Shown here: positions 1-64,000 of the stretch, piece by piece | How the letters are laid out: every line of letters begins with the position of its first letter | Numbering within the stretch: position 1 is the stretch's first letter | Origin: an uncultured Candidatus Peribacteria bacterium | Lineage (GTDB): Bacteria; Patescibacteriota; Gracilibacteria; Peribacterales; Peribacteraceae | Assembly: GCA_964449445.1 (NCBI GenBank) | Contig: CAYUZT010000006.1 | Span: forward strand, 12,223 to 76,222 | DNA: 64,000 nucleotides | Reading direction: 5' to 3' | Position numbers and translations under genes: made by a program | The notes under the pieces: model-generated | What the model was told of the DNA's origin: nothing | What the model saw: only the letters and a program-made list of their open reading frames with translations | Database searches by the model: none

Positions 1-1
1 C

Positions 2-577
2 ACCGAAGATGTGTACAAGTTCGCCGGTGTCAGCCCGGAGGAAGAAATGCTCGGGTCTCCGTGGACTGCCATCCGGATGCGCTACGCGTGGCTCATTATC
101 AACCTGGCGACAGCGTTCCTTGCGTCCTTCGTCGTCTCGCTGTTCCAGAACGTCATCGCGGCGTTCGCGATTCTCGCCGTGTACATGCCGATCGTCGCCG
201 GCATGGGCGGCAATGCCGGAACGCAGGCGCTCGCGGTCACGGTCCGCGGACTCGCGCTCTCCGATATCACAGCGCGGCAGAAATTCTCCCTCATTATCAA
301 GGAAATCCTCACCGGTGCGGCGAACGGCGTCATCAACGGCGTGATCGTTGCAGCCGTCGTGCTCCTGCTCAAGCAGCCGCCGGCGCTCGCCGCAGTGCTG
401 GGCGCAGCCATGGTCATCAACTTAATCGTCGCGGGCATTTTTGGCGCCGTCATTCCGGTGATTCTCAAATCCATGCGTATCGATCCCGCCGTCGCGAGCA
501 CGGTCTTCGTGACCACCGCCACAGACTGCTTCGGCTTCCTTGCGTTCCTCGGCTTGGCTGCAGCATTCATGCGATGA
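2..577 (+). CDS. mgtE: Magnesium transporter MgtE, C-terminal membrane domain (5' end outside window)
   Basis: Reading frame open from window edge; PIVAGMGGNAGTQALAVTVRGLAL and TATDCFGFLAFLGLA strings typical of MgtE TM domain; TGA overlaps next ATG (ATGA). Confidence 0.85.
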   Translation, partial: TEDVYKFAGVSPEEEMLGSPWTAIRMRYAWLIINLATAFLASFVVSLFQNVIAAFAILAVYMPIVAGMGGNAGTQALAVTVRGLALSDITARQKFSLIIKEILTGAANGVINGVIVAAVVLLLKQPPALAAVLGAAMVINLIVAGIFGAVIPVILKSMRIDPAVASTVFVTTATDCFGFLAFLGLAAAFMR

Positions 578-1098
578 ACCGATGCGTTGCCATTGTCGGC
601 ATGAACGGCGTCGGCAAAACCTCCTTCGGTAAACGTCTGGCCTCCACACTCGGCATGAAGCGCATCGATACCGACCAGCTCTTTGAAAAGACTCATGGCA
701 ATACCCACGACTACATCGCGAAGAATGGATGGGAGACGTACAGAGTGGCAGAAGAGAAGATCGTCCTGCAGGCTCTTCGGCCCAATCATGTGGTGACCCT
801 CAGTGGAGGAGCGGTGGAATCTCCGAGCATTCGTGCGGCGCTCAAGGACCGCGCTGTCGTGATCTGGATCCAGGCGGGACCGAAGCGCATTCATAAACAT
901 CTTGAGCGTGCCAAAGTTGCTCGTCCGGAATTTGCCGACGGGCTCCATCACGATGCGGTGAAGACCATGGTGGAAGCGAGGAATCCACACTATGAAGACG
1001 TCGCCGACATCGTTTTATTCCCCTCCACAAGCTACGCTCAACAATTACCTGTCGCTCTGCGTGAGCTTGAGAAATTCTCAGTTCAAAAACTGCAATGA
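574..1098 (+). CDS. aroK: Shikimate kinase-like P-loop kinase
   Basis: ORF-track ORF 61..1098 trimmed to ATG 574; IVGMNGVGKTSFGKRLA (P-loop), IDTDQLFE, LSGGAV pattern as in AroK. Confidence 0.75.
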   Translation: MNRCVAIVGMNGVGKTSFGKRLASTLGMKRIDTDQLFEKTHGNTHDYIAKNGWETYRVAEEKIVLQALRPNHVVTLSGGAVESPSIRAALKDRAVVIWIQAGPKRIHKHLERAKVARPEFADGLHHDAVKTMVEARNPHYEDVADIVLFPSTSYAQQLPVALRELEKFSVQKLQ

Positions 1099-1131
1099 CA
1101 GATGAGTATCGGGAAAGTATCATGAACTACT

Positions 1132-1797
1132 ATGTCACGCAGACTCGTTGCCGGGGTTATCTTCGATAAAGTTGGCAATGTTCTTCTTGAGGCAAATATC
1201 AAGCACAATAGTTTTCGCATTACTCCCATTGGAGGAAAAGTGGAAGAGGACAAGAATGAAGACCCAATTGATGCGTTGAAGCGGGAATGCTGGGAGGAAT
1301 ACCGCTTGTGGGTGCAACCCAAAGACATCATCGGAACATATGGAACGACATCGAAGGGCGAGGGAGCGTTTTCGGCGCTGATGGTCCACTGTGAGATTAC
1401 GAAAATAACACCCGGCTGCTGGAAGGACGGAAAACCGATACCGCAGGAACCGGAAAAATCCGCATATGCAGATTGGTTCTCGCTCGACGAGCTCAATCGT
1501 CTAAACGCTCATAAACTTCTTGCCCCCAATCTCTCACTCTTCATCGAAGTTCTGCAGGATAACTTCCGACAATTCGCATTGAGAAATATGCATGCGGAAA
1601 TTCCAAAGAGCATGACACTCTTCCAATTATTCACGTACTTCAAGCGCCAAATGGATCTCTGTCTTCGCAATTACCATGAGTACAGGAGAAAATCGAGCCG
1701 GGACCCGTTTCACTTGCCGGACGATTTTCTGATGATTCACGAAACACCCGAATTGGCACGCTCATACTTCGAATTATGCAGGGCAGTCTCGGGATGA
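1132..1797 (+). CDS. NUDIX hydrolase with C-terminal extension
   Basis: Nudix box GGKVEEDKNEDPIDALKRECWEEYRL in N-terminal half; C-terminal ~90 aa unassigned. Confidence 0.7.
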   Translation: MSRRLVAGVIFDKVGNVLLEANIKHNSFRITPIGGKVEEDKNEDPIDALKRECWEEYRLWVQPKDIIGTYGTTSKGEGAFSALMVHCEITKITPGCWKDGKPIPQEPEKSAYADWFSLDELNRLNAHKLLAPNLSLFIEVLQDNFRQFALRNMHAEIPKSMTLFQLFTYFKRQMDLCLRNYHEYRRKSSRDPFHLPDDFLMIHETPELARSYFELCRAVSG

Positions 1798-1816
1798 AAA
1801 GTATACAATTCACCGC

Positions 1817-2350
1817 ATGGCATCCCTCATCCTCGTCGACGAACACAACGTCCCTCGCGGCAGTGTTACGCGTGAGGTTGCTCATGCGTCCCCGGGAATG
1901 CTCCACCGTGCATTCTCTATTTATATCTTTCGGAAATCCGGAAACGAGATCCTTATTCAGAGACGAAGCGCAGGCAAGCTCTTCGCCGGACTCTGGGCAA
2001 ATACCTGCTGCAGCCATCCACGTGAGGGAGAAGAGATTGTGACTGTTGCACCGCGACGTTTGGAAGAAGAACTCGGCTTCACTTGCCCTCTGAAGATCTT
2101 AGGTAAGTTCACCTATCAGGCAGAAGATCCTCAGGGCAAAGGTGCCGAGCATGAACATGTGACGATCCTAGGCGGTGATATTGAAAATGATGTGACGATT
2201 AAAGCGAATCCCGAGGAAGTCGCTGAGTGGAAGTGGATCGCTGTCATTGAATTACAGAAGGATATGGAGAAAAATCCTGACCACTACGCACCCTGGTTCC
2301 ACATCGGACTCAAGAATATCCTCACCCACAGTAACCAGTTAACGAATTAA
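1817..2350 (+). CDS. idi: Isopentenyl-diphosphate delta-isomerase, type 1
   Basis: HRAFSIYIF...LIQRRSAGKLFAGLWANTCCSHPREGE matches type-1 IDI signature; TACAAT box 7 nt before ATG. Confidence 0.9.
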   Translation: MASLILVDEHNVPRGSVTREVAHASPGMLHRAFSIYIFRKSGNEILIQRRSAGKLFAGLWANTCCSHPREGEEIVTVAPRRLEEELGFTCPLKILGKFTYQAEDPQGKGAEHEHVTILGGDIENDVTIKANPEEVAEWKWIAVIELQKDMEKNPDHYAPWFHIGLKNILTHSNQLTN

Positions 2351-2367
2351 CGAGTTAACGACTCCCC

Positions 2368-3063
2368 TTGCCTCCTTACAACATGGCAACATCTTCTCCC
2401 ATTCACTTGGCTATCATCCCCGACGGCAATCGTCGCTGGGCACGTGCCAGAGCACTTCAACCATGGAAAGGTCACGAAACAGCGATCGAGAATTTCCGCT
2501 CGATCACTGAGTGTTGCCGCAATGATCCGCGCGTCTCTGTGCTCACGGTCTGGTGCTTCTCCACCGAGAACTGGAAACGAGATCAGAAGGAAATCGACAT
2601 GCTCATGCACTATTACGAAGACTACCTGGGCAAGGAGCGGAAGGGCTTTATCGAGAAGAAGACGCGATTCATTCATTCTGGACGGTACGATCGCCTTCCC
2701 TCTACTCTCGCACAGCTGATCCAGGACGTGGAGCAGGAAACGAAGGATCAAACGGAGTTCACTCTCAACTTGGCAGTCGATTACGGTGGCAAAGATGGGC
2801 TGATTCGCGCGATGAAGAAGATCTCTGACCCAAAAGCCGTTACCGAAGAATCCTTTCGGCAGCTGCTCGACCATCCCGAACTTCCCGATATCGACCTGAT
2901 CATCCGCACATCCGGTGAGCAGAGGACGAGCAACTTCTTCCTGTGGGAGAGTGCGTACGCGGAGTGGGTCTTCCTGCAGAAGCATTTTCCCGATTTGACT
3001 GACAAGGATATCGAAAAAGCAGTGGCTGACTTTGCCAGTCGCGCAAGGAGATTTGGGGGGTAA
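2368..3063 (+). CDS. uppS: Undecaprenyl-diphosphate synthase family cis-prenyltransferase
   Basis: HLAIIPDGNRRWA, FSTENWKR, IRTSGEQRTSNFFLWESAYAE signatures; TTG start in track, ATG 2383 also possible. Confidence 0.9.
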   Translation: MPPYNMATSSPIHLAIIPDGNRRWARARALQPWKGHETAIENFRSITECCRNDPRVSVLTVWCFSTENWKRDQKEIDMLMHYYEDYLGKERKGFIEKKTRFIHSGRYDRLPSTLAQLIQDVEQETKDQTEFTLNLAVDYGGKDGLIRAMKKISDPKAVTEESFRQLLDHPELPDIDLIIRTSGEQRTSNFFLWESAYAEWVFLQKHFPDLTDKDIEKAVADFASRARRFGG

Positions 3064-3072
3064 GTACGTAGC

Positions 3073-3141
3073 AATGTCATCCCGAGCGGAGACGAGGGAT
3101 GACTGAAGCGCGTCATGGTTCGTCTCCGCTCACCATGACAT
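3073..3141. repeat. ~70-bp double-hairpin REP-like element, copy A
   Basis: Hairpins gtcatccc-N12-gggatgac (3076-3103) and gtcatggt-N12-accatgac (3112-3139); loops are mutually complementary; inverted near-copy at 35561-35627. Confidence 0.85.
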
Positions 3142-4013
3142 CCTCATCCTTCGCCTCCGGCAAAATGATCCTGAGCGGCGAGTACGCGGTTGTTTTTGGC
3201 TATCCAGGTATCGCGGTGCCAACACCATTCGGCGTGGGGGTGACATGGGAGGACTCTGGAGCGTCGCCGATGACGATCATTGAAAAAGGATTGATCGGTG
3301 ACGAAGCATACGCACGCAAGATTGTGAATCTCTGTATCGAGAAAGGTAGTCCATCGACCGGAACAATCACAATCAACAATCAGATTTTCGTTGGCCGCGG
3401 CGTCGGCTCTTCTACGGCACTCGTGATTGCCATCTGCCGCTGTCTCCTTGGAGAAGATAGTAAAGATGACGCTCTGGAGATCGAAAATACTGTGAATCCC
3501 GGCAATAGCGGCCTCGACTTCGCGGTCATCTGGGCGAATCATCCGGTGAGCTTCATAAAGGGAAAAACTCCCGAGCCAGTAACGCTCAATTTGAATTTTC
3601 TGAAGCACATGACGCTCATGGATACGGGGAAACCTGGTGAGACCACGGCTGAATTGGTCGCGTGGATGACCCTTCGACAAGCTCAGGGTGACAAGAGCGT
3701 CCTTCACGCCCTTGAGACCATTGGCAAGTGCACCGGGCGGCTGCTTGCGGGGGAAGATCTGAAAACAGTGATGCGTGACCATCATCGAGCCCAAGTTTCC
3801 CTCGGCGTCGTTACCAAAGCTGCTCAGGATCTCATCTCTGAGATCGAGAAGATTGGCGGGAGTGCGAAAGTACTAGGCGCGGGAGCGAGGACTGGGGACG
3901 GGGGGATGGTATTGGCTCTCGCACACGAGACGAAAATTCTGGAAAGAATTTGTGCACAGCACAATTACGAATTTATGACATCTGCAAAGGACCCTATGTC
4001 AGAAAAAATGTGA
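3099..4013 (+). CDS. mvk: Mevalonate kinase (GHMP kinase)
   Basis: GKMILSGEYAVVFGYPGIAVP and GRGVGSSTAL GHMP motifs; the first 12 codons lie inside the REP element so ATG 3135 may be the real start. Confidence 0.8.
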   Translation: MTEARHGSSPLTMTSSSFASGKMILSGEYAVVFGYPGIAVPTPFGVGVTWEDSGASPMTIIEKGLIGDEAYARKIVNLCIEKGSPSTGTITINNQIFVGRGVGSSTALVIAICRCLLGEDSKDDALEIENTVNPGNSGLDFAVIWANHPVSFIKGKTPEPVTLNLNFLKHMTLMDTGKPGETTAELVAWMTLRQAQGDKSVLHALETIGKCTGRLLAGEDLKTVMRDHHRAQVSLGVVTKAAQDLISEIEKIGGSAKVLGAGARTGDGGMVLALAHETKILERICAQHNYEFMTSAKDPMSEKM

Positions 4014-4828
4014 TCAAACATCGTTAGGTTTTGTCTGGCCAGGTCTGCACTGGTGACTCCGCTCAGCACCAACAACCGTGTCATCTTAAGTTGCCGTGCG
4101 ACGGGCATGTCGGTTTCAAGGCTATCTCCAAGCATGGCAACCTGTTCTTGAGGAATTTTCATGCGATCCAAACATGCTTGAACAATCCGGGGATGCGGTT
4201 TTCCCATAACATTTGGAACTGCATTCGAGAGACTGTCTGTCGTCGCGAGCAATCGTTGGATAGCTGCTACAAGTGTTCCTGTTCCAGCACGCAGATCTCC
4301 GTTTTCCGTCGTCACCGCGTGATCCATCCCACTCGCGACCCATTGAGCGCCCCTTACCAAAGCGGCGACGGCCGCCTCGATTGTATTGATATTGTAATCG
4401 TGACGAGCAGTCACAATATGAGTCGGCGTGCGTTCTGCAATCCAATTTTTCTTTTTTGGATCCCATACATCATTTTGATAGAGGAAAGCTTCTATACCCA
4501 ACGCATGACATTGCATCCTCAGCTCATCAGGACCGAGAAAGAGTGCTAGAAATTCGCCGCGCGATTGCAACTGCTCTTTGCAGAGGTATTTGGCCACAGC
4601 ATATCCCGCCGTCATAACATCGGCCTCTGCAATCTGTATTCCCTCCCTTCCAAATTTTTTCACGACATCCGATCTCGATCCTGCGCCATTTGAGGCAAAT
4701 GTCATTTTCAATCTCCGCCTTTGAGCTGCATCCAAAAGTTTGAATGCACCATCCTGTAGCTTCTCTCCATGAAACCATACGCCATCTATATCCGTCACGA
4801 TGCCCTTGAGAAAATTCAATGGAGTCAT
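3965..4828 (-). CDS. HAD-superfamily hydrolase, subfamily IIA (NagD-like phosphatase)
   Basis: ORF 3965..5017 trimmed to ATG at 4828 (MTPLNFLKGIVTDIDGVW); DxDG motif, GKPHP, GDSLETDM; longer ORF would overlap mvaD. Confidence 0.75.
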   Translation of the reverse strand: MTPLNFLKGIVTDIDGVWFHGEKLQDGAFKLLDAAQRRRLKMTFASNGAGSRSDVVKKFGREGIQIAEADVMTAGYAVAKYLCKEQLQSRGEFLALFLGPDELRMQCHALGIEAFLYQNDVWDPKKKNWIAERTPTHIVTARHDYNINTIEAAVAALVRGAQWVASGMDHAVTTENGDLRAGTGTLVAAIQRLLATTDSLSNAVPNVMGKPHPRIVQACLDRMKIPQEQVAMLGDSLETDMPVARQLKMTRLLVLSGVTSADLARQNLTMFDHIFSDIGSFADVINS

Positions 4829-4886
4829 GGAAGTGGAGGATCCTAGCAATTTCCATGAGAGATGCAATCCTGTAGCCTTCTTTTCC

Positions 4887-5891
4887 ATGCCCATCTCCGC
4901 CCGCTCCACCCCCAACATCGCCCTCATCAAATACTGGGGCAATCGTAATAACGCTCTGCGCCTTCCTGCAGCGGATTCTCTTTCCATGACGCTTGATTCT
5001 CCGCATGTGGAGATCACTATGGATCATGCAGATTCACTCAGTGTGATGTCCTTTGAAGTGAATGGTTCTGAAAAAAAGCTCACACCAAAGCAGATCGACC
5101 GTTTTCGCAGGCATCTGGAACTCACGAAGGTGTACCTGAAAAAACTCGGCGCAGACAAAGCCATGCCCTCTTCCGTCGTAATCACCGTTCGATCGATGAT
5201 CCCCTCCTCCATCGGCCTCGCATCCTCCGCGGCCGTCTTCGGGTGCCTTGCAAAAGCGTACGCGGGACTGATCCGGGAACACAGTGAGCTCAGTGATGAG
5301 CAAATCAGCGTGATCGCTCGTTTAGGTTCAGGATCTGCCGCCCGGAGCATCTACGGTGGATATGGCGCGCTACTTGCAGGATCCGGAGAGGAGATCGATT
5401 CTTCCAGTGCCGTCCAGATTGCTGATGAGAAGCACTGGCTCCTGCATGACATCATCTTGGTACCAAGCCAAAAGGAAAAGAGTGTGGGTTCCACCGAAGG
5501 TCATGCACTCGCGTGGACGAGTCCGCACTTCGAAGATCGCTTGAAAGCGATGCCGAGGCGACAGAAAGAATGCGCAGATGTCATTCTGCACAAAGATTTC
5601 GAGAAACTGCAGTACGTTGCCGAAGAAGATTGTATGGATATGCACCATGTGATGGAGACGAGTACTCCATCGCTCACGTACTTGAGTGACGTAACGCACA
5701 GAATCATTGACGATATCTCAGCTCTCAGAACAAAGGATCATATTGAGGTTCTCTACACGATGGATGCAGGCCCGACGGTGCATCTGTTCTGTCCGGAAGA
5801 ATCAGTGAACGCGGTTCGAGAGTTTGCGGAGGCACAAAAGGATTGCCAGATAATGGAAGCGCAGACCGGAAAGGGTGCACATTTTCTCTAA
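4887..5891 (+). CDS. mvaD: Diphosphomevalonate (or phosphomevalonate) decarboxylase, GHMP family
   Basis: ORF 4800..5891 trimmed to ATG 4887; PNIALIKYWGNR, GLASSAA, GSGSAARS, MDAGP motifs. Confidence 0.85.
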   Translation: MPISARSTPNIALIKYWGNRNNALRLPAADSLSMTLDSPHVEITMDHADSLSVMSFEVNGSEKKLTPKQIDRFRRHLELTKVYLKKLGADKAMPSSVVITVRSMIPSSIGLASSAAVFGCLAKAYAGLIREHSELSDEQISVIARLGSGSAARSIYGGYGALLAGSGEEIDSSSAVQIADEKHWLLHDIILVPSQKEKSVGSTEGHALAWTSPHFEDRLKAMPRRQKECADVILHKDFEKLQYVAEEDCMDMHHVMETSTPSLTYLSDVTHRIIDDISALRTKDHIEVLYTMDAGPTVHLFCPEESVNAVREFAEAQKDCQIMEAQTGKGAHFL

Positions 5892-5918
5892 GAAAATTCC
5901 TTGCAGTAGGTATATTTC

Positions 5919-5930
5919 AAGTGTACACTT
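5919..5930. promoter_or_regulatory. Perfect 12-bp palindrome AAGTGTACACTT upstream of antitoxin gene (candidate TA operator)
   Basis: Read directly; flanked by CAGTAG / CTACTG inverted 6-mers; 21 nt upstream of ATG 5952. Confidence 0.4.
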
Positions 5931-5951
5931 AAAATACTTTCTACTGTACCT

Positions 5952-6197
5952 ATGCCAAAGGACATCTCCATTAAGGAATTGCGCGAGAATCTTGCAAGAG
6001 TGGCTGACCGAGCGGAGCGCGGAGAAACCTTCCGTGTGATCCGACGCTCAAAGCCATCGTTCATCATTATGAACGTCGGTCTCGATGATTCTGATGACGC
6101 ATGGGAAGGAGTGGATTTCACTGATGGCGGCAAAACGAAAGGGGTGCCTATTGAGAAAGTGATGAAAGAGCTCAACAAAATCCGGAGCCGCCGCTAA
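5952..6197 (+). CDS. Phd/YefM-type antitoxin
   Basis: 81 aa, ISIKELRENLARVADRAERGETFRVIRRSKP typical Phd/YefM N-terminus; 2 nt before toxin gene. Confidence 0.7.
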   Translation: MPKDISIKELRENLARVADRAERGETFRVIRRSKPSFIIMNVGLDDSDDAWEGVDFTDGGKTKGVPIEKVMKELNKIRSRR

Positions 6198-6199
6198 GT

Positions 6200-6442
6200 A
6201 TGGAACAATGGATAAAGCAGCTTCGAAAAGCTCCACGGCACTATCAAGATCGCATTGGCAGAACGCTTCCTCAAATCTTCTCGAGAAATCTAGCAGGATT
6301 GAACTGGAAAAAATTGAAAGGCTATGAAGATCTTTTCCGGGTTCGCATAGGAGACTACCGGATTATCTACCACGACAATGGAAAGGAAATTATGATCATG
6401 GCGATTTCACCGAAAAGCGATACTACATACAACGATTTGTAG
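6200..6442 (+). CDS. RelE/ParE-family toxin
   Basis: 80 aa; FRVRIGDYRIIYHDNGKEIMIMAISPKSDTTY matches RelE/ParE core; stop 1 nt before hmgA ATG. Confidence 0.7.
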   Translation: MEQWIKQLRKAPRHYQDRIGRTLPQIFSRNLAGLNWKKLKGYEDLFRVRIGDYRIIYHDNGKEIMIMAISPKSDTTYNDL

Positions 6443-6443
6443 G

Positions 6444-7667
6444 ATGGATCTCCGCTCCCTCCCCACCGGCCTTACTCCTGAGCAACGTTGTACTGAACGC
6501 CGTTCGCACGTCGAACACGCGCTCTCCATTGATCTATTCGCACTCACTCCACGAGAAGGCTCCATCGGCCACGCTGATGAGAAAAACTGCGAGCAAATGC
6601 TCGGTCATGTGCCGATCCCGGTGGGGTACGCAGGACCATTGAAGGTGACATTCAGTTCTGGAGAGACGTCGGAGATCCATCTACCACTCGCAACCACCGA
6701 AGGCGCATTGGTCGCGAGCGTGAACAGAGGGTGCAAAGCGCTTTCGCAAGCAGGAGGAGTACGTTTGAGCTCCATTCATCATGGAATGACGCGCTCAATG
6801 GCTTTTCGTGCCGCAGATATCCAGAATCTTTCTGCAATTCTCAAAAAACGAGAAGCAGAGTGGAAGCAGATAGGGCATTCAACCAGCAATCACCTGAAAA
6901 TTCTGACGTACGACGTTGATATCAAGGATGATCACCTCTTTCTGACAATTTCTTGCGACACCGACGAAGCAATGGGCATGAATATGGTGACGATTGCCGC
7001 GCAGAAGATTGGAGAATGGATAGAATCCGAGTGTGATGACGTAACGTTTGTGACAGTCGCGGGAAATGTGGATAGCGATAAGAAGCCCAGCAAGCGAACG
7101 CATGACCGCGGTCGTGGATACGAAGTAACGGCGACTGCCGAAATTTCGGAAGAAGTCCTCAAAGAAGTTCTCAAAACTTCCAGTGAAGCAATGCTCGCAA
7201 CCGCGCATGCCAAGCTCACACTCGGATCCGAGATTGCCGGAGCAATCGGACGTAATTTGCACGCAGCAAATATTTTCGCCGCTCTCTACCTCGCAACCGG
7301 TCAGGATGCAGCTCACGTCGTTGAAGGCTCATTAACAGAAACTACCATCCAACCCCTGCCCACCGTAGCCTCGGCAAAGGTGGGATCCAACCATTCAGCC
7401 CCTGCCCACCGTAGCCTTGGCGAAGGTGGGATTCGCATATCCGTCCGCTGCCCGGCCATTCTCGTCGGTATCCGTGGTGGTGGCACGACCCTCCCCGCAC
7501 AATCTCAGTGTTTGCAGATGTTGATGAAGCCGAAAACCGCGCTACATCCGAAAGCTCAACTTGCCGAAAGCATCGGTGCCGCGGTGCTCGCGGGGGAGAT
7601 TTCACTGCTTGCAGCCCAGGCAAGCCATTCTTTAGCACAGGCACACACAAGGCTTGGTCGTACGTAA
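6444..7667 (+). CDS. hmgA: HMG-CoA reductase, class I, soluble (with in-frame repeat insertion)
   Basis: EKNCEQMLGHVPIPVGYAGPL, PLATTEGALVASVNRGCKA, DEAMGMNMV, GGGTTLPAQ, VLAGEISLLAA signatures. Confidence 0.9.
   Translation: MDLRSLPTGLTPEQRCTERRSHVEHALSIDLFALTPREGSIGHADEKNCEQMLGHVPIPVGYAGPLKVTFSSGETSEIHLPLATTEGALVASVNRGCKALSQAGGVRLSSIHHGMTRSMAFRAADIQNLSAILKKREAEWKQIGHSTSNHLKILTYDVDIKDDHLFLTISCDTDEAMGMNMVTIAAQKIGEWIESECDDVTFVTVAGNVDSDKKPSKRTHDRGRGYEVTATAEISEEVLKEVLKTSSEAMLATAHAKLTLGSEIAGAIGRNLHAANIFAALYLATGQDAAHVVEGSLTETTIQPLPTVASAKVGSNHSAPAHRSLGEGGIRISVRCPAILVGIRGGGTTLPAQSQCLQMLMKPKTALHPKAQLAESIGAAVLAGEISLLAAQASHSLAQAHTRLGRT
7347..7430 (+). repeat. Two tandem REP-like units (CTGCCCACCGTAGCCYYGGCRAAGGTGGG) inside hmgA coding sequence
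   Basis: Direct reading; each unit has CCCACC/GGTGGG stem; related copies at 14504-14541, 34731-34764 (inverted), 51872-51903. Confidence 0.85.
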
Positions 7668-8111
7668 GTGAACGAGTATAGTCCGCTACTTCTCGCCAAT
7701 GCTTCTATGTTTACAAGATCCACTATTGCTCGAATGGTTGAGGGCGAAATAAATACATGTGACATGTATTGTAATAGAATTAAAGTAGCGGAAGCGGTTC
7801 TCATTAAACCACCACGGGAACTTGTTCCACGCAGCATCGCAATTGCAAAAGCCATTCGAGAAATTAATGATTATTATATACTGCTTCATTTCATGCTTCT
7901 CGCAATAGAAGACAAAGAACTGCAACAACTTGCGAGAATAGATGTGGAAAAAGAAGAAGATGAAAAAGCTATTGAAACCAAGCACAAATCGCTTGTCCAT
8001 GATATGGGAATAGACACTGGACTCGCCGCCAGACTTTGGCGAACAGATGAGATTCACAGGAACCTTCCGGAACTCAAGAAAATTGCACAATCTTTACAAA
8101 AAGACGATTAA
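7668..8111 (+). CDS. Hypothetical protein (visibly AT-rich island between hmgA and HMG-CoA synthase)
   Basis: 147-aa ORF, GTG start abutting hmgA stop; no recognisable motif; composition clearly AT-richer than flanks by eye. Confidence 0.4.
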   Translation: MNEYSPLLLANASMFTRSTIARMVEGEINTCDMYCNRIKVAEAVLIKPPRELVPRSIAIAKAIREINDYYILLHFMLLAIEDKELQQLARIDVEKEEDEKAIETKHKSLVHDMGIDTGLAARLWRTDEIHRNLPELKKIAQSLQKDD

Positions 8112-8143
8112 AAGATCCCCTCTCTTCTGCTAGACTGCCCCGG

Positions 8144-9169
8144 ATGCAAAAATCCGCGATTGTCGGTTTCGGCAGATACTTGCCAAAGTATCGGGTGAAA
8201 ACGGCCTCCATCGCTCTCCATCACGGTCAGGATCCCAAAGGGGTCGTTGCTGGTCTTGGAATCAGCGAAAAAACCGTTCCCGGGCGCGATGAAGATAGCT
8301 ACACGATGGCGTTTGAAGCCGCGCGTCAGGCGATGGAGATTGCAGAGATTCAGTCGTCGGAAGTTTCCGCGATCTTTGTGGGAAGCGAGAGTCACCCGTA
8401 TGCCGTGAAGCCGACGAGCTCGATGCTCGCATCGAGTTTGGATTTGCACCCATTCTGTCACTGTGCGGATTTGGAATTCGCCTGCAAGGCAGGAACGGCA
8501 GGAATGCAGATCGTTGACTCGATGATTCGTGCTGGGCAAGTGCAGTACGGAATGGCGATTGGCACCGATACCGCGCAGGGCCGTCCCGGTGATGCACTGG
8601 AGTACACAGCGGCAGCAGGTGCAGCGGCATTTGTGTTGGGATCGGAAAAATCGAAGAACGCTCTCTGCAAAATTGAGAGCACGCTCTCGTTCACCACCGA
8701 TACTCCCGATTTTTGGAGACCGACTGGCGAAAAGTATCCCCACCACGCAGGACGCTTTACCGGGGAGCCCGCATACTTCCGCCATATGAAGGAAGCAACG
8801 CAGGGCATTCTCGCGATTGCACATCTCAAGCCACAGGACATCACGCATGTCGTGTTCCACATGCCGAACGCGAAGTTTCCAAAGACTATAGGAAAGAAAC
8901 TGGGCTTCACACAGGAGCAAATGGAGCTGGGATTCATCGTCCCACAGATTGGAAACACGTACAGTGCCTGCTCCCCTCTTGGGCTCACCTATGTTTTAGA
9001 GCATGCGAAAAAGAACGACACGATTCTGCTGGTCTCCTACGGTTCGGGTTCCGGCTCCGATGCGTTCATCATGACCATGGTCAAAGATGGCGTGAAGTTG
9101 AGCCCCGATGATCGTGAACCTGTATATCTCACCTACGACCAATACCTTGAGCACTCTCACGCCATTTAA
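8144..9169 (+). CDS. HMG-CoA synthase, archaeal type
   Basis: IVGFGRYLPKYRV, GSESHPYAVKPTS, DLEFACKAGT (active Cys), ALEYTAAAGAAAFVLG; TAGACT 7 nt before ATG. Confidence 0.85.
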   Translation: MQKSAIVGFGRYLPKYRVKTASIALHHGQDPKGVVAGLGISEKTVPGRDEDSYTMAFEAARQAMEIAEIQSSEVSAIFVGSESHPYAVKPTSSMLASSLDLHPFCHCADLEFACKAGTAGMQIVDSMIRAGQVQYGMAIGTDTAQGRPGDALEYTAAAGAAAFVLGSEKSKNALCKIESTLSFTTDTPDFWRPTGEKYPHHAGRFTGEPAYFRHMKEATQGILAIAHLKPQDITHVVFHMPNAKFPKTIGKKLGFTQEQMELGFIVPQIGNTYSACSPLGLTYVLEHAKKNDTILLVSYGSGSGSDAFIMTMVKDGVKLSPDDREPVYLTYDQYLEHSHAI

Positions 9170-9223
9170 CCATTCAACCATTTTGCCATCTCACCCTCTC
9201 ACCATCCAGCCATCCGTTCACCC

Positions 9224-10348
9224 ATGACCTCCGACATCCACCTGATCGGCACCGGCCAAACGCGCTTTGGCGAACTGTGGGACAAAGGCATCAGAGAGCT
9301 GATGGAAGAAGCAGTTGATGCGGCCATTGCCTCGTCACCGTGCACAGCTCTCGATATCGACATGATTATCGTCAGCAATATGCTCGCAGAGGTGACGAAC
9401 AATCAGGCACACCTGAGCGCAATCGCATCGTCTCTGCTCCCTCACCATCCCCCGGCACTGCGCATCGAATCCGCCTGCGGCTCGGGCGCATTCGCGTTAC
9501 ACACCGCATGTGCGATGCTCGAAAGCGGCAGAGCGAAGAATGTGCTTGTGATCGGCGTGGAGAAAATGACGGACGTCTCGGTGGAAGCGGTCGCATCTGC
9601 ACTAATGGGCGCTGCCGATAGCGAAGAAGAGCGCCCCGCAGGGCTCACGTTCCCCGGCATTTTCGGTCTGGTCGCGCAGCGGTACATGCACGAGTACGGG
9701 CTCAGCCGCGACGATTTAAGCCTCGTGAGCGCCGTCCATCACCAGAACGCAGTCGAAAATCCCTTCGCACAATTCCGTTCAGCCATCACGCCGGAAACGG
9801 TGAGTGGAAGTGCCCTCATTTCTGATCCTCTGCGATTGCTCGACTGCTCACCGATTTCTGACGGTGCTGCCGCCTGCATTCTCTCCACTGAGCATGTGAG
9901 TTCGTGCCGTATTGCGGCATCGCAGATCGCGAGTGATTCCCTCAGCATTATCCACCGTCCCGTCATCACGTCCTTCTCTGCAACGAAAGATGCCGCCGAA
10001 CGCGCACTGAGCGAAGCGTCCATCAAACTTGCCGACGTGAAGGTCTTGGAAACCCATGACTGCTTCTCCATCGCGGCCCTCATCAATCTGGAGGATTTGG
10101 GCTTCAGAGATCCCGGACAGGGAATTGAGATCTACCGCGATCTCCATGGAAAGCGCGCTTCCGATGTCCATGTAAACCGCAGTGGCGGCCTCAAAGGCTG
10201 CGGCCATCCTGTTGGCGCAACCGGCATCAAACAACTGATCGATGTCTCTAAACAGCTGCAGAAGACCGGAGAGCGCTACGGACTCGCGCACAACTTCGGC
10301 GGCGCCTGCGCAACATGTGGAGTTCATGTTCTTGAGTACACAGCATAA
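9224..10348 (+). CDS. Acetyl-CoA acetyltransferase (archaeal/SCP-x-type thiolase)
   Basis: IESACGSGAFAL (active Cys), CSPISDGAAA, HDCFSIA, GHPVGATG, NFGGACATC. Confidence 0.85.
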   Translation: MTSDIHLIGTGQTRFGELWDKGIRELMEEAVDAAIASSPCTALDIDMIIVSNMLAEVTNNQAHLSAIASSLLPHHPPALRIESACGSGAFALHTACAMLESGRAKNVLVIGVEKMTDVSVEAVASALMGAADSEEERPAGLTFPGIFGLVAQRYMHEYGLSRDDLSLVSAVHHQNAVENPFAQFRSAITPETVSGSALISDPLRLLDCSPISDGAAACILSTEHVSSCRIAASQIASDSLSIIHRPVITSFSATKDAAERALSEASIKLADVKVLETHDCFSIAALINLEDLGFRDPGQGIEIYRDLHGKRASDVHVNRSGGLKGCGHPVGATGIKQLIDVSKQLQKTGERYGLAHNFGGACATCGVHVLEYTA

Positions 10349-10383
10349 ATATTTCGTCGCATTTTCCACTTTCCATTTTCCAC

Positions 10384-11298
10384 TTGTTTACTCCACCAAT
10401 CCTCCACCGCGCCCAAGCCAAAAAGCGCCGCAAGCTCCAGCCCGGCACCGTGCTCTCCTGGACGACGATGACACATCCACTGTCGGGATTCGGTAATCGG
10501 CCCCGAACCGTCGGTCTGATCGCGCTCCAGGATGGAACGCGCGCGCTGGGGCAACTGCTCGGAACGCCCGCTATCGGCAGCTCCGTGCGCCCGCGCATGA
10601 GTCTTTCGTCAGTAAGCGCGGAGGGACTACGTATCTACGATGTCGCGTACGAAGTGATGGCGGAAGTCCCCTCGAAGATCTTCGAAGTGAAAAATTTTCC
10701 GGGCTACATTCTTGCTCTCACAGGTCCCTCAGGTGTCGGCAAAACCACCGTCAACCGGCTGCTGGTGAGCATGTTCAGCGAATACGTGGAGAGTGTTCCC
10801 ATTTTGACGACGCGGGAACGACGAAAGGGTGATGACGGCGAGTATCGGTACGTGACAAAAGAGAAATTCACGGAGTCTATCCGTAGCCGTGACATGATCT
10901 CATTTACGCAGATTCCCTCGAACACCGAGGAGCGCTGGTACGGCTACCTCCACACCGATATTGAGAAAATCTGGAAGAAAGGAAAACTCCCCGTGGTGAT
11001 CACCGAAATGCATCTGCTGCGGGATCTCGCCGAACACTATGGCCGCCGTTCCATTTTGAGCTTCGGGCTGCTGCCCCCCGGCAAGAGCAAGCGCGCGATG
11101 CTCAGCGCCCTCCTCCACCGCCTGCGCGAACGCGGGCGCGATGCCGAGGAGCACATCAAGGACCGCCTGAAGAATGCAGTCAAAGATCTGGAGTTCTTCC
11201 GCGAGCGAGCGGATTTGTTCGATCGGATTCTCGTGAATGATGATCTCCAGGTGGTCGTAGAGGCAGTTCGGCAGCATGTGCCGGGGCTCCAGGGTTAG
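10384..11298 (+). CDS. Fusion: DUF35-like OB-fold domain (N) + guanylate kinase-like P-loop domain (C)
   Basis: N: LQPGTVLSWTTMTHPLSGFGNRPRTVGLIALQDGTRALGQL...IGSSV resembles DUF35 OB fold; C: LTGPSGVGKTT, ILTTRERRKGDDGEYRYV, WYGY as in Gmk; TTG start. Confidence 0.6.
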   Translation: MFTPPILHRAQAKKRRKLQPGTVLSWTTMTHPLSGFGNRPRTVGLIALQDGTRALGQLLGTPAIGSSVRPRMSLSSVSAEGLRIYDVAYEVMAEVPSKIFEVKNFPGYILALTGPSGVGKTTVNRLLVSMFSEYVESVPILTTRERRKGDDGEYRYVTKEKFTESIRSRDMISFTQIPSNTEERWYGYLHTDIEKIWKKGKLPVVITEMHLLRDLAEHYGRRSILSFGLLPPGKSKRAMLSALLHRLRERGRDAEEHIKDRLKNAVKDLEFFRERADLFDRILVNDDLQVVVEAVRQHVPGLQG

Positions 11299-11340
11299 CG
11301 AAATATTTGACACACTTATGGGCCATAGTAGTGTTTTCTC

Positions 11341-11673
11341 ATGATCGAGACTGATGAAACTAGGATACGTATCGGTTCCGAAAGCAGAGTGCGGGTCGGC
11401 AATCCTCTTCCGCGACTTTCTCCCATGGAACAAAGTCTGAAGCTTGAAGATTTGATGAGACAAGTTCATCTGCCTGATGAACTACCCCCAGATAAGACGC
11501 CGCTTTGGGTCGTACATTCATACACCATGTCCGTTCTTGCAGCGGTGGGAATATACTTAGCAATTGGTGTGGGAGTGATAGCGAAAGATTTTAAGCAACA
11601 AAATGACTTTGATCCGGAATGGAAAATGGGAAATAACAATGCACCTCTTCTTGCTCCGCCTGGGCGATTATAG
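11341..11673 (+). CDS. Hypothetical single-pass membrane protein
   Basis: 110 aa, one hydrophobic helix (MSVLAAVGIYLAIGVGVIA); no homolog recognised. Confidence 0.35.
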   Translation: MIETDETRIRIGSESRVRVGNPLPRLSPMEQSLKLEDLMRQVHLPDELPPDKTPLWVVHSYTMSVLAAVGIYLAIGVGVIAKDFKQQNDFDPEWKMGNNNAPLLAPPGRL

Positions 11674-11715
11674 CTGTGTATTGATAATGCGATTGTGCGG
11701 TAGGATGATGGACGC

Positions 11716-12021
11716 ATGATGGAAATACCGATAGACGAAGCGGTGATCGCCGGCTTTCCCCTATCCTTGGACGGTGATGCTCATACGGGAACACGCGTCG
11801 GCTTGCGTCCGGAGCCCCCCGTCACAGAGTGCAAAGCGGATGCTGACTTCTTTAACATCTGTATTCCTATGACAGAAGCAGCATTGGAACACCGTAGACC
11901 GTGTGATGGCTGCGAAGCCACGGCATACGCCATTGCATCCATGGTGGCCGGCGCCATTCTCGTGGCGCTCGCCTATTCAATGGACAAGGAGATGTTTCAA
12001 TTCCCGCCGGGTATGCAGTGA
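11716..12021 (+). CDS. Hypothetical C-terminally anchored small protein
   Basis: 101 aa, hydrophobic helix AYAIASMVAGAILVALAY near C-terminus. Confidence 0.3.
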   Translation: MMEIPIDEAVIAGFPLSLDGDAHTGTRVGLRPEPPVTECKADADFFNICIPMTEAALEHRRPCDGCEATAYAIASMVAGAILVALAYSMDKEMFQFPPGMQ

Positions 12022-12030
12022 GCCAACTAA

Positions 12031-12059
12031 TTGACAGAAAGAAGGAATAGTGAAATGAT
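12031..12059 (+). promoter_or_regulatory. Candidate promoter TTGACA-17 nt-AATGAT, 6 nt before ATG 12066
   Basis: Perfect -35; block TTGACAGAA...GTGAAATGATATTTT is repeated at 20231-20265. Confidence 0.4.
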
Positions 12060-12065
12060 ATTTTC

Positions 12066-12512
12066 ATGGGTGTCGATAAAATTACAAGTCTAGAACGCTA
12101 CGAACAGAGACGGGCAGCAGAGCAGCAACAGGCTGTAGAGCAAAAACGGGCAGGGATACTCAAGACTATCGGCCATATTTCCATCGGTGCTGGTGCAGCA
12201 TTGGCTGTCATCCTTGCGATCGGTACTCCCATTGCATGGATGATGTGCAAAGACAGGACGAAAGGAAACGGCAATCCAGTGCCCTCTCAGAAGAAAGACA
12301 CATCGACAATCCTTCAGCAGCAGGAAAAGAGTAAGGCCAGCGACTTTACTATCCATGGTGCAGAAACTCGAGAGATGCGCGTGGATTGGATCGATGATGT
12401 TTATAAAGAACGGAGTTCGAATTTTATTGATAACGGCTCGGGAGAGAAACCGCGAGGTTTTCCGGGAAGGTCTAGATTAGAGGTCGAAGGACTACCGACG
12501 AAACCACGTTAG
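12066..12512 (+). CDS. Hypothetical single-pass membrane protein
   Basis: 148 aa; helix ISIGAGAALAVILAIGTPIAWMM; shares its promoter block with the gene at 20269. Confidence 0.4.
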   Translation: MGVDKITSLERYEQRRAAEQQQAVEQKRAGILKTIGHISIGAGAALAVILAIGTPIAWMMCKDRTKGNGNPVPSQKKDTSTILQQQEKSKASDFTIHGAETREMRVDWIDDVYKERSSNFIDNGSGEKPRGFPGRSRLEVEGLPTKPR

Positions 12513-12518
12513 GAGAAT

Positions 12519-14192
12519 CTATCTTCCCGGACACTTCCCCCGAAGCGCTTCCAGCAGATCGCCCGCATTGAGCGCATCAAACTTCTTTCCAAATTCTCCT
12601 GCGAGAGACTTCGCTCGTTCATCGTAGAGCTGTGGATCCGCCCATGTGGTGCGTGGATCGAGTACCGATGGATCGATGCCCGGGCATTCGCGTGGGACGA
12701 GCAGATGGAAGAGCGGGTCTTCACGGTATGGAACGTCTTTCAGCTGACCGCAGAGTGCAGCATCAACAAGTCGACGCGTGAGAGTGATATCCATCCTTTT
12801 TCCAACTCCAACAGGTCCCCCACTCCAGCCTGTATTGATCAAATACATTTCCGGACGGTGCTGAGAGACATATTTCTGGAACAAGTTGAGATAATCTTCA
12901 CTGTGCCGGGGCATGAATGCGCCGCCGAAGAACCGGGAGAACGTCGACTGCGGCGCGGTGATGCCGGTTTCGGTGCCCGCAAGCTTGCTCGTGTAGCCGA
13001 GCAGGAACCACAACATGGCTTGTGGGAGCGGAAGTTTAGCAACGGGTGGCAGAATCCCCTGCGCGTCCGCGGTCAGGAAAATAATGGTGGAAGGATGCAC
13101 TCCTCGGGCATCGGTTTTCACCGTTTTAAGTCGGGAGAGCACATACGCAGCGCGGGAATTTTCCGTGAGGCGAGTGTCGTGCACGTCGACGGACCCATCC
13201 GGATACGTCATCGCATTCTCGACGAGCGGTCGCGGATCATTTTCGGTAATTTCTCCGAACACCGCATCGTAGATATCGGGTTCTTTCTGCTGCGAGAGAT
13301 TGACGAGCTTCGCGTAGCACCCGTATTCCAGATTTGCGACTCCGTTTGGCGACCAGAGATGCTCATCATCGCCGATCATCGTGAGTCCAGGACCGCTGGA
13401 GAGAGTCGTCTTGCCTGTTCCTGAAAGACCGAGGAAGAGATGAGTCGACCCATGCGTGTCTTCGACCGCTGCGCAGTGGAGCGGAAGAACTCCGCTTGCG
13501 GGCAAGAGATGGTTCATGGCTGTGAAAAGTGTTTTCTTTACTGCTCCCAGGTACGACGTTCCAAAAATAATTGCCGCGCGACGCTCGAAGTCCATGAGAA
13601 TCGTATGATCGACAGTCTTGCCTGCCCGAACGCCGTTCGAAGCGGGCGGGCCATTCACTTCCCGCAGAATGCCACGGTACTTTCCCGTTCGGATGTGATC
13701 CCAGGGCAATACCAGCAACGTGAACCCGTGATCGACGAAGTCACTCGTGCCGATATCTCCCGGCACGGGACGGAACATAGTGTATGTGAAGAGAGCAGTA
13801 AGCGCCGAATCGCTGATTGTCCGGACGGGTAATGCGAACTGCGTCTCTGCAGAAACGCTGCGATCGGTGATGTAGAGATGATCTTTTTTCTTGAGGAGTC
13901 CGAGAGCGTCCTCGAACAGTGCATCGAAGACGTCGGGGGCAATCGCACGGTTATTCGGCTGTGCCCAATCGACGCTTTGATCATGATCGTGACGGACCGT
14001 GTAGGTATCCTGCGGAATTCTCCCCGTCGCGTGGGGAGCACCCCACACCGAAAGCGCGCCGTTTTTGGTGAGTATCGCCTGCCCAAATTGCAGTGCATCA
14101 GCAATCAGAAGACTCTGCGGCGGATTAAATTGCGCCGAGGCATGCGTCCGGAGTTTCAGCTTCTGTTCAAGAAGTGTGGCGAAAGGGCTCAT
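12519..14192 (-). CDS. pckA: Phosphoenolpyruvate carboxykinase (ATP)
   Basis: ORF 12519..14381 trimmed to ATG at 14192 (MSPFATLLEQ); GLSGTGKTTLS, IGDDEHLW, LTADAQGILPP motifs. Confidence 0.9.
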   Translation of the reverse strand: MSPFATLLEQKLKLRTHASAQFNPPQSLLIADALQFGQAILTKNGALSVWGAPHATGRIPQDTYTVRHDHDQSVDWAQPNNRAIAPDVFDALFEDALGLLKKKDHLYITDRSVSAETQFALPVRTISDSALTALFTYTMFRPVPGDIGTSDFVDHGFTLLVLPWDHIRTGKYRGILREVNGPPASNGVRAGKTVDHTILMDFERRAAIIFGTSYLGAVKKTLFTAMNHLLPASGVLPLHCAAVEDTHGSTHLFLGLSGTGKTTLSSGPGLTMIGDDEHLWSPNGVANLEYGCYAKLVNLSQQKEPDIYDAVFGEITENDPRPLVENAMTYPDGSVDVHDTRLTENSRAAYVLSRLKTVKTDARGVHPSTIIFLTADAQGILPPVAKLPLPQAMLWFLLGYTSKLAGTETGITAPQSTFSRFFGGAFMPRHSEDYLNLFQKYVSQHRPEMYLINTGWSGGPVGVGKRMDITLTRRLVDAALCGQLKDVPYREDPLFHLLVPRECPGIDPSVLDPRTTWADPQLYDERAKSLAGEFGKKFDALNAGDLLEALRGKCPGR

Positions 14193-14503
14193 GGAATCGA
14201 TAAAGGAAGAGTGCGGACAGGATAACGATGAATATGGTTTGGATAGTTGAAATTGGAAAGTGGAAAGTGGATAACAACGGAAATACCGCAATGGCAAATC
14301 GAAAAAGGCATGGCGCCGAAGCCATGAGACTTTTGCGAAGCGAAACACGGAAGGCGCGCGGGTGGGAAATTGTTGGAGCAAGCAAAAGTCTCAATGGCGG
14401 AGGCATTTGGAGAGACTTGCACAGAGAATATTTCCTGTTGTTATCACCTCTTCCTCCATCGCGTTTTCGGCTTTCTTCTGCTATAATCATGAGATTTCTC
14501 TGC

Positions 14504-14541
14504 CTGCCCGCCGAAGTCCGCCAGAGGCGGACGAAGGCGGG
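14504..14541 (+). repeat. REP-like hairpin CTGCCCGCC...GGCGGGA (same family as the hmgA insert)
   Basis: Outer stem CCCGCC/GGCGGG, inner stem GTCCGCC/GGCGGAC; in the pckA/GT divergent spacer, just after a TATAAT at 14482-14487. Confidence 0.7.
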
Positions 14542-14585
14542 AACCCACCTCAGAGAGAGATCACCACACAAAAACACACAACCCA

Positions 14586-15824
14586 ATGTCGCTCCGTACG
14601 CTCATGTTCGGCTGGGAATATCCCCCAAAACATTCGGGGGGTCTTGGCGTTGCGTGCCAGGGACTTGTCCGAGGATTGCTGAAACAGAACGTCGCGGTAA
14701 CGCTCGTGCTCCCCTCCTCTGTCGATACAGGAAGCGATGATGTGGATCTGAGGCACCCTGGCAGTGATCTATTTTCGTCGATCACGGTGAAAAGCGGTCT
14801 GCAACCCTACGACTCGCTGCACACGTATGCGGCTCGCATGGGATCCCTCCCGCTCCCGCTCTCGGAACTCTACGGTCCGGACTTGGGCAGCGCCGTGGAA
14901 CGCTACACCGCTATGAGTGTGGAACTAACGAAGGATGTTCAGCCCGATGTCGTCCACTGCCACGACTGGATGACGCTCGAGGCAGGTATACGGGCGTCGC
15001 GCCACCACCGGCGGCCGCTCGTCGCGCACGTGCATGCGACGGAACTGGACCGAACGCACTTTCGGCCGAATGAATGGATTGCGCTGCGTGAACGAAACGG
15101 TCTTCTGCAGGCGGACAAAGTGATCGCGGTCAGTAACTACACCAAGAGCATTCTCACAAAATATTATGGCATTCCCGGTGATCGCATCGCCGTGATCCAT
15201 AACGGACACGATCCGCATCGCACACACATCACGCCCTGCGTGATTTCGAAAACCGGATCCGCTAAGCGTCCGCTCGTGCTCTTCCTCGGCCGATTGACTG
15301 TGCAAAAAAACCCCTGGCAGTTTCTGGAGATCGCGACAAAAGTCCGGCAACTCAATCCCTCCGTCCAATTCGTGATGGCGGGAGACGGTTCGATGCTTCC
15401 GGAGTTGATTGATCGCGCGTGCGAGCTGGGACTCGGCGACAACATGGTATTTGCAGGCAAAGTGAGTAATCGGGAGGCGCTCAGCCTGTATGCCGCCGCC
15501 GACTGCTTCGTGATGCCATCGGTGAGTGAGCCGTTCGGTCTTGTTGCACTGGAAGCGATTGCCCATGGCACTCCCGTCATCGTCAGCAAACAATCCGGCG
15601 TCTCCGAAGTGCTCGATCACGCATTCAAAGTCGACTACTGGGACTCGGACAAAATGGCCGACTGCATTTTGACGATCCTGCGCGAGGAACCGCTTGCGCA
15701 GCAGCTGCGCAGCGAAGCGCCGCGACTCCTGCAGAGACTCAGCTGGCAAAACCAGGCCGGGAAAGTCCATTCGATCTACCACGACCTCATCCAGTCCAAC
15801 TCCATTCTCCATTCAACCATCTAA
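14586..15824 (+). CDS. Glycosyltransferase, glycogen-synthase-like (GT4/GT5)
   Basis: N-term FGWEYPPKHSGGLGVA; C-term PSVSEPFGLVALEAIAHGTPVIV (E-x7-E region). Confidence 0.75.
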   Translation: MSLRTLMFGWEYPPKHSGGLGVACQGLVRGLLKQNVAVTLVLPSSVDTGSDDVDLRHPGSDLFSSITVKSGLQPYDSLHTYAARMGSLPLPLSELYGPDLGSAVERYTAMSVELTKDVQPDVVHCHDWMTLEAGIRASRHHRRPLVAHVHATELDRTHFRPNEWIALRERNGLLQADKVIAVSNYTKSILTKYYGIPGDRIAVIHNGHDPHRTHITPCVISKTGSAKRPLVLFLGRLTVQKNPWQFLEIATKVRQLNPSVQFVMAGDGSMLPELIDRACELGLGDNMVFAGKVSNREALSLYAAADCFVMPSVSEPFGLVALEAIAHGTPVIVSKQSGVSEVLDHAFKVDYWDSDKMADCILTILREEPLAQQLRSEAPRLLQRLSWQNQAGKVHSIYHDLIQSNSILHSTI

Positions 15825-15872
15825 CCATCCTTCCATCCGTTCATCCGACCATTCGTTCTTGCATCGTAGTAC

Positions 15873-17216
15873 ATGAATAACACACATCCCCTCATCTGCC
15901 TCTACTTCCAAGTCCACCAACCCTACCGGTTGCGTGACCTGCGCATCACGGACATCGGTCAGGGGGATGCGCAGTACTTTGACAGCGAAAAGAATCGCGC
16001 GATCTTCCGCAAAGTCGCGGAAAAATGCTATCTCCCGGCAAACACGTTGATGCTCGGGCTCGTGAAGACGTATCCGGACTTCTCCATCGCATACTCGCTC
16101 TCCGGCAGTTTCCTGGATCAGTGCGAAGAGTACGGGCAGGACGTTCTGGAATCGTTCCGCGCACTGTCGAAGACTGGCAAAGTAGAATTTTTGGCGGAGA
16201 CCTACAACCATTCACTGAGCTCCATCAAATCACTGGAAGAATTCTGCCAGCAGACAAAGCAGCACGTACAGAAGATCAAATCTCTCTTTGGACAAACACC
16301 GACGATCTTCCGCAATACCGAACTGATCTACAGTAACGAGCTCGCGCAGATCGCACTCCTCATGGGCTTTCGCGGGATACTCGCGGAGGGGGCCGACCAC
16401 ATTTTGCAGGGACGAAGCCCCAACATGCCGTTCATTCCGCCTGCATTCACACTGCCTGCAGAAACACAGAGAGCTATTCAGCAAATATTTCCTCATCAAG
16501 CCATCCGGCTGGAGCGAGGACGGCAAGGAGAGGCGTGCGGAGGCGGCTGCCGGGCCGAGCGGAAGACGGATGGCGCAGATGTGATCAATGTCCTGCTCAA
16601 AAACTACAAACTGAGCGACGACGTCGCCTTCCGGTTCTCCGACCGCTCATGGATCGGGTATCCCCTCCATGCCGATACGTTTACGGACTGGCTCATGGGA
16701 TCCGGCGGTCACAGCGTGAACCTGTTCATGGACTACGAAACGTTCGGCGAACACCAATGGGCCGATACCGGCATTTTCGAATTCCTGCAAGCGCTTCCAA
16801 AGCTCTGGCAGGAGCGCGGCATTCGCGCGGCAACGCCATCGCAGGTGCTCGACGCATGGAAAGACCGACCCTGCGACACATTTGATGCACACAACGTGGT
16901 GTCCTGGGCCGATATCGAACGCGATCTCTCTGCTTGGCAGGGAAACCGTATCCAAACAGCCGCACTGGACGCCGTCTACGCATTGGAAACGGCGGTCAAG
17001 AATGCAAACGATCCGGAACTCCTCAAAACATGGCGGCGCCTACAGACCTCCGATCACTTCTACTACATGTCGACCAAGTACTGGAGCGACGGCGACGTGC
17101 ACAAGTATTTCAGTCCGTATGAATCTCCCTATGAAGCCTATCGACGCTTTAGTCATGCACTATGCGATTTAAAAATTCGCACCACACAAACCAAAAATCC
17201 GAAAAACGAAATTTGA
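15873..17216 (+). CDS. Glycoside hydrolase family 57 (alpha-amylase-like)
   Basis: ICLYFQVHQPYRLR N-terminus, LAETYNHSL, DYETFGEHQW typical of GH57. Confidence 0.75.
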   Translation: MNNTHPLICLYFQVHQPYRLRDLRITDIGQGDAQYFDSEKNRAIFRKVAEKCYLPANTLMLGLVKTYPDFSIAYSLSGSFLDQCEEYGQDVLESFRALSKTGKVEFLAETYNHSLSSIKSLEEFCQQTKQHVQKIKSLFGQTPTIFRNTELIYSNELAQIALLMGFRGILAEGADHILQGRSPNMPFIPPAFTLPAETQRAIQQIFPHQAIRLERGRQGEACGGGCRAERKTDGADVINVLLKNYKLSDDVAFRFSDRSWIGYPLHADTFTDWLMGSGGHSVNLFMDYETFGEHQWADTGIFEFLQALPKLWQERGIRAATPSQVLDAWKDRPCDTFDAHNVVSWADIERDLSAWQGNRIQTAALDAVYALETAVKNANDPELLKTWRRLQTSDHFYYMSTKYWSDGDVHKYFSPYESPYEAYRRFSHALCDLKIRTTQTKNPKNEI

Positions 17217-17253
17217 AATTTGAAATTTTTTCGTACTTCGTACTTCGTGCTTC
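17208..17253. repeat. Two adjacent 7-bp word triplets: (GAAATTT)x3 then (CGTRCTT)x3
   Basis: Direct reading across the GH57 stop codon and GH57/GH15 spacer. Confidence 0.8.
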
Positions 17254-17265
17254 TCATTTCCCCTC

Positions 17266-19311
17266 ATGCCACGATCATTAGTCCTCGGCAACGGCACTCT
17301 CCTCGCGACCTTCGATGCCAATCTCCAGATGCGAGATTTCTACTATCCCCACGTGGGCATGGAGGACCAGACGACGTATCAGCACGTGCATCGCGTCGGC
17401 GTCTTTGTGGAAGGAAGAGGATTCGCATGGTGGGATGATCCCTCGTGGGTGATTACACCCCAGTACGAAGCCGAAACGCTCGTGGGCAAATCGACACTGA
17501 GAAATGAAAAACTGGGATTGCAGATTATCGCGCAGGATTACGTGCACCCCGTGCATAATGTGCTCGTGCGTCACCTGACGGTGCGAAGTCTCGATGAACA
17601 TGTGCGATCGGCACGGTTCTTCTTCCACCACGATTTCCACATATACGGCGACAAGCAGAAGGACACCGCATTCTACGAACCGTACACAAACAGCGTTATT
17701 CATTACCGGCAGAATCGCTACTTCCTGGTGGGAGGCGAAACGTCACAGCCCATCGAATGCCGATCAGGAGTCCGAGCCGAAAAATACGCATCAGTTCTGC
17801 GAAGTATGGAACAGCTCAAGACTTGCGGGATCACGGCATTTGCCATCGGCAAATCGGAATATCGGGGACTGGAAGGCACATGGAAAGACGCGGAAGACGG
17901 CGAACTGGGAGGAAACCCCATTGAACAAGGATCCGTCGATTCCACCGTCGGCATTTGGTGCTCTGTTGGAACAGGTGCCGACACCGATGTCACCCTGTGG
18001 CTCTGCGCAGGGAAGTCACTCGATGACGTTTTGCAGCTACAGCAGAAAGTGCTGCAGGAAACACCGGAGCGGCTCCAGCGCAATTGCCGGAATTTCTGGA
18101 AGAGCTGGGCGAACAAAGTTCCGCGGGAGTTCGGCTCGCTGTCGCCCCAGTTGATCGAACTCTACAAGCGCAGTCTCCTCGTCATCCGCACGCACGCCGA
18201 CGAAGCGGGAGGCATTGTGGCGGCAGCCGATAACGACATCCAGGCGTTCAACCGCGATACCTACACGTACGTGTGGCCTCGGGACGGCGCGTTCGTTTCC
18301 GTCGCGCTCGACCATGCGGGCTACAGCGAAGTGGCGCGCAAATTCTACCGCTTCTGCATGCAAATTCAGATGCCCGATGGCTACCTGCTCCATAAATACA
18401 ATCCCGACGGGTCTCTCGGCTCCTCGTGGCACCCGTGGTTCCGCGATCACCAGGCGCAGCTGCCGATTCAGGAAGATGAAACCGCGCTCGTGCTCTACGG
18501 CGCATGGAAGCACTTCCAGGTGAACCATGATTTCGAATTCCTCCAGGATTTCTACGAGAACTTCGGCAAGAAGGCTGCGCAGTTTTTGGTCGATTTTCGC
18601 GAAGCAGAGACGGGCCTGCCGCTCCCCAGCTACGATCCATGGGAGGAACACAGTGGCATTTTCACCTACACCACGGCGTGTGCAATCGCCGGTCTCCACG
18701 CCGCAGGGGAAATCGCGCATATCCTGGGGCACCATCGCCACTCGGAGCATTATCAAACGACTGCGGATGAGATGCGCCAGGCGATGTTCTTCCATCTGTT
18801 CGATGAAGACACGAAACGGTTCATGAAGAAGATCAAACGGAAGGACGGCAAGACCGTCGAGCGCGATACGACGCTGGACGCGAGCATTGTCGCCGTGTGG
18901 CTTCTCGGTGTCCTTCCCCCGGATGACCCCCGGGTGATCTCCACGATGGAACAACTGGAGAAATCATTGACGGTAAGGACCCCGGTGGGTGGCCTTGCAC
19001 GCTATCCGCTCGATTTCTACCAGACCGCCGTTCCCCATAGCGCCGAGATCCCGGGAAATCCCTGGATCATCACCACTCTCTGGCTCGCACAGTGGCAGAT
19101 TGCGTGTGCGAAGACGGCAAAAGACCTTGCTGCGCCCAAAGCCATTCTCGAATGGGTCAACAAGAACGCAACGAAGTCGGGCCTTCTGCCGGAACAGCTG
19201 CATCCGATCACCGGCGCACACCTTTCGGTCTCCCCGCTGATCTGGAGTCATGCGACGTACGTGGAGACCGTGCTGAAATTCGTCGAAAAGGAAAAGAATT
19301 TCACAGAATGA
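17266..19311 (+). CDS. Glycoside hydrolase family 15 (glucoamylase / glucodextranase-like)
   Basis: YTYVWPRDGAFVSVAL, WEEHSGIFTYT, LLPEQL, SHATY strings typical of GH15 catalytic domain. Confidence 0.8.
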   Translation: MPRSLVLGNGTLLATFDANLQMRDFYYPHVGMEDQTTYQHVHRVGVFVEGRGFAWWDDPSWVITPQYEAETLVGKSTLRNEKLGLQIIAQDYVHPVHNVLVRHLTVRSLDEHVRSARFFFHHDFHIYGDKQKDTAFYEPYTNSVIHYRQNRYFLVGGETSQPIECRSGVRAEKYASVLRSMEQLKTCGITAFAIGKSEYRGLEGTWKDAEDGELGGNPIEQGSVDSTVGIWCSVGTGADTDVTLWLCAGKSLDDVLQLQQKVLQETPERLQRNCRNFWKSWANKVPREFGSLSPQLIELYKRSLLVIRTHADEAGGIVAAADNDIQAFNRDTYTYVWPRDGAFVSVALDHAGYSEVARKFYRFCMQIQMPDGYLLHKYNPDGSLGSSWHPWFRDHQAQLPIQEDETALVLYGAWKHFQVNHDFEFLQDFYENFGKKAAQFLVDFREAETGLPLPSYDPWEEHSGIFTYTTACAIAGLHAAGEIAHILGHHRHSEHYQTTADEMRQAMFFHLFDEDTKRFMKKIKRKDGKTVERDTTLDASIVAVWLLGVLPPDDPRVISTMEQLEKSLTVRTPVGGLARYPLDFYQTAVPHSAEIPGNPWIITTLWLAQWQIACAKTAKDLAAPKAILEWVNKNATKSGLLPEQLHPITGAHLSVSPLIWSHATYVETVLKFVEKEKNFTE

Positions 19312-19359
19312 AGGAGCAGGCGTTCCCGCCTGCGCTCCCGTGGTTTATACTGTGTTCCT

Positions 19360-20199
19360 GTGAAGTTCATATTGCACCACGCCATCGCTTCAGTCGTCAT
19401 ATCAATGATAGCGATTCCCTCTTTGAGTCTCGCTCAGCAATCCTCCTCCAGTTCCGCTCCCGCAGAATCGGATGTGATTCGCGAAGATCGGGAATTCCGG
19501 CTGCGCGGTTTTGTCGAGAGTATTGAGGAAGGCACTGTGCAGGAAACGCAATTCCGGGAGCAAAGTGCAGCATATTTCGCCAAACGCGCGCAGCATCGTC
19601 GAATATGCCGTGACGATCTACGAAAGGCAAACAAAATGACTCTCATGAGTACGCTCCTGCGGTGCTACAGAAGCGAACTCAGTTCCCTCAAGGATTTCGC
19701 GCAGAAGCAGGAAGAGATCTTCGCGGACATCTCTGGTCTGATCCCCACCATCCGTTCACAAGCGGTAAAGAGCGCCAAAGAGCTGAGCGATGCCCTCACA
19801 ACGGTCATCTTTGCCATCGATAGCGGCGTCTACGAAACAAAAGACGACGTCCTGGAAGCGAAACGGAATCTCTACCGCAAGTACCAGCTGCCGCTCTGGA
19901 GCAATTGGACAATGGTGCGAGCCGATCGGACATTGACGTGGATTGCCCATCTCATCGAAAAAATCGACAGGCTGACGGAAGCGGAAAAAGAGCGCGGACT
20001 TGATCGCAGCGAACTCAGTGACGCTCGCTCATGCCTCACGGCGCAGGAAATCGCTCTGAGACCATTGATCCAGGCCGCTGCAGAAAACCGCGGAGAGAAG
20101 CTCGCAGCGTCACTCCTTGCACTACAGGAGTGCGTGAAGATCGTGCAAGGAATTCCGCGCGTTCTGACCGAATCGGGATCGCTTCTTCTGCCACAATAA
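19360..20199 (+). CDS. Hypothetical secreted protein
   Basis: GTG start 8 nt after TATACT; N-terminal signal-like IASVVISMIAIPSLSLAQQ. Confidence 0.45.
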   Translation: MKFILHHAIASVVISMIAIPSLSLAQQSSSSSAPAESDVIREDREFRLRGFVESIEEGTVQETQFREQSAAYFAKRAQHRRICRDDLRKANKMTLMSTLLRCYRSELSSLKDFAQKQEEIFADISGLIPTIRSQAVKSAKELSDALTTVIFAIDSGVYETKDDVLEAKRNLYRKYQLPLWSNWTMVRADRTLTWIAHLIEKIDRLTEAEKERGLDRSELSDARSCLTAQEIALRPLIQAAAENRGEKLAASLLALQECVKIVQGIPRVLTESGSLLLPQ

Positions 20200-20230
20200 T
20201 TTTTCATCGAGGAAAAGACCGGACGAATGA

Positions 20231-20259
20231 TTGACAGAAGATAGAAAAGGTGAAATGAT
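20231..20259 (+). promoter_or_regulatory. Candidate promoter TTGACA-17 nt-AATGAT, 9 nt before ATG 20269
   Basis: Near-duplicate of 12031-12059 block. Confidence 0.4.
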
Positions 20260-20268
20260 ATTTTTGCT

Positions 20269-20850
20269 ATGGCAAGTCACGAAAATTCTTCATTCCGACC
20301 CGGCAGAATTGACCGCACTCAGCTAGGAATAATCGCGGCAGGTTTGTTTATGGTTGCTGGAGGAAGTGCGGTGCTCATCGAACAGAACATGCGTATTAGA
20401 GAGTTCAGGCAAACGTTGAAAGCACGTGACGCTCAAGGTCCCATGAATTTAAAGAAAGATATTCCTCTTGCGAATGGAGCACCTCCTCCCGAGTTTCTTC
20501 CGAGGAAACAAGATCCAATTCTGTGGATGAGCGATGCGGAACTCGAGGCATTTATACGCGATTGTTCTGCCAAGCTCCAGAAGAATCCAAATGATGCTGC
20601 AATTCTTGAACAGCGCGGTGACGCATATGTAAGAAAAGAGATGAAGACTCTCGCTGCAGCGGATTATCGTCAGGCACTGAAGATTGTTCAACAAGAAAAT
20701 TCGAGAAGTACATTGCCAGGCACAGTCACTGTAGATGCAGGCGGTGAAGTTATCGGAGACACAGACAACTCTGGTTACCGTCGCAATGCACTCGAGAGAA
20801 AAATTCAAGAAATCGAGCAGCCACCTCCTGACGATGATCCAATACTCTAA
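20269..20850 (+). CDS. Hypothetical membrane-anchored protein with one TPR-like motif
   Basis: Helix LGIIAAGLFMVAGGSAVLI; NPNDAAILEQRGDAYVRKEMKTLAAADYRQALKI resembles a TPR. Confidence 0.4.
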   Translation: MASHENSSFRPGRIDRTQLGIIAAGLFMVAGGSAVLIEQNMRIREFRQTLKARDAQGPMNLKKDIPLANGAPPPEFLPRKQDPILWMSDAELEAFIRDCSAKLQKNPNDAAILEQRGDAYVRKEMKTLAAADYRQALKIVQQENSRSTLPGTVTVDAGGEVIGDTDNSGYRRNALERKIQEIEQPPPDDDPIL

Positions 20851-20865
20851 TGATATGCTAACAGC

Positions 20866-21480
20866 ATGTCAGCAGTTCCTATCCTGATTCAACGTACCCG
20901 CAACCGCCACTCACGCGCGGTGTTGCAGAATGACACCATCGTCATTCGCCTCGCACGGAATTTGTCGCAATGGGAAGAACAGAAGCACATTCAGAACCTT
21001 TTCCAGCGCATGAGTGTGATGCTGCAGAGGCAGCGCCAGCGGATTCGTATCATTCCCCTCAGAGCTCTTCCGCAGGAACAACGGGACGTTGCCGCGCTCG
21101 TGCATCAGCTAAACGCCGACACATTCAACGTACCGCTCGGAAACATTCGCCTGCGCGCGATGCGCAGCCAGTGGGGCAGTTGTTCTTCCCGGGGAAACAT
21201 CACGCTGAATACCGCCCTCCTACAACTCTCTCGTCCATTACTTGAATACGTGATCATCCACGAGCTCGCGCATAGGATTGTAAAAAATCATTCGAAAAGA
21301 TTTTGGGATCTAGTGGAAAGCGTGTGTCCCGGGTCGAAAGAGGCAAGACGAGAGCTACGAACGTACACGCTCACAAAAGCTTCGTCAGCGGCTCCCCTGC
21401 CCTCTCCATCAACTCCCCCAGCAGAAATACCGGCAATCCCACCACGGAGGACCAGTCTCCGTCGATTCTTTCGATTATAA
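20866..21480 (+). CDS. YgjP-like (DUF45/M48-related) metallopeptidase
   Basis: YVIIHELAHRIVKNHSKRFWDLV HExxH region; C-terminal tail overlaps maf convergently. Confidence 0.7.
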   Translation: MSAVPILIQRTRNRHSRAVLQNDTIVIRLARNLSQWEEQKHIQNLFQRMSVMLQRQRQRIRIIPLRALPQEQRDVAALVHQLNADTFNVPLGNIRLRAMRSQWGSCSSRGNITLNTALLQLSRPLLEYVIIHELAHRIVKNHSKRFWDLVESVCPGSKEARRELRTYTLTKASSAAPLPSPSTPPAEIPAIPPRRTSLRRFFRL

Positions 21481-21955
21481 GCTGCCCGGGCCCGTCGATT
21501 TGAAACGCACCGGACCGATCTTCCCACAGCCTCGTCCCAATCCACCACTCCACTTCCTCGTCCGAGAGAGACTTGAACATAACCGACGATGTAGAGACGC
21601 CGCTGTATTCCTTTCCATGAGCGGAAATGACCGTCAGTCCGGAATGGACGAACGAGGTTTTTCCACTCTGAAGCCTGAGCATCCTCCGCGCATCCTCCTC
21701 ATCCCGGGGTTTTTCGAGCATCTGCCCGTCCGATGCGACAACCAGCGTATCGCAACCGATAACGACCGCGCCTTTTCGCGCCCCGGCGACCTCACGGGCT
21801 TTGAGCAGCGAAAGCAACTCCGCACGCCGGACGGGGTCTCGTTCCGTGCAGGCAGATTCCTCTACCTGACTGTGAACGACATCACACGAGAGGCCGAGAC
21901 CGGCGAGAAGGTGCTGACGCTGCGGACTGGCCGATGCGAGGATCAGACGGGTCAT
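21371..21955 (-). CDS. maf: Maf-like nucleoside triphosphate pyrophosphatase
   Basis: LILASASPQRQHLL, GCDTLV, GAFQIDG signatures. Confidence 0.85.
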   Translation of the reverse strand: MTRLILASASPQRQHLLAGLGLSCDVVHSQVEESACTERDPVRRAELLSLLKAREVAGARKGAVVIGCDTLVVASDGQMLEKPRDEEDARRMLRLQSGKTSFVHSGLTVISAHGKEYSGVSTSSVMFKSLSDEEVEWWIGTRLWEDRSGAFQIDGPGQLIIERIDGDWSSVVGLPVFLLGELMERAGEPLTKLL

Positions 21956-22012
21956 GACAGCAGAATAACAGAGTCCCGTGCGGGACTCTGCTACTGCGTC
22001 ATCATTGCATCA

Positions 22013-22696
22013 TTACTGAGCTGAGCTGCTCGACCCACTCCGTACATTCCTCGGCACTGCCGGCTTGATCGTCTTGTAATCGTAACCCTTGATCGTCAGC
22101 GGGGCGGTTGGTTTATCGCTGGTCGCTGCGCCACGGAGTCGTGCGCGGGCGTCGATTTTTGCATTCTGGAGATCGCTCTGGATTCCCGTCGTGCGGATTT
22201 CTTTCTTTCCCTTGCGCTTCTGGCATTCGATATCGAACTGCTTTGAAAAGCCGGGATACTTAAAACATTTTCCTGTCCTCTCCGCCTGCGCAAGCGCTTT
22301 GCGTTCCCGTACGGGAAGTGCATCCGGAGAAACAACATCGTCCGCTTTCTTCACGTAGTCGGTCGTCGACAGCGGTTCTGTCCGGATCGGTTCGCCGCGC
22401 ACGGTTTCTGCGGTACCCGCGCTCAGGTAGAAACGCATCGATTCGGGATCGTTGATATCGGGTTTCTTCAGTCCTTTTTCACCATTCTGCAGACGAACGT
22501 TATACATATCGAGTGCACGGTAGTAGTCGTACCGGTCCTGTGAAAGGTATGCCTTGTGGAGCTGTACATTCATGCGGACGCCGTTCACAAGGCCTTCATC
22601 CGACTGGAGCATGGCTTTCATGGACTGATCGGCAGCAAATGGCAGAGAGGTGCCAACCGCGAGAGAGGCAACGAAGAGAGCGATAGAGCGAACCAT
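22013..22696 (-). CDS. Hypothetical secreted protein
   Basis: Signal-like MVRSIALFVASLAVGTSLPFAA; no family recognised. Confidence 0.45.
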   Translation of the reverse strand: MVRSIALFVASLAVGTSLPFAADQSMKAMLQSDEGLVNGVRMNVQLHKAYLSQDRYDYYRALDMYNVRLQNGEKGLKKPDINDPESMRFYLSAGTAETVRGEPIRTEPLSTTDYVKKADDVVSPDALPVRERKALAQAERTGKCFKYPGFSKQFDIECQKRKGKKEIRTTGIQSDLQNAKIDARARLRGAATSDKPTAPLTIKGYDYKTIKPAVPRNVRSGSSSSAQ

Positions 22697-22742
22697 AGAG
22701 TGGGGTGTGAATGTTCATGAACATTATACAACAATTACTTAT

Positions 22743-23705
22743 TTAACGCAAGCCCGTCGCTTTCCGTACTTTCTCCATCGTTTTGCCTGCCACGAGCCTA
22801 GCCTTTTTGGCCCCTTCCGCCATCACTTCCTCGAGATAATTCTTCTTTGCCTCAATTTCCGTCCGCCTTTTTCGCATAGTAGCGAAGGTATCCAGATACG
22901 TTTCGAGCAGCCGCTTCTTTCCCTCGCCATAAGAAAGTCCGTTTCGATACTCTGCTGCGAGTGCCTTCTGTTCACTATCGGAAAGGAATAGGCGATGAAT
23001 CTGAAAAATCACGCAGGTGTCAGGGTCCTTGGAATCCTTGGCGTCTTTGGAATCCGTAATAATGCCCATGATCGCTTTCTTGATTGCCGCTTCGGGACCG
23101 AAGAGCGAAACTACATTGCCGTAACTCTTGCTCATCTTCTGTCCGTCCGTCCCGGGAACGACGGCGACGTCTTCGCGAATCATCGGTTCGGGAAGAACAA
23201 ACGTCTCACCGAAGGTGTTATTGAATTTCATCGCGATGTCCCGCGTCATCTCCACGTGCTGCTTTTGATCCTTTCCCACCGGCACCAGATTCGTGTCATA
23301 GAGGAGAATGTCTGCCGCCATCAGGACGGGATACGTGAAGAGCCCCACGGACGCCTTGATCCCCTTCTCCACTTTATCGCGGTAGCTGACCGCCCGCTCC
23401 AGGAGTCCCATGGGAGTCACGGTCGAGAGCACCCACAAGAGTTCCGCATGCTCCGGTACATCGGATTGAAAGAAGATAATGGCCTTCTCGGGATCAAAAC
23501 CGCATGCAAGGTAATCAAGGACAATATCCCGCCGCAGCTGCCGGAGCTCCTGTGGGTCCTGAATGGTTGTCAGCGCGTGGAGATCGGCGACGAAATAGAC
23601 GCTCTCCTCCGTCTTCCCCAGTAATTCCAAATTCGGCCGCATGGAACCGAAGTAATTCCCGAGGTGGAGTTGGCCCGATGGCTGCATTCCCGAGAGGACG
23701 CGCAT
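22743..23705 (-). CDS. trpS: Tryptophan--tRNA ligase
   Basis: SGMQPSGQLHLGNYFG (HIGH-like) and KMSKS motifs; TGTGATACT extended -10 lies 8 nt before the ATG. Confidence 0.95.
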   Translation of the reverse strand: MRVLSGMQPSGQLHLGNYFGSMRPNLELLGKTEESVYFVADLHALTTIQDPQELRQLRRDIVLDYLACGFDPEKAIIFFQSDVPEHAELLWVLSTVTPMGLLERAVSYRDKVEKGIKASVGLFTYPVLMAADILLYDTNLVPVGKDQKQHVEMTRDIAMKFNNTFGETFVLPEPMIREDVAVVPGTDGQKMSKSYGNVVSLFGPEAAIKKAIMGIITDSKDAKDSKDPDTCVIFQIHRLFLSDSEQKALAAEYRNGLSYGEGKKRLLETYLDTFATMRKRRTEIEAKKNYLEEVMAEGAKKARLVAGKTMEKVRKATGLR

Positions 23706-23779
23706 AGACGTAGAGTATCACAACCTATCATCTCTAGCCGCAGGTCTTCGACCTGCGGTCCGCGCGTCGAAGACTCGCT

Positions 23780-24442
23780 CTAGGTTACCTGCCGCAGCTC
23801 CTCTAGTACCTCTTCAAACACTCTGGGTAGAGGCGCTTCAATTGTCATCTCTTTTCCCGTCACGGGATGCGGCAGGCTGACTTTGGCTGCATGAAGGAAA
23901 AACCTCCTATACCCAAAATGTTTCGTAAAAATCCGGTTCGCTCTTTCGTCTCCATAGAGCTCATCCAAAACCAGCGGGTGCTTGATCATGGAGAGGTGCC
24001 GGCGGATTTGGTGATGTCGACCGGTTTCGATCTCCACTTCTACAGAGGACCACGCCAAAAATCGTTCGAGGACATGGTAGCGCGAGAGCGCATGGATATT
24101 CCCCTCTCCCTTTGCGCGGGCCGGGAGCGGAATACTGATTTCCCCCCGCTCCTTCACCATTCTTCCCGCCACAATCGTCCGGTACGTTTTCTTCCACCCG
24201 CTGAACTTCCGTGCCAAAGAATCTGCGAGAACTTTCTTGGTACGAGCAAACAGGACGATGCCGGATGTTTCAAAATCCAGACGGTTGAGCGGGTGAATGC
24301 CCGGGTATTCTTTCTTCAGAAAATCGAGCAGCGGCAATTTTTGAATTTTGCCTGATCCTTTCACGACCAATTCCCCCGCGAGCTTGTTCACGACAAGAAT
24401 CGCGTCATCGCAGTAGAGAATTCTGGAAGGATTAATACTCAC
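23780..24442 (-). CDS. RluA-family pseudouridine synthase
   Basis: HPLNRLDFETSGIVLFA catalytic Asp motif, GRHHQIRRHL. Confidence 0.85.
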   Translation of the reverse strand: MSINPSRILYCDDAILVVNKLAGELVVKGSGKIQKLPLLDFLKKEYPGIHPLNRLDFETSGIVLFARTKKVLADSLARKFSGWKKTYRTIVAGRMVKERGEISIPLPARAKGEGNIHALSRYHVLERFLAWSSVEVEIETGRHHQIRRHLSMIKHPLVLDELYGDERANRIFTKHFGYRRFFLHAAKVSLPHPVTGKEMTIEAPLPRVFEEVLEELRQVT

Positions 24443-24786
24443 GCCGCAAGTATATATCCTTTTTCCTTGGCAACCCTGACTGCAGTTGTCTCTAGAATAT
24501 TAATAATTTCATCATCTGACCGCACAGCACGTTCACGCATCAGCTGTGTTAATAACCGATTCACATCAATAAATATTGCATTAACCGCACCCGGTCCGAT
24601 TTTTTCTAAATGCCTAAACAATACTGGCTGTCTCTCCTTCAAAGCTGCTTTGATACCGTTTTTTGAAAGAGAGGTACCTAGTTCAAGCTGTTGCGTGCGT
24701 GCGCGATCAGCATCCATATCACCGGTAGAAGGGAGATCAATGCCACGAGATCGTGGATTGAATCGTGGTTGATAGTAATGAGCCAC
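24439..24786 (-). CDS. Hypothetical protein
   Basis: 115-aa ORF whose stop overlaps the pseudouridine synthase start by 4 nt. Confidence 0.35.
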   Translation of the reverse strand: MAHYYQPRFNPRSRGIDLPSTGDMDADRARTQQLELGTSLSKNGIKAALKERQPVLFRHLEKIGPGAVNAIFIDVNRLLTQLMRERAVRSDDEIINILETTAVRVAKEKGYILAA

Positions 24787-24840
24787 AAATCCATTGTAAA
24801 TTATTTTACAAAAAAGTCAAATACCTCGTTTCCCAGATTC

Positions 24841-25224
24841 TCACCGATCCTCAGACACTAAATCCGTAATCGTCATCCGTTCGCCGATGAATTTGCGAAC
24901 GGTTCTTTTGAGAAGCGACGCGCTGCGATCCTGGACCTTGGGCAGAACTTCCTTCTTCACAACAGGCGATTTTGCAGTCGCGGGTGCTTTGCCGAAGAGA
25001 GCGCGCTGTTCAGAAAGCCATGTGGGAGCAAAAGCGAGACTTCCTTCGTCGCGAATCAGAACACCGGCAGAAATCATCTGCCCAACCGTCCGGTAGAGCG
25101 TGGGTACCGAGACCGGCATGCGGCGCGCACGCAAATCTTTACTGAGTTCCTTCATCGTCACGCCCGTACGATGTGCGACGATATCAATAATTGCGCTGAA
25201 GAGTGGGTGAAGTGGATCAAGCAT
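24841..25224 (-). CDS. Small winged-helix DNA-binding protein (putative regulator), divergent from paralog 1
   Basis: VTMKELSKDLRARRMPVSVPTLYRTVGQMISAGVLIRDEG looks like an HTH plus wing; family not assignable. Confidence 0.4.
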   Translation of the reverse strand: MLDPLHPLFSAIIDIVAHRTGVTMKELSKDLRARRMPVSVPTLYRTVGQMISAGVLIRDEGSLAFAPTWLSEQRALFGKAPATAKSPVVKKEVLPKVQDRSASLLKRTVRKFIGERMTITDLVSEDR

Positions 25225-25293
25225 GCACTAATAGTAGTTTTCATTTTTTGAGAATGCACTTGTCAGGAAACGAGAAAGAATGTTTACCGCTTT

Positions 25294-25370
25294 CCCTCTC
25301 CCACCGCAGTGGGAGAGGGTGCCCCGTAGGGGCGGGTGAGGGCTATGAGTGAGGGCTATGAGTGAGGGTT
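25294..25370 (+). repeat. GGGAGAGGG/GGGTGAGGG hairpin element (type 1), extended copy with tandem GGGCTATGAGTGA x2
   Basis: ccctctccc-accgcagt-gggagaggg then gccccgtaggggc and gggtgaggg repeats; read directly. Confidence 0.8.
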
Positions 25371-25394
25371 TTCAGAAAGAGCTATACTGTAGAT

Positions 25395-34650: not shown

Positions 34651-34730
34651 TGGCTGCAGAGTCTAAGTAAAAGGCGAAAAATAGCAAAAAAATGAAGATA
34701 CGATTTACAAAAAACCCGTCACTTCGCCAC

Positions 34731-34764
34731 AAACCCACCTGCGCTAAAGCTTCGGTGGGCAGGC
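34731..34764 (-). repeat. REP-like hairpin of the CTGCCCACC...GGTGGG family, inverted orientation
   Basis: Reverse complement reads cctgcccaccgaagctttagcgcaggtggg; directly downstream of TrmB-3 stop. Confidence 0.7.
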
Positions 34765-34772
34765 GCCGTCGC

Positions 34773-35528
34773 CTACTTTGCAACGAACGCTGTTGCTCCC
34801 AGCCACGCAAGATCAAAGACGGCCTTCATCGTGCGTGCGAATGCGGGACTTTCGACAATGAGACCGAGCAGCTCATCCTGATTGAGCGAAACGATGCCGA
34901 CGGAGTTATTGAAGACAAGCACTTCGTTCTCAAACAGGAACTGATCGCGGTTCACGAGCAAGATCTCCAACAGGTTGTGATCGAATTTCTTGGGAAGAAA
35001 TTGGTCCATCACATGAACGCTCTCCACTGTGGTTGGCGACAGGTAGCGGGTCTTGATCTTCCGCTTTATCTTTTCATGCGTATAGCGCTCGAAGAATTCC
35101 GGAAAGAAGGTGGTCACGCTCTTGAGGTTTGTGTAGCCGAGAATCTCACTCTTGGCAGAGAGGGATTCCGTAAACACGCGCTCCACTCCGTCCTGTCCTT
35201 CGTAAAAACGGATCTTCGGCCGGAACCCAAGCGAGCTCGCAAGGGACTTGAGTGATGGCAAGAGCCCCTTCGCGATATTTAATTTCTCCTCGGCAATCTC
35301 GAGAATTTGTTCAGGAGGCTCAGGTGCGAAACACTTCACACCATTGCGGTTGTACTGACTGAGGAGTCTTTTCGCGAGAAGATTCTCGACAGTGTGATAG
35401 CAACTGACGCGATTCACTCCCGCTTTGCGCGCAATGTTGCTGACGGGACCACCGTTGATTTCCAGAACGGCGAGATACACTTTCGCTTCTTCGTCTGTCA
35501 GCCCGAGCTTGAGGAGTTCTGTGATCAT
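34773..35528 (-). CDS. TrmB-family transcriptional regulator (3)
   Basis: LGLTDEEAKVYLAVLEINGGPVSNIARKAGVNRVSCYHTVENLLAKRLL. Confidence 0.8.
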   Translation of the reverse strand: MITELLKLGLTDEEAKVYLAVLEINGGPVSNIARKAGVNRVSCYHTVENLLAKRLLSQYNRNGVKCFAPEPPEQILEIAEEKLNIAKGLLPSLKSLASSLGFRPKIRFYEGQDGVERVFTESLSAKSEILGYTNLKSVTTFFPEFFERYTHEKIKRKIKTRYLSPTTVESVHVMDQFLPKKFDHNLLEILLVNRDQFLFENEVLVFNNSVGIVSLNQDELLGLIVESPAFARTMKAVFDLAWLGATAFVAK

Positions 35529-35560
35529 AGGCAGATGTCATGGTGAGGCGTTGCGCTGGG

Positions 35561-35627
35561 ATGTCATGGTGAGCGGAGACGAACCATGACTCCATCTGTC
35601 ATCCCTCGTCTCCGCTCGGGATGACAC
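35561..35627. repeat. ~70-bp double-hairpin REP-like element, copy B (inverted relative to 3073-3141)
   Basis: gtcatggt-N12-accatgac (35563-35590) and gtcatccc-N12-gggatgac (35598-35625). Confidence 0.85.
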
Positions 35628-35802
35628 TACCACTGTTGTCGAAGTTTTTCTACAGTTTTTACTGTATGAAAAATGGCTTATAGGAGCCAAAAATATGAGA
35701 TTATATGTAACACTGTTGGACGAAAATGACTCGTTCATGCACACTGTGCACGTCACAGAAAGCCATAACAACTCACTGCCCAATTTGTGCCCCCATTTTT
35801 CT

Positions 35803-37482
35803 ATGTCTTCATCATGTCTACAGTGCAAAAAATCGTTTGAGATCATGAAAGAAGATCTCGAATTCCTCGAAAAGCTCTCACCGGAGATCGGCGGAAAGAG
35901 GTTCGCACTGCCTCCGCCCACACTCTGTCCTGATTGCAGACTCCAACGCCGCCTGGCGCACGTGAATCAACTGAACCTCTACGAGCGGACGTGCGACCTC
36001 TCGGGTGCGACGGTAATCAGCAATCACCATCCGAAGAGTCCATACAAAGTGTACCGGCAGGAAGATTGGCATAGCGACAAGTGGGAGGGGGCAACGTATG
36101 GACGGCCGTTTGATTTCTCACGACCTTTCTTTGAGCAATACCAGGAACTGAGCCTTGCAGTCCCACGACCGAACCTCTTCACGGGATACGAGTTTGATGA
36201 GAACTCGCAATACACGAACCACGCGGGAAAGAATAAGAACTGCTACCTGATCTTCGATAGTGATGAAAATCGGGATTGTTACTACAGCTACAGCATCAAT
36301 CACTGCGTGAACTGCTCCGATTGCTTCCGTACACGCCGCAGTGAGCTCTGCTACGAGTGCGTAGACTGCGTGCAATGCTACGGGAGCGGATTTTTGCAGG
36401 ACTGCGAGAACTGTTCAGATTCTCTCTTTTTGAAAAACTGCATCGGCTGCCGTAGCTGCCTGATGTGCAGCAATCTGAAAAACAAGGAGTACCACGTGGA
36501 GAACAAACCCGTTTCCAAGGAAGAGTACGAGAAGATGCGCGACATGCTCTCATCCCATTCTGTCTTGCAGAACGCGGCAAAGAGATTTGCCAAGCTCAAG
36601 CTGGAACATCCGCAGAAATACATGCATGGCACGCAGAATGAGAATGTGACGGGCGATTACCTGGTCAACTGCAAGAATGCCTTCCGGTGCTTCGATACGG
36701 AGAACCTGTGGGATGGCCGCTACGTGTACCAGGGTTTCATGCCGCTCAAGGATTGCATGGACGTGCACGAATGCGGCGAAGGAGAACTGCTCTACGAGTG
36801 TTCTGTCGCCGGCTATCAAATACAGCGTCTCTGGTTTTCGGCTTACACGCTGGCTGCATCCAGTGACCAGCTCTACTGTCAGCATTGTCCGCATAGTAAA
36901 CACTGCTTTGGCTGCATCGGCATTCGGCGCAAGGAGTACTGCCTCCTCAACACGCAGTACTCTCAGGAAGAGTACGATCAATTGGTACCGAAGATAATCA
37001 AACACATGCAAAAGACGGGTGAATGGGGACAATTCTTTCCAATCAGTCTCTCCACGTTCGGATATAACCAATCGCTTGCACAGGATTACTATCCACTGGA
37101 GAAGAAAGACGTTATGAAACACAACTGGGCATGGTTCGATGAGCCGGATTCAGCTGATCGGTATCTGGGACCGCAAGTGAATGTTCCGGAGAGGATCCAA
37201 GACGTCACCGACGATATCACCAAGCAGATACTGACCTGTGAAACATCGGGAAAGCAGTTCAAAATCATCCCGCAGGAACTCGCACTCTACCGGCAACTCA
37301 GAGTGCCGCTCCCCCGCAACCGCTTCTTTGAGCGCCACCGCAGCCGCCTTGCACAACGGAACCCCCGAACTCTTCACGCACGATCATGCGATAACTGCAA
37401 AACTCCAATCGAAACGACGTACGCCACAAATCGGCCGGAAAAAATCTACTGCGAATCGTGCTATCAGCAATCTTTGATATGA
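35803..37482 (+). CDS. Cys-rich double-zinc-ribbon repeat protein, paralog 4 (first gene of 7-gene operon)
   Basis: ORF 35695 trimmed to ATG 35803 (MSSSCLQCKKSFEI); ends CESCYQQSLI; TGA overlaps next ATG (ATGA). Confidence 0.9.
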   Translation: MSSSCLQCKKSFEIMKEDLEFLEKLSPEIGGKRFALPPPTLCPDCRLQRRLAHVNQLNLYERTCDLSGATVISNHHPKSPYKVYRQEDWHSDKWEGATYGRPFDFSRPFFEQYQELSLAVPRPNLFTGYEFDENSQYTNHAGKNKNCYLIFDSDENRDCYYSYSINHCVNCSDCFRTRRSELCYECVDCVQCYGSGFLQDCENCSDSLFLKNCIGCRSCLMCSNLKNKEYHVENKPVSKEEYEKMRDMLSSHSVLQNAAKRFAKLKLEHPQKYMHGTQNENVTGDYLVNCKNAFRCFDTENLWDGRYVYQGFMPLKDCMDVHECGEGELLYECSVAGYQIQRLWFSAYTLAASSDQLYCQHCPHSKHCFGCIGIRRKEYCLLNTQYSQEEYDQLVPKIIKHMQKTGEWGQFFPISLSTFGYNQSLAQDYYPLEKKDVMKHNWAWFDEPDSADRYLGPQVNVPERIQDVTDDITKQILTCETSGKQFKIIPQELALYRQLRVPLPRNRFFERHRSRLAQRNPRTLHARSCDNCKTPIETTYATNRPEKIYCESCYQQSLI

Positions 37483-39149
37483 AATCACCCGCTTGTGCAC
37501 AGTGCCGACAATCATTGGAGATCACGAAGAATGATCTGAAATTCTATGATCTGGTTTCTCCAGTCATTGCGGGAAAGAAGTACCTCGTCCCTCCCCCCAC
37601 ACTCTGTCCCGACTGCCGCAGGCAACGGCGGCTGAGTTTTCGAAACGAACGAACGCTCTATCACCGAAAATGCGACTTCTCTGGAAAGCAGCTCATCTCA
37701 AATTTTGCGGTGGATGCCGAAAATCCCGCCTACGCGTATGAAGAATGGTGGAGTGACAAATGGGATGCAAAAAGTTTTGGCCGCGCATTCGACTGGAGCA
37801 AAACATTCTTCGACCAGTACGCCGAACTGCAGCGTGTCGTCCCGCAACTAGCACTGCTGGTCTGGAATTCCGAAAACAGCGACTACTGCAACTGTGTGGG
37901 AAACGTCAAAGACTGCTACCTCATTTTTGGCTCTGTGTACTCACAAGATTGCTACTACGGATCGCCGTACTACTCTAAAAACTGCGTCGATACGCTTCTC
38001 GTCCGAGAATGCGAGCGATGCTACGAATGCGTCGATTGCCGCAAGCTCTACGGGTGCATTGGCTGCCGGGACTGTCACAACGGATGCGATCTGCTCTTTT
38101 GCTACGACTGTCAGAGCTGTACCGACTGCATCGGCTGTGCTGGTTTGCGGCAAAAAAAGCACTGCATCCTCAATACGCAATATACAAAAGAGGAATATGA
38201 AAAATTACGCGCAAAATTCGACCTCTCGGATCCGAAAACTCATGCGTCTCTGCGGGAAAAACTTCGCAAAATTTCCCTGGAAATCCCCCATCGGTTCATG
38301 CAGTGCGCGCAGACGGAGAACGTGAGCGGCAATTTCGTGTATCAGTCGAAGAACGTCCACGACTCGTATTATGCCGATCGATGCGAAGATTGCGGCTACT
38401 GCGCACAGGTGGTAGATCTGAAAGACTGTCATGATAACAATTACACCGAAGAGAACGAGCGTTGCTATGAGTACATCGGTAACTACCAGAACAATCACCT
38501 TCTCTTCTCCCGTTTCTCCAATCATGTGTCAGAGAGCATGTACTGCGATAGCTGTTTCACGAGCAAGAATCTTTTTGGATGCATCGGGCTGCGGAATTCT
38601 GAGTACTGCATCCTTAATAAACAGTACACGAAGGACGAATATGAAGACCTTGTTCCGAAAATCATCGCCTACATGCAAAAAACGGGAGAATGGGGAGAAT
38701 TCTGGCCCACGCGGATCAGTCCCTTCGGCTATAACGAGACAGTCGCGCAGGAATACTTCCCGCTCACGCAAAAAGACACGAAGAAAAACGGGTGGAAATG
38801 GCATACGGAAGAAGAATCGAGCGAAAAGTACCTGGGACCGACAGTGGAAATCCCCCGGAAGATTGAAGATGTGACGGAAGAGATCTGTCAGAAAATTCTG
38901 CTGTGTGACGTGACCGAACGACCGTACAAAATCATCCCGCAGGAATTGAAGTTCTATAAGGAGATGGGCATTCCGATTCCCCGCAGCTGTCCCGATGAAC
39001 GTCATAGAGAACGCATGGCACTCCGTAATCCTCGCACGCTGTGGGCGCGAGCATGTTCCAAGTGCGGCAAGGAGATCCGGACAACGTATGCGCCCGATCG
39101 ACCGGAAATCGTCTACTGCGAAGAGTGTTATCTCGCTACTGTGTACTAA
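37479..39149 (+). CDS. Cys-rich double-zinc-ribbon repeat protein, paralog 5
   Basis: ORF 37458 trimmed to ATG 37479 (MKSPACAQCRQSLEI); 41 Cys by hand count; ends CEECYLATVY. Confidence 0.9.
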   Translation: MKSPACAQCRQSLEITKNDLKFYDLVSPVIAGKKYLVPPPTLCPDCRRQRRLSFRNERTLYHRKCDFSGKQLISNFAVDAENPAYAYEEWWSDKWDAKSFGRAFDWSKTFFDQYAELQRVVPQLALLVWNSENSDYCNCVGNVKDCYLIFGSVYSQDCYYGSPYYSKNCVDTLLVRECERCYECVDCRKLYGCIGCRDCHNGCDLLFCYDCQSCTDCIGCAGLRQKKHCILNTQYTKEEYEKLRAKFDLSDPKTHASLREKLRKISLEIPHRFMQCAQTENVSGNFVYQSKNVHDSYYADRCEDCGYCAQVVDLKDCHDNNYTEENERCYEYIGNYQNNHLLFSRFSNHVSESMYCDSCFTSKNLFGCIGLRNSEYCILNKQYTKDEYEDLVPKIIAYMQKTGEWGEFWPTRISPFGYNETVAQEYFPLTQKDTKKNGWKWHTEEESSEKYLGPTVEIPRKIEDVTEEICQKILLCDVTERPYKIIPQELKFYKEMGIPIPRSCPDERHRERMALRNPRTLWARACSKCGKEIRTTYAPDRPEIVYCEECYLATVY

Positions 39150-39151
39150 CC

Positions 39152-40828
39152 ATGCCAAATACTTGCACACAATGTCGGCAATCCTTCGAGATTACGAGTG
39201 AAGATCTCGCATTTTATGAGAAAGCGTCACCGATCATCAATGGAAAGACATACTTGATTCCCTCCCCGACCCTCTGTCCCGACTGCCGCGTGCAGCGGCG
39301 CATGGGGTGGCGCAATGACCGCACGTTCTACCATCGTAAATGTGATTTATCGGGAAAGCAGATCATCAGCCTCTACCCGCCGGTGACGCCGTTCCCTGTG
39401 TACCACCAGAGCGAGTGGTACAGCGACAAATGGGACCCGATGACCTACGGCCGTTCCTTCGATTTCTCACGTCCATTCTTCGATCAGTGGAAAGAATTGA
39501 TGAACACGGTGCCGCGCCTGGGCATTGATATCGTGAATTGCGAGAACAGTGACTACTGCAACTACTGTGGGGATGATAAAAACTGCTATTTGGATATCGC
39601 TGGCGAAGCCAACGAAGACTGCTACTTCGATCTCTTCACCAAATACAGCAAGAACTGCGTCGACTGTACCTTCGCGTACAACTCCACCCTCTGCTACGAA
39701 TGTATTCAGGTCTACAACTGTTACAACGTCCGGTATTCACAGTACATGGAGGATTGTTCTGATTGCGCGCTGTGCTTTGACTGCAAAGGGTCGCGTAATT
39801 GTCTCCTCTGCATCAATCAGCGCAACAAGGAGTACTGCATTCTGAATCAACAATATTCAAAAGAGGAGTTCCAGAAAAAACTCTCCGAGTTGAAGCTGAA
39901 TTCTTGGAAAGGATTACAAGCGGTCTTCGCGCTCTGGAAGAAGATGCGTATCGAGAAAGGCATCTACCGCGATATGTACAACCTGAGCTGCGAGAATGTG
40001 ATCGGCAATGACGTGAAAAATTCCAAGAGCTGCCGCCACTGCTTCAATGTGACTAACAGCGAAGACGGCGCGTACCTCTACGACGTACTCGATGCGAAAG
40101 ATTGCCAGGATATGAACTATTCCCTCTACAAGCCCGAGCTCGCCTACGACACGATCTCCACTCTGCAGATGCGCTCCTCGGCGTTCAATATGGCCTCACA
40201 TTACTGCTCGAGCGTCTTCTACTGCGATCTCACGAACAATTCCAAGAACCTCTTTGGCTGCATCGGCCTTAATCACAAGGAGTACTGCATCCTGAACAAG
40301 CAGTACACAAAGAAAGAGTACGAGGAGCTTCTGCCGAAGATCATTACACATATGGAGACGACGAAAGAATGGGGAAATTTTTTCCCACTGACGATCTCCC
40401 CCTTCGGATACAACGAAACCGTTGCTCAGGAGTATATGCCGCTTAAGAAGACCGATGTGCAGTCACGCACGTGGACATGGCGAGACGAATCTGCGGCCGA
40501 TCAAGAATATTTGGGACCATCGGTTGAAATCCCCGACCGCATAGAGGACGTGAACGACGATATCACCGGAAAAATCCTGAAATGCGCCGGTTCAGGCAAA
40601 CCGTTTAAGATTATTCCCCAAGAATTGAAATTCTATAAGCAGCAAGGAATTCCTATCCCGAGAAAATCGCCCCAAGAGCGTCACAAAGAACGTAATCACC
40701 TCCGTTCTCCACGAAAACTCTGGGAACGAACGTGTACGAAATGCTCGAAGAGCACCACGAGTTCCTATGCACCCGATCGGCCTGAGAAAATCTATTGTGA
40801 AGAGTGCTATTTGAAAGCCGTCTATTGA
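39152..40828 (+). CDS. Cys-rich double-zinc-ribbon repeat protein, paralog 6
   Basis: ORF 39041 trimmed to ATG 39152 (MPNTCTQCRQSFEI), 2 nt after paralog-5 stop. Confidence 0.9.
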   Translation: MPNTCTQCRQSFEITSEDLAFYEKASPIINGKTYLIPSPTLCPDCRVQRRMGWRNDRTFYHRKCDLSGKQIISLYPPVTPFPVYHQSEWYSDKWDPMTYGRSFDFSRPFFDQWKELMNTVPRLGIDIVNCENSDYCNYCGDDKNCYLDIAGEANEDCYFDLFTKYSKNCVDCTFAYNSTLCYECIQVYNCYNVRYSQYMEDCSDCALCFDCKGSRNCLLCINQRNKEYCILNQQYSKEEFQKKLSELKLNSWKGLQAVFALWKKMRIEKGIYRDMYNLSCENVIGNDVKNSKSCRHCFNVTNSEDGAYLYDVLDAKDCQDMNYSLYKPELAYDTISTLQMRSSAFNMASHYCSSVFYCDLTNNSKNLFGCIGLNHKEYCILNKQYTKKEYEELLPKIITHMETTKEWGNFFPLTISPFGYNETVAQEYMPLKKTDVQSRTWTWRDESAADQEYLGPSVEIPDRIEDVNDDITGKILKCAGSGKPFKIIPQELKFYKQQGIPIPRKSPQERHKERNHLRSPRKLWERTCTKCSKSTTSSYAPDRPEKIYCEECYLKAVY

Positions 40829-42495
40829 TGGAAAAAACATGTCTCCAATGCACGGCTGTGTTTGAGATCACGAAAGAGGATCTCGTGTTCTATGAGAAAG
40901 TTTCACCGATCATTGCCGGGAAGACATATCCGATTCCACCGCCCACGCTCTGCCCCGACTGCCGCCTGCAGCGCCGACTATGCTGGCGGAGCGAAACGAA
41001 ACTCTATCATCGCAAATACGACAAGACCGGGAAGCAGATTATCTCGATGTACTCGCAGGACAAACCGCACAAGGTGTACGCACAGGAAGAATGGTGGGGC
41101 GATGGATGGGATCCTTTCGATTATGGAAAGTCGTTTGATTCCACCCGCCCGTTCTTTGAACAATTTGGCGAACTGATTCTCCAGGTTCCACGACCATCTC
41201 TTATCTGCGAACAATCTGAAAATTGCAATTACTGTCACAACACGACATTTTCAAAAAACTCTTACCTTTGTTTTGCTGCTCTGGAAATCGAAAATTGTTA
41301 CTACGATTACATCCTCGTCAAATGCAGGGATGCCATCGACTGCCTGAGCGTGTCGGGTTCCGAACTTTGCTACCAGTGTATCAACAGCAGACAATGCTAC
41401 CGCTGCTCAGATGTTCAGAATGCCATCAACTGCAGAGATTGCACGTTCTGCTTCGACTGTACGGGATGCAAAAATTGCATCGGCTGCGTCGGTCTGCGTC
41501 AAAAAGAGTTCCATGTATTTAATGCACCCGTATCAAAAGATGAATTTGAGAAAATGCGCCGGTCCCTTGACTCCCATACGGCATATGAGGCTTTGCGAAA
41601 GAAGTTCGGACAGCTGAAAATTGGACTGCCGCACCGTGCCAGCTTCCAGGTGAGCTGCGAAGATTGCACTGGTGATCATATTTTCCATTCCAGGCGCTGT
41701 CTTTCCTGTTTTGAAATCGAGGACTGCGAAGACATCGCCTATTCACATAACACAAATAAATTCAAAGATTCCATGGACGTCTTCGGTGCGATGATGGGCG
41801 GAGAATTGCAATATGACAACATTGCGGCAGGTGGAGGAGTCCATGTGATGTTTTCGTACCTCAGCTGGCATAATTCCGACTCGTACTATCTCAATTATTG
41901 TCACAATTCGCGCGACCTCTTCGGATGCATCGGATTGCGGCAGAAGCAATACTGCATCCTGAATACGCAATATACGAAGGAAGAATACGAGCAGCTCCTC
42001 CCAAAAATCATTCAACACATGCAAAAAACAGGAGAATGGGGGCAATTCCTTCCAGTCGCTCTCTCCCCGATTGGTTACAACGAGAGCAATGCATATAGCT
42101 TTTATCCTCTGACCCGTGATGAGTGCCTCGCGCGCGGATGGAAGTGGAATGACGAAGATGATTCTCGCGAAAAATATTTAGGACCGAGTGAGCGTATTCC
42201 CGATTCCATCGCCGACGTTACCGATGATATCTGCCAGAAAATTCTCATCTGCGAAGCAACCGGCAAGCCATACAAGATCATTCCGCAAGAACTCGCTTTC
42301 TATAGAACGATGGCCATCCCGATCCCCAGGAAGTGTCCGGATCAGCGTCACAAAGAAAGAATGACACGCAGGAATCCCCGCAAACTCTGGAAGAGAACAT
42401 GTGCAAAGTGCTCAAAGGAGATCCAGACGACGTATGCACCCAATCGTCCGGAGAAAATCTACTGTGAAGAATGCTATCTGAAGGAGGTATACTAA
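40828..42495 (+). CDS. Cys-rich double-zinc-ribbon repeat protein, paralog 7
   Basis: ORF 40804 trimmed to ATG 40828 (MEKTCLQCTAVFEI); TGATG 1-nt overlap with paralog 6. Confidence 0.9.
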   Translation: MEKTCLQCTAVFEITKEDLVFYEKVSPIIAGKTYPIPPPTLCPDCRLQRRLCWRSETKLYHRKYDKTGKQIISMYSQDKPHKVYAQEEWWGDGWDPFDYGKSFDSTRPFFEQFGELILQVPRPSLICEQSENCNYCHNTTFSKNSYLCFAALEIENCYYDYILVKCRDAIDCLSVSGSELCYQCINSRQCYRCSDVQNAINCRDCTFCFDCTGCKNCIGCVGLRQKEFHVFNAPVSKDEFEKMRRSLDSHTAYEALRKKFGQLKIGLPHRASFQVSCEDCTGDHIFHSRRCLSCFEIEDCEDIAYSHNTNKFKDSMDVFGAMMGGELQYDNIAAGGGVHVMFSYLSWHNSDSYYLNYCHNSRDLFGCIGLRQKQYCILNTQYTKEEYEQLLPKIIQHMQKTGEWGQFLPVALSPIGYNESNAYSFYPLTRDECLARGWKWNDEDDSREKYLGPSERIPDSIADVTDDICQKILICEATGKPYKIIPQELAFYRTMAIPIPRKCPDQRHKERMTRRNPRKLWKRTCAKCSKEIQTTYAPNRPEKIYCEECYLKEVY

Positions 42496-42499
42496 CCTC

Positions 42500-44164
42500 A
42501 TGCCGAATTCCTGCACAGAATGCGCAGCAACATGGAACGTGAGTTCTCGCGATCAGGCGTTCTATGATCAGATGAACGTGCCGCCGCCGAAATCCTGCCC
42601 CGATTGCCGCTTGATGCGCAGGCTCGTGGAAAGGAACGCGCGAACGCTCTACAAACGGAAATGTGATCTGACCGGCAAAGATTTTATTTCTCCCTACCAT
42701 CCCGATCACTCGTTTCCCGTCTATACTCCCGATGCTTGGTGGAGTGACGGATGGGATGAAATGAAGTACGGACACGATATCGACTTCTCTCGTCCCTTTT
42801 TCGAGCAATTCTCACAGTTGCTCAACGCCGTTCCCCATCAGGGACAGTTTGTGGTCCCGGGCACCATGCAGAACAGTGACTACGTGAACTGCGCGGGGTA
42901 CTTGAAGGACTGCTATTTGATCGCCGAAACCGATTACAACGAGCACTGCTACTACGGTAACCGGATTTTTCACAATAAATCGATGGTCGACTGCAGCAAT
43001 GTCTACGAGAACGAGCTCTGCTATGAATCCATCGACTGCATCAAATGCTACGGACTGCGCTTCTGTCAGGAATGCCAAAATTGCAGCGAAAGTTTTTTCC
43101 TGGATAACTGCATCGGCTGCCGCGACTGCATCGGCTGCATCAATCTGCGGCAAAAGCAGTACTGCATCCTGAACAAGCAGCTGACGAAGGAGGAATATGA
43201 GCGACAGAAAGCGGGGCTCAAGCTCAACACCTACGATGGAGTCCAGAAGATGCGGAAAGATGCCGACACGTTCTTTGCGACCCAGCCGCACAAGTCCGTC
43301 CAGAACGAACACAACGAGCGTTCGAGCGGCAACCACCTGTACGACTCCAAGGACGCCGAGGACTGCTACGACTGTAAAGATCTGGAAGACTGTGTACGCT
43401 GCGCCCGCACATTCTCGGTGAAATCTTCAATGGATTACACTTCGTGGGGAGATAAATCTGAATTGATGTACCAGTGTGCCTCCAGCGGCGATAACGCCTA
43501 CAACTTAAAGTTCTGCACCACCTGCACCACCAATAACAGCAATTTGGAATACTGCGCGCATTGTTCGGGCTGCTCCGATTGTTTTGGCTGCGTCGGCACA
43601 CGGAAGAAGAAGTACTGCATCTTCAACAAGCAGTATTCCAAGGAAGAGTACGCGACACTGCGAGACCAATTGATCGCGCATATGAAAAAATCAGGTGAAT
43701 GGGGAGAATTTTTCCCGAAGTCCCTTTGTCCCTTCGCCTACAACGAGACGATTGCCATGGAATACTTCCCATTGACGAAAGAAGAAGCGATCAAACGCGG
43801 ATACCACTGGCGGGACGAGCAGATCGAAAAACCCGATGTTCCTAAAGTGATCCGTGCCGAGCAGTTACCGCAGTCTATCGGTGAGATTCCCGATGATGTA
43901 CTCAACTGGGCTGTCACATGCCTTGTCTCAAAGAGACCGTTTCGGATCATCAAACAAGAACTCGCATTTTATCGGCAGCTGGATCTGCCATTGCCGCGTA
44001 AACATCCCGATGAGCGGCACAAAGAGCGCATTGCCCGGCGTTCCGGCGTTAAACTGTTTCCGCGCGCGTGTGCGAAATGCAGGAAGCAGATGCAAACAAC
44101 CTATGCTCCTGAGAGGTCGGATATTGTCTATTGTGAAGATTGCTACCTCAAAGAGGTGTATTAG
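42500..44164 (+). CDS. Cys-rich double-zinc-ribbon repeat protein, paralog 8
   Basis: MPNSCTECAATWNV; 4 nt after paralog-7 stop; preceded by AAGGAGGTATACTAA. Confidence 0.9.
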   Translation: MPNSCTECAATWNVSSRDQAFYDQMNVPPPKSCPDCRLMRRLVERNARTLYKRKCDLTGKDFISPYHPDHSFPVYTPDAWWSDGWDEMKYGHDIDFSRPFFEQFSQLLNAVPHQGQFVVPGTMQNSDYVNCAGYLKDCYLIAETDYNEHCYYGNRIFHNKSMVDCSNVYENELCYESIDCIKCYGLRFCQECQNCSESFFLDNCIGCRDCIGCINLRQKQYCILNKQLTKEEYERQKAGLKLNTYDGVQKMRKDADTFFATQPHKSVQNEHNERSSGNHLYDSKDAEDCYDCKDLEDCVRCARTFSVKSSMDYTSWGDKSELMYQCASSGDNAYNLKFCTTCTTNNSNLEYCAHCSGCSDCFGCVGTRKKKYCIFNKQYSKEEYATLRDQLIAHMKKSGEWGEFFPKSLCPFAYNETIAMEYFPLTKEEAIKRGYHWRDEQIEKPDVPKVIRAEQLPQSIGEIPDDVLNWAVTCLVSKRPFRIIKQELAFYRQLDLPLPRKHPDERHKERIARRSGVKLFPRACAKCRKQMQTTYAPERSDIVYCEDCYLKEVY

Positions 44165-44217
44165 GAGGCTTGCCGCGGCGAAGTAATTTGCGCGAAGCCG
44201 GGTATACTGACTCTCCT

Positions 44218-45873
44218 ATGGAGCGGACATGCAGACTCACGGGAAAGACGTTCACCGCTTTGCCCCAAGAAATCGCATTGTGCGAGAGCTTGAACGTTCC
44301 CCTCTCCGATATCTGCCCTGAGGAACGTCTGCGCATTTGCATGGCGGAACGCAATGAGTGGAAGCGCTACCATCGAACGTGCGATAAGACCGGCACTCCT
44401 ATAATCAGCGGCTACCCGCCGGGAAGTCCGTACACGATTTATCGAAACGACATCTGGTGGGGCGATAGTTGGGAAGCTCTTGAGTACGGCCGGGAGTTCA
44501 ATTTCTTTAAACCCTTCTTCGAGCAGTTCCTCGCACTCCAGAACGTGGTCCCGCGCGAAGGCACCTCGGTCTTCCAGTGCGAAAACTGCGATTACAACAG
44601 CCATGTCCGATTTTCGCGCAACTGCTACCTCAATTCACTCGCAGCCAACTGCGAAGATATCTACTACAGTTACTGGACGGTGAGAGGGAAGAACTGCATC
44701 GACTGCGCGTATACCAACGACTGCACGCTCTGCTACGAAGTGATCGACGTGAATAATTCCTATGGTTGCATCGCTCTGCAGGATTCCAGTAACTGCAGCG
44801 ACTGTTTTTTCTCGTATCAACTCACCGGGTGCCAAAATTGTCTGTTCTGCACGAACCTGGCCAACAAGACGTACCACATTCGCAACAAGCCCTGCGGGAA
44901 AGAAGAGTTCGCACAAGCGAAGAAAGCGCTTTTGAACGGGTCACACACCCAGTGGCAGAAAGCCTACGACGAGTGGCGGATCATCCGCAGGGCATGCGTG
45001 CACCGGCCTGTGCACATGCTTCACTGCGAGAACGTGTCGGGCGATCACATCTACAATTCCCGAAACTGCACGGAATGTTTTGAGGGAACGAACTGCGAAG
45101 ACTGCGCATTCACAGTGTCGCTCGGCGACTCCAAGAATGTCTGCAGTGGCTACTCCACCGGCTGGCCGGGCAGCGAGCTCGTCTACTTTTCCAGTATGAC
45201 GCGCGGCGGAACGGATCTCGCCTACTGCACGTACAGCTGGTTCTGCAGCAATATGCGGTACTGCGACAGCTGCCAAAGTTCCCACAATTGCTTTGGCTGC
45301 GTTGGTCTGCGTCAAAAGCAGTACTGCATTCTCAATAAGCAATACTCGAAGGAAGAATACGAATCGCTGAAAGCAAAGATCATCGAGCACATGAAGAGCT
45401 CTGGCGAATGGGGCCATTTCTTCCCGTTGAACTCCTTCCCTCACGCGTACAACGAAACAGCAGCACAAGATCGCATGCCGCTCTCCAAAAAAGATGCGGT
45501 CGCCATGAGTTTCCGCTGGAGTGAGTATGAAGAAGATCCACCCGCAATGAAAAAAATCGTTTCACCAGCACAATTGCCGGACGGGCTCGCGCAGATCTCT
45601 GATGAGATCCTCGACTGGGCGATCCGCTGTCAAAAGAGCAGTCGACCGTTCCGCATCATCAAACAGGAACTCGATTTCTACCATCGTTTTGGACTCCCAC
45701 TGCCGCGCATGCACCCAACGGAACGCCACTTGTATCGCATGTCTCAACGCAACCCCATCACCCTGTGGAAGCGGGCATGCATGAAGTGCGGAAAGGAGAT
45801 TCGGACGACCTACTCGCCCGAAAGCACTGAGAAAATGTATTGCGAGGAGTGCTATTTAAAAGAGGTATACTGA
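44218..45873 (+). CDS. Cys-rich double-zinc-ribbon repeat protein, paralog 9 (N-terminal ribbon degenerate)
   Basis: ORF 44140 trimmed to ATG 44218 (MERTCRLTGKTF...ICPEERLRI); rest of protein family-typical; ends CEECYLKEVY. Confidence 0.85.
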   Translation: MERTCRLTGKTFTALPQEIALCESLNVPLSDICPEERLRICMAERNEWKRYHRTCDKTGTPIISGYPPGSPYTIYRNDIWWGDSWEALEYGREFNFFKPFFEQFLALQNVVPREGTSVFQCENCDYNSHVRFSRNCYLNSLAANCEDIYYSYWTVRGKNCIDCAYTNDCTLCYEVIDVNNSYGCIALQDSSNCSDCFFSYQLTGCQNCLFCTNLANKTYHIRNKPCGKEEFAQAKKALLNGSHTQWQKAYDEWRIIRRACVHRPVHMLHCENVSGDHIYNSRNCTECFEGTNCEDCAFTVSLGDSKNVCSGYSTGWPGSELVYFSSMTRGGTDLAYCTYSWFCSNMRYCDSCQSSHNCFGCVGLRQKQYCILNKQYSKEEYESLKAKIIEHMKSSGEWGHFFPLNSFPHAYNETAAQDRMPLSKKDAVAMSFRWSEYEEDPPAMKKIVSPAQLPDGLAQISDEILDWAIRCQKSSRPFRIIKQELDFYHRFGLPLPRMHPTERHLYRMSQRNPITLWKRACMKCGKEIRTTYSPESTEKMYCEECYLKEVY

Positions 45874-45877
45874 GTTC

Positions 45878-47566
45878 ATGCAGCACGCATGCAGCAACTG
45901 CAAAGCAGCATTCGAGATCCCTCAGGACGATCTCGACTTTTACGATCGTGTGTCACCGGTGATTGCCGCGAAGAAGTATGCAATTCCACCGCCAACCCAT
46001 TGTCCCGACTGTCGGCAGCAACGCCGGCTCGCGCAGTGCAATGAGTTCAATCTCTACCCGGGTGAATGCGGTCTCTGTAAAAAGCGAACACTTACGCAAT
46101 TTCCGAAAGACAGTGGAATTCCCTACTACTGCCGAGAATGCTGGCACAGTGATACGTGGGATGCACTCTCGTATGGACGAGATATCGACTTCTCACGCCC
46201 ATTCTTTGAACAACTCTCCGAGTTAAAACGGGCGGTGCCGTCACTCGCGCTCGATGTACAAGGAGAACTGACAAATTCCGAGTACATCCATTTTGCAGGC
46301 AGCTCGAAGAATTGCTATCTGATCATGCACGCAGACTTCTGCGAAGATTGCATGTACGGATACGGCTTCAAACATAATCGTTCCTGCATCGACGGCTTTT
46401 ACAATCTCCAATGCGAACGGTGCTACGACTGCATCGATATTCTCAAATGCTATAACCTCATCCACTGCCAAGACTGTACCAACTGCTCTGATGGAGCATT
46501 CTTACGTGACTGCATTGGCTGCAGAAATTGCTTCCTCTGCGTGGGACAACGAAATAAGGAATTCTGCTTTGGCAATGAGCAAATGACGCGTGAACAGTAT
46601 GAGAAGAAAATCAAAGAGCACGGCCTGCGTTCTCATCGTCAGTACCAAGAATGTGCTACTCAACGAAGGAATCTGGAAGCTACTCACCCGTTCAAATTCT
46701 TCCAGGGAAACAACATCGAAAGCAGCACCGGGGATCATTTGAATAACTGTAAGAATGTTTACCAGAGCTTCGATTGTGAAAACGTGGAGCAGGGAAAATT
46801 CCTCTACCAGATCGTCACCGGTGCCAAAGATGTGCAAGATATCTATCAGTATGGTCTCAACTTGCAACAATCATACGAGTGCGCGATTGTCGGAGAAAAC
46901 AGTTATCATTTGCTCTTTACCTACGGTGGTCATACGGCCTCAGACCTGGTGTATTGCTGGTACGCAGAGCGGAGCAAGTCGTGCTTCGGATGCGTAAACC
47001 TCTCACAGAAAAAACATTGCATCTTCAATAAGCAATACACGCCGGAAGAATATGATGCATTGGTCCCGAAGATCATCGAACATATGAAAAAGACAGGTGA
47101 ATGGGGTCAATTCCTTCCCATGAATATTTCACCATTCGGTTATAACAGGACAACTGCACAGCAATATTACCCTCTCGAAAAATCCGACGCTTTAGAGAAA
47201 AACGCGTGTTGGGATGATATTGATTTACCAGTGCCGGAAGCAACGAAGGTGATTCCCGCGGAGCGCTTACCCGATGACATCAAAGACATTCCCGATGATG
47301 TGCTCAACTGGGCGATCACATGTGAGGTCACTGGCCGACCGTTCAAAATCCAGCCTCAGGAATTGCGCTTTCTTCGCGAGTTCGGACTTCCACTACCCCG
47401 CCGCGCTTGGCATCAGCGTCACCTTGATCGTTTTCAAGCTCGAAATCCAAGAAAATTCTGGAACAGGACGTGTGGGAAGTGCCAGAAAGCCATTCAGACA
47501 ACCTACGCACCAAACAGGCCCGAGATTGTGTATTGTGAAAATTGCTACCTTTCCGAAGTATATTAG
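45878..47566 (+). CDS. Cys-rich double-zinc-ribbon repeat protein, paralog 10
   Basis: N-terminal module keeps four Cys pairs (CSNC, CPDC, CGLC, CREC); ends CENCYLSEVY. Confidence 0.9.
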   Translation: MQHACSNCKAAFEIPQDDLDFYDRVSPVIAAKKYAIPPPTHCPDCRQQRRLAQCNEFNLYPGECGLCKKRTLTQFPKDSGIPYYCRECWHSDTWDALSYGRDIDFSRPFFEQLSELKRAVPSLALDVQGELTNSEYIHFAGSSKNCYLIMHADFCEDCMYGYGFKHNRSCIDGFYNLQCERCYDCIDILKCYNLIHCQDCTNCSDGAFLRDCIGCRNCFLCVGQRNKEFCFGNEQMTREQYEKKIKEHGLRSHRQYQECATQRRNLEATHPFKFFQGNNIESSTGDHLNNCKNVYQSFDCENVEQGKFLYQIVTGAKDVQDIYQYGLNLQQSYECAIVGENSYHLLFTYGGHTASDLVYCWYAERSKSCFGCVNLSQKKHCIFNKQYTPEEYDALVPKIIEHMKKTGEWGQFLPMNISPFGYNRTTAQQYYPLEKSDALEKNACWDDIDLPVPEATKVIPAERLPDDIKDIPDDVLNWAITCEVTGRPFKIQPQELRFLREFGLPLPRRAWHQRHLDRFQARNPRKFWNRTCGKCQKAIQTTYAPNRPEIVYCENCYLSEVY

Positions 47567-47572
47567 CAATTT

Positions 47573-47606
47573 TCACCCTGAGCGAGCGAAGCGAGTCGAA
47601 GGGTGA
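47573..47606. repeat. Hairpin element tcaccct-N20-agggtga
   Basis: 7-bp stem read directly, 6 nt after paralog-10 stop. Confidence 0.75.
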
Positions 47607-47607
47607 G

Positions 47608-47634
47608 GAGTGCTATCTGAAAGAGGTGTATTGA
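47608..47634 (+). pseudogene. Orphan 3'-terminal fragment of a paralog (encodes ECYLKEVY-stop)
   Basis: gag tgc tat ctg aaa gag gtg tat tga, 1 nt after the hairpin; no upstream body. Confidence 0.6.
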
Positions 47635-47690
47635 TCTTGCTCATCACTTAAAAGTACGATATACTTACTTTTGTACTTCCTTACCTTTCT

Positions 47691-47936
47691 ATGACAACGA
47701 AAGTTCTCAAGAGCACAGAACGCGGACAGATCACGCTCCCCAAACAATGGAGGAATCACTTCTCCACCGATAACTACCTGGTGGAAATGCATGATGACAG
47801 GCTCGTGATCATACCCTTTCATCTCAACAAGGCTTCTGATGAAGAAGTGCTCTTTGATGCAGATCGCGACAATGACGGTAAGGGAGTGAGCCCGGACGAG
47901 ATTATCCGCGCTCTCAAGAAAATTCGTCATGGATGA
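47691..47936 (+). CDS. AbrB/MazE (SpoVT-AbrB)-type antitoxin
   Basis: 81 aa; ERGQITLPKQWRNHF looped-hinge-helix motif; overlaps toxin gene by 8 nt. Confidence 0.6.
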   Translation: MTTKVLKSTERGQITLPKQWRNHFSTDNYLVEMHDDRLVIIPFHLNKASDEEVLFDADRDNDGKGVSPDEIIRALKKIRHG

Positions 47937-48180
47937 GATTGAGAAAATTCTCCGCGCCCTCACTCCAAAAGAAAAGGAGGCAATGCTCCTTCTCATGGAG
48001 CAGGTGAAGCGCGACTATCGGAAGATTCCTGGTGTTGTCGCTCTCCAAGGAATGAAAGGGTGGTTTCGCATTCGGATGGGAAAGTATCGAATAATCTTCG
48101 CTGTGGATCCTGTGACCAAGAAAACGGAGATAAGACGCATAACGAGGAGAAATGAGAGCACGTACAAGCGTTTGGGATAG
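47929..48180 (+). CDS. RelE/ParE-family toxin
   Basis: 83 aa; FRIRMGKYRIIFAVDPVTKKTEIRRITRRNESTY, close in pattern to the toxin at 6200. Confidence 0.65.
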   Translation: MDEIEKILRALTPKEKEAMLLLMEQVKRDYRKIPGVVALQGMKGWFRIRMGKYRIIFAVDPVTKKTEIRRITRRNESTYKRLG

Positions 48181-48222
48181 AAATTTCGCAATTCGACGAC
48201 ACCTGAGCGGTATACTGACCTG

Positions 48223-49902
48223 GTGCAGAAATCATGCAAGAACTGCGGCCAATCGTTTCAGATCACGCAGGAGGATCTCGACTTTTACGATCGAGTGTCG
48301 CCGGTGATTGCCGCGAAGAAGTATGCAATTCCCCCACCGACATTCTGTCCGGATTGTCGAATGCAACGGCGGTATACATTTCGGAATGAGCGCATTCTCC
48401 ACCGACGCCAATGCTCTGCAACCGGCAAAGGCATCATTTCCATTTTTGCCCCAGAAGCACCCTATGTTGTCTATAGTACGGATGCATGGTGGACAGATAC
48501 GTGGGATGCGAAAAGTTTCGGACAGGAGTTTGATTTCTCGAAACCGTTTTTTGAACAATTTGAGTCACTATTCCACAAAGTTCCGCAGCTTGCATTGATG
48601 AATGCCGATTGTGAGAACAGCGAATACGCCAATCAGTGCTATCACAACAAGAACTGCTACATGACGATCGCTACAGACCTCAGCGAAGACTGTTATTACG
48701 TCGAAAATTCATTTTCCTGTAGAAATTGCATTGATTGCCTGGGTCTTCACGATTGCGAACTGTGCATAGAGAGTATCAATTCCATTAAGTGCTACAAGAC
48801 ATTTTTCAGCAGGGACTGTGTCAACTGCTCAGACTGTCTGTTTAGCAGTTTTTGTCGCGGCTGCACGTCATGCTTTGGATGTTGCGGGTTACGCAATAAA
48901 AAATACTGCTTCTTTAACGATCAGCTGACGAAGGAAGATTATGAAAAGAGAATACGAGAAATCGAACTCACTCCTTCTGCTATCGCTCTGTATCGTAAAA
49001 AAGCCTACGACTTTGAACTCACACTTCCCCATCCCCATGCCATTCTGACAAATTGCGAAAATAGCACGGGGGACTATATCGAAAATTCCAAGAATGCGAT
49101 CGATTGTTACGACGGTCGCAATGTCGAAGATTCAAAATATTGTTCTCTCGTCCCGCTCATGACGAAAGATTGCTACGACATCACCGGCGGAAGTGGAACA
49201 CTTTTCTATGAGTGCTTTTCTGTTGGACCGGGATCGAACAATCTCTTCTGCGGACTCAGCTGGAACGACGTCTACAACCTGCTGTACTGCTTCCTGTGTG
49301 TGAATAATAGCCGCAATCTATTCGGCTGTGTGGGAATGAAGCACGGCAAGTATTGCATTCTCAACAGGCAATATTCGAAAGAGGAATTTGAAGAGCTCGT
49401 CCCGAAAATCATTGTCCACATGCAAAAAACTGGAGAATGGGGAGAAATGTTTCCTTCATCGCTCTCTCCGTTCGGATACAACGAAACCATTGCTCAAGAG
49501 TATTTTCCCCTTTCAGAAAAAGAAGCGAGGAAGAAGAATTTCAAATGGAGACACCAAAGGGATGAACCTCCGAACGTTAAGAAAATTGTCGATGCACAAA
49601 ACCTCCCGGAGCGCATCAATGATATTCCGGATGACATCCTCAACTGGGCTATCCGTTGCGAAGTCACGGGAAGGCCATTCAGGCTCATTACGCAGGAACT
49701 GGATTTCTATCGTCGGCAGAACTTGCCTGTTCCTAGTCTCCATCCCGACGAGCGACATCGTCGACGCTTTTCTTTACGCAACCCCCGCAAACTCTGGACG
49801 AGAACGTGTACGAAGTGTCGGACAGAGATCCAGACGTCGTATGCTCCCGAGAGACCGGAGATTGTGTACTGTGAAAATTGCTATCTCAGGGAAATGTATT
49901 AA
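48223..49902 (+). CDS. Cys-rich double-zinc-ribbon repeat protein, paralog 11
   Basis: GTG start 6 nt after TATACT; MQKSCKNCGQSFQI; ~66 nt near-identical to paralog 10 at the DLDFYDRVSPVIAAKKYAIPPPT segment. Confidence 0.9.
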   Translation: MQKSCKNCGQSFQITQEDLDFYDRVSPVIAAKKYAIPPPTFCPDCRMQRRYTFRNERILHRRQCSATGKGIISIFAPEAPYVVYSTDAWWTDTWDAKSFGQEFDFSKPFFEQFESLFHKVPQLALMNADCENSEYANQCYHNKNCYMTIATDLSEDCYYVENSFSCRNCIDCLGLHDCELCIESINSIKCYKTFFSRDCVNCSDCLFSSFCRGCTSCFGCCGLRNKKYCFFNDQLTKEDYEKRIREIELTPSAIALYRKKAYDFELTLPHPHAILTNCENSTGDYIENSKNAIDCYDGRNVEDSKYCSLVPLMTKDCYDITGGSGTLFYECFSVGPGSNNLFCGLSWNDVYNLLYCFLCVNNSRNLFGCVGMKHGKYCILNRQYSKEEFEELVPKIIVHMQKTGEWGEMFPSSLSPFGYNETIAQEYFPLSEKEARKKNFKWRHQRDEPPNVKKIVDAQNLPERINDIPDDILNWAIRCEVTGRPFRLITQELDFYRRQNLPVPSLHPDERHRRRFSLRNPRKLWTRTCTKCRTEIQTSYAPERPEIVYCENCYLREMY

Positions 49903-50168
49903 TGCAATTTTTCGAGGAATTTGCTGATTTTTGCCAACAGAGATGGCAAGCTGCATTCATGAGACTTTGTTATAGAAATAGGCGCATACCACGACATGAG
50001 AGAGCCCCTTCTCAATGGGCAGGTCGATGGGATGCTCTTAAGACTATTGAGATTGATGTCACATCTCCGGTTCCCATCACTGATATCAATGCCACCTCAA
50101 CAAGCTTCAATTGCCTTGCAGATGAACAAGACCTCTATTCTATAGAAGACAAGTGATAGAATTTCCGC

Positions 50169-51836
50169 ATGCGAAAAATCTGTGCAAACTCCTGGTGCAA
50201 AGCGGCATTTGAGATCTTGGAGGATGATCGCGCGATGGCGGCGAAGTTTGATGTGGAGTGGGATCCGAAGCATTGCCCTTCCTGCAGGCACATCTACCGC
50301 GCAATGTTTGCCGCCAACCTGATTCTCCACAGCAGGAAATCCGATCTTTCCGGCAAGTCTCTTCTCTCTATTTTCAGCGAACGAAAGCCGTTTCCCGTGT
50401 ACTCGGTGGACGAGTGGTGGAGTGATAGCTGGGATGGAATGACGTACGGCCAGCCTGTCGATCTTTCCCGTCCATTCTTTCCACAATTCGAAAATCTTTT
50501 TGTGAAAGTTCCCAAAATGGCCACGTTGAATGAAAACAGCGAGAACTGTGATTACAGCTGCAACACCGGCAACACAAAGAATGCGTACTATTGTTTGCGC
50601 GCGTACAGATCCGAGGACATGTACTACTCGGAATCTGTCACCGGATACAACCATGATCTCATCGACTGTCTTAGATGCCAGAAATCCAGCGAATGTTGGG
50701 AGTGTGTGCAGTGCGTGGACTGCCACTACGGCGTGTTTCTGCATCGGTGCTTCGGCACGCGCGACAGCGCCTTCTGTATCGACTGCCGGGGCTGCGACAA
50801 TTGTCTGTTCTGCTCGAATTTGCGCAATACGTCGTACCACGTGGATAACCGTCCTGTTTCCAAAGAGGAATTCACGAAAATCAAAGCGACTGTCCTCGAT
50901 GGGCGCCAGTCCACATTGCTGCAGAATCTGGAAAGAATGAACAATGTACACAAGCGAACGATCTGGCCGAATGTCTTGCAAGTAAATTGCGAAGACTGCC
51001 GGGGTGATCAGTTGCTCAATTGCAAAGCCTGCGTTGAATGCTACGACTGCTGCAATTGTTTCCAGAATCGACAATGTTGGGATCTTTCACCGAGCAAGGA
51101 ATGCGTCAGTTGGATGGAGGTGACCAGAGGTGGCATTGGCGAACTCGTGTTCAACTCCGGCAGCATCGGCGGAGGAAATTACTTCATCCGCATGTGTGCA
51201 AAATGCCGACTGAGCAGTAATCTGACGTACTGCATCGACTGCTACTCCTGCAAAGACTGCTTTGGATGCACGGGACTTCGTAACAAGCAGTTCTGCATTC
51301 TCAATACGCAATACACAAAGGAGGAATACGAAAAAACGGTGCGCGATGTGATCACACACATGAAGAAGACGGCTGAGTGGGGACAATTTTTCCCGGTGGA
51401 CTGCTCCCCTTTTGCATTCAATGAGTCATCAGCAATGACCTACCTCACCCTTTCGAAGGAAGAAGTCCTCTCGCGCGGCTGGCGATGGGAGGATCAACCG
51501 GAACTTTCGCAAGATGGAGAAGAGCATCGTTCAACACTCCCCGACAGTATCGATGAAGTGACCGATGACATCACAACGAAAATTCTCTTCTGCGAACAAA
51601 CAGGACGAAAATTCAAAATCATTCCACAGGAATTGCACTACTACCGGCTTTTCCACTGTCCCCTCCCTCGTCATCATCCCGATGTTCGCATGCGGCGCAG
51701 GCGCGACATGCTCAATCCCTACCGGCTGTGGAAAAGAAAGTGCGCGAAGTGCGCAGCGAACATCGAAACCTCGTTTGCGCCGGACAGGCCGGAGATCGTC
51801 TACTGCGAGCGTTGTTATCTTGAAACAGTCTACTGA
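50169..51836 (+). CDS. Cys-rich double-zinc-ribbon repeat protein, paralog 12 (divergent N-terminus)
   Basis: MRKICANSWCKAAFEI...HCPSCRH; TGATAGAAT extended -10 lies 6 nt before the ATG; ends CERCYLETVY. Confidence 0.85.
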   Translation: MRKICANSWCKAAFEILEDDRAMAAKFDVEWDPKHCPSCRHIYRAMFAANLILHSRKSDLSGKSLLSIFSERKPFPVYSVDEWWSDSWDGMTYGQPVDLSRPFFPQFENLFVKVPKMATLNENSENCDYSCNTGNTKNAYYCLRAYRSEDMYYSESVTGYNHDLIDCLRCQKSSECWECVQCVDCHYGVFLHRCFGTRDSAFCIDCRGCDNCLFCSNLRNTSYHVDNRPVSKEEFTKIKATVLDGRQSTLLQNLERMNNVHKRTIWPNVLQVNCEDCRGDQLLNCKACVECYDCCNCFQNRQCWDLSPSKECVSWMEVTRGGIGELVFNSGSIGGGNYFIRMCAKCRLSSNLTYCIDCYSCKDCFGCTGLRNKQFCILNTQYTKEEYEKTVRDVITHMKKTAEWGQFFPVDCSPFAFNESSAMTYLTLSKEEVLSRGWRWEDQPELSQDGEEHRSTLPDSIDEVTDDITTKILFCEQTGRKFKIIPQELHYYRLFHCPLPRHHPDVRMRRRRDMLNPYRLWKRKCAKCAANIETSFAPDRPEIVYCERCYLETVY

Positions 51837-51871
51837 TACGATCTTGTACAACTTGCAGCTAGAGAGCGAAG

Positions 51872-51903
51872 CCCACCGTAGCTCCGCCAGGAGCGAAGGT
51901 GGG
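51872..51903 (+). repeat. REP-like hairpin cccaccgtagctccgccaggagcgaaggtggg
   Basis: Outer CCCACC/GGTGGG and inner GCTCC/GGAGC stems; same family as the hmgA insert. Confidence 0.75.
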
Positions 51904-51904
51904 T

Positions 51905-51934
51905 GAAAAGTGTTATTTGGAAGTGGTGTATTGA
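51905..51934 (+). pseudogene. Orphan 3'-terminal fragment of a paralog (encodes EKCYLEVVY-stop)
   Basis: gaa aag tgt tat ttg gaa gtg gtg tat tga, 1 nt after the hairpin. Confidence 0.55.
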
Positions 51935-51940
51935 TCGAAG

Positions 51941-51978
51941 AACCCTCACCCTAACCCTCTCCCTTAAAAGGGAGAGGG
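51941..51978 (-). repeat. Type-1 hairpin element, inverted copy of 27098-27135
   Basis: aaccctcaccctaaccctctcccttaaaagggagaggg; its reverse complement matches 27098-27135 except within the 6-nt loop. Confidence 0.85.
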
Positions 51979-52102
51979 AACTGTTTTCTCTTTTGCTGGA
52001 AGCCAATCTCTGGCACACTATACCGTATGGCACTGCGGTACATCCCTTCGACTCGTCGCTCCGCTCCTCACTCAGGGCAGGACCCTTACCTCACGTAATA
52101 CT

Positions 52103-54346
52103 ATGGCTGGTCTGCGATTTATGCATATCGTTATTCCTCAGGGAGTCGAGGGAAGCAAGAAACTCGAATCCCGGTTTCAGGAATTGCTCGTGAACTTGTG
52201 GAATACGTTCACCGGCTCGCGCATATCCTTGGAGTTCTATGGGTACGCACAGTACACGTACTTTTACATCGTCCTCGACGAGAAACTCTATGAGACTGTG
52301 GAAGGTCTCATTTACTCAACATTCCCGGATGCCGAGGTAAAGGAAACGAAAGACTACACGTTGAACTTCGATCCCAAGAAGCAGGCGCTCGCGGGTGCGG
52401 ATATGACGCTGCATCACGCGGACATTTACCCGATCAAAACCTACGACATGTTCGAGGAAGATAGCGCCGCGCGTCTGCTCTCAGTCATCAGCAAGATCGG
52501 CCGCGACGATCAAGTATGGGTGCAGATTCTCTCGGAACCCAAGGATGATACCGGCGCGTTCCACTACCTGCGCAACTGGCGCAGGCGCCGCGCGGATGCG
52601 GGACATTTCTTTTCGCTGCGGGATCGTCTGCGCGAAGGAGGGCGTAAGGGCGTCAGTCACCGGCGCCACGAAAAGGCTGCGGAGAAAGCAGGAATCAAAC
52701 CATACCGCGTCAGCATCCGCTGCGCCTACATCGCGCCGAATGCCGCAACCGCAAGCCAGAGATTGGAAGCCGTGATGTCGAGCTTCTCGCAGTTCAACGA
52801 GAAGGACATCAACGAGATGCACGGTCATCAGACCAACAAAACAGAGAAGTTCATCGAACAGTACCGAGCGCGGATCCACGCGGTGCCGTTCATCCTGAGC
52901 GCCAAGGAAGTCGCGACGCTCTACCACTTCCCGAACGCCGATTTCGTGCCGCACATCGTCCACGTGCTCGCGCGCAAATCCGATCCGCCGCAAGATCTGC
53001 CCAAGGCAGGGGAAAGCGACGTGAGCGCGTTTGGCGTGACCAACTACCACAACAACTTTGTGCCCTTCGGGATCCGCCGAAGCGATCGACGCAGACACCT
53101 CTACACCATCGGAAAATCGGGTGCCGGAAAAAGCAAACTTCTGGAACTCCTCATACACGCAGATCTGATGAATGGTGAAGGCATCGCAGTGCTCGATCCC
53201 CACGGTGATTTGATCGACGCGATCATGCGCTACATTCCAGAGAACCGTGTGAATGACGTGGTGCTCCTGGATCCGGGAGATACGGAGTTCCCCATCGCCT
53301 TCAACCCGCTCGAAAAGGTCGACGAAGCCTTCAAGATGCAGGTGACGATTGGCTTCCTGCAGATTTTCAAGAAGCTCTTCGGCAATAACTGGAGTGATCG
53401 GCTCGAGCACGTGCTTCGCTACACGACGCTCGCTCTGCTCGATAGTCCGAATACTACCGTCCTGAGCATCCTCAAAATGCTGACGGACAAGAACTACCGC
53501 CAGAAGATCGTCTCGCGCATCCAGGATTCCGTCGTCAAGAACTTCTGGGTCGCGGAATTCGCTGCCTGGAGCGAAAAATTCGATGCTGACGCGATCACTC
53601 CCCTGCTCAACAAAGTTGGTCAGTTCGTGGCAACCAACATGATCCGTAACATCATCGGCCAGCCGAAGACCAAGTTCGACATCCGCGAGATCATGGACAA
53701 GAAGAAGATCCTGCTGATGAAAGTGTCGAAGGGACTTTTGGGTGAGGAGAACTCGTCGCTCATCGGTTCCATGTTCATCACCAAGCTCTACCAGGCCGCG
53801 ATGAGCCGCGCCGATACTGCAGAAGACAAGCGGACGGACTTTTACTTCTACGTCGATGAGTTCCAGAACTTCGCAACCGATACATTCGCAGAAATTCTGA
53901 GTGAGGCCCGCAAATACAAGTTGAATATGACGCTGGCACACCAGTACATGGGTCAATTGAACGATGTCGTTCGCAAAACCGTCTTTGGTAACGTCGGTTC
54001 CATCATCAACTTCCGCGTGGGTGCGGAAGACGCGGTGATTTTGGCTGAGGAATACACACCGGTCTTTAAGGAACGCGACATCATTAACCTGGGCGTCCGG
54101 GAGTTCTACATTAAAATGTCTGTCAGCGGAGAACTCCGCGAAGCGTTTTCGGGCCGGACGCTGGATGTGCCGAAAATTGTGAGAGATTGGACACCGGAGA
54201 TCATCGCCTCCTCGCGGCAGAAGTACTGCCTCCCGAGGGTCGACGTGGAAACGATGATGAAAAAGTGGGACGAAGCCGCCTCGGCACCGCCGAGCAAGGA
54301 GGAGCAGGCGGCAGTGGAGGAGCAATTTGAGGAGCCACTGATTTAA
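52103..54346 (+). CDS. Soluble P-loop ATPase, TraD/VirD4-like type IV coupling protein family
   Basis: Walker A TIGKSGAGKSKLLE, Walker B FYFYVDEFQNF, LAHQYMGQL; ~300-aa N-terminal domain without TM helices. Confidence 0.6.
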   Translation: MAGLRFMHIVIPQGVEGSKKLESRFQELLVNLWNTFTGSRISLEFYGYAQYTYFYIVLDEKLYETVEGLIYSTFPDAEVKETKDYTLNFDPKKQALAGADMTLHHADIYPIKTYDMFEEDSAARLLSVISKIGRDDQVWVQILSEPKDDTGAFHYLRNWRRRRADAGHFFSLRDRLREGGRKGVSHRRHEKAAEKAGIKPYRVSIRCAYIAPNAATASQRLEAVMSSFSQFNEKDINEMHGHQTNKTEKFIEQYRARIHAVPFILSAKEVATLYHFPNADFVPHIVHVLARKSDPPQDLPKAGESDVSAFGVTNYHNNFVPFGIRRSDRRRHLYTIGKSGAGKSKLLELLIHADLMNGEGIAVLDPHGDLIDAIMRYIPENRVNDVVLLDPGDTEFPIAFNPLEKVDEAFKMQVTIGFLQIFKKLFGNNWSDRLEHVLRYTTLALLDSPNTTVLSILKMLTDKNYRQKIVSRIQDSVVKNFWVAEFAAWSEKFDADAITPLLNKVGQFVATNMIRNIIGQPKTKFDIREIMDKKKILLMKVSKGLLGEENSSLIGSMFITKLYQAAMSRADTAEDKRTDFYFYVDEFQNFATDTFAEILSEARKYKLNMTLAHQYMGQLNDVVRKTVFGNVGSIINFRVGAEDAVILAEEYTPVFKERDIINLGVREFYIKMSVSGELREAFSGRTLDVPKIVRDWTPEIIASSRQKYCLPRVDVETMMKKWDEAASAPPSKEEQAAVEEQFEEPLI

Positions 54347-54422
54347 TCGGTGGCTTCCCAAAGACCTGCAGCCTTTGCAAGATACTTTTTTCACCTGTGT
54401 TTCTTAAATGGGGATATGATGA

Positions 54423-54845
54423 TTGTCGATGTCCTTGTTTCTGTTAGATCGCCTGAAGGATAATGCAGCCGAGAAAGGAAATGTTCACTCTAGAAGTGGA
54501 TTCGCAAAGACCACCTACATCACGGGTGCTGAATTTGACGAGTTTACGAAAGTTCTCAACCGGCTAGAAGAGGACGCTCAGAGAACTGGCGAAACGCACA
54601 TACGCGAATGGTGTGCACTGGCACGAACTCAGCTGAATGAACTACTTGAGCATCCGGTCATGGCTTTAGTTCGTTTGAGGTTTCTTCGTCATATCTACAA
54701 GCAATTGTTCACTGATAAACAGTCTTCAGCATTACACAGTAAAGAGAGTATGATTCCTTCTCCTTCCCTTCTCCTATGCAGCAACTCCCCTCTCGCGCAG
54801 CCTGGCTCTTCTTCTTCCGGTCGCTCATCGTTCTCTTGTTCCTGA
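54423..54845 (+). CDS. Hypothetical protein (weak)
   Basis: 140-aa ORF, TTG start, 3' end overlaps next gene by 70 nt; no motif. Confidence 0.25.
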   Translation: MSMSLFLLDRLKDNAAEKGNVHSRSGFAKTTYITGAEFDEFTKVLNRLEEDAQRTGETHIREWCALARTQLNELLEHPVMALVRLRFLRHIYKQLFTDKQSSALHSKESMIPSPSLLLCSNSPLAQPGSSSSGRSSFSCS

Positions 54846-55297
54846 CGTTCTTCATTGGAGTCTTCATCGCGGGATTTATCGCCGAGATTGGCGCAGAACT
54901 CGGCCTTTCCGAGAATGCTCTGGCATCGGTTGGAACGGGATTCTTCCTGGTCCTCCTCGCGCTCGCCGTCCTCTTCTTCATTTGGGCAAAACTGAGCGCT
55001 CACTTCTACCGCTACGAACTGCGCAGTGACGGCTTCCGCAAGGAACACGGCGTCATTAACAAGAAGTACGTGACGATTCCCTACAGCAAGATCCAGAACG
55101 TCGATATCAACCGCGGACTCCTCGCGCGCATCCTGGGCCTCTCGGATCTCCACATCCAGACGGCGGGAGCAAGCGCTACTGTCGGGCGGTACGGCATGCA
55201 GATGGGTGGTGCCGAAGGAATGTTGCCGGGTCTGGAGATCAACGTCGCGGAAGAGTTGCGCGATGAGTTGATCAAACGGTCGGAAGCGTTGCGGTGA
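54776..55297 (+). CDS. Membrane protein with bacterial PH domain (YdbS/YdbT-like, bPH_2)
   Basis: Two N-terminal TM helices then YELRSDGFRKEHGVINKKYVTIPYSKIQNVDINRGLLARILGLSDLHIQTAG. Confidence 0.75.
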   Translation: MQQLPSRAAWLFFFRSLIVLLFLTFFIGVFIAGFIAEIGAELGLSENALASVGTGFFLVLLALAVLFFIWAKLSAHFYRYELRSDGFRKEHGVINKKYVTIPYSKIQNVDINRGLLARILGLSDLHIQTAGASATVGRYGMQMGGAEGMLPGLEINVAEELRDELIKRSEALR

Positions 55298-55312
55298 GTG
55301 AGGTTCAATCAC

Positions 55313-55603
55313 TCATTTAAGCCGCATCATGCCGTTGATCGGCATCGAGCCGCCCTTCATCATCTTTCCTTTGTCGCCGCCCATTCCACTGGCAACGAGG
55401 AGCGCTGCGAGAAGGCATCCTGCAATTCCGACCCCCAGCAACCAGAGCCCGAGGGATTTGAGCTTCGGTCCCGAGAGATGCTTCACCGCCCACGCAACAA
55501 GCATGATGACGCCCGCAACAACTAATATGGGCGAGAGTTTTTGGAGGATAAACAAAAATCCGATAGAAGGACCGTAACCGCCGATGGAAAGGGGTGCCAT
55601 CAT
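55313..55603 (-). CDS. Small hydrophobic membrane protein
   Basis: 96 aa with three hydrophobic segments; directly downstream of tRNA-Val. Confidence 0.4.
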   Translation of the reverse strand: MMAPLSIGGYGPSIGFLFILQKLSPILVVAGVIMLVAWAVKHLSGPKLKSLGLWLLGVGIAGCLLAALLVASGMGGDKGKMMKGGSMPINGMMRLK

Positions 55604-55624
55604 GGGAAGAAGGGGGAAGAAATA

Positions 55625-55701
55625 TGGTGGGCAATACTGGATTCGAACCAGTGACCTTACGAATGTGAATCGTACGCTCTAACCAGCTGAGCTAATTGCC
55701 C
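55625..55701 (-). tRNA. tRNA-Val (anticodon CAC), CCA encoded
   Basis: Reverse complement folds by hand: acceptor GGGCAAT/ATTGCCC, D arm GCTC/GAGC, anticodon stem TACGA/TCGTA with loop TTCACAT, T arm ACTGG-TTCGAAT-CCAGT, then ACCA. Confidence 0.9.
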
Positions 55702-55759
55702 GGAGAGTCCAGAGTCTAGCCATACTGCCCTCTCTCTCGCAATCAGTTAGACTCTCTTC

Positions 55760-56596
55760 ATGCCCCGCCTGATCATCAACGCCGACGATTTGGGAATGAA
55801 TACCTCCCGCACACACGGGATTTTTCAGGCGTTTGAGTTCGGTATCGTTACGAATGCAACACTCATCTGTAATGGAAGTGATGCCGAAAGGACCGCGCGA
55901 CATGCGCGGGAGAAAGATCTCCCAACGGGACTGCACCTTAACCTTACGAGTGGCTCGCCCCTGAGCAGACCGCAGGATGTTTCGAGTCTGCTGGAAGGAA
56001 CCGGCGATTTTCGCGGCCGTCATGAGCAGCGTCGGGCATTGGAGAATGGTGACGTTGATCCGCTGCACATCGAACGAGAGATCCGCGCGCAGATGGAGTG
56101 GTTTTTAGAACATCACGGCGCGCCGACACATGTGGATGGCCACCATCACATCCACATTCATCCCGCCGTCACTCCCCTGCTCATCCCCATTCTCGAGCGC
56201 TACGGGATTGGCTTCGTGCGGATTCCTGCGGAAGAACCATTACCACCATACGGTTACGTGATTGAGAAAGAGCAATTGGAGGCAACACAGGCTCTTTCGC
56301 GGGAAGCCCTGCACGCAAAAACACTCTTCACTGCACATGGCATCCGTACGACGGATCACTTTCGTGGAACAACGCTGAGTGGCAACGCATCACAGAAAAA
56401 TCTCCGACATATTCTCACGCGACTGCCGGAAGGAACGACGGAGTTAATGGTCCATCCCGGCAGTCCCACTCCTATTGGCAGTGATTTCGATCTGGATCCA
56501 CAACGGCAGACGGAACTCGCGATGCTCACGAATCCCGACGTCCGGATAGTGCTGCAGGAACGGAAGATTGAATTATGTTCATTCGAAGACCTCTAG
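55760..56596 (+). CDS. YdjC/ChbG-family carbohydrate deacetylase
   Basis: LIINADDLGMNTSRTHGI N-terminus, HVDGHHHIH metal motif; TAGACT 6 nt before ATG. Confidence 0.85.
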   Translation: MPRLIINADDLGMNTSRTHGIFQAFEFGIVTNATLICNGSDAERTARHAREKDLPTGLHLNLTSGSPLSRPQDVSSLLEGTGDFRGRHEQRRALENGDVDPLHIEREIRAQMEWFLEHHGAPTHVDGHHHIHIHPAVTPLLIPILERYGIGFVRIPAEEPLPPYGYVIEKEQLEATQALSREALHAKTLFTAHGIRTTDHFRGTTLSGNASQKNLRHILTRLPEGTTELMVHPGSPTPIGSDFDLDPQRQTELAMLTNPDVRIVLQERKIELCSFEDL

Positions 56597-56611
56597 TGCT
56601 CCACTGTCTTT

Positions 56612-56827
56612 TTATTGATACTTTTCTGGCGTCGGAAATTTTGTGTCGTATAAATCAATACAATCATCGTCAGTCACCTGACCTCCGTTAATCACCGCCC
56701 TCCGTATGATTTCTCGCAGACGCGCTGACTTTCCCAACAGTCTCTTGCCTACACTGGAACTTTTTGAACCCTTATCGTCCGCCACTTGCACCTCGCGATC
56801 ATCAAGACTCTTTTTCTTGGCACACAT
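56612..56827 (-). CDS. Hypothetical small protein
   Basis: 71-aa ORF in AT-richer spacer; no motif. Confidence 0.25.
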   Translation of the reverse strand: MCAKKKSLDDREVQVADDKGSKSSSVGKRLLGKSARLREIIRRAVINGGQVTDDDCIDLYDTKFPTPEKYQ

Positions 56828-56860
56828 AGATCAAAGAGAAGTTTAGCAGAGTATACAATA

Positions 56861-57466
56861 CTAATCTTTCTTCGCAAACTCCGGATCCCTCTCTAATCGG
56901 CTCTCCTCGGGCAAAATCTGCCCCTGGTATTTACTGAACGGCTTCGCATGGTACGGAGTATCCGCCGGGCTGCTCATCTGTTCGAAGGCAATCTGGCAAA
57001 TGCGCATGCCGGGGTAGAGCGCGATCGGCATGCGGTTTAAGTTGCTGATTTCGAGGGTGATGGTTCCAGAAAATCCCGGATCGACGAAACCTGCGGTCGA
57101 GTGCACGATGATGCCGAGTCGACCGAGACTGCTCCGGCCTTCCACGCGAGCGACAAGATCATCGGGAACTGTGAGAATTTCCTGCGTGACTCCGAGCACA
57201 AACTCTCCTGGCTGCACCATATAGGGATCGCCGTCGGAAATCGTGATCATGCGCATGTTGCCCTGGAGCGTCTCCGGCCTGCGGGGATCGATGACGGCGA
57301 ACTTGCTGTGTTCGTAGAGTTTGAAGGAATTCCCGAGGTGAAAATCCATGCTGCTTGCGTGGATATGCTCCGCGTATTTGTCGGCATCGAGTTGCCCATT
57401 GGGAAACTCGATTTTCACTCTGCCTGTCTGAATTGCCAGTTTGATGTCCCTATCGGAGAGAATCAT
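56861..57466 (-). CDS. dcd: dCTP deaminase
   Basis: MILSDRDI, SSLGRLGI, GFVDPGFSGTITLEISN signatures. Confidence 0.9.
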   Translation of the reverse strand: MILSDRDIKLAIQTGRVKIEFPNGQLDADKYAEHIHASSMDFHLGNSFKLYEHSKFAVIDPRRPETLQGNMRMITISDGDPYMVQPGEFVLGVTQEILTVPDDLVARVEGRSSLGRLGIIVHSTAGFVDPGFSGTITLEISNLNRMPIALYPGMRICQIAFEQMSSPADTPYHAKPFSKYQGQILPEESRLERDPEFAKKD

Positions 57467-57548
57467 GCGCGAAGCGTAGCATTAGACCAGAAAATCTCCC
57501 AAAGTTTCTTGGCAGACAGAAGGCCTCTGCATAGACTGAGAATCCCCT

Positions 57549-59342
57549 ATGTCTACAGAAAAAAGTGAATCTACGATTGGCAGGGATGCTGTCAATGAGC
57601 TGCGGGAGCTCGCTGAGGTGCGGCGAAAGAGCCTAGCATCGATCAAAGGACGGCTCTCGTCGTCGAAAATTCTCGGAGATGCGGACATAAAAGTCTATGA
57701 AGAGGCAATGTCCGACGAACGGCTCGCAAGTGTGGGGAAAATACGGCATCAGGACAAAGTCCAATATATTCGTGAAGATATCGAAAAATCGATGGTACAG
57801 CGACTCCTTTCCGATGCGGAGAAACTGGAACGGCAATTCCGTGAAGGCATCAAGATGGCAAGCGGCAAGTGGATCAGTGAAGCAAAAGCCAATTGGTGGA
57901 TCGGGAAACTTGAAAATAAGTCGATACCGTTCCACAAGAAGCACCTGTTCATCATGAAGCAAATAAATAAAACAGAAGGCGAGGAATTCACGGACGAAAA
58001 GGCCTTCACTGCGTTCCTGAACAATTGGCGTTTCGTCGCGGAAAAAGCGGAGAAGCTTCGGGGGCATCCTCAAATGAAATACCTGACCAGCGCCGATGTC
58101 CCCGAACTCACGACATTCCAGAACGTCGGCCAATTCCTCGCACTCTCGTACAAGAAACGCAAAGCCTTGGTCAAAACCGTCGACGCGGCACTTACCGCAA
58201 AGGAGATGCAGATCCCTCAGCTCTATACGAAAGCCAAGACCATGCTCAACTGGGCGGTGCAACGGCAGGCGTTAAGCCCAAGTAAAGTCGGCAGCTGGCT
58301 CGAGCGCATTTTTAAGAGCGAGGCGAAGGCCGAAGAGATCGATCAGTTCCTGAACAACAAGGGATCAATGCCGCTGCAGAGTTTGATCGACAACTGGGCG
58401 AAGGCGAGCAAGCATTACCAGGTGATTGAAGCGAAGCGGAAGGCGCTCGGTTCCCCGCGTGGTTTCCATTTCGTGAAAATGGATGTCTTCCTGAACTGGG
58501 GATACGACCAACGCACATCTTATTTGAATGAAGCCGATAACCGCTTCACGGACATTCGGGATGAATCGTACGTGTTTCTCAAAATCCGCCACGAATTGGG
58601 AGCAAAAGACTGGGACGCGGCCGACGAGCTGATCGATAGCGTGAAGAGTGAGCTGAACGACGGCAGCCTCCTCATGAGTGAGGAAAATCGCAACAAACTT
58701 TCCGTCATGGAAAAATTCTTGCGTGAACATCGGACCGATACAAAGGAGAAAAAATCCCAAGAGAAACCATCACCGGATGATGTGATAGCGGAGATGCATG
58801 AGCTGCTCGATCAGCTGCCAGATCAGCTGAAACGCACGTATAAGAAGGCGCTCGGCAAAGGCTATCAGGCCTTCTGGGCGCTCACGACGCTCATGTACAA
58901 CCGTGTGTGGTGCCACCAGCACAATTTCCTCGATGTCGGCAGAGAGAAAACTCTGGAAAAAGACGCGAAAGAGAAAACGATCGAACGCGTCGACCAGGGG
59001 CATAACAAAAATATCGTCGAAGCGAATTACGTGAAAGGCAGTACGAACACCCGTCCGGCAATCCGTAATCAGGCAGGCGTCAGAAAGGCGCAGATTCTCT
59101 TCACCGAGGAGCGGAGCGACGAAACGATCGTGGAGGAAATTAATGCGCAGAAGAATGACCGGAATTTCTGGTACTGGACAAGTATGATCCCCCAGGGAGT
59201 GGAGTATGCGGCGCATCTCAACATCGTCCAAACACTCCACCCGCGCATGAAGAAGCTGGCACGGCAGATGGAACAGATGGGCGTACGACTGGAAGGCACT
59301 TCTCCCGTGAAGCCGGATCATATCGTGATGGCAAAGGGATAA
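57549..59342 (+). CDS. Hypothetical protein (597 aa, charged/helical)
   Basis: Long uninterrupted ORF, TAGACT 11 nt upstream; no family recognised. Confidence 0.55.
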   Translation: MSTEKSESTIGRDAVNELRELAEVRRKSLASIKGRLSSSKILGDADIKVYEEAMSDERLASVGKIRHQDKVQYIREDIEKSMVQRLLSDAEKLERQFREGIKMASGKWISEAKANWWIGKLENKSIPFHKKHLFIMKQINKTEGEEFTDEKAFTAFLNNWRFVAEKAEKLRGHPQMKYLTSADVPELTTFQNVGQFLALSYKKRKALVKTVDAALTAKEMQIPQLYTKAKTMLNWAVQRQALSPSKVGSWLERIFKSEAKAEEIDQFLNNKGSMPLQSLIDNWAKASKHYQVIEAKRKALGSPRGFHFVKMDVFLNWGYDQRTSYLNEADNRFTDIRDESYVFLKIRHELGAKDWDAADELIDSVKSELNDGSLLMSEENRNKLSVMEKFLREHRTDTKEKKSQEKPSPDDVIAEMHELLDQLPDQLKRTYKKALGKGYQAFWALTTLMYNRVWCHQHNFLDVGREKTLEKDAKEKTIERVDQGHNKNIVEANYVKGSTNTRPAIRNQAGVRKAQILFTEERSDETIVEEINAQKNDRNFWYWTSMIPQGVEYAAHLNIVQTLHPRMKKLARQMEQMGVRLEGTSPVKPDHIVMAKG

Positions 59343-59351
59343 TCTTCCTCT

Positions 59352-59390
59352 CATTGGCATCTTTGGCATCCTTGGCTTCGTTGGCTTCCT
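59352..59390 (+). repeat. Four tandem 9-bp words YNTTGGCWT
   Basis: cattggcat ctttggcat ccttggctt cgttggctt; read directly. Confidence 0.8.
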
Positions 59391-59408
59391 TCATTATGAT
59401 CCTCCCCT

Positions 59409-59999
59409 ATGAAACACCCCCTGTCCCTCGCACTCCTCAGCCTCCTCCTCGCAAGCTGCACAGCCGCAACATCCGGGCCGCACTCCCTCCCCCTCCAGGA
59501 ACGCCTCCGTAATCCGCTGGTCGCCGAGCGGTACTGGGCGGAGATGGCCGAGCACATGGCCAACTTCGTCCGGCTGAAGGATCCGATGATGAACGATCCC
59601 GCAAAAGCCGCCGTTATTGAAGCGGAGAGGACGCGCGCGCTCGATCGCGTTGCGCAGGCGAGAAAACTGAAGCACGAAGGCATGATCGGTCTGTTTGCAA
59701 AGCCCGCGGGCGAAGATACCGAGGGCGAAGTGCTGCTGAGGGGAAACACACTCTCTTTTGGGACAAGCTTCCTCAGCTATCCGAATCCTTCCGTCCGCGT
59801 CTACCTGACGACGATCATCGATCCACGGGATGCTCAATTCCCGGATGACACGAGCATCGACCTTGGCCCACTCCAAACAGCGTATGGCCCGCAGGAATAT
59901 GCAGTACCCGAGGGACAGATGAACGAAGAATTCCGCACGGCTGTGCTCTACGATACAAAGCTCGAGCGATTAATTGGGTTTGCTCAACTGAGTAGATGA
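59409..59999 (+). CDS. Hypothetical lipoprotein
   Basis: Lipobox LLLASC after signal MKHPLSLALLS; mature part unassigned. Confidence 0.55.
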   Translation: MKHPLSLALLSLLLASCTAATSGPHSLPLQERLRNPLVAERYWAEMAEHMANFVRLKDPMMNDPAKAAVIEAERTRALDRVAQARKLKHEGMIGLFAKPAGEDTEGEVLLRGNTLSFGTSFLSYPNPSVRVYLTTIIDPRDAQFPDDTSIDLGPLQTAYGPQEYAVPEGQMNEEFRTAVLYDTKLERLIGFAQLSR

Positions 60000-60074
60000 A
60001 ACAAGGGAGCAGGCTCCTGAGCCTGACGAAGGATTGCCTGCGACACCGCGGGCAGGAATGCCCGCTTCCCTTCT

Positions 60075-60665
60075 TTATAATCGCTGCCGCGCGCCCTTCA
60101 GCACCGCATCAATCGCCGCAGAGACATCATCCAGTGTGGATTCGACCTTCGCGCCGTTCACGAAGAAGCTCGGCGTGCCGAGGACATCCAGCGCGACGCC
60201 CTCGTTGTAATCGGCCATCACCGTGTCGCTCTTGATGTGCGAGCGGACGCAGCGCGAGAAGAGACTGTCGTCCTCCACAAGCGCTTCTCCCCACTCCTGG
60301 GCAGCACCCTTTGTGAGATCCGGCTGTCTTTCAAACGCGATGTCGACGAACTCCCAGAACTTCCCCTGATCCGCCGCGCACTCGGCAGCTTCGGAGAGTT
60401 CCATGGTGTGACGGTGGATGGATCGCAGCGGGAAATGCTTGAAGTCGTATCGAATCTGGTTGCCGTACTTCTGGACCAGCGGCAGCGCAATGGTCGTGTG
60501 CGCCGCGCGGCACGCGGGACATTCGAGATCGGCGTACTCGGTCACGACGACCACGGACTGCGGGTTCCCCTTGGGCGTCCGGGTCGACTGCGGCGAAATG
60601 CCGGTAGTGTCCACACAGGAGACGATGAGAACTGTGAAGGAGAGGGTGGCGAGGAGGCGTTTCAT
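60075..60665 (-). CDS. DsbA-family thiol:disulfide oxidoreductase (lipoprotein)
   Basis: Signal/lipobox LIVSC; thioredoxin active site ECPAC; GTPSFFVNG. Confidence 0.85.
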   Translation of the reverse strand: MKRLLATLSFTVLIVSCVDTTGISPQSTRTPKGNPQSVVVVTEYADLECPACRAAHTTIALPLVQKYGNQIRYDFKHFPLRSIHRHTMELSEAAECAADQGKFWEFVDIAFERQPDLTKGAAQEWGEALVEDDSLFSRCVRSHIKSDTVMADYNEGVALDVLGTPSFFVNGAKVESTLDDVSAAIDAVLKGARQRL

Positions 60666-60687
60666 AGAATTGAATCGTAGCGAAAGA

Positions 60688-60723
60688 AGCCAACGATGCC
60701 AAGGATGCCAATGAAGCCAAGGA
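60688..60723 (-). repeat. Four tandem 9-bp words (AWGCCAANG), inverse orientation of the TTGGC words
   Basis: aagccaacg atgccaagg atgccaatg aagccaagg. Confidence 0.8.
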
Positions 60724-60810
60724 AAAAGAAATCAAAGAGGACAAAGAATATGAGGATATCGTCGGTGTCGCTTCTCTTCATGTTTTTCCTTTCATTCCTT
60801 TCTTTGTCAT

Positions 60811-60837
60811 CCTTGGCTTCTTTGACTTCCTTGGCTT
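60811..60837 (+). repeat. Three tandem 9-bp words CYTTGRCTT
   Basis: ccttggctt ctttgactt ccttggctt; in DsbA/dnaX divergent spacer. Confidence 0.75.
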
Positions 60838-60895
60838 CTTTTCCCCCTAGCTTCCTTTAACTTTCTCAATCACTGAGAGTACAATTCCCTCTCCC

Positions 60896-62401
60896 ATGTC
60901 CCTCTACCGCCAATACCGCCCAACGGCCTTCCCCGACGTCGTCGGGCAGGATCACATTGTGACGACACTGGAGAACGCGGTCACGCAGGGGAAGTTGAGT
61001 CATGCGTATCTTTTTGCGGGATCCCGCGGCACCGGGAAGACCTCCGTCGCGCGCATCCTTGCCAAGGCGATGCTCACGCAGGGAATGCAGGAGGAAAAAC
61101 TGATTGAGCAGATCCGCACAGCGGTCGATGACGGCTCGCTCGTGGATTTGGTCGAGATCGACGGTGCCTCTAACCGCGGCATCGACGACATCCGCTCGCT
61201 CGTGGAGAAAATCCAGTTCACGCCGGTCGCCGCCGCCGCAAAGGTCTACATTATCGACGAAGTGCACATGCTCACGAAGGAAGCGTTCAATGCGCTTTTG
61301 AAAACACTCGAAGAACCGCCGTCTTACGCGTACTTCATTCTCGCAACCACTGAGCTCCAGAAGATCCCGGCGACGATTCAGTCGCGCTGCCAGCGATTCG
61401 CCTTCCGCCAGGTACCCGAGGAAGACATCATCCGCCGCCTGCAGTTTATCGCCGATCAGGAGCACATTCCGGTCGACCGCACGGCCCTGCGTGCCATCGC
61501 CCATCACGCCGATGGTGCGGTGCGGGATGCCATCAGCCTGCTCGATCAGTTGCGTAGCCTCCCCAAGATCACGCTGGACGATGTGAAAGAGCGCAGCGGC
61601 GAGAGCGGGCACGAAGTGACTGAGCAAATCGTCGCGGCACTGGAGGCACGCAACCAACCGGAGCTTCTTTCTCTTGTCCGGAAAATGGAAAGTACCGGCA
61701 CATCGCTCGAAACCGTCGCACGCGCACTGCTCACCGAAGTGCGCCGCCGCCTGCATCAGGCGATTGACGACAAGCAACCGATCGAACCATTCACACACGC
61801 GCTCACAACGCTCCTCGAGGCGCTGCGCGACATGCGCATCGCTCCACTCCCGGGCCTCGTGCTGGAAGCGGCGCTGCTGTCGCTCTGTATGGACATAGAC
61901 GAATCGCCCGCTGAAGGGAAATCTCGTTTCTTTGGAAAGAAAACTGCTGCTGCTCCTGTCGTATCAAAACCCGCCAGTGAATCACCGAAGAAATCCGAGC
62001 CTGTTCCCGGTCCCGGCTTGCCCGCCGTAACTCCAGCAGGAGCGAAGGGGGGTCCCGTCTCCGAAGCGATCGTCGAAGCCCCCGAGCTCACGATTTCCTC
62101 CGTCCGCGATTACTGGCCGCAGGTGGTGCGCGATCTTTCTCCTGCTTCTCTCAAAATGTCACTGAAGAACGGCCACGTGCACGCACTCAGCGGCACCAAA
62201 CTGACGCTCGCCTTCTCGTCCGCTTTCCATCGCGACAAAGTCGCCAAGACCGACGCGGCACGGACCGTGGAGCAGACACTCGAGAATATCTTCAAGCGCC
62301 AGTTGCACATCGAATGCACGCTGGAAGAAGAGGAACAGACGCCGAGCGGGCCGGATAAGGAGATGGTGAATCTTGCAGAGGCGGCGGCAGAAGTGTTCTG
62401 A
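60896..62401 (+). CDS. dnaX: DNA polymerase III subunit gamma/tau
   Basis: YRPTAFPDVVGQDHIV, AYLFAGSRGTGKTS, IIDEVHML, SRCQRF motifs. Confidence 0.95.
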   Translation: MSLYRQYRPTAFPDVVGQDHIVTTLENAVTQGKLSHAYLFAGSRGTGKTSVARILAKAMLTQGMQEEKLIEQIRTAVDDGSLVDLVEIDGASNRGIDDIRSLVEKIQFTPVAAAAKVYIIDEVHMLTKEAFNALLKTLEEPPSYAYFILATTELQKIPATIQSRCQRFAFRQVPEEDIIRRLQFIADQEHIPVDRTALRAIAHHADGAVRDAISLLDQLRSLPKITLDDVKERSGESGHEVTEQIVAALEARNQPELLSLVRKMESTGTSLETVARALLTEVRRRLHQAIDDKQPIEPFTHALTTLLEALRDMRIAPLPGLVLEAALLSLCMDIDESPAEGKSRFFGKKTAAAPVVSKPASESPKKSEPVPGPGLPAVTPAGAKGGPVSEAIVEAPELTISSVRDYWPQVVRDLSPASLKMSLKNGHVHALSGTKLTLAFSSAFHRDKVAKTDAARTVEQTLENIFKRQLHIECTLEEEEQTPSGPDKEMVNLAEAAAEVF

Positions 62402-62479
62402 GCTTGTTAGCTGTTTAGCTGTTTAGCTTTTTAGCTTATTTTTTTTAAAGCGAACAAGCTAAAAAGCTAATAAGCTATA
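62401..62479. terminator. Palindromic array of 8-bp words (TTAGCTNT x4 / AAGCTAAN x3); possible terminator
   Basis: tagctttttagctt (62425-62438) pairs with aagctaaaaagcta (62457-62470); T-run lies in the loop. Confidence 0.45.
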
Positions 62480-62482
62480 CGC

Positions 62483-63079
62483 ATGAGTATCCCGGAGAAA
62501 AAATCTGGGCTTCGAGCTGCTATTAAAGAGCGCCTCTCTCACCTCAGTGCGAAGGACCGCTCCGCAGAGAGCCGCTCTGTGTGCCGCAGAATTCTAGAAG
62601 CTCTCCCTAAGGAACCGATCACACTCTGCGCCTTCTATCCCCTCTCCGACGAAGCAGACATTCTACCGCTCTTCGGAGAACTCCTGAAACGTGGAGATTC
62701 TATTTTCCTGCCAGCACATGAGGCGGGAAAGCTTCTCTTCCGGAAGTTGAGCTCCATCGAAAACCTGGTGCCCGGTGACTTCGGCATTCCTGAACCACCG
62801 ATGGAGAATGATCGACTAGAGGCCAAAGACCTTACGATCGCCCTCGTGCCCGGCCGCGCATTCGATCACTCCGGCAATCGTCTTGGTCGGGGTAATGGTG
62901 GCTACGATATCTGGATCCGAAAACAGCGAGAGGAAAATCCGAAAACACAATTCTGGGGAGTCGCGCTAGAATGCCAACTGACGCAGGAGATTCCCTGCGA
63001 AGCGCATGATGAGAAGGTGGATGCGATTGTGACGGCGAGAGGACTACAGCGTATCGGCAAGAATGTACAGAAAAGTTGA
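62483..63079 (+). CDS. 5-formyltetrahydrofolate cyclo-ligase
   Basis: LVPGRAFDHSGNRLGRGNGGYD signature. Confidence 0.85.
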   Translation: MSIPEKKSGLRAAIKERLSHLSAKDRSAESRSVCRRILEALPKEPITLCAFYPLSDEADILPLFGELLKRGDSIFLPAHEAGKLLFRKLSSIENLVPGDFGIPEPPMENDRLEAKDLTIALVPGRAFDHSGNRLGRGNGGYDIWIRKQREENPKTQFWGVALECQLTQEIPCEAHDEKVDAIVTARGLQRIGKNVQKS

Positions 63080-63112
63080 CCTCCATTCCTTTCTCCTCCA
63101 GAATCGTCTTCC

Positions 63113-63688
63113 ATGGCTGTACAAGGATATCCATCACCGAATGATCCATATGGGAGTGAATGGAAGGCTCCTCCTGATCCGTGGGAAGTCGCACGTTTCG
63201 ATCGGGTACGGTTTATCGATAAAATGGAAGCAATGTATAGAAGGGAATATGGGAAACCGTTCAACCCAACGGCCCCGCAGAACAAACCAGACGAATCCAC
63301 TCCTTCCGCGAGCACACAACCAAATCTTCCTTCATCGACACCGGACTTCGAGGGTGCACGGGAATTCTACAAAACGAACTTGGAACTCCTCCAGCAAGAA
63401 ACGTTGGCATTGAAACGAAAACTTGAAACACGACTGTCTCAGTTACACACGCCTTCTGCAATTCCTCTCTGGAGCTCACTCAAGCAAGCGTGGCGTGCAA
63501 AAACGATCGTTGCCATAGAATCCGCATTACAGGCTGTACGTTCTCTGGAGCAGAATATTCACACGACGCTTGTCGCTCTGGAACAAGCAAACCAGCTCAT
63601 CCCACAAGCAGTGAAAGATCGTTATTCTCAGTACGTGGATGAATGCGGAAAACTGAAGTTCGGCTCGGTCAGCCTGATCTCTAGTTGA
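63113..63688 (+). CDS. Hypothetical protein
   Basis: 191-aa ORF; Pro-rich N half, helical C half; no family recognised. Confidence 0.4.
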   Translation: MAVQGYPSPNDPYGSEWKAPPDPWEVARFDRVRFIDKMEAMYRREYGKPFNPTAPQNKPDESTPSASTQPNLPSSTPDFEGAREFYKTNLELLQQETLALKRKLETRLSQLHTPSAIPLWSSLKQAWRAKTIVAIESALQAVRSLEQNIHTTLVALEQANQLIPQAVKDRYSQYVDECGKLKFGSVSLISS

Positions 63689-63716
63689 CGGTTTCGGCAT
63701 TGATCATTCGTGAGCC

Positions 63717-64000
63717 GTGATTCATGATGGGATCGTGCCCATCTACACGTCTCTGCAGGCAGGCGATCCTGATGTATTTGCCACTGTCGTGGGGGAAATG
63801 AAGCGCGAACAGCAGGGGGTGGAGCTGATTGCGTCCGAGAATTACGTGTCTGCTGCCGTTCTGGAAGCGCTCGGCAGTCCCTTCACGAACAAATATTCCG
63901 AAGGCTACCCCGGCAAGCGGTACTACGGCGGGCAGGAGTTCACGGACAAAGTGGAGAACCTGGCGATCGACAGGGCAAAGAAGATTTTCCGCTGCGACCA
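63717..64000 (+). CDS. glyA: Serine hydroxymethyltransferase, N-terminal part (runs off window)
   Basis: My own translation: [59 protein letters not shown]; start GTG 63717 or 63735. Confidence 0.85.

What the first reader, a model, noticed from the sequence alone, without database searches (positions are those of the whole stretch)
10384..11298. DUF35-like OB-fold fused to a guanylate-kinase-like domain directly after archaeal-type HMG-CoA synthase and thiolase
Seen directly: the N-terminal ~100 aa (LQPGTVLSWTTMTHPLSGFGNRPRTVGLIALQDGTRALGQLLGTPAIGSSVRPRM...GLRIYDVAYEV) fit the DUF35 OB-fold pattern, without the usual N-terminal Cys4 ribbon. The C-terminal ~200 aa carry LTGPSGVGKTT, TTRERRKGDDGEYRYV and a Gmk-like layout. 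Established: in archaea a DUF35 protein scaffolds the thiolase/HMG-CoA synthase complex, and the three genes are typically adjacent. Animal phosphomevalonate kinase is an NMP-kinase-fold P-loop enzyme rather than a GHMP kinase. Inference A: the fusion simply tethers Gmk to the complex. Inference B (speculative): the kinase domain supplies the phosphomevalonate or isopentenyl-phosphate kinase step that is missing from this cluster.
Basis: partly seen in the sequence, partly recalled or inferred. Interest (0 to 1): 0.6.

Follow-up and report, generated by a model that had tools for sequence, protein, structure and literature searches.

The report
Scaffold domain fused to isoprenoid kinase
The last gene of this ultra-small bacterium's mevalonate operon joins the docking domain of the first two pathway enzymes to a guanylate-kinase look-alike that has lost its guanine-reading residues; it is the best candidate for the pathway's one missing kinase, probably isopentenyl phosphate to isopentenyl diphosphate, a step no enzyme of this fold is known to perform.

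Summary
ORF 10384-11298 (304 aa, TTG start) has two parts:
- An N-terminal helix plus OB fold. Its best sequence and structure matches are the DUF35 subunits of thiolase/HMG-CoA-synthase complexes. It has no zinc ribbon.
- A guanylate-kinase-fold domain.

The genome is from Peregrinibacteria (family Peribacteraceae). It carries a separate, canonical gmk. The fused kinase keeps the P-loop, the LID arginines and the four residues that hold the acceptor phosphate. All guanine-reading residues are replaced by Ile, Ala/Ser, Tyr or Ile/Val.

The genome has only two GHMP proteins (MVK and a decarboxylase), no amino-acid-kinase-type IPK, no PF04275 and no IspH. The decarboxylase carries the phosphomevalonate-decarboxylase specificity residues, so the missing step is IP to IPP.

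Across 41 family genomes the fusion tracks HMG-CoA reductase: 28 of 29 with it, and the 29th is cut by a contig end. Sister-family genomes use a classical IPK and an OB-only DUF35. Only the two genomes with a third GHMP kinase show decay, and only in the kinase domain. Standalone relatives sit beside idi and uppS.

Best reading: a scaffold-tethered, non-orthologous IP kinase (about 0.55). Phosphomevalonate kinase remains possible. I found no description in the searchable literature.

The parts
10384..11298 (+). Whole gene: DUF35-type OB domain fused to a Gmk-fold kinase, 304 aa, TTG start. It is the last gene of the mevalonate operon.
   Evidence: ORF. Start supported by alignment with more than 100 homologues and by the sequence. 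Pfam PF01796 plus PF00625. Full-length AF2 model, pLDDT 86.
10396..10434 (+). N-terminal helix, residues 5-17, with the conserved PPI-HRA motif (Arg9 nearly invariant).
   Evidence: DSSP on the AF2 models. Conservation.
10444..10656 (+). Five-stranded OB barrel, residues 21-91. This is the DUF35 C-terminal domain without the Cys4 zinc ribbon and is the presumed docking module for thiolase/HMGCS.
   Evidence: PF01796, 32 bits against 27.1. Profile hit to 6ESQ_E, E 5e-9, DUF35 residues 49-127. Foldseek top 17 hits are all DUF35 subunits.
10657..10698 (+). Variable linker, residues 92-105.
   Evidence: Low conservation and length variation. pLDDT dips to 68-75.
10699..11283 (+). Guanylate-kinase-fold domain, residues about 106-300.
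   Evidence: PF00625, E 5e-18. TIGR03263 92 bits, below the 160 cut-off. Foldseek TM 0.85-0.89 to 1GKY, 1LVG and 9JAF.
10723..10749 (+). P-loop G114-PSGVGK-T-T122 (ATP site).
   Evidence: Invariant in 107 homologues and 28 species.
10801..10845 (+). Acceptor-site segment I140-L-T-T-R144-E-R-R147...Y154. Arg144, Arg147 and Tyr154 correspond to yeast Guk1 Arg38, Arg41 and Tyr50, which hold the acceptor phosphate. Ile140 replaces Ser34.
   Evidence: Alignment to 1GKY. Position table: R 26/26, K/R 24/26, Y 26/26, I 26/26.
10900..10947 (+). Remodelled base pocket, S173...I177-P-S-N-T-E-E-R184-W-Y186-G-Y188. Ser173 replaces Glu69. A four-residue insert carries near-invariant Pro178, Ser179, Glu182 and Arg184. 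Tyr186 corresponds to Tyr78. Tyr188 replaces Ser80.
10999..11010 (+). I206-T207-E208-M209. Ile/Val replaces Asp98, and the invariant Glu208 is at the Asp100 position.
11119..11166 (+). LID segment R246-L-R248-E-R250-G-R252...R261, with the catalytic arginines kept.
   Evidence: Invariant columns. Positions 131, 135, 137 and 146.
9224..10348 (+). Archaeal-type acetoacetyl-CoA thiolase, the presumed partner of the OB domain.
   Evidence: NF004720 376 bits; NF053570 (Methanothermococcus thiolase model) 336 bits.
8144..9169 (+). Archaeal-type HMG-CoA synthase, the presumed partner of the OB domain.
   Evidence: NF003274 439 bits against 244; TIGR00748 400 bits against 353.
6444..7667 (+). Class I HMG-CoA reductase.
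   Evidence: PF00368, 308 bits.
4887..5891 (+). GHMP decarboxylase with phosphomevalonate-decarboxylase-type specificity residues (YWG-N, R27, GSTEG-H). The likely start is Met30 of the 4800 ORF.
   Evidence: Best PDB hit is Anaerolinea PMD 6N0X. Residue comparison with 6N0X, 6N0Z, 6N10 and 5GMD. Dellas 2013 Table 4. Family table.
3099..4013 (+). CPR-type mevalonate kinase (GHMP) with the SG-L-D motif.
   Evidence: TIGR00549 86 bits. Best PDB hits are bacterial MVKs 2X7I and 2OI2, with no PMK hit. 27% identical over the full length to the MVK of the IPK-using genome G093.
2368..3063 (+). Undecaprenyl diphosphate synthase UppS.
   Evidence: TIGR00055 197 bits against 110.
1817..2350 (+). Type 1 IPP isomerase.
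   Evidence: NF002995 140 bits against 127; TIGR02150 116 bits against 106.

Best explanation
The gene encodes a two-module protein.

Module 1 (residues 1-95) is a minimal DUF35: an N-terminal helix plus an OB barrel, with no zinc ribbon. By homology with the archaeal thiolase/HMG-CoA-synthase/DUF35 complex, it docks onto the thiolase and HMGCS encoded just upstream. This step is inferred, not shown.

Module 2 (residues about 106-300) is a catalytically competent P-loop kinase derived from guanylate kinase. It keeps the ATP site, the LID arginines and the Arg/Arg/Tyr/Tyr cluster that positions an acceptor phosphate. Its guanine pocket has been rebuilt with hydrophobic and small residues. It therefore most likely transfers phosphate from ATP to a small alkyl phosphate monoester rather than to GMP.

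In this organism the mevalonate route reads: thiolase, HMGCS, HMGR, MVK, a phosphomevalonate-decarboxylase-type decarboxylase, then IDI and UppS. It lacks any recognisable isopentenyl phosphate kinase. I propose that module 2 is that kinase (IP + ATP -> IPP + ADP), a non-orthologous replacement of the amino-acid-kinase-fold IPK. Activity on mevalonate 5-phosphate, instead or in addition, is not excluded. The fusion would place the last IPP-forming enzyme on the complex that performs the first two steps.
For: Shown by tools:
1. Domain identities are established.
2. A separate gmk keeps every GMP-binding residue.
3. In 26 of 26 typical species the equivalents of yeast Guk1 Arg38, Tyr50 and Tyr78, the P-loop Lys and the LID Arg residues are invariant, and Arg41 is K/R in 24 of 26. 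The guanine readers are replaced: Ser34 to Ile (26/26), Glu69 to Ala/Ser/Thr, Ser80 to Tyr (26/26), Asp98 to Ile/Val.
4. The pathway has one hole. The genome (97.6% complete) holds only two GHMP proteins. Its only two AA-kinase proteins are PyrH and ProB. It has no PF04275, and no IspH occurs in any of 43 genomes.
5. The decarboxylase has Asn at the Lys21 site, Arg at the Ile27 site and His at the Met196 site. These match wild-type Anaerolinea PMD 6N0X. The mutant structure 6N0Z, which I take to be the engineered specificity-switch form, differs from 6N0X at exactly N->K and H->M in the aligned region. True DMDs have K and M. Dellas et al. 2013 Table 4 gives the same rule. All 24 majority-type (type A) family decarboxylases read at both sites are N/H (one more, cut by its contig, shows N), plus two more from related Peregrinibacteria contigs.
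6. Phyletic pattern in 301 class genomes: the fusion occurs only in the window's own family. It is present in 28 of 29 HMGR+ genomes. The 29th (G156) has its contig end inside the operon. It is absent from 11 of 12 HMGR- genomes.
7. The two MVA-bearing genomes of sister family f8 have no Gmk-like kinase. In G093 a classical IPK sits next to the decarboxylase, and an OB-only 92-aa protein follows the thiolase. In G171 the IPK lies in a cluster with IDI and a weak GHMP hit that is probably the decarboxylase.
8. Operon order idi-uppS-mvk-decarboxylase-hmgr-hmgcs-thiolase-fusion is conserved, with overlapping or abutting genes, in distant family members.
9. Natural experiment: only G082 and G227 carry a third GHMP kinase. 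They rank 1st and 2nd of 28 for deviation at conserved kinase-domain columns (16 and 9 of 74; next 6; median 1-2), while their OB domains are typical. G082 has lost the Arg38, Arg41 and Tyr50 equivalents.
10. Standalone kinases with the same remodelled pocket sit in idi-uppS-kinase or uppS-phosphatase-kinase clusters.
11. G092 has no HMGR, no GHMP protein and no IspH but keeps an intact standalone copy, where a PMK would have no substrate.

Published background: Anantharaman et al. 2016 called the Peribacteria pathway 'near-complete', naming all steps but the one after mevalonate-5-P. Hoshino & Gaucher 2018 note that IPK in CPR is syntenic with idi even without other MVA genes.
Against: - No biochemical data exist.
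- G268 has an intact kinase and only two GHMP genes, but its decarboxylase is a xenolog with Lys at the Lys21 site ('YMGK', with His at the second site). If that enzyme needs the diphosphate, the kinase there must act on mevalonate 5-phosphate.
- In a sparsely sampled ML tree, the majority-type decarboxylases branch beside the two DMD references, not beside Anaerolinea PMD.
- The specificity-residue rule rests on one engineered pair of structures and one published table. I could not read the primary paper.
- G092 lacks IDI as well, so the use of its standalone kinase is unclear.
- The extra GHMP gene in G082 and G227 scores as a mevalonate kinase. How it would make the Gmk-like kinase dispensable is inferred, not shown.
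- The two relaxation events share a related gene cassette and may not be fully independent.
- The invariant Arg184 and Glu182 in the insert could equally serve a polar substrate such as phosphomevalonate.
- Docking of the OB domain to thiolase/HMGCS is by homology only, and the zinc ribbon of canonical DUF35 is missing.
Confidence: 0.55

Rival explanations
1. The kinase domain is a phosphomevalonate kinase (mevalonate 5-phosphate to 5-diphosphate), the decarboxylase is a classical diphosphomevalonate decarboxylase, and the route is the eukaryote-type pathway with a non-GHMP PMK, as in animals.
For: - The chemistry fits equally well, because the acceptor is again a phosphate monoester.
- TIGR01240 (DMD model) scores 190 bits, above its 171 cut-off.
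- The majority-type decarboxylases branch next to DMD references in a small tree.
- G268 combines a Lys21-type decarboxylase with an intact kinase.
- Anantharaman et al. 2016 read the gap as the step after mevalonate-5-P.
- The invariant Arg184 in the pocket insert could bind a carboxylate.
Against: - The Asn/Arg27/His signature of the decarboxylase equals the PMD type.
- The best solved-structure match is a PMD: 162 bits against 133.
- Sister-family genomes with MVA use PMD-like decarboxylases plus IPK. A PMK role would therefore need two changes rather than one.
- Standalone relatives occur beside idi and uppS, and in a genome without MVK or decarboxylase (G092), where M5P could be neither made nor used.
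- The pocket substitutions are hydrophobic.
Confidence: 0.17
2. The kinase-fold domain is mainly non-catalytic, or acts on an unrelated substrate. It would be a structural or regulatory appendage of the DUF35 scaffold (like MAGUK guanylate-kinase-like domains), and the missing pathway kinase lies elsewhere or the intermediate is imported.
For: - Some fusions have clearly degenerate catalytic motifs yet stay behind hmgcs-thiolase: P0127 and P0130 with GVGR P-loops, and G082. The domain can therefore be kept without catalysis.
- CPR bacteria are symbionts that import many metabolites.
- Full-model pTM is only 0.62, so the arrangement of the two domains is unknown.
Against: - In 26 of 28 species the P-loop, the LID arginines and the acceptor-phosphate residues are invariant. 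That argues for catalysis.
- Decay is seen only where a third GHMP kinase exists.
- Standalone copies without any scaffold domain keep the same active-site residues.
Confidence: 0.15
3. The shikimate-kinase-like protein at window 574-1098, next to a Nudix gene and idi, is the missing pathway kinase, and the Gmk-like domain does something else.
For: - It is an orphan P-loop kinase (PF01202, 105 bits) that falls below every NCBIfam equivalog cut-off.
- It lies at the head of the cluster in this genome and about 5 kb from the cluster in G127.
- NCBIfam lists a shikimate-kinase-family member that has become a homoserine kinase.
Against: - PF01202 has no match at all in 15 of 29 HMGR+ family genomes, including both genomes of the same genus.
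- It is not in the operons of L008-L011.
- Most family hits are roughly 600-aa ORFs, possibly AroK fused to another shikimate-pathway enzyme.
Confidence: 0.04
4. It is a genuine guanylate kinase tethered to the thiolase/HMGCS complex.
For: Pfam and fold place it in the guanylate kinase family, and several databases name homologues 'guanylate kinase'.
Against: - All guanine-recognition positions are replaced.
- TIGR03263 scores 92 bits against a cut-off of 160.
- A separate gmk with the full residue set exists.
- Presence follows HMGR, not genome-wide need for GDP.
Confidence: 0.03

Closest known systems
Guanylate kinase (Gmk/Guk1, EC 2.7.4.8; PF00625, TIGR03263; yeast 1GKY, mouse 1LVG)
   Same: Same fold (TM 0.85-0.89). 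Same P-loop and LID arginines. The four residues that bind the acceptor phosphate (Arg38, Arg41, Tyr50, Tyr78) are kept. The chemistry is the same: ATP to a phosphate monoester.
   Different: The guanine readers Ser34, Glu69, Ser80 and Asp98 are replaced by Ile, Ala/Ser, Tyr and Ile/Val. A four-residue insert carries an invariant Arg. The score is below the equivalog cut-off. The domain is fused to an OB domain and encoded in a mevalonate operon. The cell has another, canonical gmk.
DUF35 subunit of the archaeal acetoacetyl-CoA thiolase/HMG-CoA synthase complex (PDB 6ESQ/6ET9); also MucABC, PhlB, BbsA-type, ChsH2 and Shy DUF35 modules
   Same: The OB barrel is the best sequence-profile and fold match. 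The gene directly follows archaeal-type HMGCS and thiolase.
   Different: It lacks the N-terminal Cys4 zinc ribbon; the alignment starts at DUF35 residue 49. It carries a roughly 200-aa kinase at its C-terminus. The sister family has a 92-aa OB-only version.
Isopentenyl phosphate kinase (EC 2.7.4.26; amino-acid-kinase fold, PF00696, NF040647)
   Same: The proposed reaction and pathway position are the same. The two have complementary distributions: IPK in sister-family MVA genomes, the Gmk-like kinase in this family. Standalone copies lie beside idi and uppS, as Hoshino & Gaucher reported for CPR IPK.
   Different: The folds are unrelated (P-loop NMP-kinase fold against amino-acid-kinase fold). 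This is a case of working like an IPK, not of membership.
Animal phosphomevalonate kinase (PF04275)
   Same: It is a precedent for a P-loop, NMP-kinase-fold enzyme replacing a GHMP kinase in the lower mevalonate pathway (general knowledge).
   Different: There is no detectable sequence similarity: PF04275 finds nothing in the genome. The substrate is probably IP rather than M5P.
MAGUK guanylate-kinase-like domains (e.g. the engineered case 4F4J)
   Same: A Gmk fold that has lost GMP recognition and serves within a scaffold. The degenerate variants G082, P0127 and P0130 resemble this.
   Different: In most family members the catalytic machinery is intact. MAGUK domains are eukaryotic protein-binding modules.

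Membership tests
Guanylate kinase (PF00625 / TIGR03263, EC 2.7.4.8) | Pfam domain above the gathering score, and the Gmk fold | tested here: met
   PF00625 65.9 bits against 25.2. Foldseek TMt 0.85-0.89, rmsd 2.1-2.3 to 1GKY, 1LVG and 9JAF.
Guanylate kinase (PF00625 / TIGR03263, EC 2.7.4.8) | Equivalog-level score (TIGR03263 at or above 160.45 bits) | tested here: not met
   92 bits for the fusion. The genome's other gmk scores 134 bits, also below the cut-off but far higher.
Guanylate kinase (PF00625 / TIGR03263, EC 2.7.4.8) | Guanine-recognition residues (yeast Ser34, Glu69, Ser80, with Asp98/Asp100) | tested here: not met
   Ile, Ser/Ala, Tyr, Ile/Val and Glu at these positions in 26 of 26 typical species. 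The C4 Gmk keeps S, E, T, E, D.
Guanylate kinase (PF00625 / TIGR03263, EC 2.7.4.8) | P-loop lysine, LID arginines and acceptor-phosphate residues (Arg38, Arg41, Tyr50, Tyr78) | tested here: met
   Invariant or K/R in 24-26 of 26 species.
Guanylate kinase (PF00625 / TIGR03263, EC 2.7.4.8) | GMP kinase activity | not testable with these tools
   Needs an enzyme assay.
DUF35 (PF01796 OB_ChsH2_C + PF12172 zinc ribbon) | C-terminal OB-fold domain | tested here: met
   PF01796 32.0 bits against 27.1. 6ESQ_E E 5e-9. Foldseek top 17 hits are all DUF35 subunits.
DUF35 (PF01796 OB_ChsH2_C + PF12172 zinc ribbon) | N-terminal Cys4 rubredoxin-like zinc ribbon | tested here: not met
   No conserved Cys in residues 1-98. 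No Pfam zinc-ribbon hit. The profile aligns only to DUF35 residues 49-127.
DUF35 (PF01796 OB_ChsH2_C + PF12172 zinc ribbon) | Encoded next to a thiolase-superfamily partner (here archaeal-type thiolase and HMGCS) | tested here: met
   Window order HMGCS-thiolase-fusion. The same order is found in L008-L011, L013, L020, L021 and L053.
DUF35 (PF01796 OB_ChsH2_C + PF12172 zinc ribbon) | Physical scaffolding of the thiolase/HMGCS complex | not testable with these tools
   Needs co-purification or a structure.
Isopentenyl phosphate kinase (amino-acid-kinase family, NF040647/PF00696) | Amino-acid-kinase fold and family HMM match | tested here: not met
   The fusion has no PF00696 or NF040647 hit. 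The genome's two PF00696 proteins are PyrH and ProB. The claim is functional analogy only.
Animal-type phosphomevalonate kinase (PF04275) | Family HMM match | tested here: not met
   No match in the whole genome at E <= 10.
Phosphomevalonate decarboxylase (for the neighbouring gene 4887-5891) | Non-Lys at the S. epidermidis Lys21 site, Arg at the Ile27 site, non-Met at the Met196 site | tested here: met
   Asn, Arg and His, identical to wild-type Anaerolinea PMD 6N0X. DMDs 6N10 and 5GMD have Lys, Ile/Asn and Met.
Phosphomevalonate decarboxylase (for the neighbouring gene 4887-5891) | Phylogenetic placement with characterised PMDs | tested here: inconclusive
   phmmer favours the PMD (162 against 133 bits). 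A tree with three reference sequences places the clade next to the DMDs.

The most novel reading that the evidence does not exclude
The Gmk-fold kinase is a third, independently evolved isopentenyl phosphate kinase, after the amino-acid-kinase-fold IPK. In Peribacteraceae it is welded through a minimal DUF35 OB domain onto the thiolase/HMG-CoA-synthase complex, so that the first two and the last IPP-forming reactions share one particle. Its standalone relatives, paired with a small histidine phosphatase next to uppS and idi, would form a natural salvage or buffering module for isopentenyl phosphate in bacteria that cannot make mevalonate.
Probability: 0.35. Interest if true: 0.8.

Novelty: new variant of a known kind. 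Interest (0 to 1): 0.68.

Why it matters
- It would close the pathway hole that made the Peribacteria mevalonate route 'near-complete' in 2016, and explain how these bacteria make the lipid carrier for their cell wall. No MEP-pathway IspH was found in any of the 43 genomes searched.
- It would add a new protein fold to the short list of enzymes that make IPP. This would be another non-orthologous displacement in a pathway already known for them.
- It would give metabolic engineers a small P-loop IP kinase to test in isopentenol-utilisation routes.
- It shows a DUF35 scaffold carrying a catalytic passenger, which suggests metabolon-like organisation.
- It corrects routine annotation. Homologues are labelled 'guanylate kinase' or 'OB-fold domain-containing protein', and this genome's own gene call is truncated so that the OB domain is invisible.

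Tried and rejected
- **Shikimate-kinase-like gene (574-1098) as the missing kinase.** Rejected as a general answer: PF01202 is absent from 15 of 29 HMGR+ family genomes and from the conserved operon.
- **Hidden classical enzymes.** Searches for a third GHMP kinase, an AA-kinase IPK and PF04275 found none.
- **MEP pathway as an alternative IPP source.** IspH is absent in all 43 genomes.
- **CPR-type 'MVK-like' gene as the PMK, with the Gmk-like domain as the mevalonate kinase.** Disfavoured for four reasons. Its best PDB hits are MVKs only. It carries the SG-L-D motif. It is 27% identical over the full length to the sole GHMP kinase of the IPK-using genome G093. The decarboxylase residues are PMD-type.
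- **Decarboxylase tree.** With only three reference sequences it gave a placement that conflicts with the residue signature. I treat it as inconclusive.
- **Contexts of the degenerate-P-loop fusions P0127 and P0130, and of standalone P0128.** The contigs are too short to count GHMP genes.
- **Intermediate-scoring kinase hits in families f30/f31** (G237, G261, G133). They are ordinary Gmks with all guanine residues.
- **hhalign of the G093 92-aa protein to the OB profile.** Weak result: probability 42%, E 2.6e-4.
- **Primary paper on PMD engineering** (Thomas et al. 2019). Not held in the library. I used the two deposited sequences and a citing paper instead.
- **Pocket geometry.** It could not be measured because model coordinates are not exposed.
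Full report
**What is there**

The window is C6:12223-76222 of a 1.40-Mb genome that is 97.6% complete. Named close homologues place it in Candidatus Peregrinibacteria, family Peribacteraceae.

ORF 10384-11298(+) encodes 304 aa. Its TTG start lies 35 nt after the thiolase stop. It aligns with the ATG starts of more than 100 homologues of 302-310 aa. The database gene call for this genome (P0001, 276 aa) begins at Met29 and so hides the N-terminal domain.

The surrounding cluster:

| Window position | Gene |
|---|---|
| 574-1098 | shikimate-kinase-like gene |
| 1132-1797 | Nudix |
| 1817-2350 | IDI-1 |
| 2368-3063 | UppS |
| 3099-4013 | MVK-like GHMP kinase |
| 3965-5017 | HAD hydrolase, opposite strand |
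| 4800/4887-5891 | GHMP decarboxylase |
| 5952-6442 | toxin-antitoxin pair |
| 6444-7667 | class I HMGR |
| 7668-8111 | 147-aa unknown |
| 8144-9169 | archaeal-type HMGCS |
| 9224-10348 | archaeal-type thiolase |
| 10384-11298 | the fusion |

**The two halves**

- Residues 21-71 pass the Pfam gathering score for OB_ChsH2_C, the DUF35 OB domain (32.0 against 27.1 bits).
- A profile of residues 1-98 from 19 species finds, as its best hit among all PDB sequences, the 'Pfam DUF35' chain of the Methanothermococcus thiolase/HMGCS complex (6ESQ_E, E 5e-9). It aligns only to residues 49-127 of that protein, the OB part.
- The AlphaFold model of this domain (pLDDT 87.6) is one helix plus a five-stranded barrel.
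- Its 17 best Foldseek hits are all DUF35 subunits of thiolase-type complexes.
- No cysteine is conserved, so the zinc ribbon is absent.
- Residues 111-297 match Guanylate_kin (E 5e-18) and superpose on GMP-bound guanylate kinases at TM 0.85-0.89. They reach only 92 of the 160 bits that NCBI requires for the name.

**Not the cell's guanylate kinase**

A second gene at C4:22236-22802 scores 134 bits. I aligned yeast Guk1 (as printed), that gene, 28 species-level fusion proteins fetched from GTDB genomes, and six standalone relatives. The table gives residues at yeast Guk1 positions.

| Yeast Guk1 position | C4 gmk | 26 typical fusions |
|---|---|---|
| Ser34 | S | Ile, 26/26 |
| Arg38 | R | Arg, 26/26 |
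| Arg41 | R | Lys or Arg, 24/26 |
| Tyr50 | Y | Tyr, 26/26 |
| Glu69 | E | Ala, Ser or Thr |
| Tyr78 | Y | Tyr, 26/26 |
| Ser80 | T | Tyr, 26/26 |
| Asp98 | E | Ile or Val |
| Asp100 | D | Glu, 26/26 |

The C4 protein therefore keeps GMP-compatible residues at all these positions. In the fusions, the P-loop Lys and the LID Arg131, Arg135 and Arg146 equivalents are also invariant. A four-residue insert carries near-invariant Pro178, Ser179, Glu182 and Arg184.

From established knowledge of Guk1, Arg38, Arg41, Tyr50 and Tyr78 hold the GMP phosphate, while Ser34, Glu69 and Ser80 read the base. The domain therefore looks like an active kinase for a phosphate monoester whose non-phosphate part is no longer guanosine and is probably less polar.

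**The pathway hole**

- The genome has just two GHMP-family proteins, the MVK-like gene and the decarboxylase.
- Its only amino-acid-kinase-fold proteins are PyrH and ProB.
- It has no animal-type PMK.
- IspH is absent from it and from 42 relatives.
- Anantharaman et al. (PeerJ 2016) already described the Peribacteria pathway as 'near-complete'. They listed the steps to mevalonate-5-P and from mevalonate-5-PP onward.

**Which step is missing**

The answer depends on the decarboxylase.
- Its best solved relative is Anaerolinea thermophila phosphomevalonate decarboxylase: 6N0X at 162 bits, against 133 for the best diphosphomevalonate decarboxylase. The identity of 6N0X as AthPMD with bound MVA5P is stated in PMC9254496.
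- In the printed alignments, the mutant structure 6N0Z differs from wild-type 6N0X at exactly two positions in the aligned region: YWG-N to K, and GSTQG-H to M. I take it to be the engineered specificity-switch form. The true DMDs 6N10 and 5GMD have K and M. The window's enzyme has N and H.
- Table 4 of Dellas et al. (eLife 2013) gives the same rule and adds Arg at the Ile27 site for PMDs. The window has Arg there.
- All 24 majority-type family decarboxylases that could be read at both sites are N/H with Arg27, and a 25th (G245, cut by its contig) shows N and Arg27. Two more from related Peregrinibacteria contigs are also N/H.

The route therefore reads MVK, PMD, then an IP kinase that is not otherwise encoded.

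**Comparative tests**

- In 301 genomes sampled across the class, full-length fusions occur only in the window's own family.
- Of the 41 family genomes, 29 have HMGR. Twenty-eight of these have the fusion. The exception, G156, has its contig end inside HMGCS.
- Eleven of the 12 HMGR-negative genomes lack the fusion.
- HMGR-positive family genomes have two GHMP proteins and no credible IPK.
- The operon order idi-uppS-mvk-decarboxylase-hmgr-hmgcs-thiolase-fusion is kept in members only 57-65% identical, with overlapping or abutting genes.
- The only other MVA-bearing genomes in the class sample, G093 and G171 of family f8, have no Gmk-like kinase but do have a classical IPK. In G093 it is adjacent to the decarboxylase. 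In G171 it clusters with IDI and a weak GHMP hit that is probably the decarboxylase.
- In G093 the thiolase is followed by a 92-aa ORF that weakly matches the OB profile.

A single displacement of IPK by a Gmk paralogue that became fused to the OB protein is the most economical history.

**A natural experiment**

Only G082 and G227 carry a third GHMP kinase. It is an archaeal-type MVK (TIGR00549 190 bits against a cut-off of 163) that sits beside a xenologous decarboxylase.
- Across 74 kinase-domain columns conserved in at least 85% of 28 species, these two genomes deviate at 16 and 9 positions. They rank first and second. The next value is 6 and the median is 1-2.
- In 22 conserved OB-domain columns they deviate at 1 and 2 positions, which is typical.
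- G082 has lost the Arg38, Arg41 and Tyr50 equivalents and Arg184. G227 has lost Thr207, Glu208 and Arg184.
- The chance that the two such genomes occupy the top two ranks is 1 in 378. The cassettes are related, so independence is imperfect.

The pattern indicates that the kinase activity, not the OB domain, becomes dispensable when another small-molecule kinase arrives. Metagenomic fusions with GVGR P-loops (P0127, P0130) still sit after hmgcs-thiolase. So the domain can persist as a scaffold part.

**Standalone relatives**

A search of 1.84 billion representative proteins found only 28 with E <= 1e-30. These include kinase-only proteins of about 200 aa that share the remodelled pocket. Their contexts:
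- idi-uppS-kinase, with abutting genes (L077);
- uppS, a short histidine phosphatase, then the kinase (L047, L076);
- a histidine phosphatase then the kinase, among cell-envelope glycan genes (L048, L049).

Family genome G092 has no HMGR, no GHMP protein and no IspH, yet keeps an intact standalone copy.

Hoshino & Gaucher (2018) reported the same behaviour for CPR IPK: synteny with idi even where other MVA genes are missing. A phosphomevalonate kinase would have no substrate in such settings.

**Caveats**

- G268 pairs an intact kinase with a Lys21-type xenologous decarboxylase and has no third GHMP gene.
- A sparsely sampled tree places the majority decarboxylases next to DMDs.
- G092 lacks IDI.
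- The extra GHMP gene in G082 and G227 scores as an MVK, so the way it relieves the Gmk-like kinase is inferred.

I therefore put IP kinase at about 0.55 and phosphomevalonate kinase at about 0.17. The remaining probability goes to a non-catalytic role or another substrate. A tethered true Gmk, or the shikimate-kinase-like gene as the general answer, are close to excluded; the latter is absent from 15 of 29 HMGR+ genomes.

**Novelty**

Full-text searches for DUF35 with guanylate kinase, IPK with guanylate kinase, and Peregrinibacteria with mevalonate found no description of this protein. Earlier AI follow-ups in this scan reached the same reading on orthologues in seven other genomes. I saw those notes only after reaching my own conclusion, and they are not independent evidence.

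New in this report:
- the specificity-residue argument across the family;
- the sister-family IPK/OB-only contrast;
- the kinase-domain-specific relaxation in the two genomes with a third GHMP kinase;
- the idi-uppS-kinase and phosphatase-kinase contexts of the standalone relatives;
- the distributional rejection of the shikimate-kinase-like rival.

Noticed in passing
window 574-1098 (+): An orphan shikimate-kinase-family gene (PF01202, 105 bits, below all NCBIfam equivalog cut-offs) heads the isoprenoid cluster, followed by a Nudix gene and idi. The genome has a second SKI domain inside a 701-aa ORF on C1. Short standalone SKI ORFs (about 180-280 aa; the window's own copy is a 174-aa gene) occur in only five of the 41 family genomes, one of them 5 kb from the MVA cluster (G127). 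Substrate unknown.
   Followed up: partly
window 10384-10467: The public gene call for this genome (P0001, 276 aa) starts at Met29. It loses the helix and first strand of the OB domain, so its precomputed Pfam list shows only kinase families. The true start is the TTG at 10384, judged by homology.
   Followed up: yes
L013 9870-11834 (G082) and L014 12672-14614 (G227): A two-gene cassette lies on the strand opposite to the rest of the operon. It consists of an archaeal-type mevalonate kinase and a xenologous decarboxylase ('Y[WM]GRK', 54% identical to each other, 27-30% to the family's usual type). G268 (L053 5295-6320) has the same decarboxylase type ('YMGK') in the native position, without the extra kinase.
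   Followed up: partly
L012 5282-5560 (G093, sister family): A 92-aa ORF directly after the thiolase, with a helix plus an OB-like pattern and no Pfam hit above threshold. It is probably a minimal DUF35 without a zinc ribbon. The same operon carries a classical IPK (7144-7866).
   Followed up: partly
L047 5073-6187; L048 2710-3929; L049 719-1953; L076 9490-10642: Standalone Gmk-like kinases of this family are preceded by a short His_Phos_1 phosphatase gene, which overlaps or abuts the kinase gene in L047-L049 and lies 19 nt upstream in L076. The pair often lies next to uppS, WecG, WecB and Wzy-type genes. This could be a kinase/phosphatase pair acting on isoprenoid phosphates. It is untested.
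   Followed up: partly
window 5952-6442 and 7668-8111: A toxin-antitoxin pair sits between the decarboxylase and hmgR, and a 147-aa ORF with no family match sits between hmgR and hmgcs. In the more distant operons L008-L011 these genes are absent and the flanking genes abut.
   Followed up: no
window 3965-5017 (-) against 4800-5891 (+): The HAD-hydrolase ORF on the minus strand overlaps the longest-ORF version of the decarboxylase by 218 nt. Homology suggests the decarboxylase starts at Met30 (4887), and the HAD gene probably starts downstream of its first GTG, so the overlap is likely smaller.
   Followed up: no
L015 7498-8256 (-) (G092): A family genome without HMGR, GHMP kinases, IspH or IDI keeps an intact kinase-only homologue with a 55-aa non-OB N-terminal extension. 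It lies between CAP-domain secreted-protein genes and secY-adk-map.
   Followed up: partly

Follow-up and report, generated by a model that had tools for sequence, protein, structure and literature searches.

Genes whose stop and start codons overlap as ATGA or TGATG are familiar from operons as translationally coupled overlapping genes. Leaderless transcription units have been described in the group C bacteria (Actinobacteria, Deinococcus) (GeneMarkS-2, PMC6028130; D. deserti, PMC4007540), and published work recognises leaderless genes by a Pribnow box that stands 6-8 nt before the start (PMC6028130). The gene-expression signals of the CPR/Patescibacteria are almost unstudied. The window analysed here, a 64,000-nt stretch from the 1.4-Mb genome of an ultra-small bacterium of the CPR lineage Peribacteria, holds 12 of the genome's 16 copies of one gene family as an array, within which paralogs 4-10 form a tightly packed block (Table 1). 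Three of its same-strand joints, those without a box (4/5, 5/6 and 6/7, at -4, +2 and -1 nt), resemble those of coupled overlapping genes; the other three (7/8, 8/9 and 9/10) resemble group C leaderless units, with a Pribnow-type box 6-9 nt before the start, no Shine-Dalgarno (SD) site, and the same signal genome-wide. On this sequence evidence we think it fairly probable that the block would be expressed as nested transcription units built with two joint designs, rather than as one obligatory operon.

Table 1. Features of the paralog 4-10 block and its flanks (window coordinates).
Feature	Position	Strand	Remarks
TrmB-like HTH regulator gene	34773..35528	-	divergent from paralog 4; Pfam PF01978 TrmB, E = 5.6e-9
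Spacer, probable leader of paralog 4	35529..35802	+	pyrimidine-rich just before ATG; inverted repeats
Paralog 4	35803..37482	+	559 aa from family-consensus start; alternative 595-aa form from 35695
Paralog 5	37479..39149	+	start overlaps paralog 4 stop (ATGA); no box
Paralog 6	39152..40828	+	2 nt after paralog 5; no correctly placed box
Paralog 7	40828..42495	+	TGATG overlap with paralog 6; no box
TATACT -10 box, joint 7/8	42488..42493	+	paralog 7 GTA TAC (Val-Tyr) plus T of TAA stop; -12..-7 from A of paralog 8 ATG
Paralog 8	42500..44164	+	554 aa; leaderless start predicted
TATACT box, joint 8/9	44203..44208	+	noncoding 53-nt spacer, 9 nt before paralog 9 ATG (-15)
Paralog 9	44218..45873	+	551 aa; N-terminal CxxC lost (MERTCRLT)
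TATACT box, joint 9/10	45866..45871	+	paralog 9 GTA TAC plus T of TGA stop; -12..-7 from paralog 10 ATG
Paralog 10	45878..47566	+	562 aa; final gene of block
Hairpin directly 3' of paralog 10	47573..47606	+	-16.5 kcal/mol, z = -2.6; no U tract

A sequence-only reading of this block had described its genes as one operon with overlapping or near-abutting stop and start codons. All six of its junction measurements were reproduced when we re-measured them on the sequence: an ATGA overlap at 37479-37482 (4/5, -4 nt), a gap of +2 nt between the paralog 5 stop ending at 39149 and the ATG at 39152 (5/6), a TGATG overlap at 40826-40830 (6/7, -1 nt), and gaps of +4 (7/8, 42495/42500), +53 (8/9, 44164/44218) and +4 nt (9/10, 45873/45878). 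The seven genes share a strand, the joints are short or overlapping throughout, and none of the six was found to hold a terminator-like site. This packing is genuine yet ordinary for a compact genome, because tight joints are not rare in it: about 116 of its 681 same-strand neighbour pairs can start at -4 to +8 nt from the upstream stop.

These measurements depend on the start codons, which the earlier reading had trimmed to the Met before a conserved CxxC. The trimmed starts are supported by the family at large, in which a start codon stands at the consensus position in 318 of 348 genes from 100 loci (ATG in 296 of those 318), and the N-terminus falls no more than 10 residues from profile position 1 in about 144 of the 150 best cluster representatives. 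Independent gene calls on identical contigs give paralogs 5-10 as 556, 558, 555, 554, 551 and 562 aa; for paralog 4 the same calls choose the long form from ATG 35695, which has AGGAG 8 nt upstream. We rejected the long N-terminal extensions: no homologue of the 36 residues added to paralog 4 was found anywhere, and the longer forms of paralogs 5, 6, 7 and 9 lie within the conserved tail of the preceding gene. The paralog 4 start itself stays ambiguous between 35803 and 35695, and paralog 11, outside the block, has a putative GTG start. The further claim that every trimmed protein begins 4-6 residues before its first CxxC does not fit paralog 9, whose N-terminus (MERTCRLT) has no such motif. 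Short Logan contigs that include paralog 8 agree with the window in every letter; they end at 41062 and 42470, neither of which is a start, and give no information on transcription start sites.

A genome-wide scan found SD-like words not enriched, and if anything depleted, before start codons, and the 16S tail, CAUCUCCUUA, carries an altered anti-SD; the genome appears to make no use of SD sites. The strong signal is instead a -10 box, (G/C)TATACT, that precedes start codons by 6-9 nt. Counted relative to first ATGs, TAYAHT boxes show a peak at -15..-12 (85 matches, against about 3 per position elsewhere), most commonly as TATACT and at offset -12, and 121 of 144 boxed starts stand more than 30 nt past the previous same-strand stop, where promoters are expected. 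The genome-wide logo adds only a faint TTG about 17 nt upstream. A -10 box this close to the start codons is characteristic of leaderless mRNAs. For the tails of the paralogs it could be objected that the codons for K-E-V (AAGGAGGT) form an SD site, and that the tails help ribosomes to bind a polycistronic mRNA; paralog 7 does end in AAGGAGGTATACTAA, and the 16S tail could still pair with GGAG. We hold this very improbable, and rejected SD coupling, given that such words lack genome-wide enrichment, that GGAGG stands 12 nt from the ATG, a wrong spacing, and that the residues before Val-Tyr vary at box-bearing joints (KE, EA, KA, NT, ET, KT) while TATACT is constant.

The genome-typical TATACT precedes paralog 8 at -12 (joint 7/8), paralog 9 at -15 (8/9) and paralog 10 at -12 (9/10), ending 6, 9 and 6 nt before the ATG, a spacing that falls under the published description of leaderless genes (PMC6028130). 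The upstream paralog's own Val-Tyr-stop codons (GTA TAC TRA) supply it at 7/8 and 9/10, and at 8/9 it is embedded in a degenerate relic of a paralog tail (GGGTATACTGA). No convincing -35 element was seen at the joints, and a generic sigma-70 scan requiring both hexamers did not flag these sites; we infer promoter activity from the box and its placement. Joints 4/5, 5/6 and 6/7 have neither a promoter-like box nor an SD site. Tight spacing is routinely taken to mean one operon, yet behind a gap of just 4 nt there is here a probable promoter, encoded where the upstream gene ends, in its final codons. A gap of 4 nt is also short enough for reinitiation, and there the box could be redundant.

The principal objection is that the block is a single polycistronic operon, transcribed from one promoter upstream of paralog 4 and coupled from stop to start throughout, in which TATACT is a silent by-product of the Val-Tyr-stop tail. 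The common strand, the gaps of at most 53 nt, the joints free of terminator-like sites and the possibility of reinitiating across 4 nt all agree with this, and the family conserves Val-Tyr in its protein sequences irrespective of what follows the gene. Codon choice across genomes is what makes us regard it as unlikely. Among the Peribacteria-like loci (GC >= 0.44) of the 100 loci, the upstream gene ends in GTA TAC at 19 of the 22 joints that place the following start +4..+8 nt after the stop, but at 0 of 18 joints at -4..+3 and in only 9 of 140 cases when all contexts other than +4..+8 are pooled (19/22 versus 9/140, Fisher P = 3e-15, with joints that are phylogenetically not fully independent). 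At least six of these nine exceptions have another ATG 3-7 nt past the stop. Clustering the joints at 65% identity leaves 17/19 versus 0/6 (P = 1.6e-4), and a control window 22 nt upstream gives 3/174. Around the constant GTATACT, neighbouring codons, synonymous sites and the 4-8-nt spacers vary freely. Within this comparison the box-making synonymous GTA TAC is thus shown to be retained only where the next gene lies 4-8 nt past the stop, and we infer selection on the boxes from these differences among genomes. A by-product of the tail would also leave aside the 8/9 box, which sits in noncoding spacer, and the ordinary intergenic starts that carry the same box at the same distance genome-wide. 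Among free-standing family heads, 35 of 137 have a box, including paralogs 1, 3 and 11 and the C7 and C9 copies of this genome.

Common descent of the joints could also link spacing and codon choice, if the GGTATACTGA strings were functionless scars inherited with a duplication unit of tail, spacer and next gene. Relic tails with the same string do stand before paralogs 1, 3, 9, 11 and a C9 copy, and there are orphan tails after hairpins. We consider this improbable: at 34-50% protein and 60-78% DNA identity among the paralogs, neutral synonymous sites should have been randomised. Instead, 17 of 19 independent junction clusters keep the 7-mer unchanged while their adjacent spacers differ. Where a whole upstream paralog has been lost, moreover, just the 15-25 nt or so that hold the box survive beside the start.

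The architecture that we favour, of nested units, would work as follows. Paralogs 4-7 would share one leadered transcript that starts in the spacer common to paralog 4 and the divergent regulator; no leaderless-type box stands at -16..-12 of ATG 35803. Paralogs 5-7 would be translated from it by termination-reinitiation, and coupled runs of -1, -1 and +2 recur in other genomes. As SD sites are apparently unused, such putative coupling would have to depend on reinitiation alone, which sets these joints apart from coupled overlapping genes elsewhere. Before paralogs 8, 9 and 10, where TATACT ends so close to the ATG, RNA polymerase would start at the ATG or a few nt from it and produce leaderless mRNA; read-through from upstream is probable too, because there is no room for terminators between the genes. 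The resulting units would be 4-10, 8-10, 9-10 and 10. Co-transcription and coupling, as first proposed for all seven genes, thus fit 4-5-6-7 (one strand, stop/start overlaps, no room for a terminator, no box) and lose their force at 7/8, 8/9 and 9/10, where the boxes stand. The conclusion once drawn from the packing, that all seven copies would be produced jointly, is not safe, since paralogs 8, 9 and 10, with their boxes and the spacing-dependent GTA TAC, can probably be transcribed on their own.

Two things distinguish these joints from the group C units: the host belongs to the Peribacteria, and at two joints the box is written into the preceding paralog's conserved C-terminal Val-Tyr-stop, where the synonymous choice depends on spacing in many genomes. 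A limited literature search found no description of such a box with such codon choice. If confirmed, the arrangement would mean that distance-based operon prediction fails in such genomes; it would also stand as a clear example of a transcription signal constraining synonymous codon choice, and would offer ready-made short promoter fragments for gene work in the CPR. More tentatively, and with doubts of our own, we suggest that the Val-Tyr-stop tail may have been recruited as a portable promoter, a tail fragment plus 4-9 nt plus an ORF making a self-contained leaderless cassette. A new tandem copy, or one that outlives its upstream neighbour, would then retain a working promoter, which would account for the relic tails in front of paralogs 1, 3, 9 and 11, and help to explain how freely such arrays, of 0-38 copies, expand and shrink in CPR genomes.

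All seven genes are intact and belong, as anciently diverged members, to a very large, uncharacterised patescibacterial family (at least 8000 homologues; at least 2458 clusters at 50% identity) that takes up about 2% of this genome. Their products, cytoplasmic proteins of about 555 aa, carry a zinc ribbon at each end and two beta-solenoid blocks lined with cysteines; the AF2 model of paralog 8 has pLDDT 86. The C-terminal 35 residues or so carry a CxxC...CxxC pattern and match PF23477, TIGR04272 and PF13451 weakly, below the cut-offs (E = 3e-4 to 3e-3; 20.9 bits against 27 for PF23477, 17.3 against 36 for TIGR04272); those families are small stand-alone treble-clef/CxxC-x17-CxxC zinc fingers, unlike the present long proteins with their solenoid blocks. 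Outside this C-terminal part neither Pfam nor NCBIfam has a matching family, PADLOC anti-phage defence models do not match paralogs 4 and 8, and the sole PHROGs match is phrog_15341, of unknown function. A PDB sequence search returned LIM-like zinc fingers alone (E > 0.01). Foldseek against the PDB and viral models gave nothing significant; the best matches of the solenoid part were left-handed beta-helix proteins (gamma-carbonic anhydrase, LpxA/LpxD, GlmU; E = 2.3e-3, TM <= 0.24). We rejected membership in that hexapeptide-repeat class (E >= 2e-3, and no hexapeptide motif). The exported Cys-rich proteins of the Peribacteria genome paper are much larger and different from this family, which we flag as one without known function or fold relative.

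Could the paralogs form a contingency repertoire of which a single member is expressed at any time, as happens in antigenic or phase variation? Copy number ranges from 0 to 38 among relatives and, within the genus, from one weak partial match to 20; the central region, 240-360, is the most variable part of the proteins; and array order is not conserved, a conserved order having been rejected because clear orthology does not extend beyond the genus, inside which the order already differs. Such use nonetheless seems hardly credible to us, and the array falls outside that class: every copy is intact with its own start, we saw neither silent cassettes nor simple-sequence tracts nor invertible promoters, 60-78% DNA identity argues against ongoing conversion, and no signal peptide was found in the proteins.

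Homologues of the TrmB-like regulator occur in 45 of the 100 family loci, and 36 of these regulators are divergent from a family gene within 600 nt, an association that would fit control of the array by this protein. Portable promoters together with such dedicated regulators at array heads, if real, could let the cell tune single members of a diversified repertoire of zinc-solenoid binding proteins. At the other end of the block, the hairpin after paralog 10 may mark the 3' end of the transcript or stabilise it. It belongs to a dispersed family of about 23 related hairpins in the genome with the core GAGCGAAGCGA.

A sequence-only reading had taken the seven copies 4-10 of the cysteine-rich array (35803-47566, + strand) for one operon, possibly with coupled translation, whose products are made together. 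We re-measured all six junctions and obtained exactly the geometry it gave (see table). We find, though, two designs among them, according to the presence of a box, a TATACT-like -10 (Pribnow) hexamer shortly upstream of the start codon: a box was looked for and not found at the starts of paralogs 5, 6 and 7 (junctions of -4, +2 and -1 nt), whereas paralogs 8, 9 and 10 each have one. At junctions 7/8 and 9/10 the hexamer is written into the end of the upstream paralog, in its codons for Val (GTA) and Tyr (TAC) and the T of its stop codon, so that a 4-nt gap places it at exactly -12 to -7 (start codon = +1).

Features of the block and of the regulator genes near it (window coordinates)
Feature	Position	Strand	Detail
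Junction 4/5	37479-37482	+	ATGA overlap
Junction 5/6		+	2-nt gap
Junction 6/7	40826-40830	+	TGATG overlap
Junction 7/8		+	4-nt gap
Junction 8/9		+	53-nt gap
Junction 9/10		+	4-nt gap
TATACT, paralog 8	42488-42493	+	-12 from A of ATG
TATACT, paralog 9	44203-44208	+	-15 from A of ATG
TATACT, paralog 10	45866-45871	+	-12 from A of ATG
First hairpin of the block	47573-47606		directly 3' of paralog 10; -16.5 kcal/mol, without U tract
TrmB-like regulator gene opposite paralog 4	34773-35528	-	
Further TrmB-like regulator gene	27149-27916	-	
Further TrmB-like regulator gene	29772-30530	-	

Judged from sequence, the block most likely comprises a coupled sub-operon, 4-5-6-7, and three genes, 8, 9 and 10, each with its own predicted leaderless promoter, giving a transcript that begins at or near the ATG. 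The sub-operon would be headed by a leadered paralog 4, facing a TrmB-like regulator gene. No terminator-like structure was found in any of the block's joints, so read-through across them is likely as well. The terminator-free joints and the coupled type of 4-7 thus agree with joint production of the seven copies, but the boxes before 8, 9 and 10 speak against its being necessary.

The packing of the block is not unusual in itself. Long stop-to-stop ORFs cover ~96% of the genome, a start is possible -4 to +8 nt from the upstream stop in ~116 of 681 same-strand neighbour pairs, and about a quarter of adjacent family pairs are similarly tight; successive junctions of -1, -1 and +2 nt are also seen in other genomes.

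Genome-wide, SD-like words are not enriched before first ATGs, which fits the altered 16S rRNA 3' end (contig C18, ...CAUCUCCUUA, tail GGAACAUCUCCUUA), where the anti-SD core is UCUCC rather than the usual CCUCC. A TAYAHT box is concentrated at -15 to -12 of first ATGs (85 hits, against ~3 per position elsewhere), with aligned consensus G(G/C)TATACT, top hexamer TATACT and top offset -12. Since 121 of 144 boxed starts lie >30 nt beyond the previous same-strand stop, the boxes are distributed where promoters belong. A Pribnow box 6-8 nt upstream of the start is the leaderless-transcript signature of GeneMarkS-2 'group C' (PMC6028130), which the boxed starts here resemble.

Within the family, a GGTATACTGA-like string also precedes paralogs 1, 3 and 11 and a copy on contig C9, and a related string, GCTATACT, precedes a copy on C7; such strings occur even without a paralog body upstream. 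The -12 hexamers are TAGAAT at paralog 12 and TACTAT at the C8 copy. Between the end of a sodium:solute symporter gene (PF00474) and paralog 3 there are 17 nt, which hold a TATACT box (region 30609-34300); the 3' neighbour of paralog 3 is a DUF2000 gene (PF09391, E = 5e-27).

For a cross-genome comparison, family genes were located by profile in 100 loci, and for each gene we noted the last two codons and how far away the consensus start of the next paralog lies; codon counts were limited to Peribacteria-like loci (GC >= 0.44). Val-Tyr was encoded as GTA TAC in 19/22 cases where the next start lay +4 to +8 nt after the stop, against 0/18 at -4 to +3 nt and 9/140 in all contexts except +4 to +8 pooled, the -4 to +3 cases included (Fisher P = 3e-15). 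Of these nine exceptions, six or more have some ATG 3-7 nt past the stop. With junctions of >= 65% flanking protein identity collapsed, the contrast was 17/19 vs 0/6 clusters (P = 1.6e-4). Among family starts in the GC >= 0.44 loci, the box itself was present in 20/22 joints of +4 to +8 nt, in 0/15 of -4 to +3 nt and at 35/137 free-standing heads; a control window 22 nt further upstream had it in 3/174.

A possible objection is that the box is an inherited duplication scar. We reject this: the paralogs (60-78% DNA identity) are saturated at synonymous sites, so plain inheritance is insufficient for the GTA TAC pattern, and GTATACT stays constant amid freely varying adjacent synonymous sites and 4-8-nt spacers. 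Across genomes, the box thus appears to be kept by selection. Its position fits a promoter, not a ribosome-binding site; a ribosome-binding-site reading of the tail was also rejected, as the K-E codons, which in some tails yield AAGGAGG, differ from one box-bearing joint to another. Leaderless promoters, tight packing and overlapping stop and start codons are known already; our limited literature search found no description of a conserved C-terminal dipeptide plus stop that doubles as the next paralog's -10 box, its codons chosen according to spacing across many CPR genomes.

The sequence-only reading had trimmed the proteins to a Met just before the first CxxC. These starts are well supported: the family-consensus position carries a start codon in 318 of 348 family genes in the 100 loci (ATG in 296), ~144 of the best 150 cluster representatives start <=10 residues from profile position 1, and for paralogs 5-10 the trimmed lengths agree with those called independently on identical contigs in public data. 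Two details need amending. The first CxxC has been lost from paralog 9 (MERTCRLT...), and the start of paralog 4 is ambiguous, family consensus favouring 35803 and outside gene callers ATG 35695 (595 aa, AGGAG 8 nt upstream); a search for homologues of the resulting 36-residue extension found none. Public calls cut paralog 11 (48223-49902) down to 434 aa, presumably because its consensus start is GTG (TATACT at -12 from it). A paralog-9-like copy, C9:15362-17011, has ATA for the consensus ATG, with TAAAAT 8 nt upstream; it may start six codons later or be decaying.

The genome has 1.4 Mb in 19 contigs, the window being from C6; close homologues carry the labels Candidatus Peribacteria or Peregrinibacteria, members of the CPR (Patescibacteria). 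The window holds 12 family genes of ~555 codons (25395-51836, + strand), and four further copies lie on other contigs. The paralogs share 34-50% pairwise identity; 4, 5, 6 and 7 are mutual closest relatives (46-50%). At their 5' ends, paralogs 10 and 11 (45861-46027 and 48206-48372) are 78% identical over 167 nt, a stretch that takes in 17 nt upstream with the box; this clearly exceeds the usual 60-70% in the array. The family numbers at least 2458 clusters (50% identity, E <= 1e-30), with 0-38 copies across 41 related genomes; within the genus the extremes are a single weak partial match and 20 copies. The order of genes within arrays is not conserved.

No Pfam or NCBIfam family covers the proteins, which contain 6.3-7.9% cysteine and have no signal peptide; the last ~35 residues alone resemble treble-clef CxxC-x17-CxxC fingers, sub-threshold. 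The C-terminal third is most conserved, residues ~240-360 most variable. A confident AlphaFold2 model of paralog 8 from 69 sequences (pLDDT 86, pTM 0.84) predicts zinc ribbons at both ends, two beta-solenoid blocks with a helical hairpin between, and a conserved helical/loop region ahead of the C-terminal ribbons. Foldseek gave no significant match against viral models or the PDB, where left-handed beta-helices ranked best yet insignificant (TM <= 0.24). The solenoid repeat is shared with phage family phrog_15341 (function unknown; E = 1e-7), matching residues 281-371 of paralog 8 (42500-44164) and 147-232 of paralog 4. A working guess, of low confidence, is that these proteins form a repertoire of binding scaffolds in the cytoplasm, stabilised by zinc and controlled by TrmB-like regulators.

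TrmB-like regulators (~250 aa) are a recurrent partner, usually divergent from the array head: we counted 64 in 45 of the 100 loci, of which 36 diverge from a family gene no more than 600 nt away. Upstream of paralog 2, the spacer contains a perfect palindrome, CTGTTCTTC-aa-GAAGAACAG, whose half-site recurs just upstream of the ATG. Between paralogs 10 and 11 the array is interrupted by a small toxin-antitoxin-like pair (47691-47936 and 47929-48180, + strand, 8-nt overlap); one of the two is MazE/AbrB-like (PF04014, E = 2e-4), the other ParE/RelE-like (PF05016, E = 2e-3), both under Pfam cut-offs.

The hairpin behind paralog 10 is one of ~23 dispersed in the genome with a common GAGCGAAGCGA core and variable G+C-rich stems (others at C9:~14890-14930 and C8:~74000), several directly behind family genes; these hairpins may be terminators without a U tract, or elements of the REP type. 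Two orphan paralog tails, ECYLKEVY-stop and EKCYLEVVY-stop (47601-47636 and 51901-51936; mutually 83% identical), each lie just 3' of a hairpin that itself trails an intact paralog's stop, and the 3' side of the C9 copy has the same layout.

Follow-up and report, generated by a model that had tools for sequence, protein, structure and literature searches.

Final codons of tandem paralogs as candidate -10 boxes of leaderless genes in an uncultured Peribacteria bacterium

How the members of an array of 12 paralogs in an uncultured Candidatus Peribacteria bacterium are expressed is a question raised by the ends of the genes themselves, since the last codons of one copy double as a Shine-Dalgarno-like string and a TATACT box just ahead of the next start codon, and the same string recurs ahead of copies that follow no gene body. 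We analyzed this array in a 64,000-nucleotide stretch of contig CAYUZT010000006.1 (hereafter, the window), for which an initial annotation had proposed that duplication units carry the 3′ tail of the preceding copy and that the tail is kept as an expression signal, either a ribosome-binding site or a -10 hexamer. The most likely reading of the sequence is that TATACT within the tail codons is a -10 box from which a leaderless transcript begins at the ATG of the next gene. As a whole, the explanation that we consider best, with a probability of roughly 0.7, is that of a leaderless -10 box, spelled within the tail by codon selection and carried along in array rearrangements.

The products of the 12 paralogs (P1 to P12) are Cys-rich, about 555 aa long and specific to the CPR. 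Their last ~35 residues align to models of CxxC-x17-CxxC / treble-clef zinc-finger C-terminal domains (TIGR04272 and PF23477), with scores below the curated cut-offs (16-21 bits vs 27 and 36). The likeness is limited to this segment, and Pfam, NCBIfam and PDB sequence searches matched the remaining ~520 residues to no described family and no solved structure.

Two junctions, on the forward strand like all features described here, display the arrangement directly, and their letters are exactly those quoted in the initial annotation. P7 (40828..42495; 555 aa from the ORF list and alignment, in agreement with a public gene call of 555 aa) has the C-terminal end YCEECYLKEVY, and its final five codons, AAG GAG GTA TAC TAA (42481..42495), contain both AAGGAGGT and TATACT. 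The junction reads ctg AAG GAG GTA TAC TAA cctc ATG at 42478-42502, with P8 (42500..44164; 554 aa, ORF list and public gene call) starting 4 nt past the P7 stop. The putative -10 box of P8 (TATACT, 42488..42493) lies 6 nt ahead of its ATG (42500); the Val codon contributes its TA, the Tyr codon its TAC and the stop its T. Likewise, P9 ends in AAA GAG GTA TAC TGA (45859..45873), followed by gttc ATG, and its TATACT (45866-45871) lies 6 nt ahead of the ATG (45878) of P10 (45878..47566; 562 aa, ORF list and public gene call). The starts of P5, P6 and P7 overlap the preceding stop or lie 2 nt past it: the P4 stop and P5 start overlap as ATGA (37479..37482), the P5 stop TAA is separated by cc from the P6 ATG (39147..39154), and the P6 stop and P7 start overlap as TGATG (40826..40830). 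TATACT is absent from the P5-P6 and P6-P7 junctions, and from the absence of a box at the P4-P5 junction we infer coupling. The upstream regions of P2 and P4 contain no box.

TATACT is also present, as had been noted, before the head copies P1, P3, P9 and P11, 6-9 nt from the start; the strings reported there were recovered, those of P1 and P11 with an immaterial shift of 1-3 nt in their first position. Upstream of P1, a decayed tail, cagAAAGAGcTATACTGt (25373..25390), reads K-E-L-Y-C in the tail frame and places TATACT (25383-25388) 6 nt ahead of the ATG at 25395; the 'gagggtttt' found farther upstream is shared with the flanking sequence of a repeated hairpin element. The string TTAAAGGTATACTGA upstream of P3 (32144..32158) reads L-K-(E lost)-V-Y-stop and shares bases with the stop codon of a symporter gene, with TATACT (32151-32156) 8 nt ahead of the ATG at 32165. 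Between the P8 tail and the P9 box lies a hairpin (44167-44199), followed by GGTATACTGA (44201..44210), whose TATACT (44203-44208) is 9 nt ahead of the ATG at 44218, and the same string upstream of P11 (48209..48218) places TATACT (48211-48216) 6 nt ahead of the GTG at 48223. This G-GTATAC-TGA type of string, an in-frame V-Y-stop with preceding G-G, precedes P3, P9 and P11. Ahead of P12 stands TAGAAT (50157..50162), 6 nt before the ATG at 50169, which is of generic -10 type and not tail-like. All seven boxes have the form TAnnnT (TATACT at P1, P3, P8, P9, P10 and P11, TAGAAT at P12), with spacings of 6, 8, 6, 9, 6, 6 and 6 nt for P1, P3, P8, P9, P10, P11 and P12, respectively.

Over the 64-kb window, TATACT occurs 18 times against 5.9 expected, a count reached by none of 100 shuffles, and GGTATACTRA occurs five times against 0.02 expected, in all five cases at paralogs. 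Boxes of the same form are found before unrelated genes: TAnnnT lies 5-10 nt upstream of 15 of the 43 non-paralog first starts in the window, compared with 3.9% of all ATG/GTG (p = 4e-11), most commonly at a spacing of 6 nt, and in related loci this spacing was seen 53 times vs 8.4 expected. A TTGACA or TTGGCT hexamer stands 17 nt upstream of some of these boxes, and no recognisable -35 element precedes the paralog-family boxes. A standard sigma-70 two-hexamer scan of the array yielded 10 sites vs 18.4 in shuffles and none at the boxes, and is therefore uninformative. The sequencing runs found to contain the window sequence are four groundwater DNA metagenomes, with no RNA runs among them. Based on the sequence, we infer that transcription would start at the ATG.

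The spelling of the tail varies with the distance to the next gene. We sorted paralog-family tails ending in [V/I]-Y from related loci by the distance between their stop and the next ORF start, and found TATACT in 11 of 13 tails with a start 4-7 nt past the stop, compared with 0/23 at gaps of 3 nt or less, 0/3 at gaps of 8-14 nt and 3/90 without a close start (3/116 in all settings outside 4-7 nt); exceptions at gaps of 4-5 nt read TCTATT, TCTACT and TTTACT (related loci L092, L126 and L003). In 185,579 species genomes we ran a motif-blind scan with the pattern C-E-x-C-Y-x3-V-Y-stop-N4-ATG, which leaves the Val and Tyr codons free, with gaps fixed at 4 and 10 nt. At a gap of 4 nt, TATACT was present in 18 of the 33 tails followed by a real ORF (and TATATT in 9 more), against 1/26 (TATATT, 4/26) where the ATG was fortuitous (p = 2e-5), and at a gap of 10 nt it was present in 0/10 (p = 0.002), p-values that are optimistic because junctions of related genomes are not phylogenetically independent. 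GTA accounts for 6.3% of Val codons in the paralogs, yielding an expectation of 4.2% for the GTA-TAC pair, and the association of this rare pair with a 4-7 nt gap indicates that the TATACT position is probably under selection. The -10 option of the initial annotation is thus favored on two counts: unrelated genes have TAnnnT at an equal distance from their starts, and GTA-TAC is used almost only with a gene 4-7 nt downstream.

Its other option, in which ribosomes on a polycistronic mRNA would be recruited to the next paralog by a Shine-Dalgarno site in the purine-rich K-E-V codons (AAGGAGGT), we regard as quite improbable. The P7 tail does contain a perfect AAGGAGGT, and P4 to P8, which lie close together, may share a transcript. 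Published Peribacteria 16S tails carry CUUCC in place of CCUCC, CACTTCCTTA, and in Ca. Peribacter riflensis, with GAACACTTCCTTA as its 16S tail, an SD precedes just 7% of genes (PMC10783764). The window includes no 16S gene; against the published tail, GGAGG could pair with the CUUCC anti-SD via one G-U pair. However, SD-like strings are depleted before window genes (3/43 vs 15.7% background), GGAGG or GGAAG precede none of 42, and even GGAAG-type strings, the match to the altered anti-SD, are depleted rather than enriched there. The motif of P7 ends 11 nt before the ATG, farther than usual. In the cross-genome scan, GGAGG in tails is unlinked to a real downstream gene (2/33 vs 1/26, p = 1), for GAGG or GGAG the counts are 13/33 with such a gene and 10/26 without, and an SD-like string is often missing at TATACT junctions, as in aaagctGTATACT and gaaaccGTATACT. 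Furthermore, the P3 tail, AAGGAGGTT, likewise contains AAGGAGGT, yet only a hairpin follows. These observations lend the ribosome-binding-site option no support, and the likeness appears to be a by-product of coding. Very improbable as well is the use of G-GTATAC-T, in which GTATAC is a 6-bp palindrome, as the operator of a dimeric regulator (e.g. a TrmB-like HTH protein) or as an RNA-level re-initiation signal. Three TrmB-like genes lie within the array, and a G directly precedes TATACT in about 80% of family boxes vs about 21% of others, but this extra G is supplied by the Val codon, and the variable middle bases of TAnnnT before unrelated genes, at the same 6-8 nt spacing, conform to a -10 pattern rather than to a base-pairing site or an operator of fixed sequence. 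At the RNA level, TATACT is not complementary to the published 16S tail, and its stand-alone copies appear to work without an upstream translated ORF. The probability that codon usage and chance alone generate the strings is close to negligible: TATATT tails are common in AT-rich relatives without a downstream gene, but GTA-TAC fills 11 of 13 tight junctions and both of those in the window, far above its expectation, and the shuffles and the gap-dependent contrast contradict this account.

The interpretation of the head-copy boxes as relics of paralog tails is largely supported by sequence comparison. TATACT makes up 18/53 family boxes in the related loci and 6/7 in the window, compared with 1/56 non-family boxes. 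Among the 22 TATACT boxes classed as head-copy, which include four real tails missed by the classifier, 14 are preceded by GG, 14 are followed by a stop-like dinucleotide and 12 have both, while GG precedes only 4/70 other boxes. The P3 ortholog in L032 (72% identity) lies 6 nt past a real tail, ttgAAGGAGGTATACTAA, and the P12 ortholog in L120 (65% identity) lies behind a real TATACT tail, acgGTATACTAAgttcATG. The string gaagccgggTATACTga, also present at the P9 box, is found in L092 at the corresponding site after the P8 ortholog, and L101 has a P11 ortholog with ctgaggTACACTtga at the same place; P8 orthologs keep TATAYT despite a differing upstream neighbour (best match P7, P2 or P4). The proposal that units carry the tail of the preceding copy finds support in outline from the family-specific TATACT, its G-G and stop-like flanks, the L032 ortholog and the stand-alone tails described below, but within the window P3, P9 and P11 show only weak similarity past about 10-15 nt. 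In an ungapped tail-profile test, the upstream regions of these three copies were not significant beyond the hexamer, that of P3 fitting a tail only if a 3-nt deletion is allowed, and the P1 region reached p = 0.0012, with part of the match common to the repeated hairpin flank. This lack of significance would accord with a rather unlikely alternative, in which the head-copy boxes are ordinary promoters of independent origin and resemble V-Y-stop by convergence. P12 has TAGAAT, TATAAT or TACAAT is found at many family heads elsewhere, and unrelated RelE/ParE-like genes ending in EVY-stop place GAGGTATACTGA ahead of a family gene in L074, L101 and L109, so that this spelling can arise in any V-Y-stop tail. 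Nevertheless, TATACT is the commonest family box and nearly absent from the others, more than half of the head-class boxes have both tail-like flanks, orthologs of P3 and P12 stand behind real tails in other genomes, and a complete bodyless tail in L039 would act as a box, providing GTATACTGA 6 nt before a P3-like gene.

Complete stand-alone tails, missing from the initial annotation, are also found in the window. The first, GAGGAGTGCTATCTGAAAGAGGTGTATTGA (EECYLKEVY-stop, 47605..47634), located 38 nt past the P10 stop, has the top profile score of all tails, but no gene body, no TATACT and no gene after it; the second, GAAAAGTGTTATTTGGAAGTGGTGTATTGA (EKCYLEVVY-stop, 51905..51934), is located 68 nt past the P12 stop and is followed by a hairpin (51955-51978). 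These two intact tails precede no gene and lack TATACT, and promoter function hence does not explain their retention; keeping as an expression signal can account for only part of the tails. Read-through or frameshift into stand-alone tails was ruled out, with mixed frames relative to the first tail and, in L039, only three in-frame codons preceding the tail. Related loci totaling 1.27 Mb contain 33 stand-alone tails vs 312 real ones. The tail-hairpin-tail module downstream of P10 recurs in L031, L039, L020, L054 and L010, and one genome contains three identical copies of a 45-nt block of hairpin and replacement tail. A tentative and rather unlikely extension is that the last ~10 codons have a triple role as protein C-terminus, -10 promoter of the next gene and recombination joint, intact stand-alone tails being functional att-like sites rather than debris. 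The shuffled paralog order between genomes, with its seamless junctions, would then reflect the movement of units, each a tail end plus a gene body, from tail to tail, and the tail-hairpin-tail modules would result from the insertion at this site of small hairpin elements that bring a replacement tail with them.

Under the preferred explanation, a -10 box for leaderless transcripts, most genes in this Peribacteria (Peregrinibacteria/CPR) genome would have a TAnnnT box 6-8 nt before the start, with the mRNA beginning at the ATG/GTG, and Shine-Dalgarno pairing would hardly be used. The C-terminus C-Y-L-K-E-V-Y-stop would be selected as protein, and its Val-Tyr-stop, when spelled GTA TAC TRA, contains TATACT. 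Where the next gene starts 4-7 nt past the stop, synonymous-codon selection would fix this spelling, and the last codons of the upstream gene would double as the -10 box of the next one (P7 to P8, P9 to P10). Array rearrangements would presumably break and rejoin within or beside the conserved tails, and a gene would therefore travel with the promoter-bearing tail end; loss or displacement of the upstream copy would leave the promoter-proximal G-GTA-TAC-TGA behind as non-coding DNA before P1, P3, P9 and P11. This putative route may require no more than gene conversion or ordinary homologous recombination among the conserved tails.

In Actinobacteria and Deinococcus, promoters of leaderless mRNAs carry a TANNNT -10 box some 6-7 nt ahead of the start codon, and start-site predictors recognize a 'bacterial leaderless' class of genomes. 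PMC12641261 cites Cortes et al. 2013. The boxes described here resemble these promoters in having T1, A2 and T6 fixed with a variable middle, 6-8 nt before ATG/GTG, a weak or absent -35 and scarce SD genome-wide. They differ in occurring in a Peribacteria (CPR) lineage and inside the conserved last codons of an upstream paralog, with the starts predicted from sequence; our literature search found no report of leaderless promoters in Peregrinibacteria or Patescibacteria. As in internal promoters located in the 3′ end of an upstream gene, coding sequence would double as promoter and synonymous sites would be constrained, but here a V-Y-stop end is reused at many junctions in many genomes of several CPR classes, the spelling switches on and off with gap length, and the element outlives the upstream gene as non-coding DNA. 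Integrating elements that use tRNA-gene att sites bring along a duplicate of their target gene's 3′ end, and integron cassette boundaries lie inside the recombination site. By analogy, 3′-end direct repeats flank an insert in tail-hairpin-tail modules, the end of the upstream gene stays intact and unit order differs between genomes. Unlike in those systems, the 'insert' is often only 30-100 nt, and no integrase or recombinase was recognisable in the subset of window ORFs scanned against profile libraries.

These results suggest a picture of expression in Peribacteria (CPR) in which promoters would abut start codons and no ribosome-binding site would be used, and in which each gene of a tandem array could be switched on from the last codons of the previous one. 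The array provides a natural example of synonymous-codon constraint, a rare spelling appearing in many genomes almost only with a gene 4-7 nt downstream, and is relevant to CPR annotation, both for start-codon calling and for the reading of "intergenic" tail-like fragments. The stand-alone tails, in turn, hint at how such arrays may grow, shrink and be reshuffled.

The twelve tandem paralogs (P1-P12) occupy one strand of the window at 25395-51836, each encoding a Cys-rich product of about 555 aa. Pairwise identity among them is just 36-46%; the N-terminus reads M-x-x-x-C-x-x-C in all twelve and the C-terminus ...Y-C-E-x-C-Y-L-x-x-[V/I/M]-Y-stop in 11, P4 (...QQSLI) being the exception. When the Val-Tyr-stop end of this conserved tail is spelled GTA TAC TRA, it forms TATACT, a TAnnnT-type box, and the strings quoted in the initial annotation are all present in the sequence. 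TATACT occurs 18 times in the window against 5.9 expected, and the 10-mer GGTATACTRA five times against 0.02, each at a paralog. The hexamer lies 6-9 nt 5′ of the start codon in six of the twelve paralogs, and P12 carries TAGAAT at a spacing of 6 nt. P5, P6 and P7 have no box, their starts overlapping the previous stop or coming 2 nt after it, and none was found upstream of P2 or P4. Public gene calls concur on the start codons of P7-P10. Two tandem copies of a 13-nt unit, GGCTATGAGTGAG, are located at 25337-25362, just 5′ of the P1 box. Interleaved with P1-P4 on the opposite strand are three genes, paralogous to one another, that encode TrmB-like HTH regulators (27149-27916, 29772-30530 and 34773-35528, minus strand; weak NCBIfam matches), and directly 3′ of the array a 747-aa protein (52103-54346) matches TraG/VirD4/TrwB-type coupling ATPase domains.

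Boxes of the same type stand before unrelated genes. Fifteen of the 43 non-paralog long ORFs in the window have TAnnnT 5-10 nt 5′ of their first start, against 3.9% of all ATG/GTG codons (p = 4e-11), with 6 nt as the commonest spacing, and non-family ORFs in related loci from other genomes (1.27 Mb) peak sharply at a spacing of 6 nt (53 cases, 8.4 expected). The middle bases of the window boxes vary (TATCAT, TACAAT, TAGACT, TACGCT, TATGAT and others), a pattern that, judged from sequence, marks a sigma-70 -10 element rather than a site acting by base pairing, and TTGACA or TTGGCT lies exactly 17 nt 5′ of some of them (12066, 20269, 59409, 60665). With a -10 box 6 nt before an ATG, transcription begins at the start codon itself, the architecture of leaderless mRNA. 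Transcripts of P1, P3, P8, P9, P10, P11 and P12 would start at their own start codons from the adjoining box, and expression of P5-P7 would rest on coupling to the upstream gene. Two unrelated genes have in common a near-identical promoter-like region (12020-12066 and 20225-20269) consisting of a perfect TTGACA, 17 nt, AATGAT, 6-9 nt and ATG. About four tandem 9-nt units, nTTGGCWTC, make up a region shared upstream of two genes that encode signal-peptide-like proteins, MKHPLSLALL... and MKRLLATLSF... (59340-59408; 60666-60735, minus strand); the units stop 8 nt 5′ of the -10 box, with one of them at -35 distance.

The purine-rich K-E-V codons of the tail admit another reading, put forward in the initial annotation, in which AAGGAGGT serves as a Shine-Dalgarno (SD) site for the next gene. 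We give this reading little weight, and the analysis did not bear it out. The string is found in the tail because it is encoded by AAG-GAG-GTn; it ends 11 nt 5′ of the ATG, is missing from many TATACT junctions and shows no association with a real downstream gene. P3 also terminates in AAGGAGGT, yet only a hairpin comes after. SD-like strings are depleted before window genes (3/43 against 15.7%), in agreement with a published survey in which Ca. Peribacter riflensis is SD-scarce, at 7% of genes (PMC10783764). Peribacteria 16S tails read GAACACTTCCTTA, that is, CUUCC and not CCUCC (PMC10783764), and GGAAG-type strings matching this altered anti-SD are likewise depleted before window genes.

The spelling of the tail follows the distance to the next gene. 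At the protein level, the C-terminal K-E-V-Y is kept across the family even in lineages with quite different nucleotides, and the peptide therefore preceded the box. A V-Y-stop end has 4 x 2 x 3 spellings and can encode exactly the TATACT hexamer, through GTA TAC Tnn alone; GTA being the rarest Val codon in paralog bodies (6.3%), GTA-TAC is expected at 4.2%. Among family tails ending in [V/I]-Y in the window and 80 related loci, TATACT was found in 11 of the 13 tails with a gap of 4-7 nt from stop to ORF start, in 0/23 with a gap of 3 nt or less, in 0/3 with a gap of 8-14 nt and in 3/90 with no close start. A motif-blind scan for C-E-x-C-Y-x3-V-Y-stop-N4-ATG, with Val and Tyr codons left free, was run on one genome per species (185,579 species). 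Where the ATG at gap 4 belonged to a real ORF, the junction read TATACT in 18/33 cases and TATATT in 9/33, against 1/26 and 4/26 where it was fortuitous; real ORFs at gap 10 yielded 0/10 and 1/10. The enrichment of TATACT is significant for real against fortuitous ATGs at gap 4 (p = 2e-5, Fisher) and for gap 4 against gap 10 (p = 0.002, Fisher), both p-values being generous in that the junctions are not phylogenetically independent; despite this, the direction of the effect and its dependence on gap length are clear. Gap-linked TATACT spelling is seen too in members of Nomurabacteria, Staskawiczbacteria and Saccharibacteria. This gap-dependent codon choice is a sign of selection on the spelling and, together with the boxes before unrelated genes, supports the proposal that TATACT acts as a -10 element.

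The head copies P1, P3, P9 and P11 have TATACT upstream without a preceding gene body, and it had been suggested that each carried along the tail of the preceding copy. In outline, these boxes do appear to be relics of tails. No other box is as common as TATACT ahead of family genes, where it accounts for 18/53 boxes in the loci and 6/7 in the window; it makes up 1 of the 56 boxes before non-family genes. Among 22 TATACT boxes assigned to head copies, four of which were real tails overlooked by the classifier, 12 have GG (from GAG-GTA) before them and a stop-like dinucleotide after; GG precedes just 4/70 other boxes. The ortholog of P3 in locus L032 (72% identity) starts 6 nt 3′ of a real tail, ttgAAGGAGGTATACTAA; ttaAAGG---TATACTGA, which lies before P3 in the window, overlaps a symporter gene's stop codon. 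A real tail, acgGTATACTAAgttcATG, likewise lies upstream of the P12 ortholog in L120. TATAYT is kept at P8 orthologs, with an upstream neighbour that is P7-like, P2-like or P4-like depending on the genome, gaagccgggTATACTga upstream of P9 recurs in L092, and L039 contains a complete tail, EECYLKAVY-stop (GTATACTGA), with no gene body, 6 nt 5′ of a P3-like gene. Family specificity, flanks and orthologs behind real tails thus favor the suggestion; beyond the hexamer, only the P1 upstream region (cagAAAGAGcTATACTGt, K-E-L-Y-C) is significantly tail-like (ungapped profile test, p = 0.0012), and its match coincides in part with sequence flanking a repeated hairpin. Before the family gene in L074, L101 and L109, GAGGTATACTGA is the genuine end of an unrelated RelE/ParE-like gene (...THxEVY-stop), so any V-Y-stop tail that adjoins a gene can give rise to the spelling. 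Several Peribacteria genomes (L074, L101, L109, L015) have a toxin-like gene directly 5′ of a family gene; the one in L015, YoeB-like, has a separate EEVY-stop string after it. During rearrangement, breakage and rejoining may take place within the conserved tails or next to them, and a gene would thus carry the promoter-bearing tail end along with it.

Searching with a profile of the last nine codons and stop revealed stand-alone tails at 47605-47634 (EECYLKEVY-stop, 38 nt after the P10 stop) and 51905-51934 (EKCYLEVVY-stop, 68 nt after the P12 stop); neither TATACT nor a following gene was found at these two. Related loci contain 33 stand-alone tails against 312 real ones, mostly 31-98 nt 3′ of a preceding tail and in mixed frames, as intact as real tails, and decayed intermediates are almost absent. 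Tails that lack a gene body are a genuine, recurrent feature, and promoter function is not the sole reason for tail persistence; retention as an expression signal, as first proposed, is not the whole explanation, since stand-alone tails with neither TATACT nor a following gene stay intact. The P10-type module (tail, GCAATTTTCACC hairpins, second tail) also occurs in L031, L039, L020, L054 and L010. Three identical copies of a 45-nt block of the module within one MAG (JBBAAJ01), amid divergent upstream and flanking coding sequence, point either to gene conversion or to a small mobile element with its own replacement tail. At 47535-47576, the last seven codons of P10 and part of its stop codon lie between the arms of an 11-bp perfect inverted repeat (GTGAAAATTGC ... 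GCAATTTTCAC), which places the tail in a hairpin loop. Hairpins 3′ of P1, P2, P3, P10 and P12 are stable (z -2.6 to -4.7) and the one 3′ of P8 is weak (z -0.4), a placement that fits separate transcription units with putative internal promoters at P8 and P10. Five copies of a REP-like hairpin (CCCTCTCCC-loop-GGGAGAGGG, often then GGGTGAGGG) occur in the window, at 25294-25319, 27098-27121, 29729-29754, 33827-33852 and 51955-51978, and are stably folded (z -2.6 to -4.1). They are located 3′ of P1, P2, P3 and P12 and also 5′ of P1; the one 3′ of P12 is inverted.

The family's sole model match is a sub-threshold one, in which its final ~35 residues align with a treble-clef / CxxC-x17-CxxC zinc finger, and no related solved structure was found. 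At least 587 CPR genome stretches contain homologs, chiefly Peribacteria and Peregrinibacteria, with Gracilibacteria, Nomurabacteria, Saccharibacteria and others as further hosts, and the window sequence is present in four groundwater DNA metagenomes. Contigs with family members binned as Micrarchaeota, Gammaproteobacteria and Bacteroidales (L010 [DUGF01000091.1], L098, L102) are probably binning errors, as the family is otherwise CPR-only. Orthologs of single paralogs reach 57-84% identity in other Peribacteria, and the paralogs are therefore old; the window accordingly belongs to a Peribacteraceae genome. Leaderless promoters are known from Actinobacteria and Deinococcus, and our literature search found no paper describing such promoters in CPR. 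By analogy, the mechanism proposed here would resemble those promoters, and also internal promoters that lie inside the gene upstream. Its unusual points are the CPR lineage, the repeated use of a single conserved peptide end as the box across numerous junctions and genomes, the on/off switch of box spelling with gap length, and the survival of the box as non-coding DNA.
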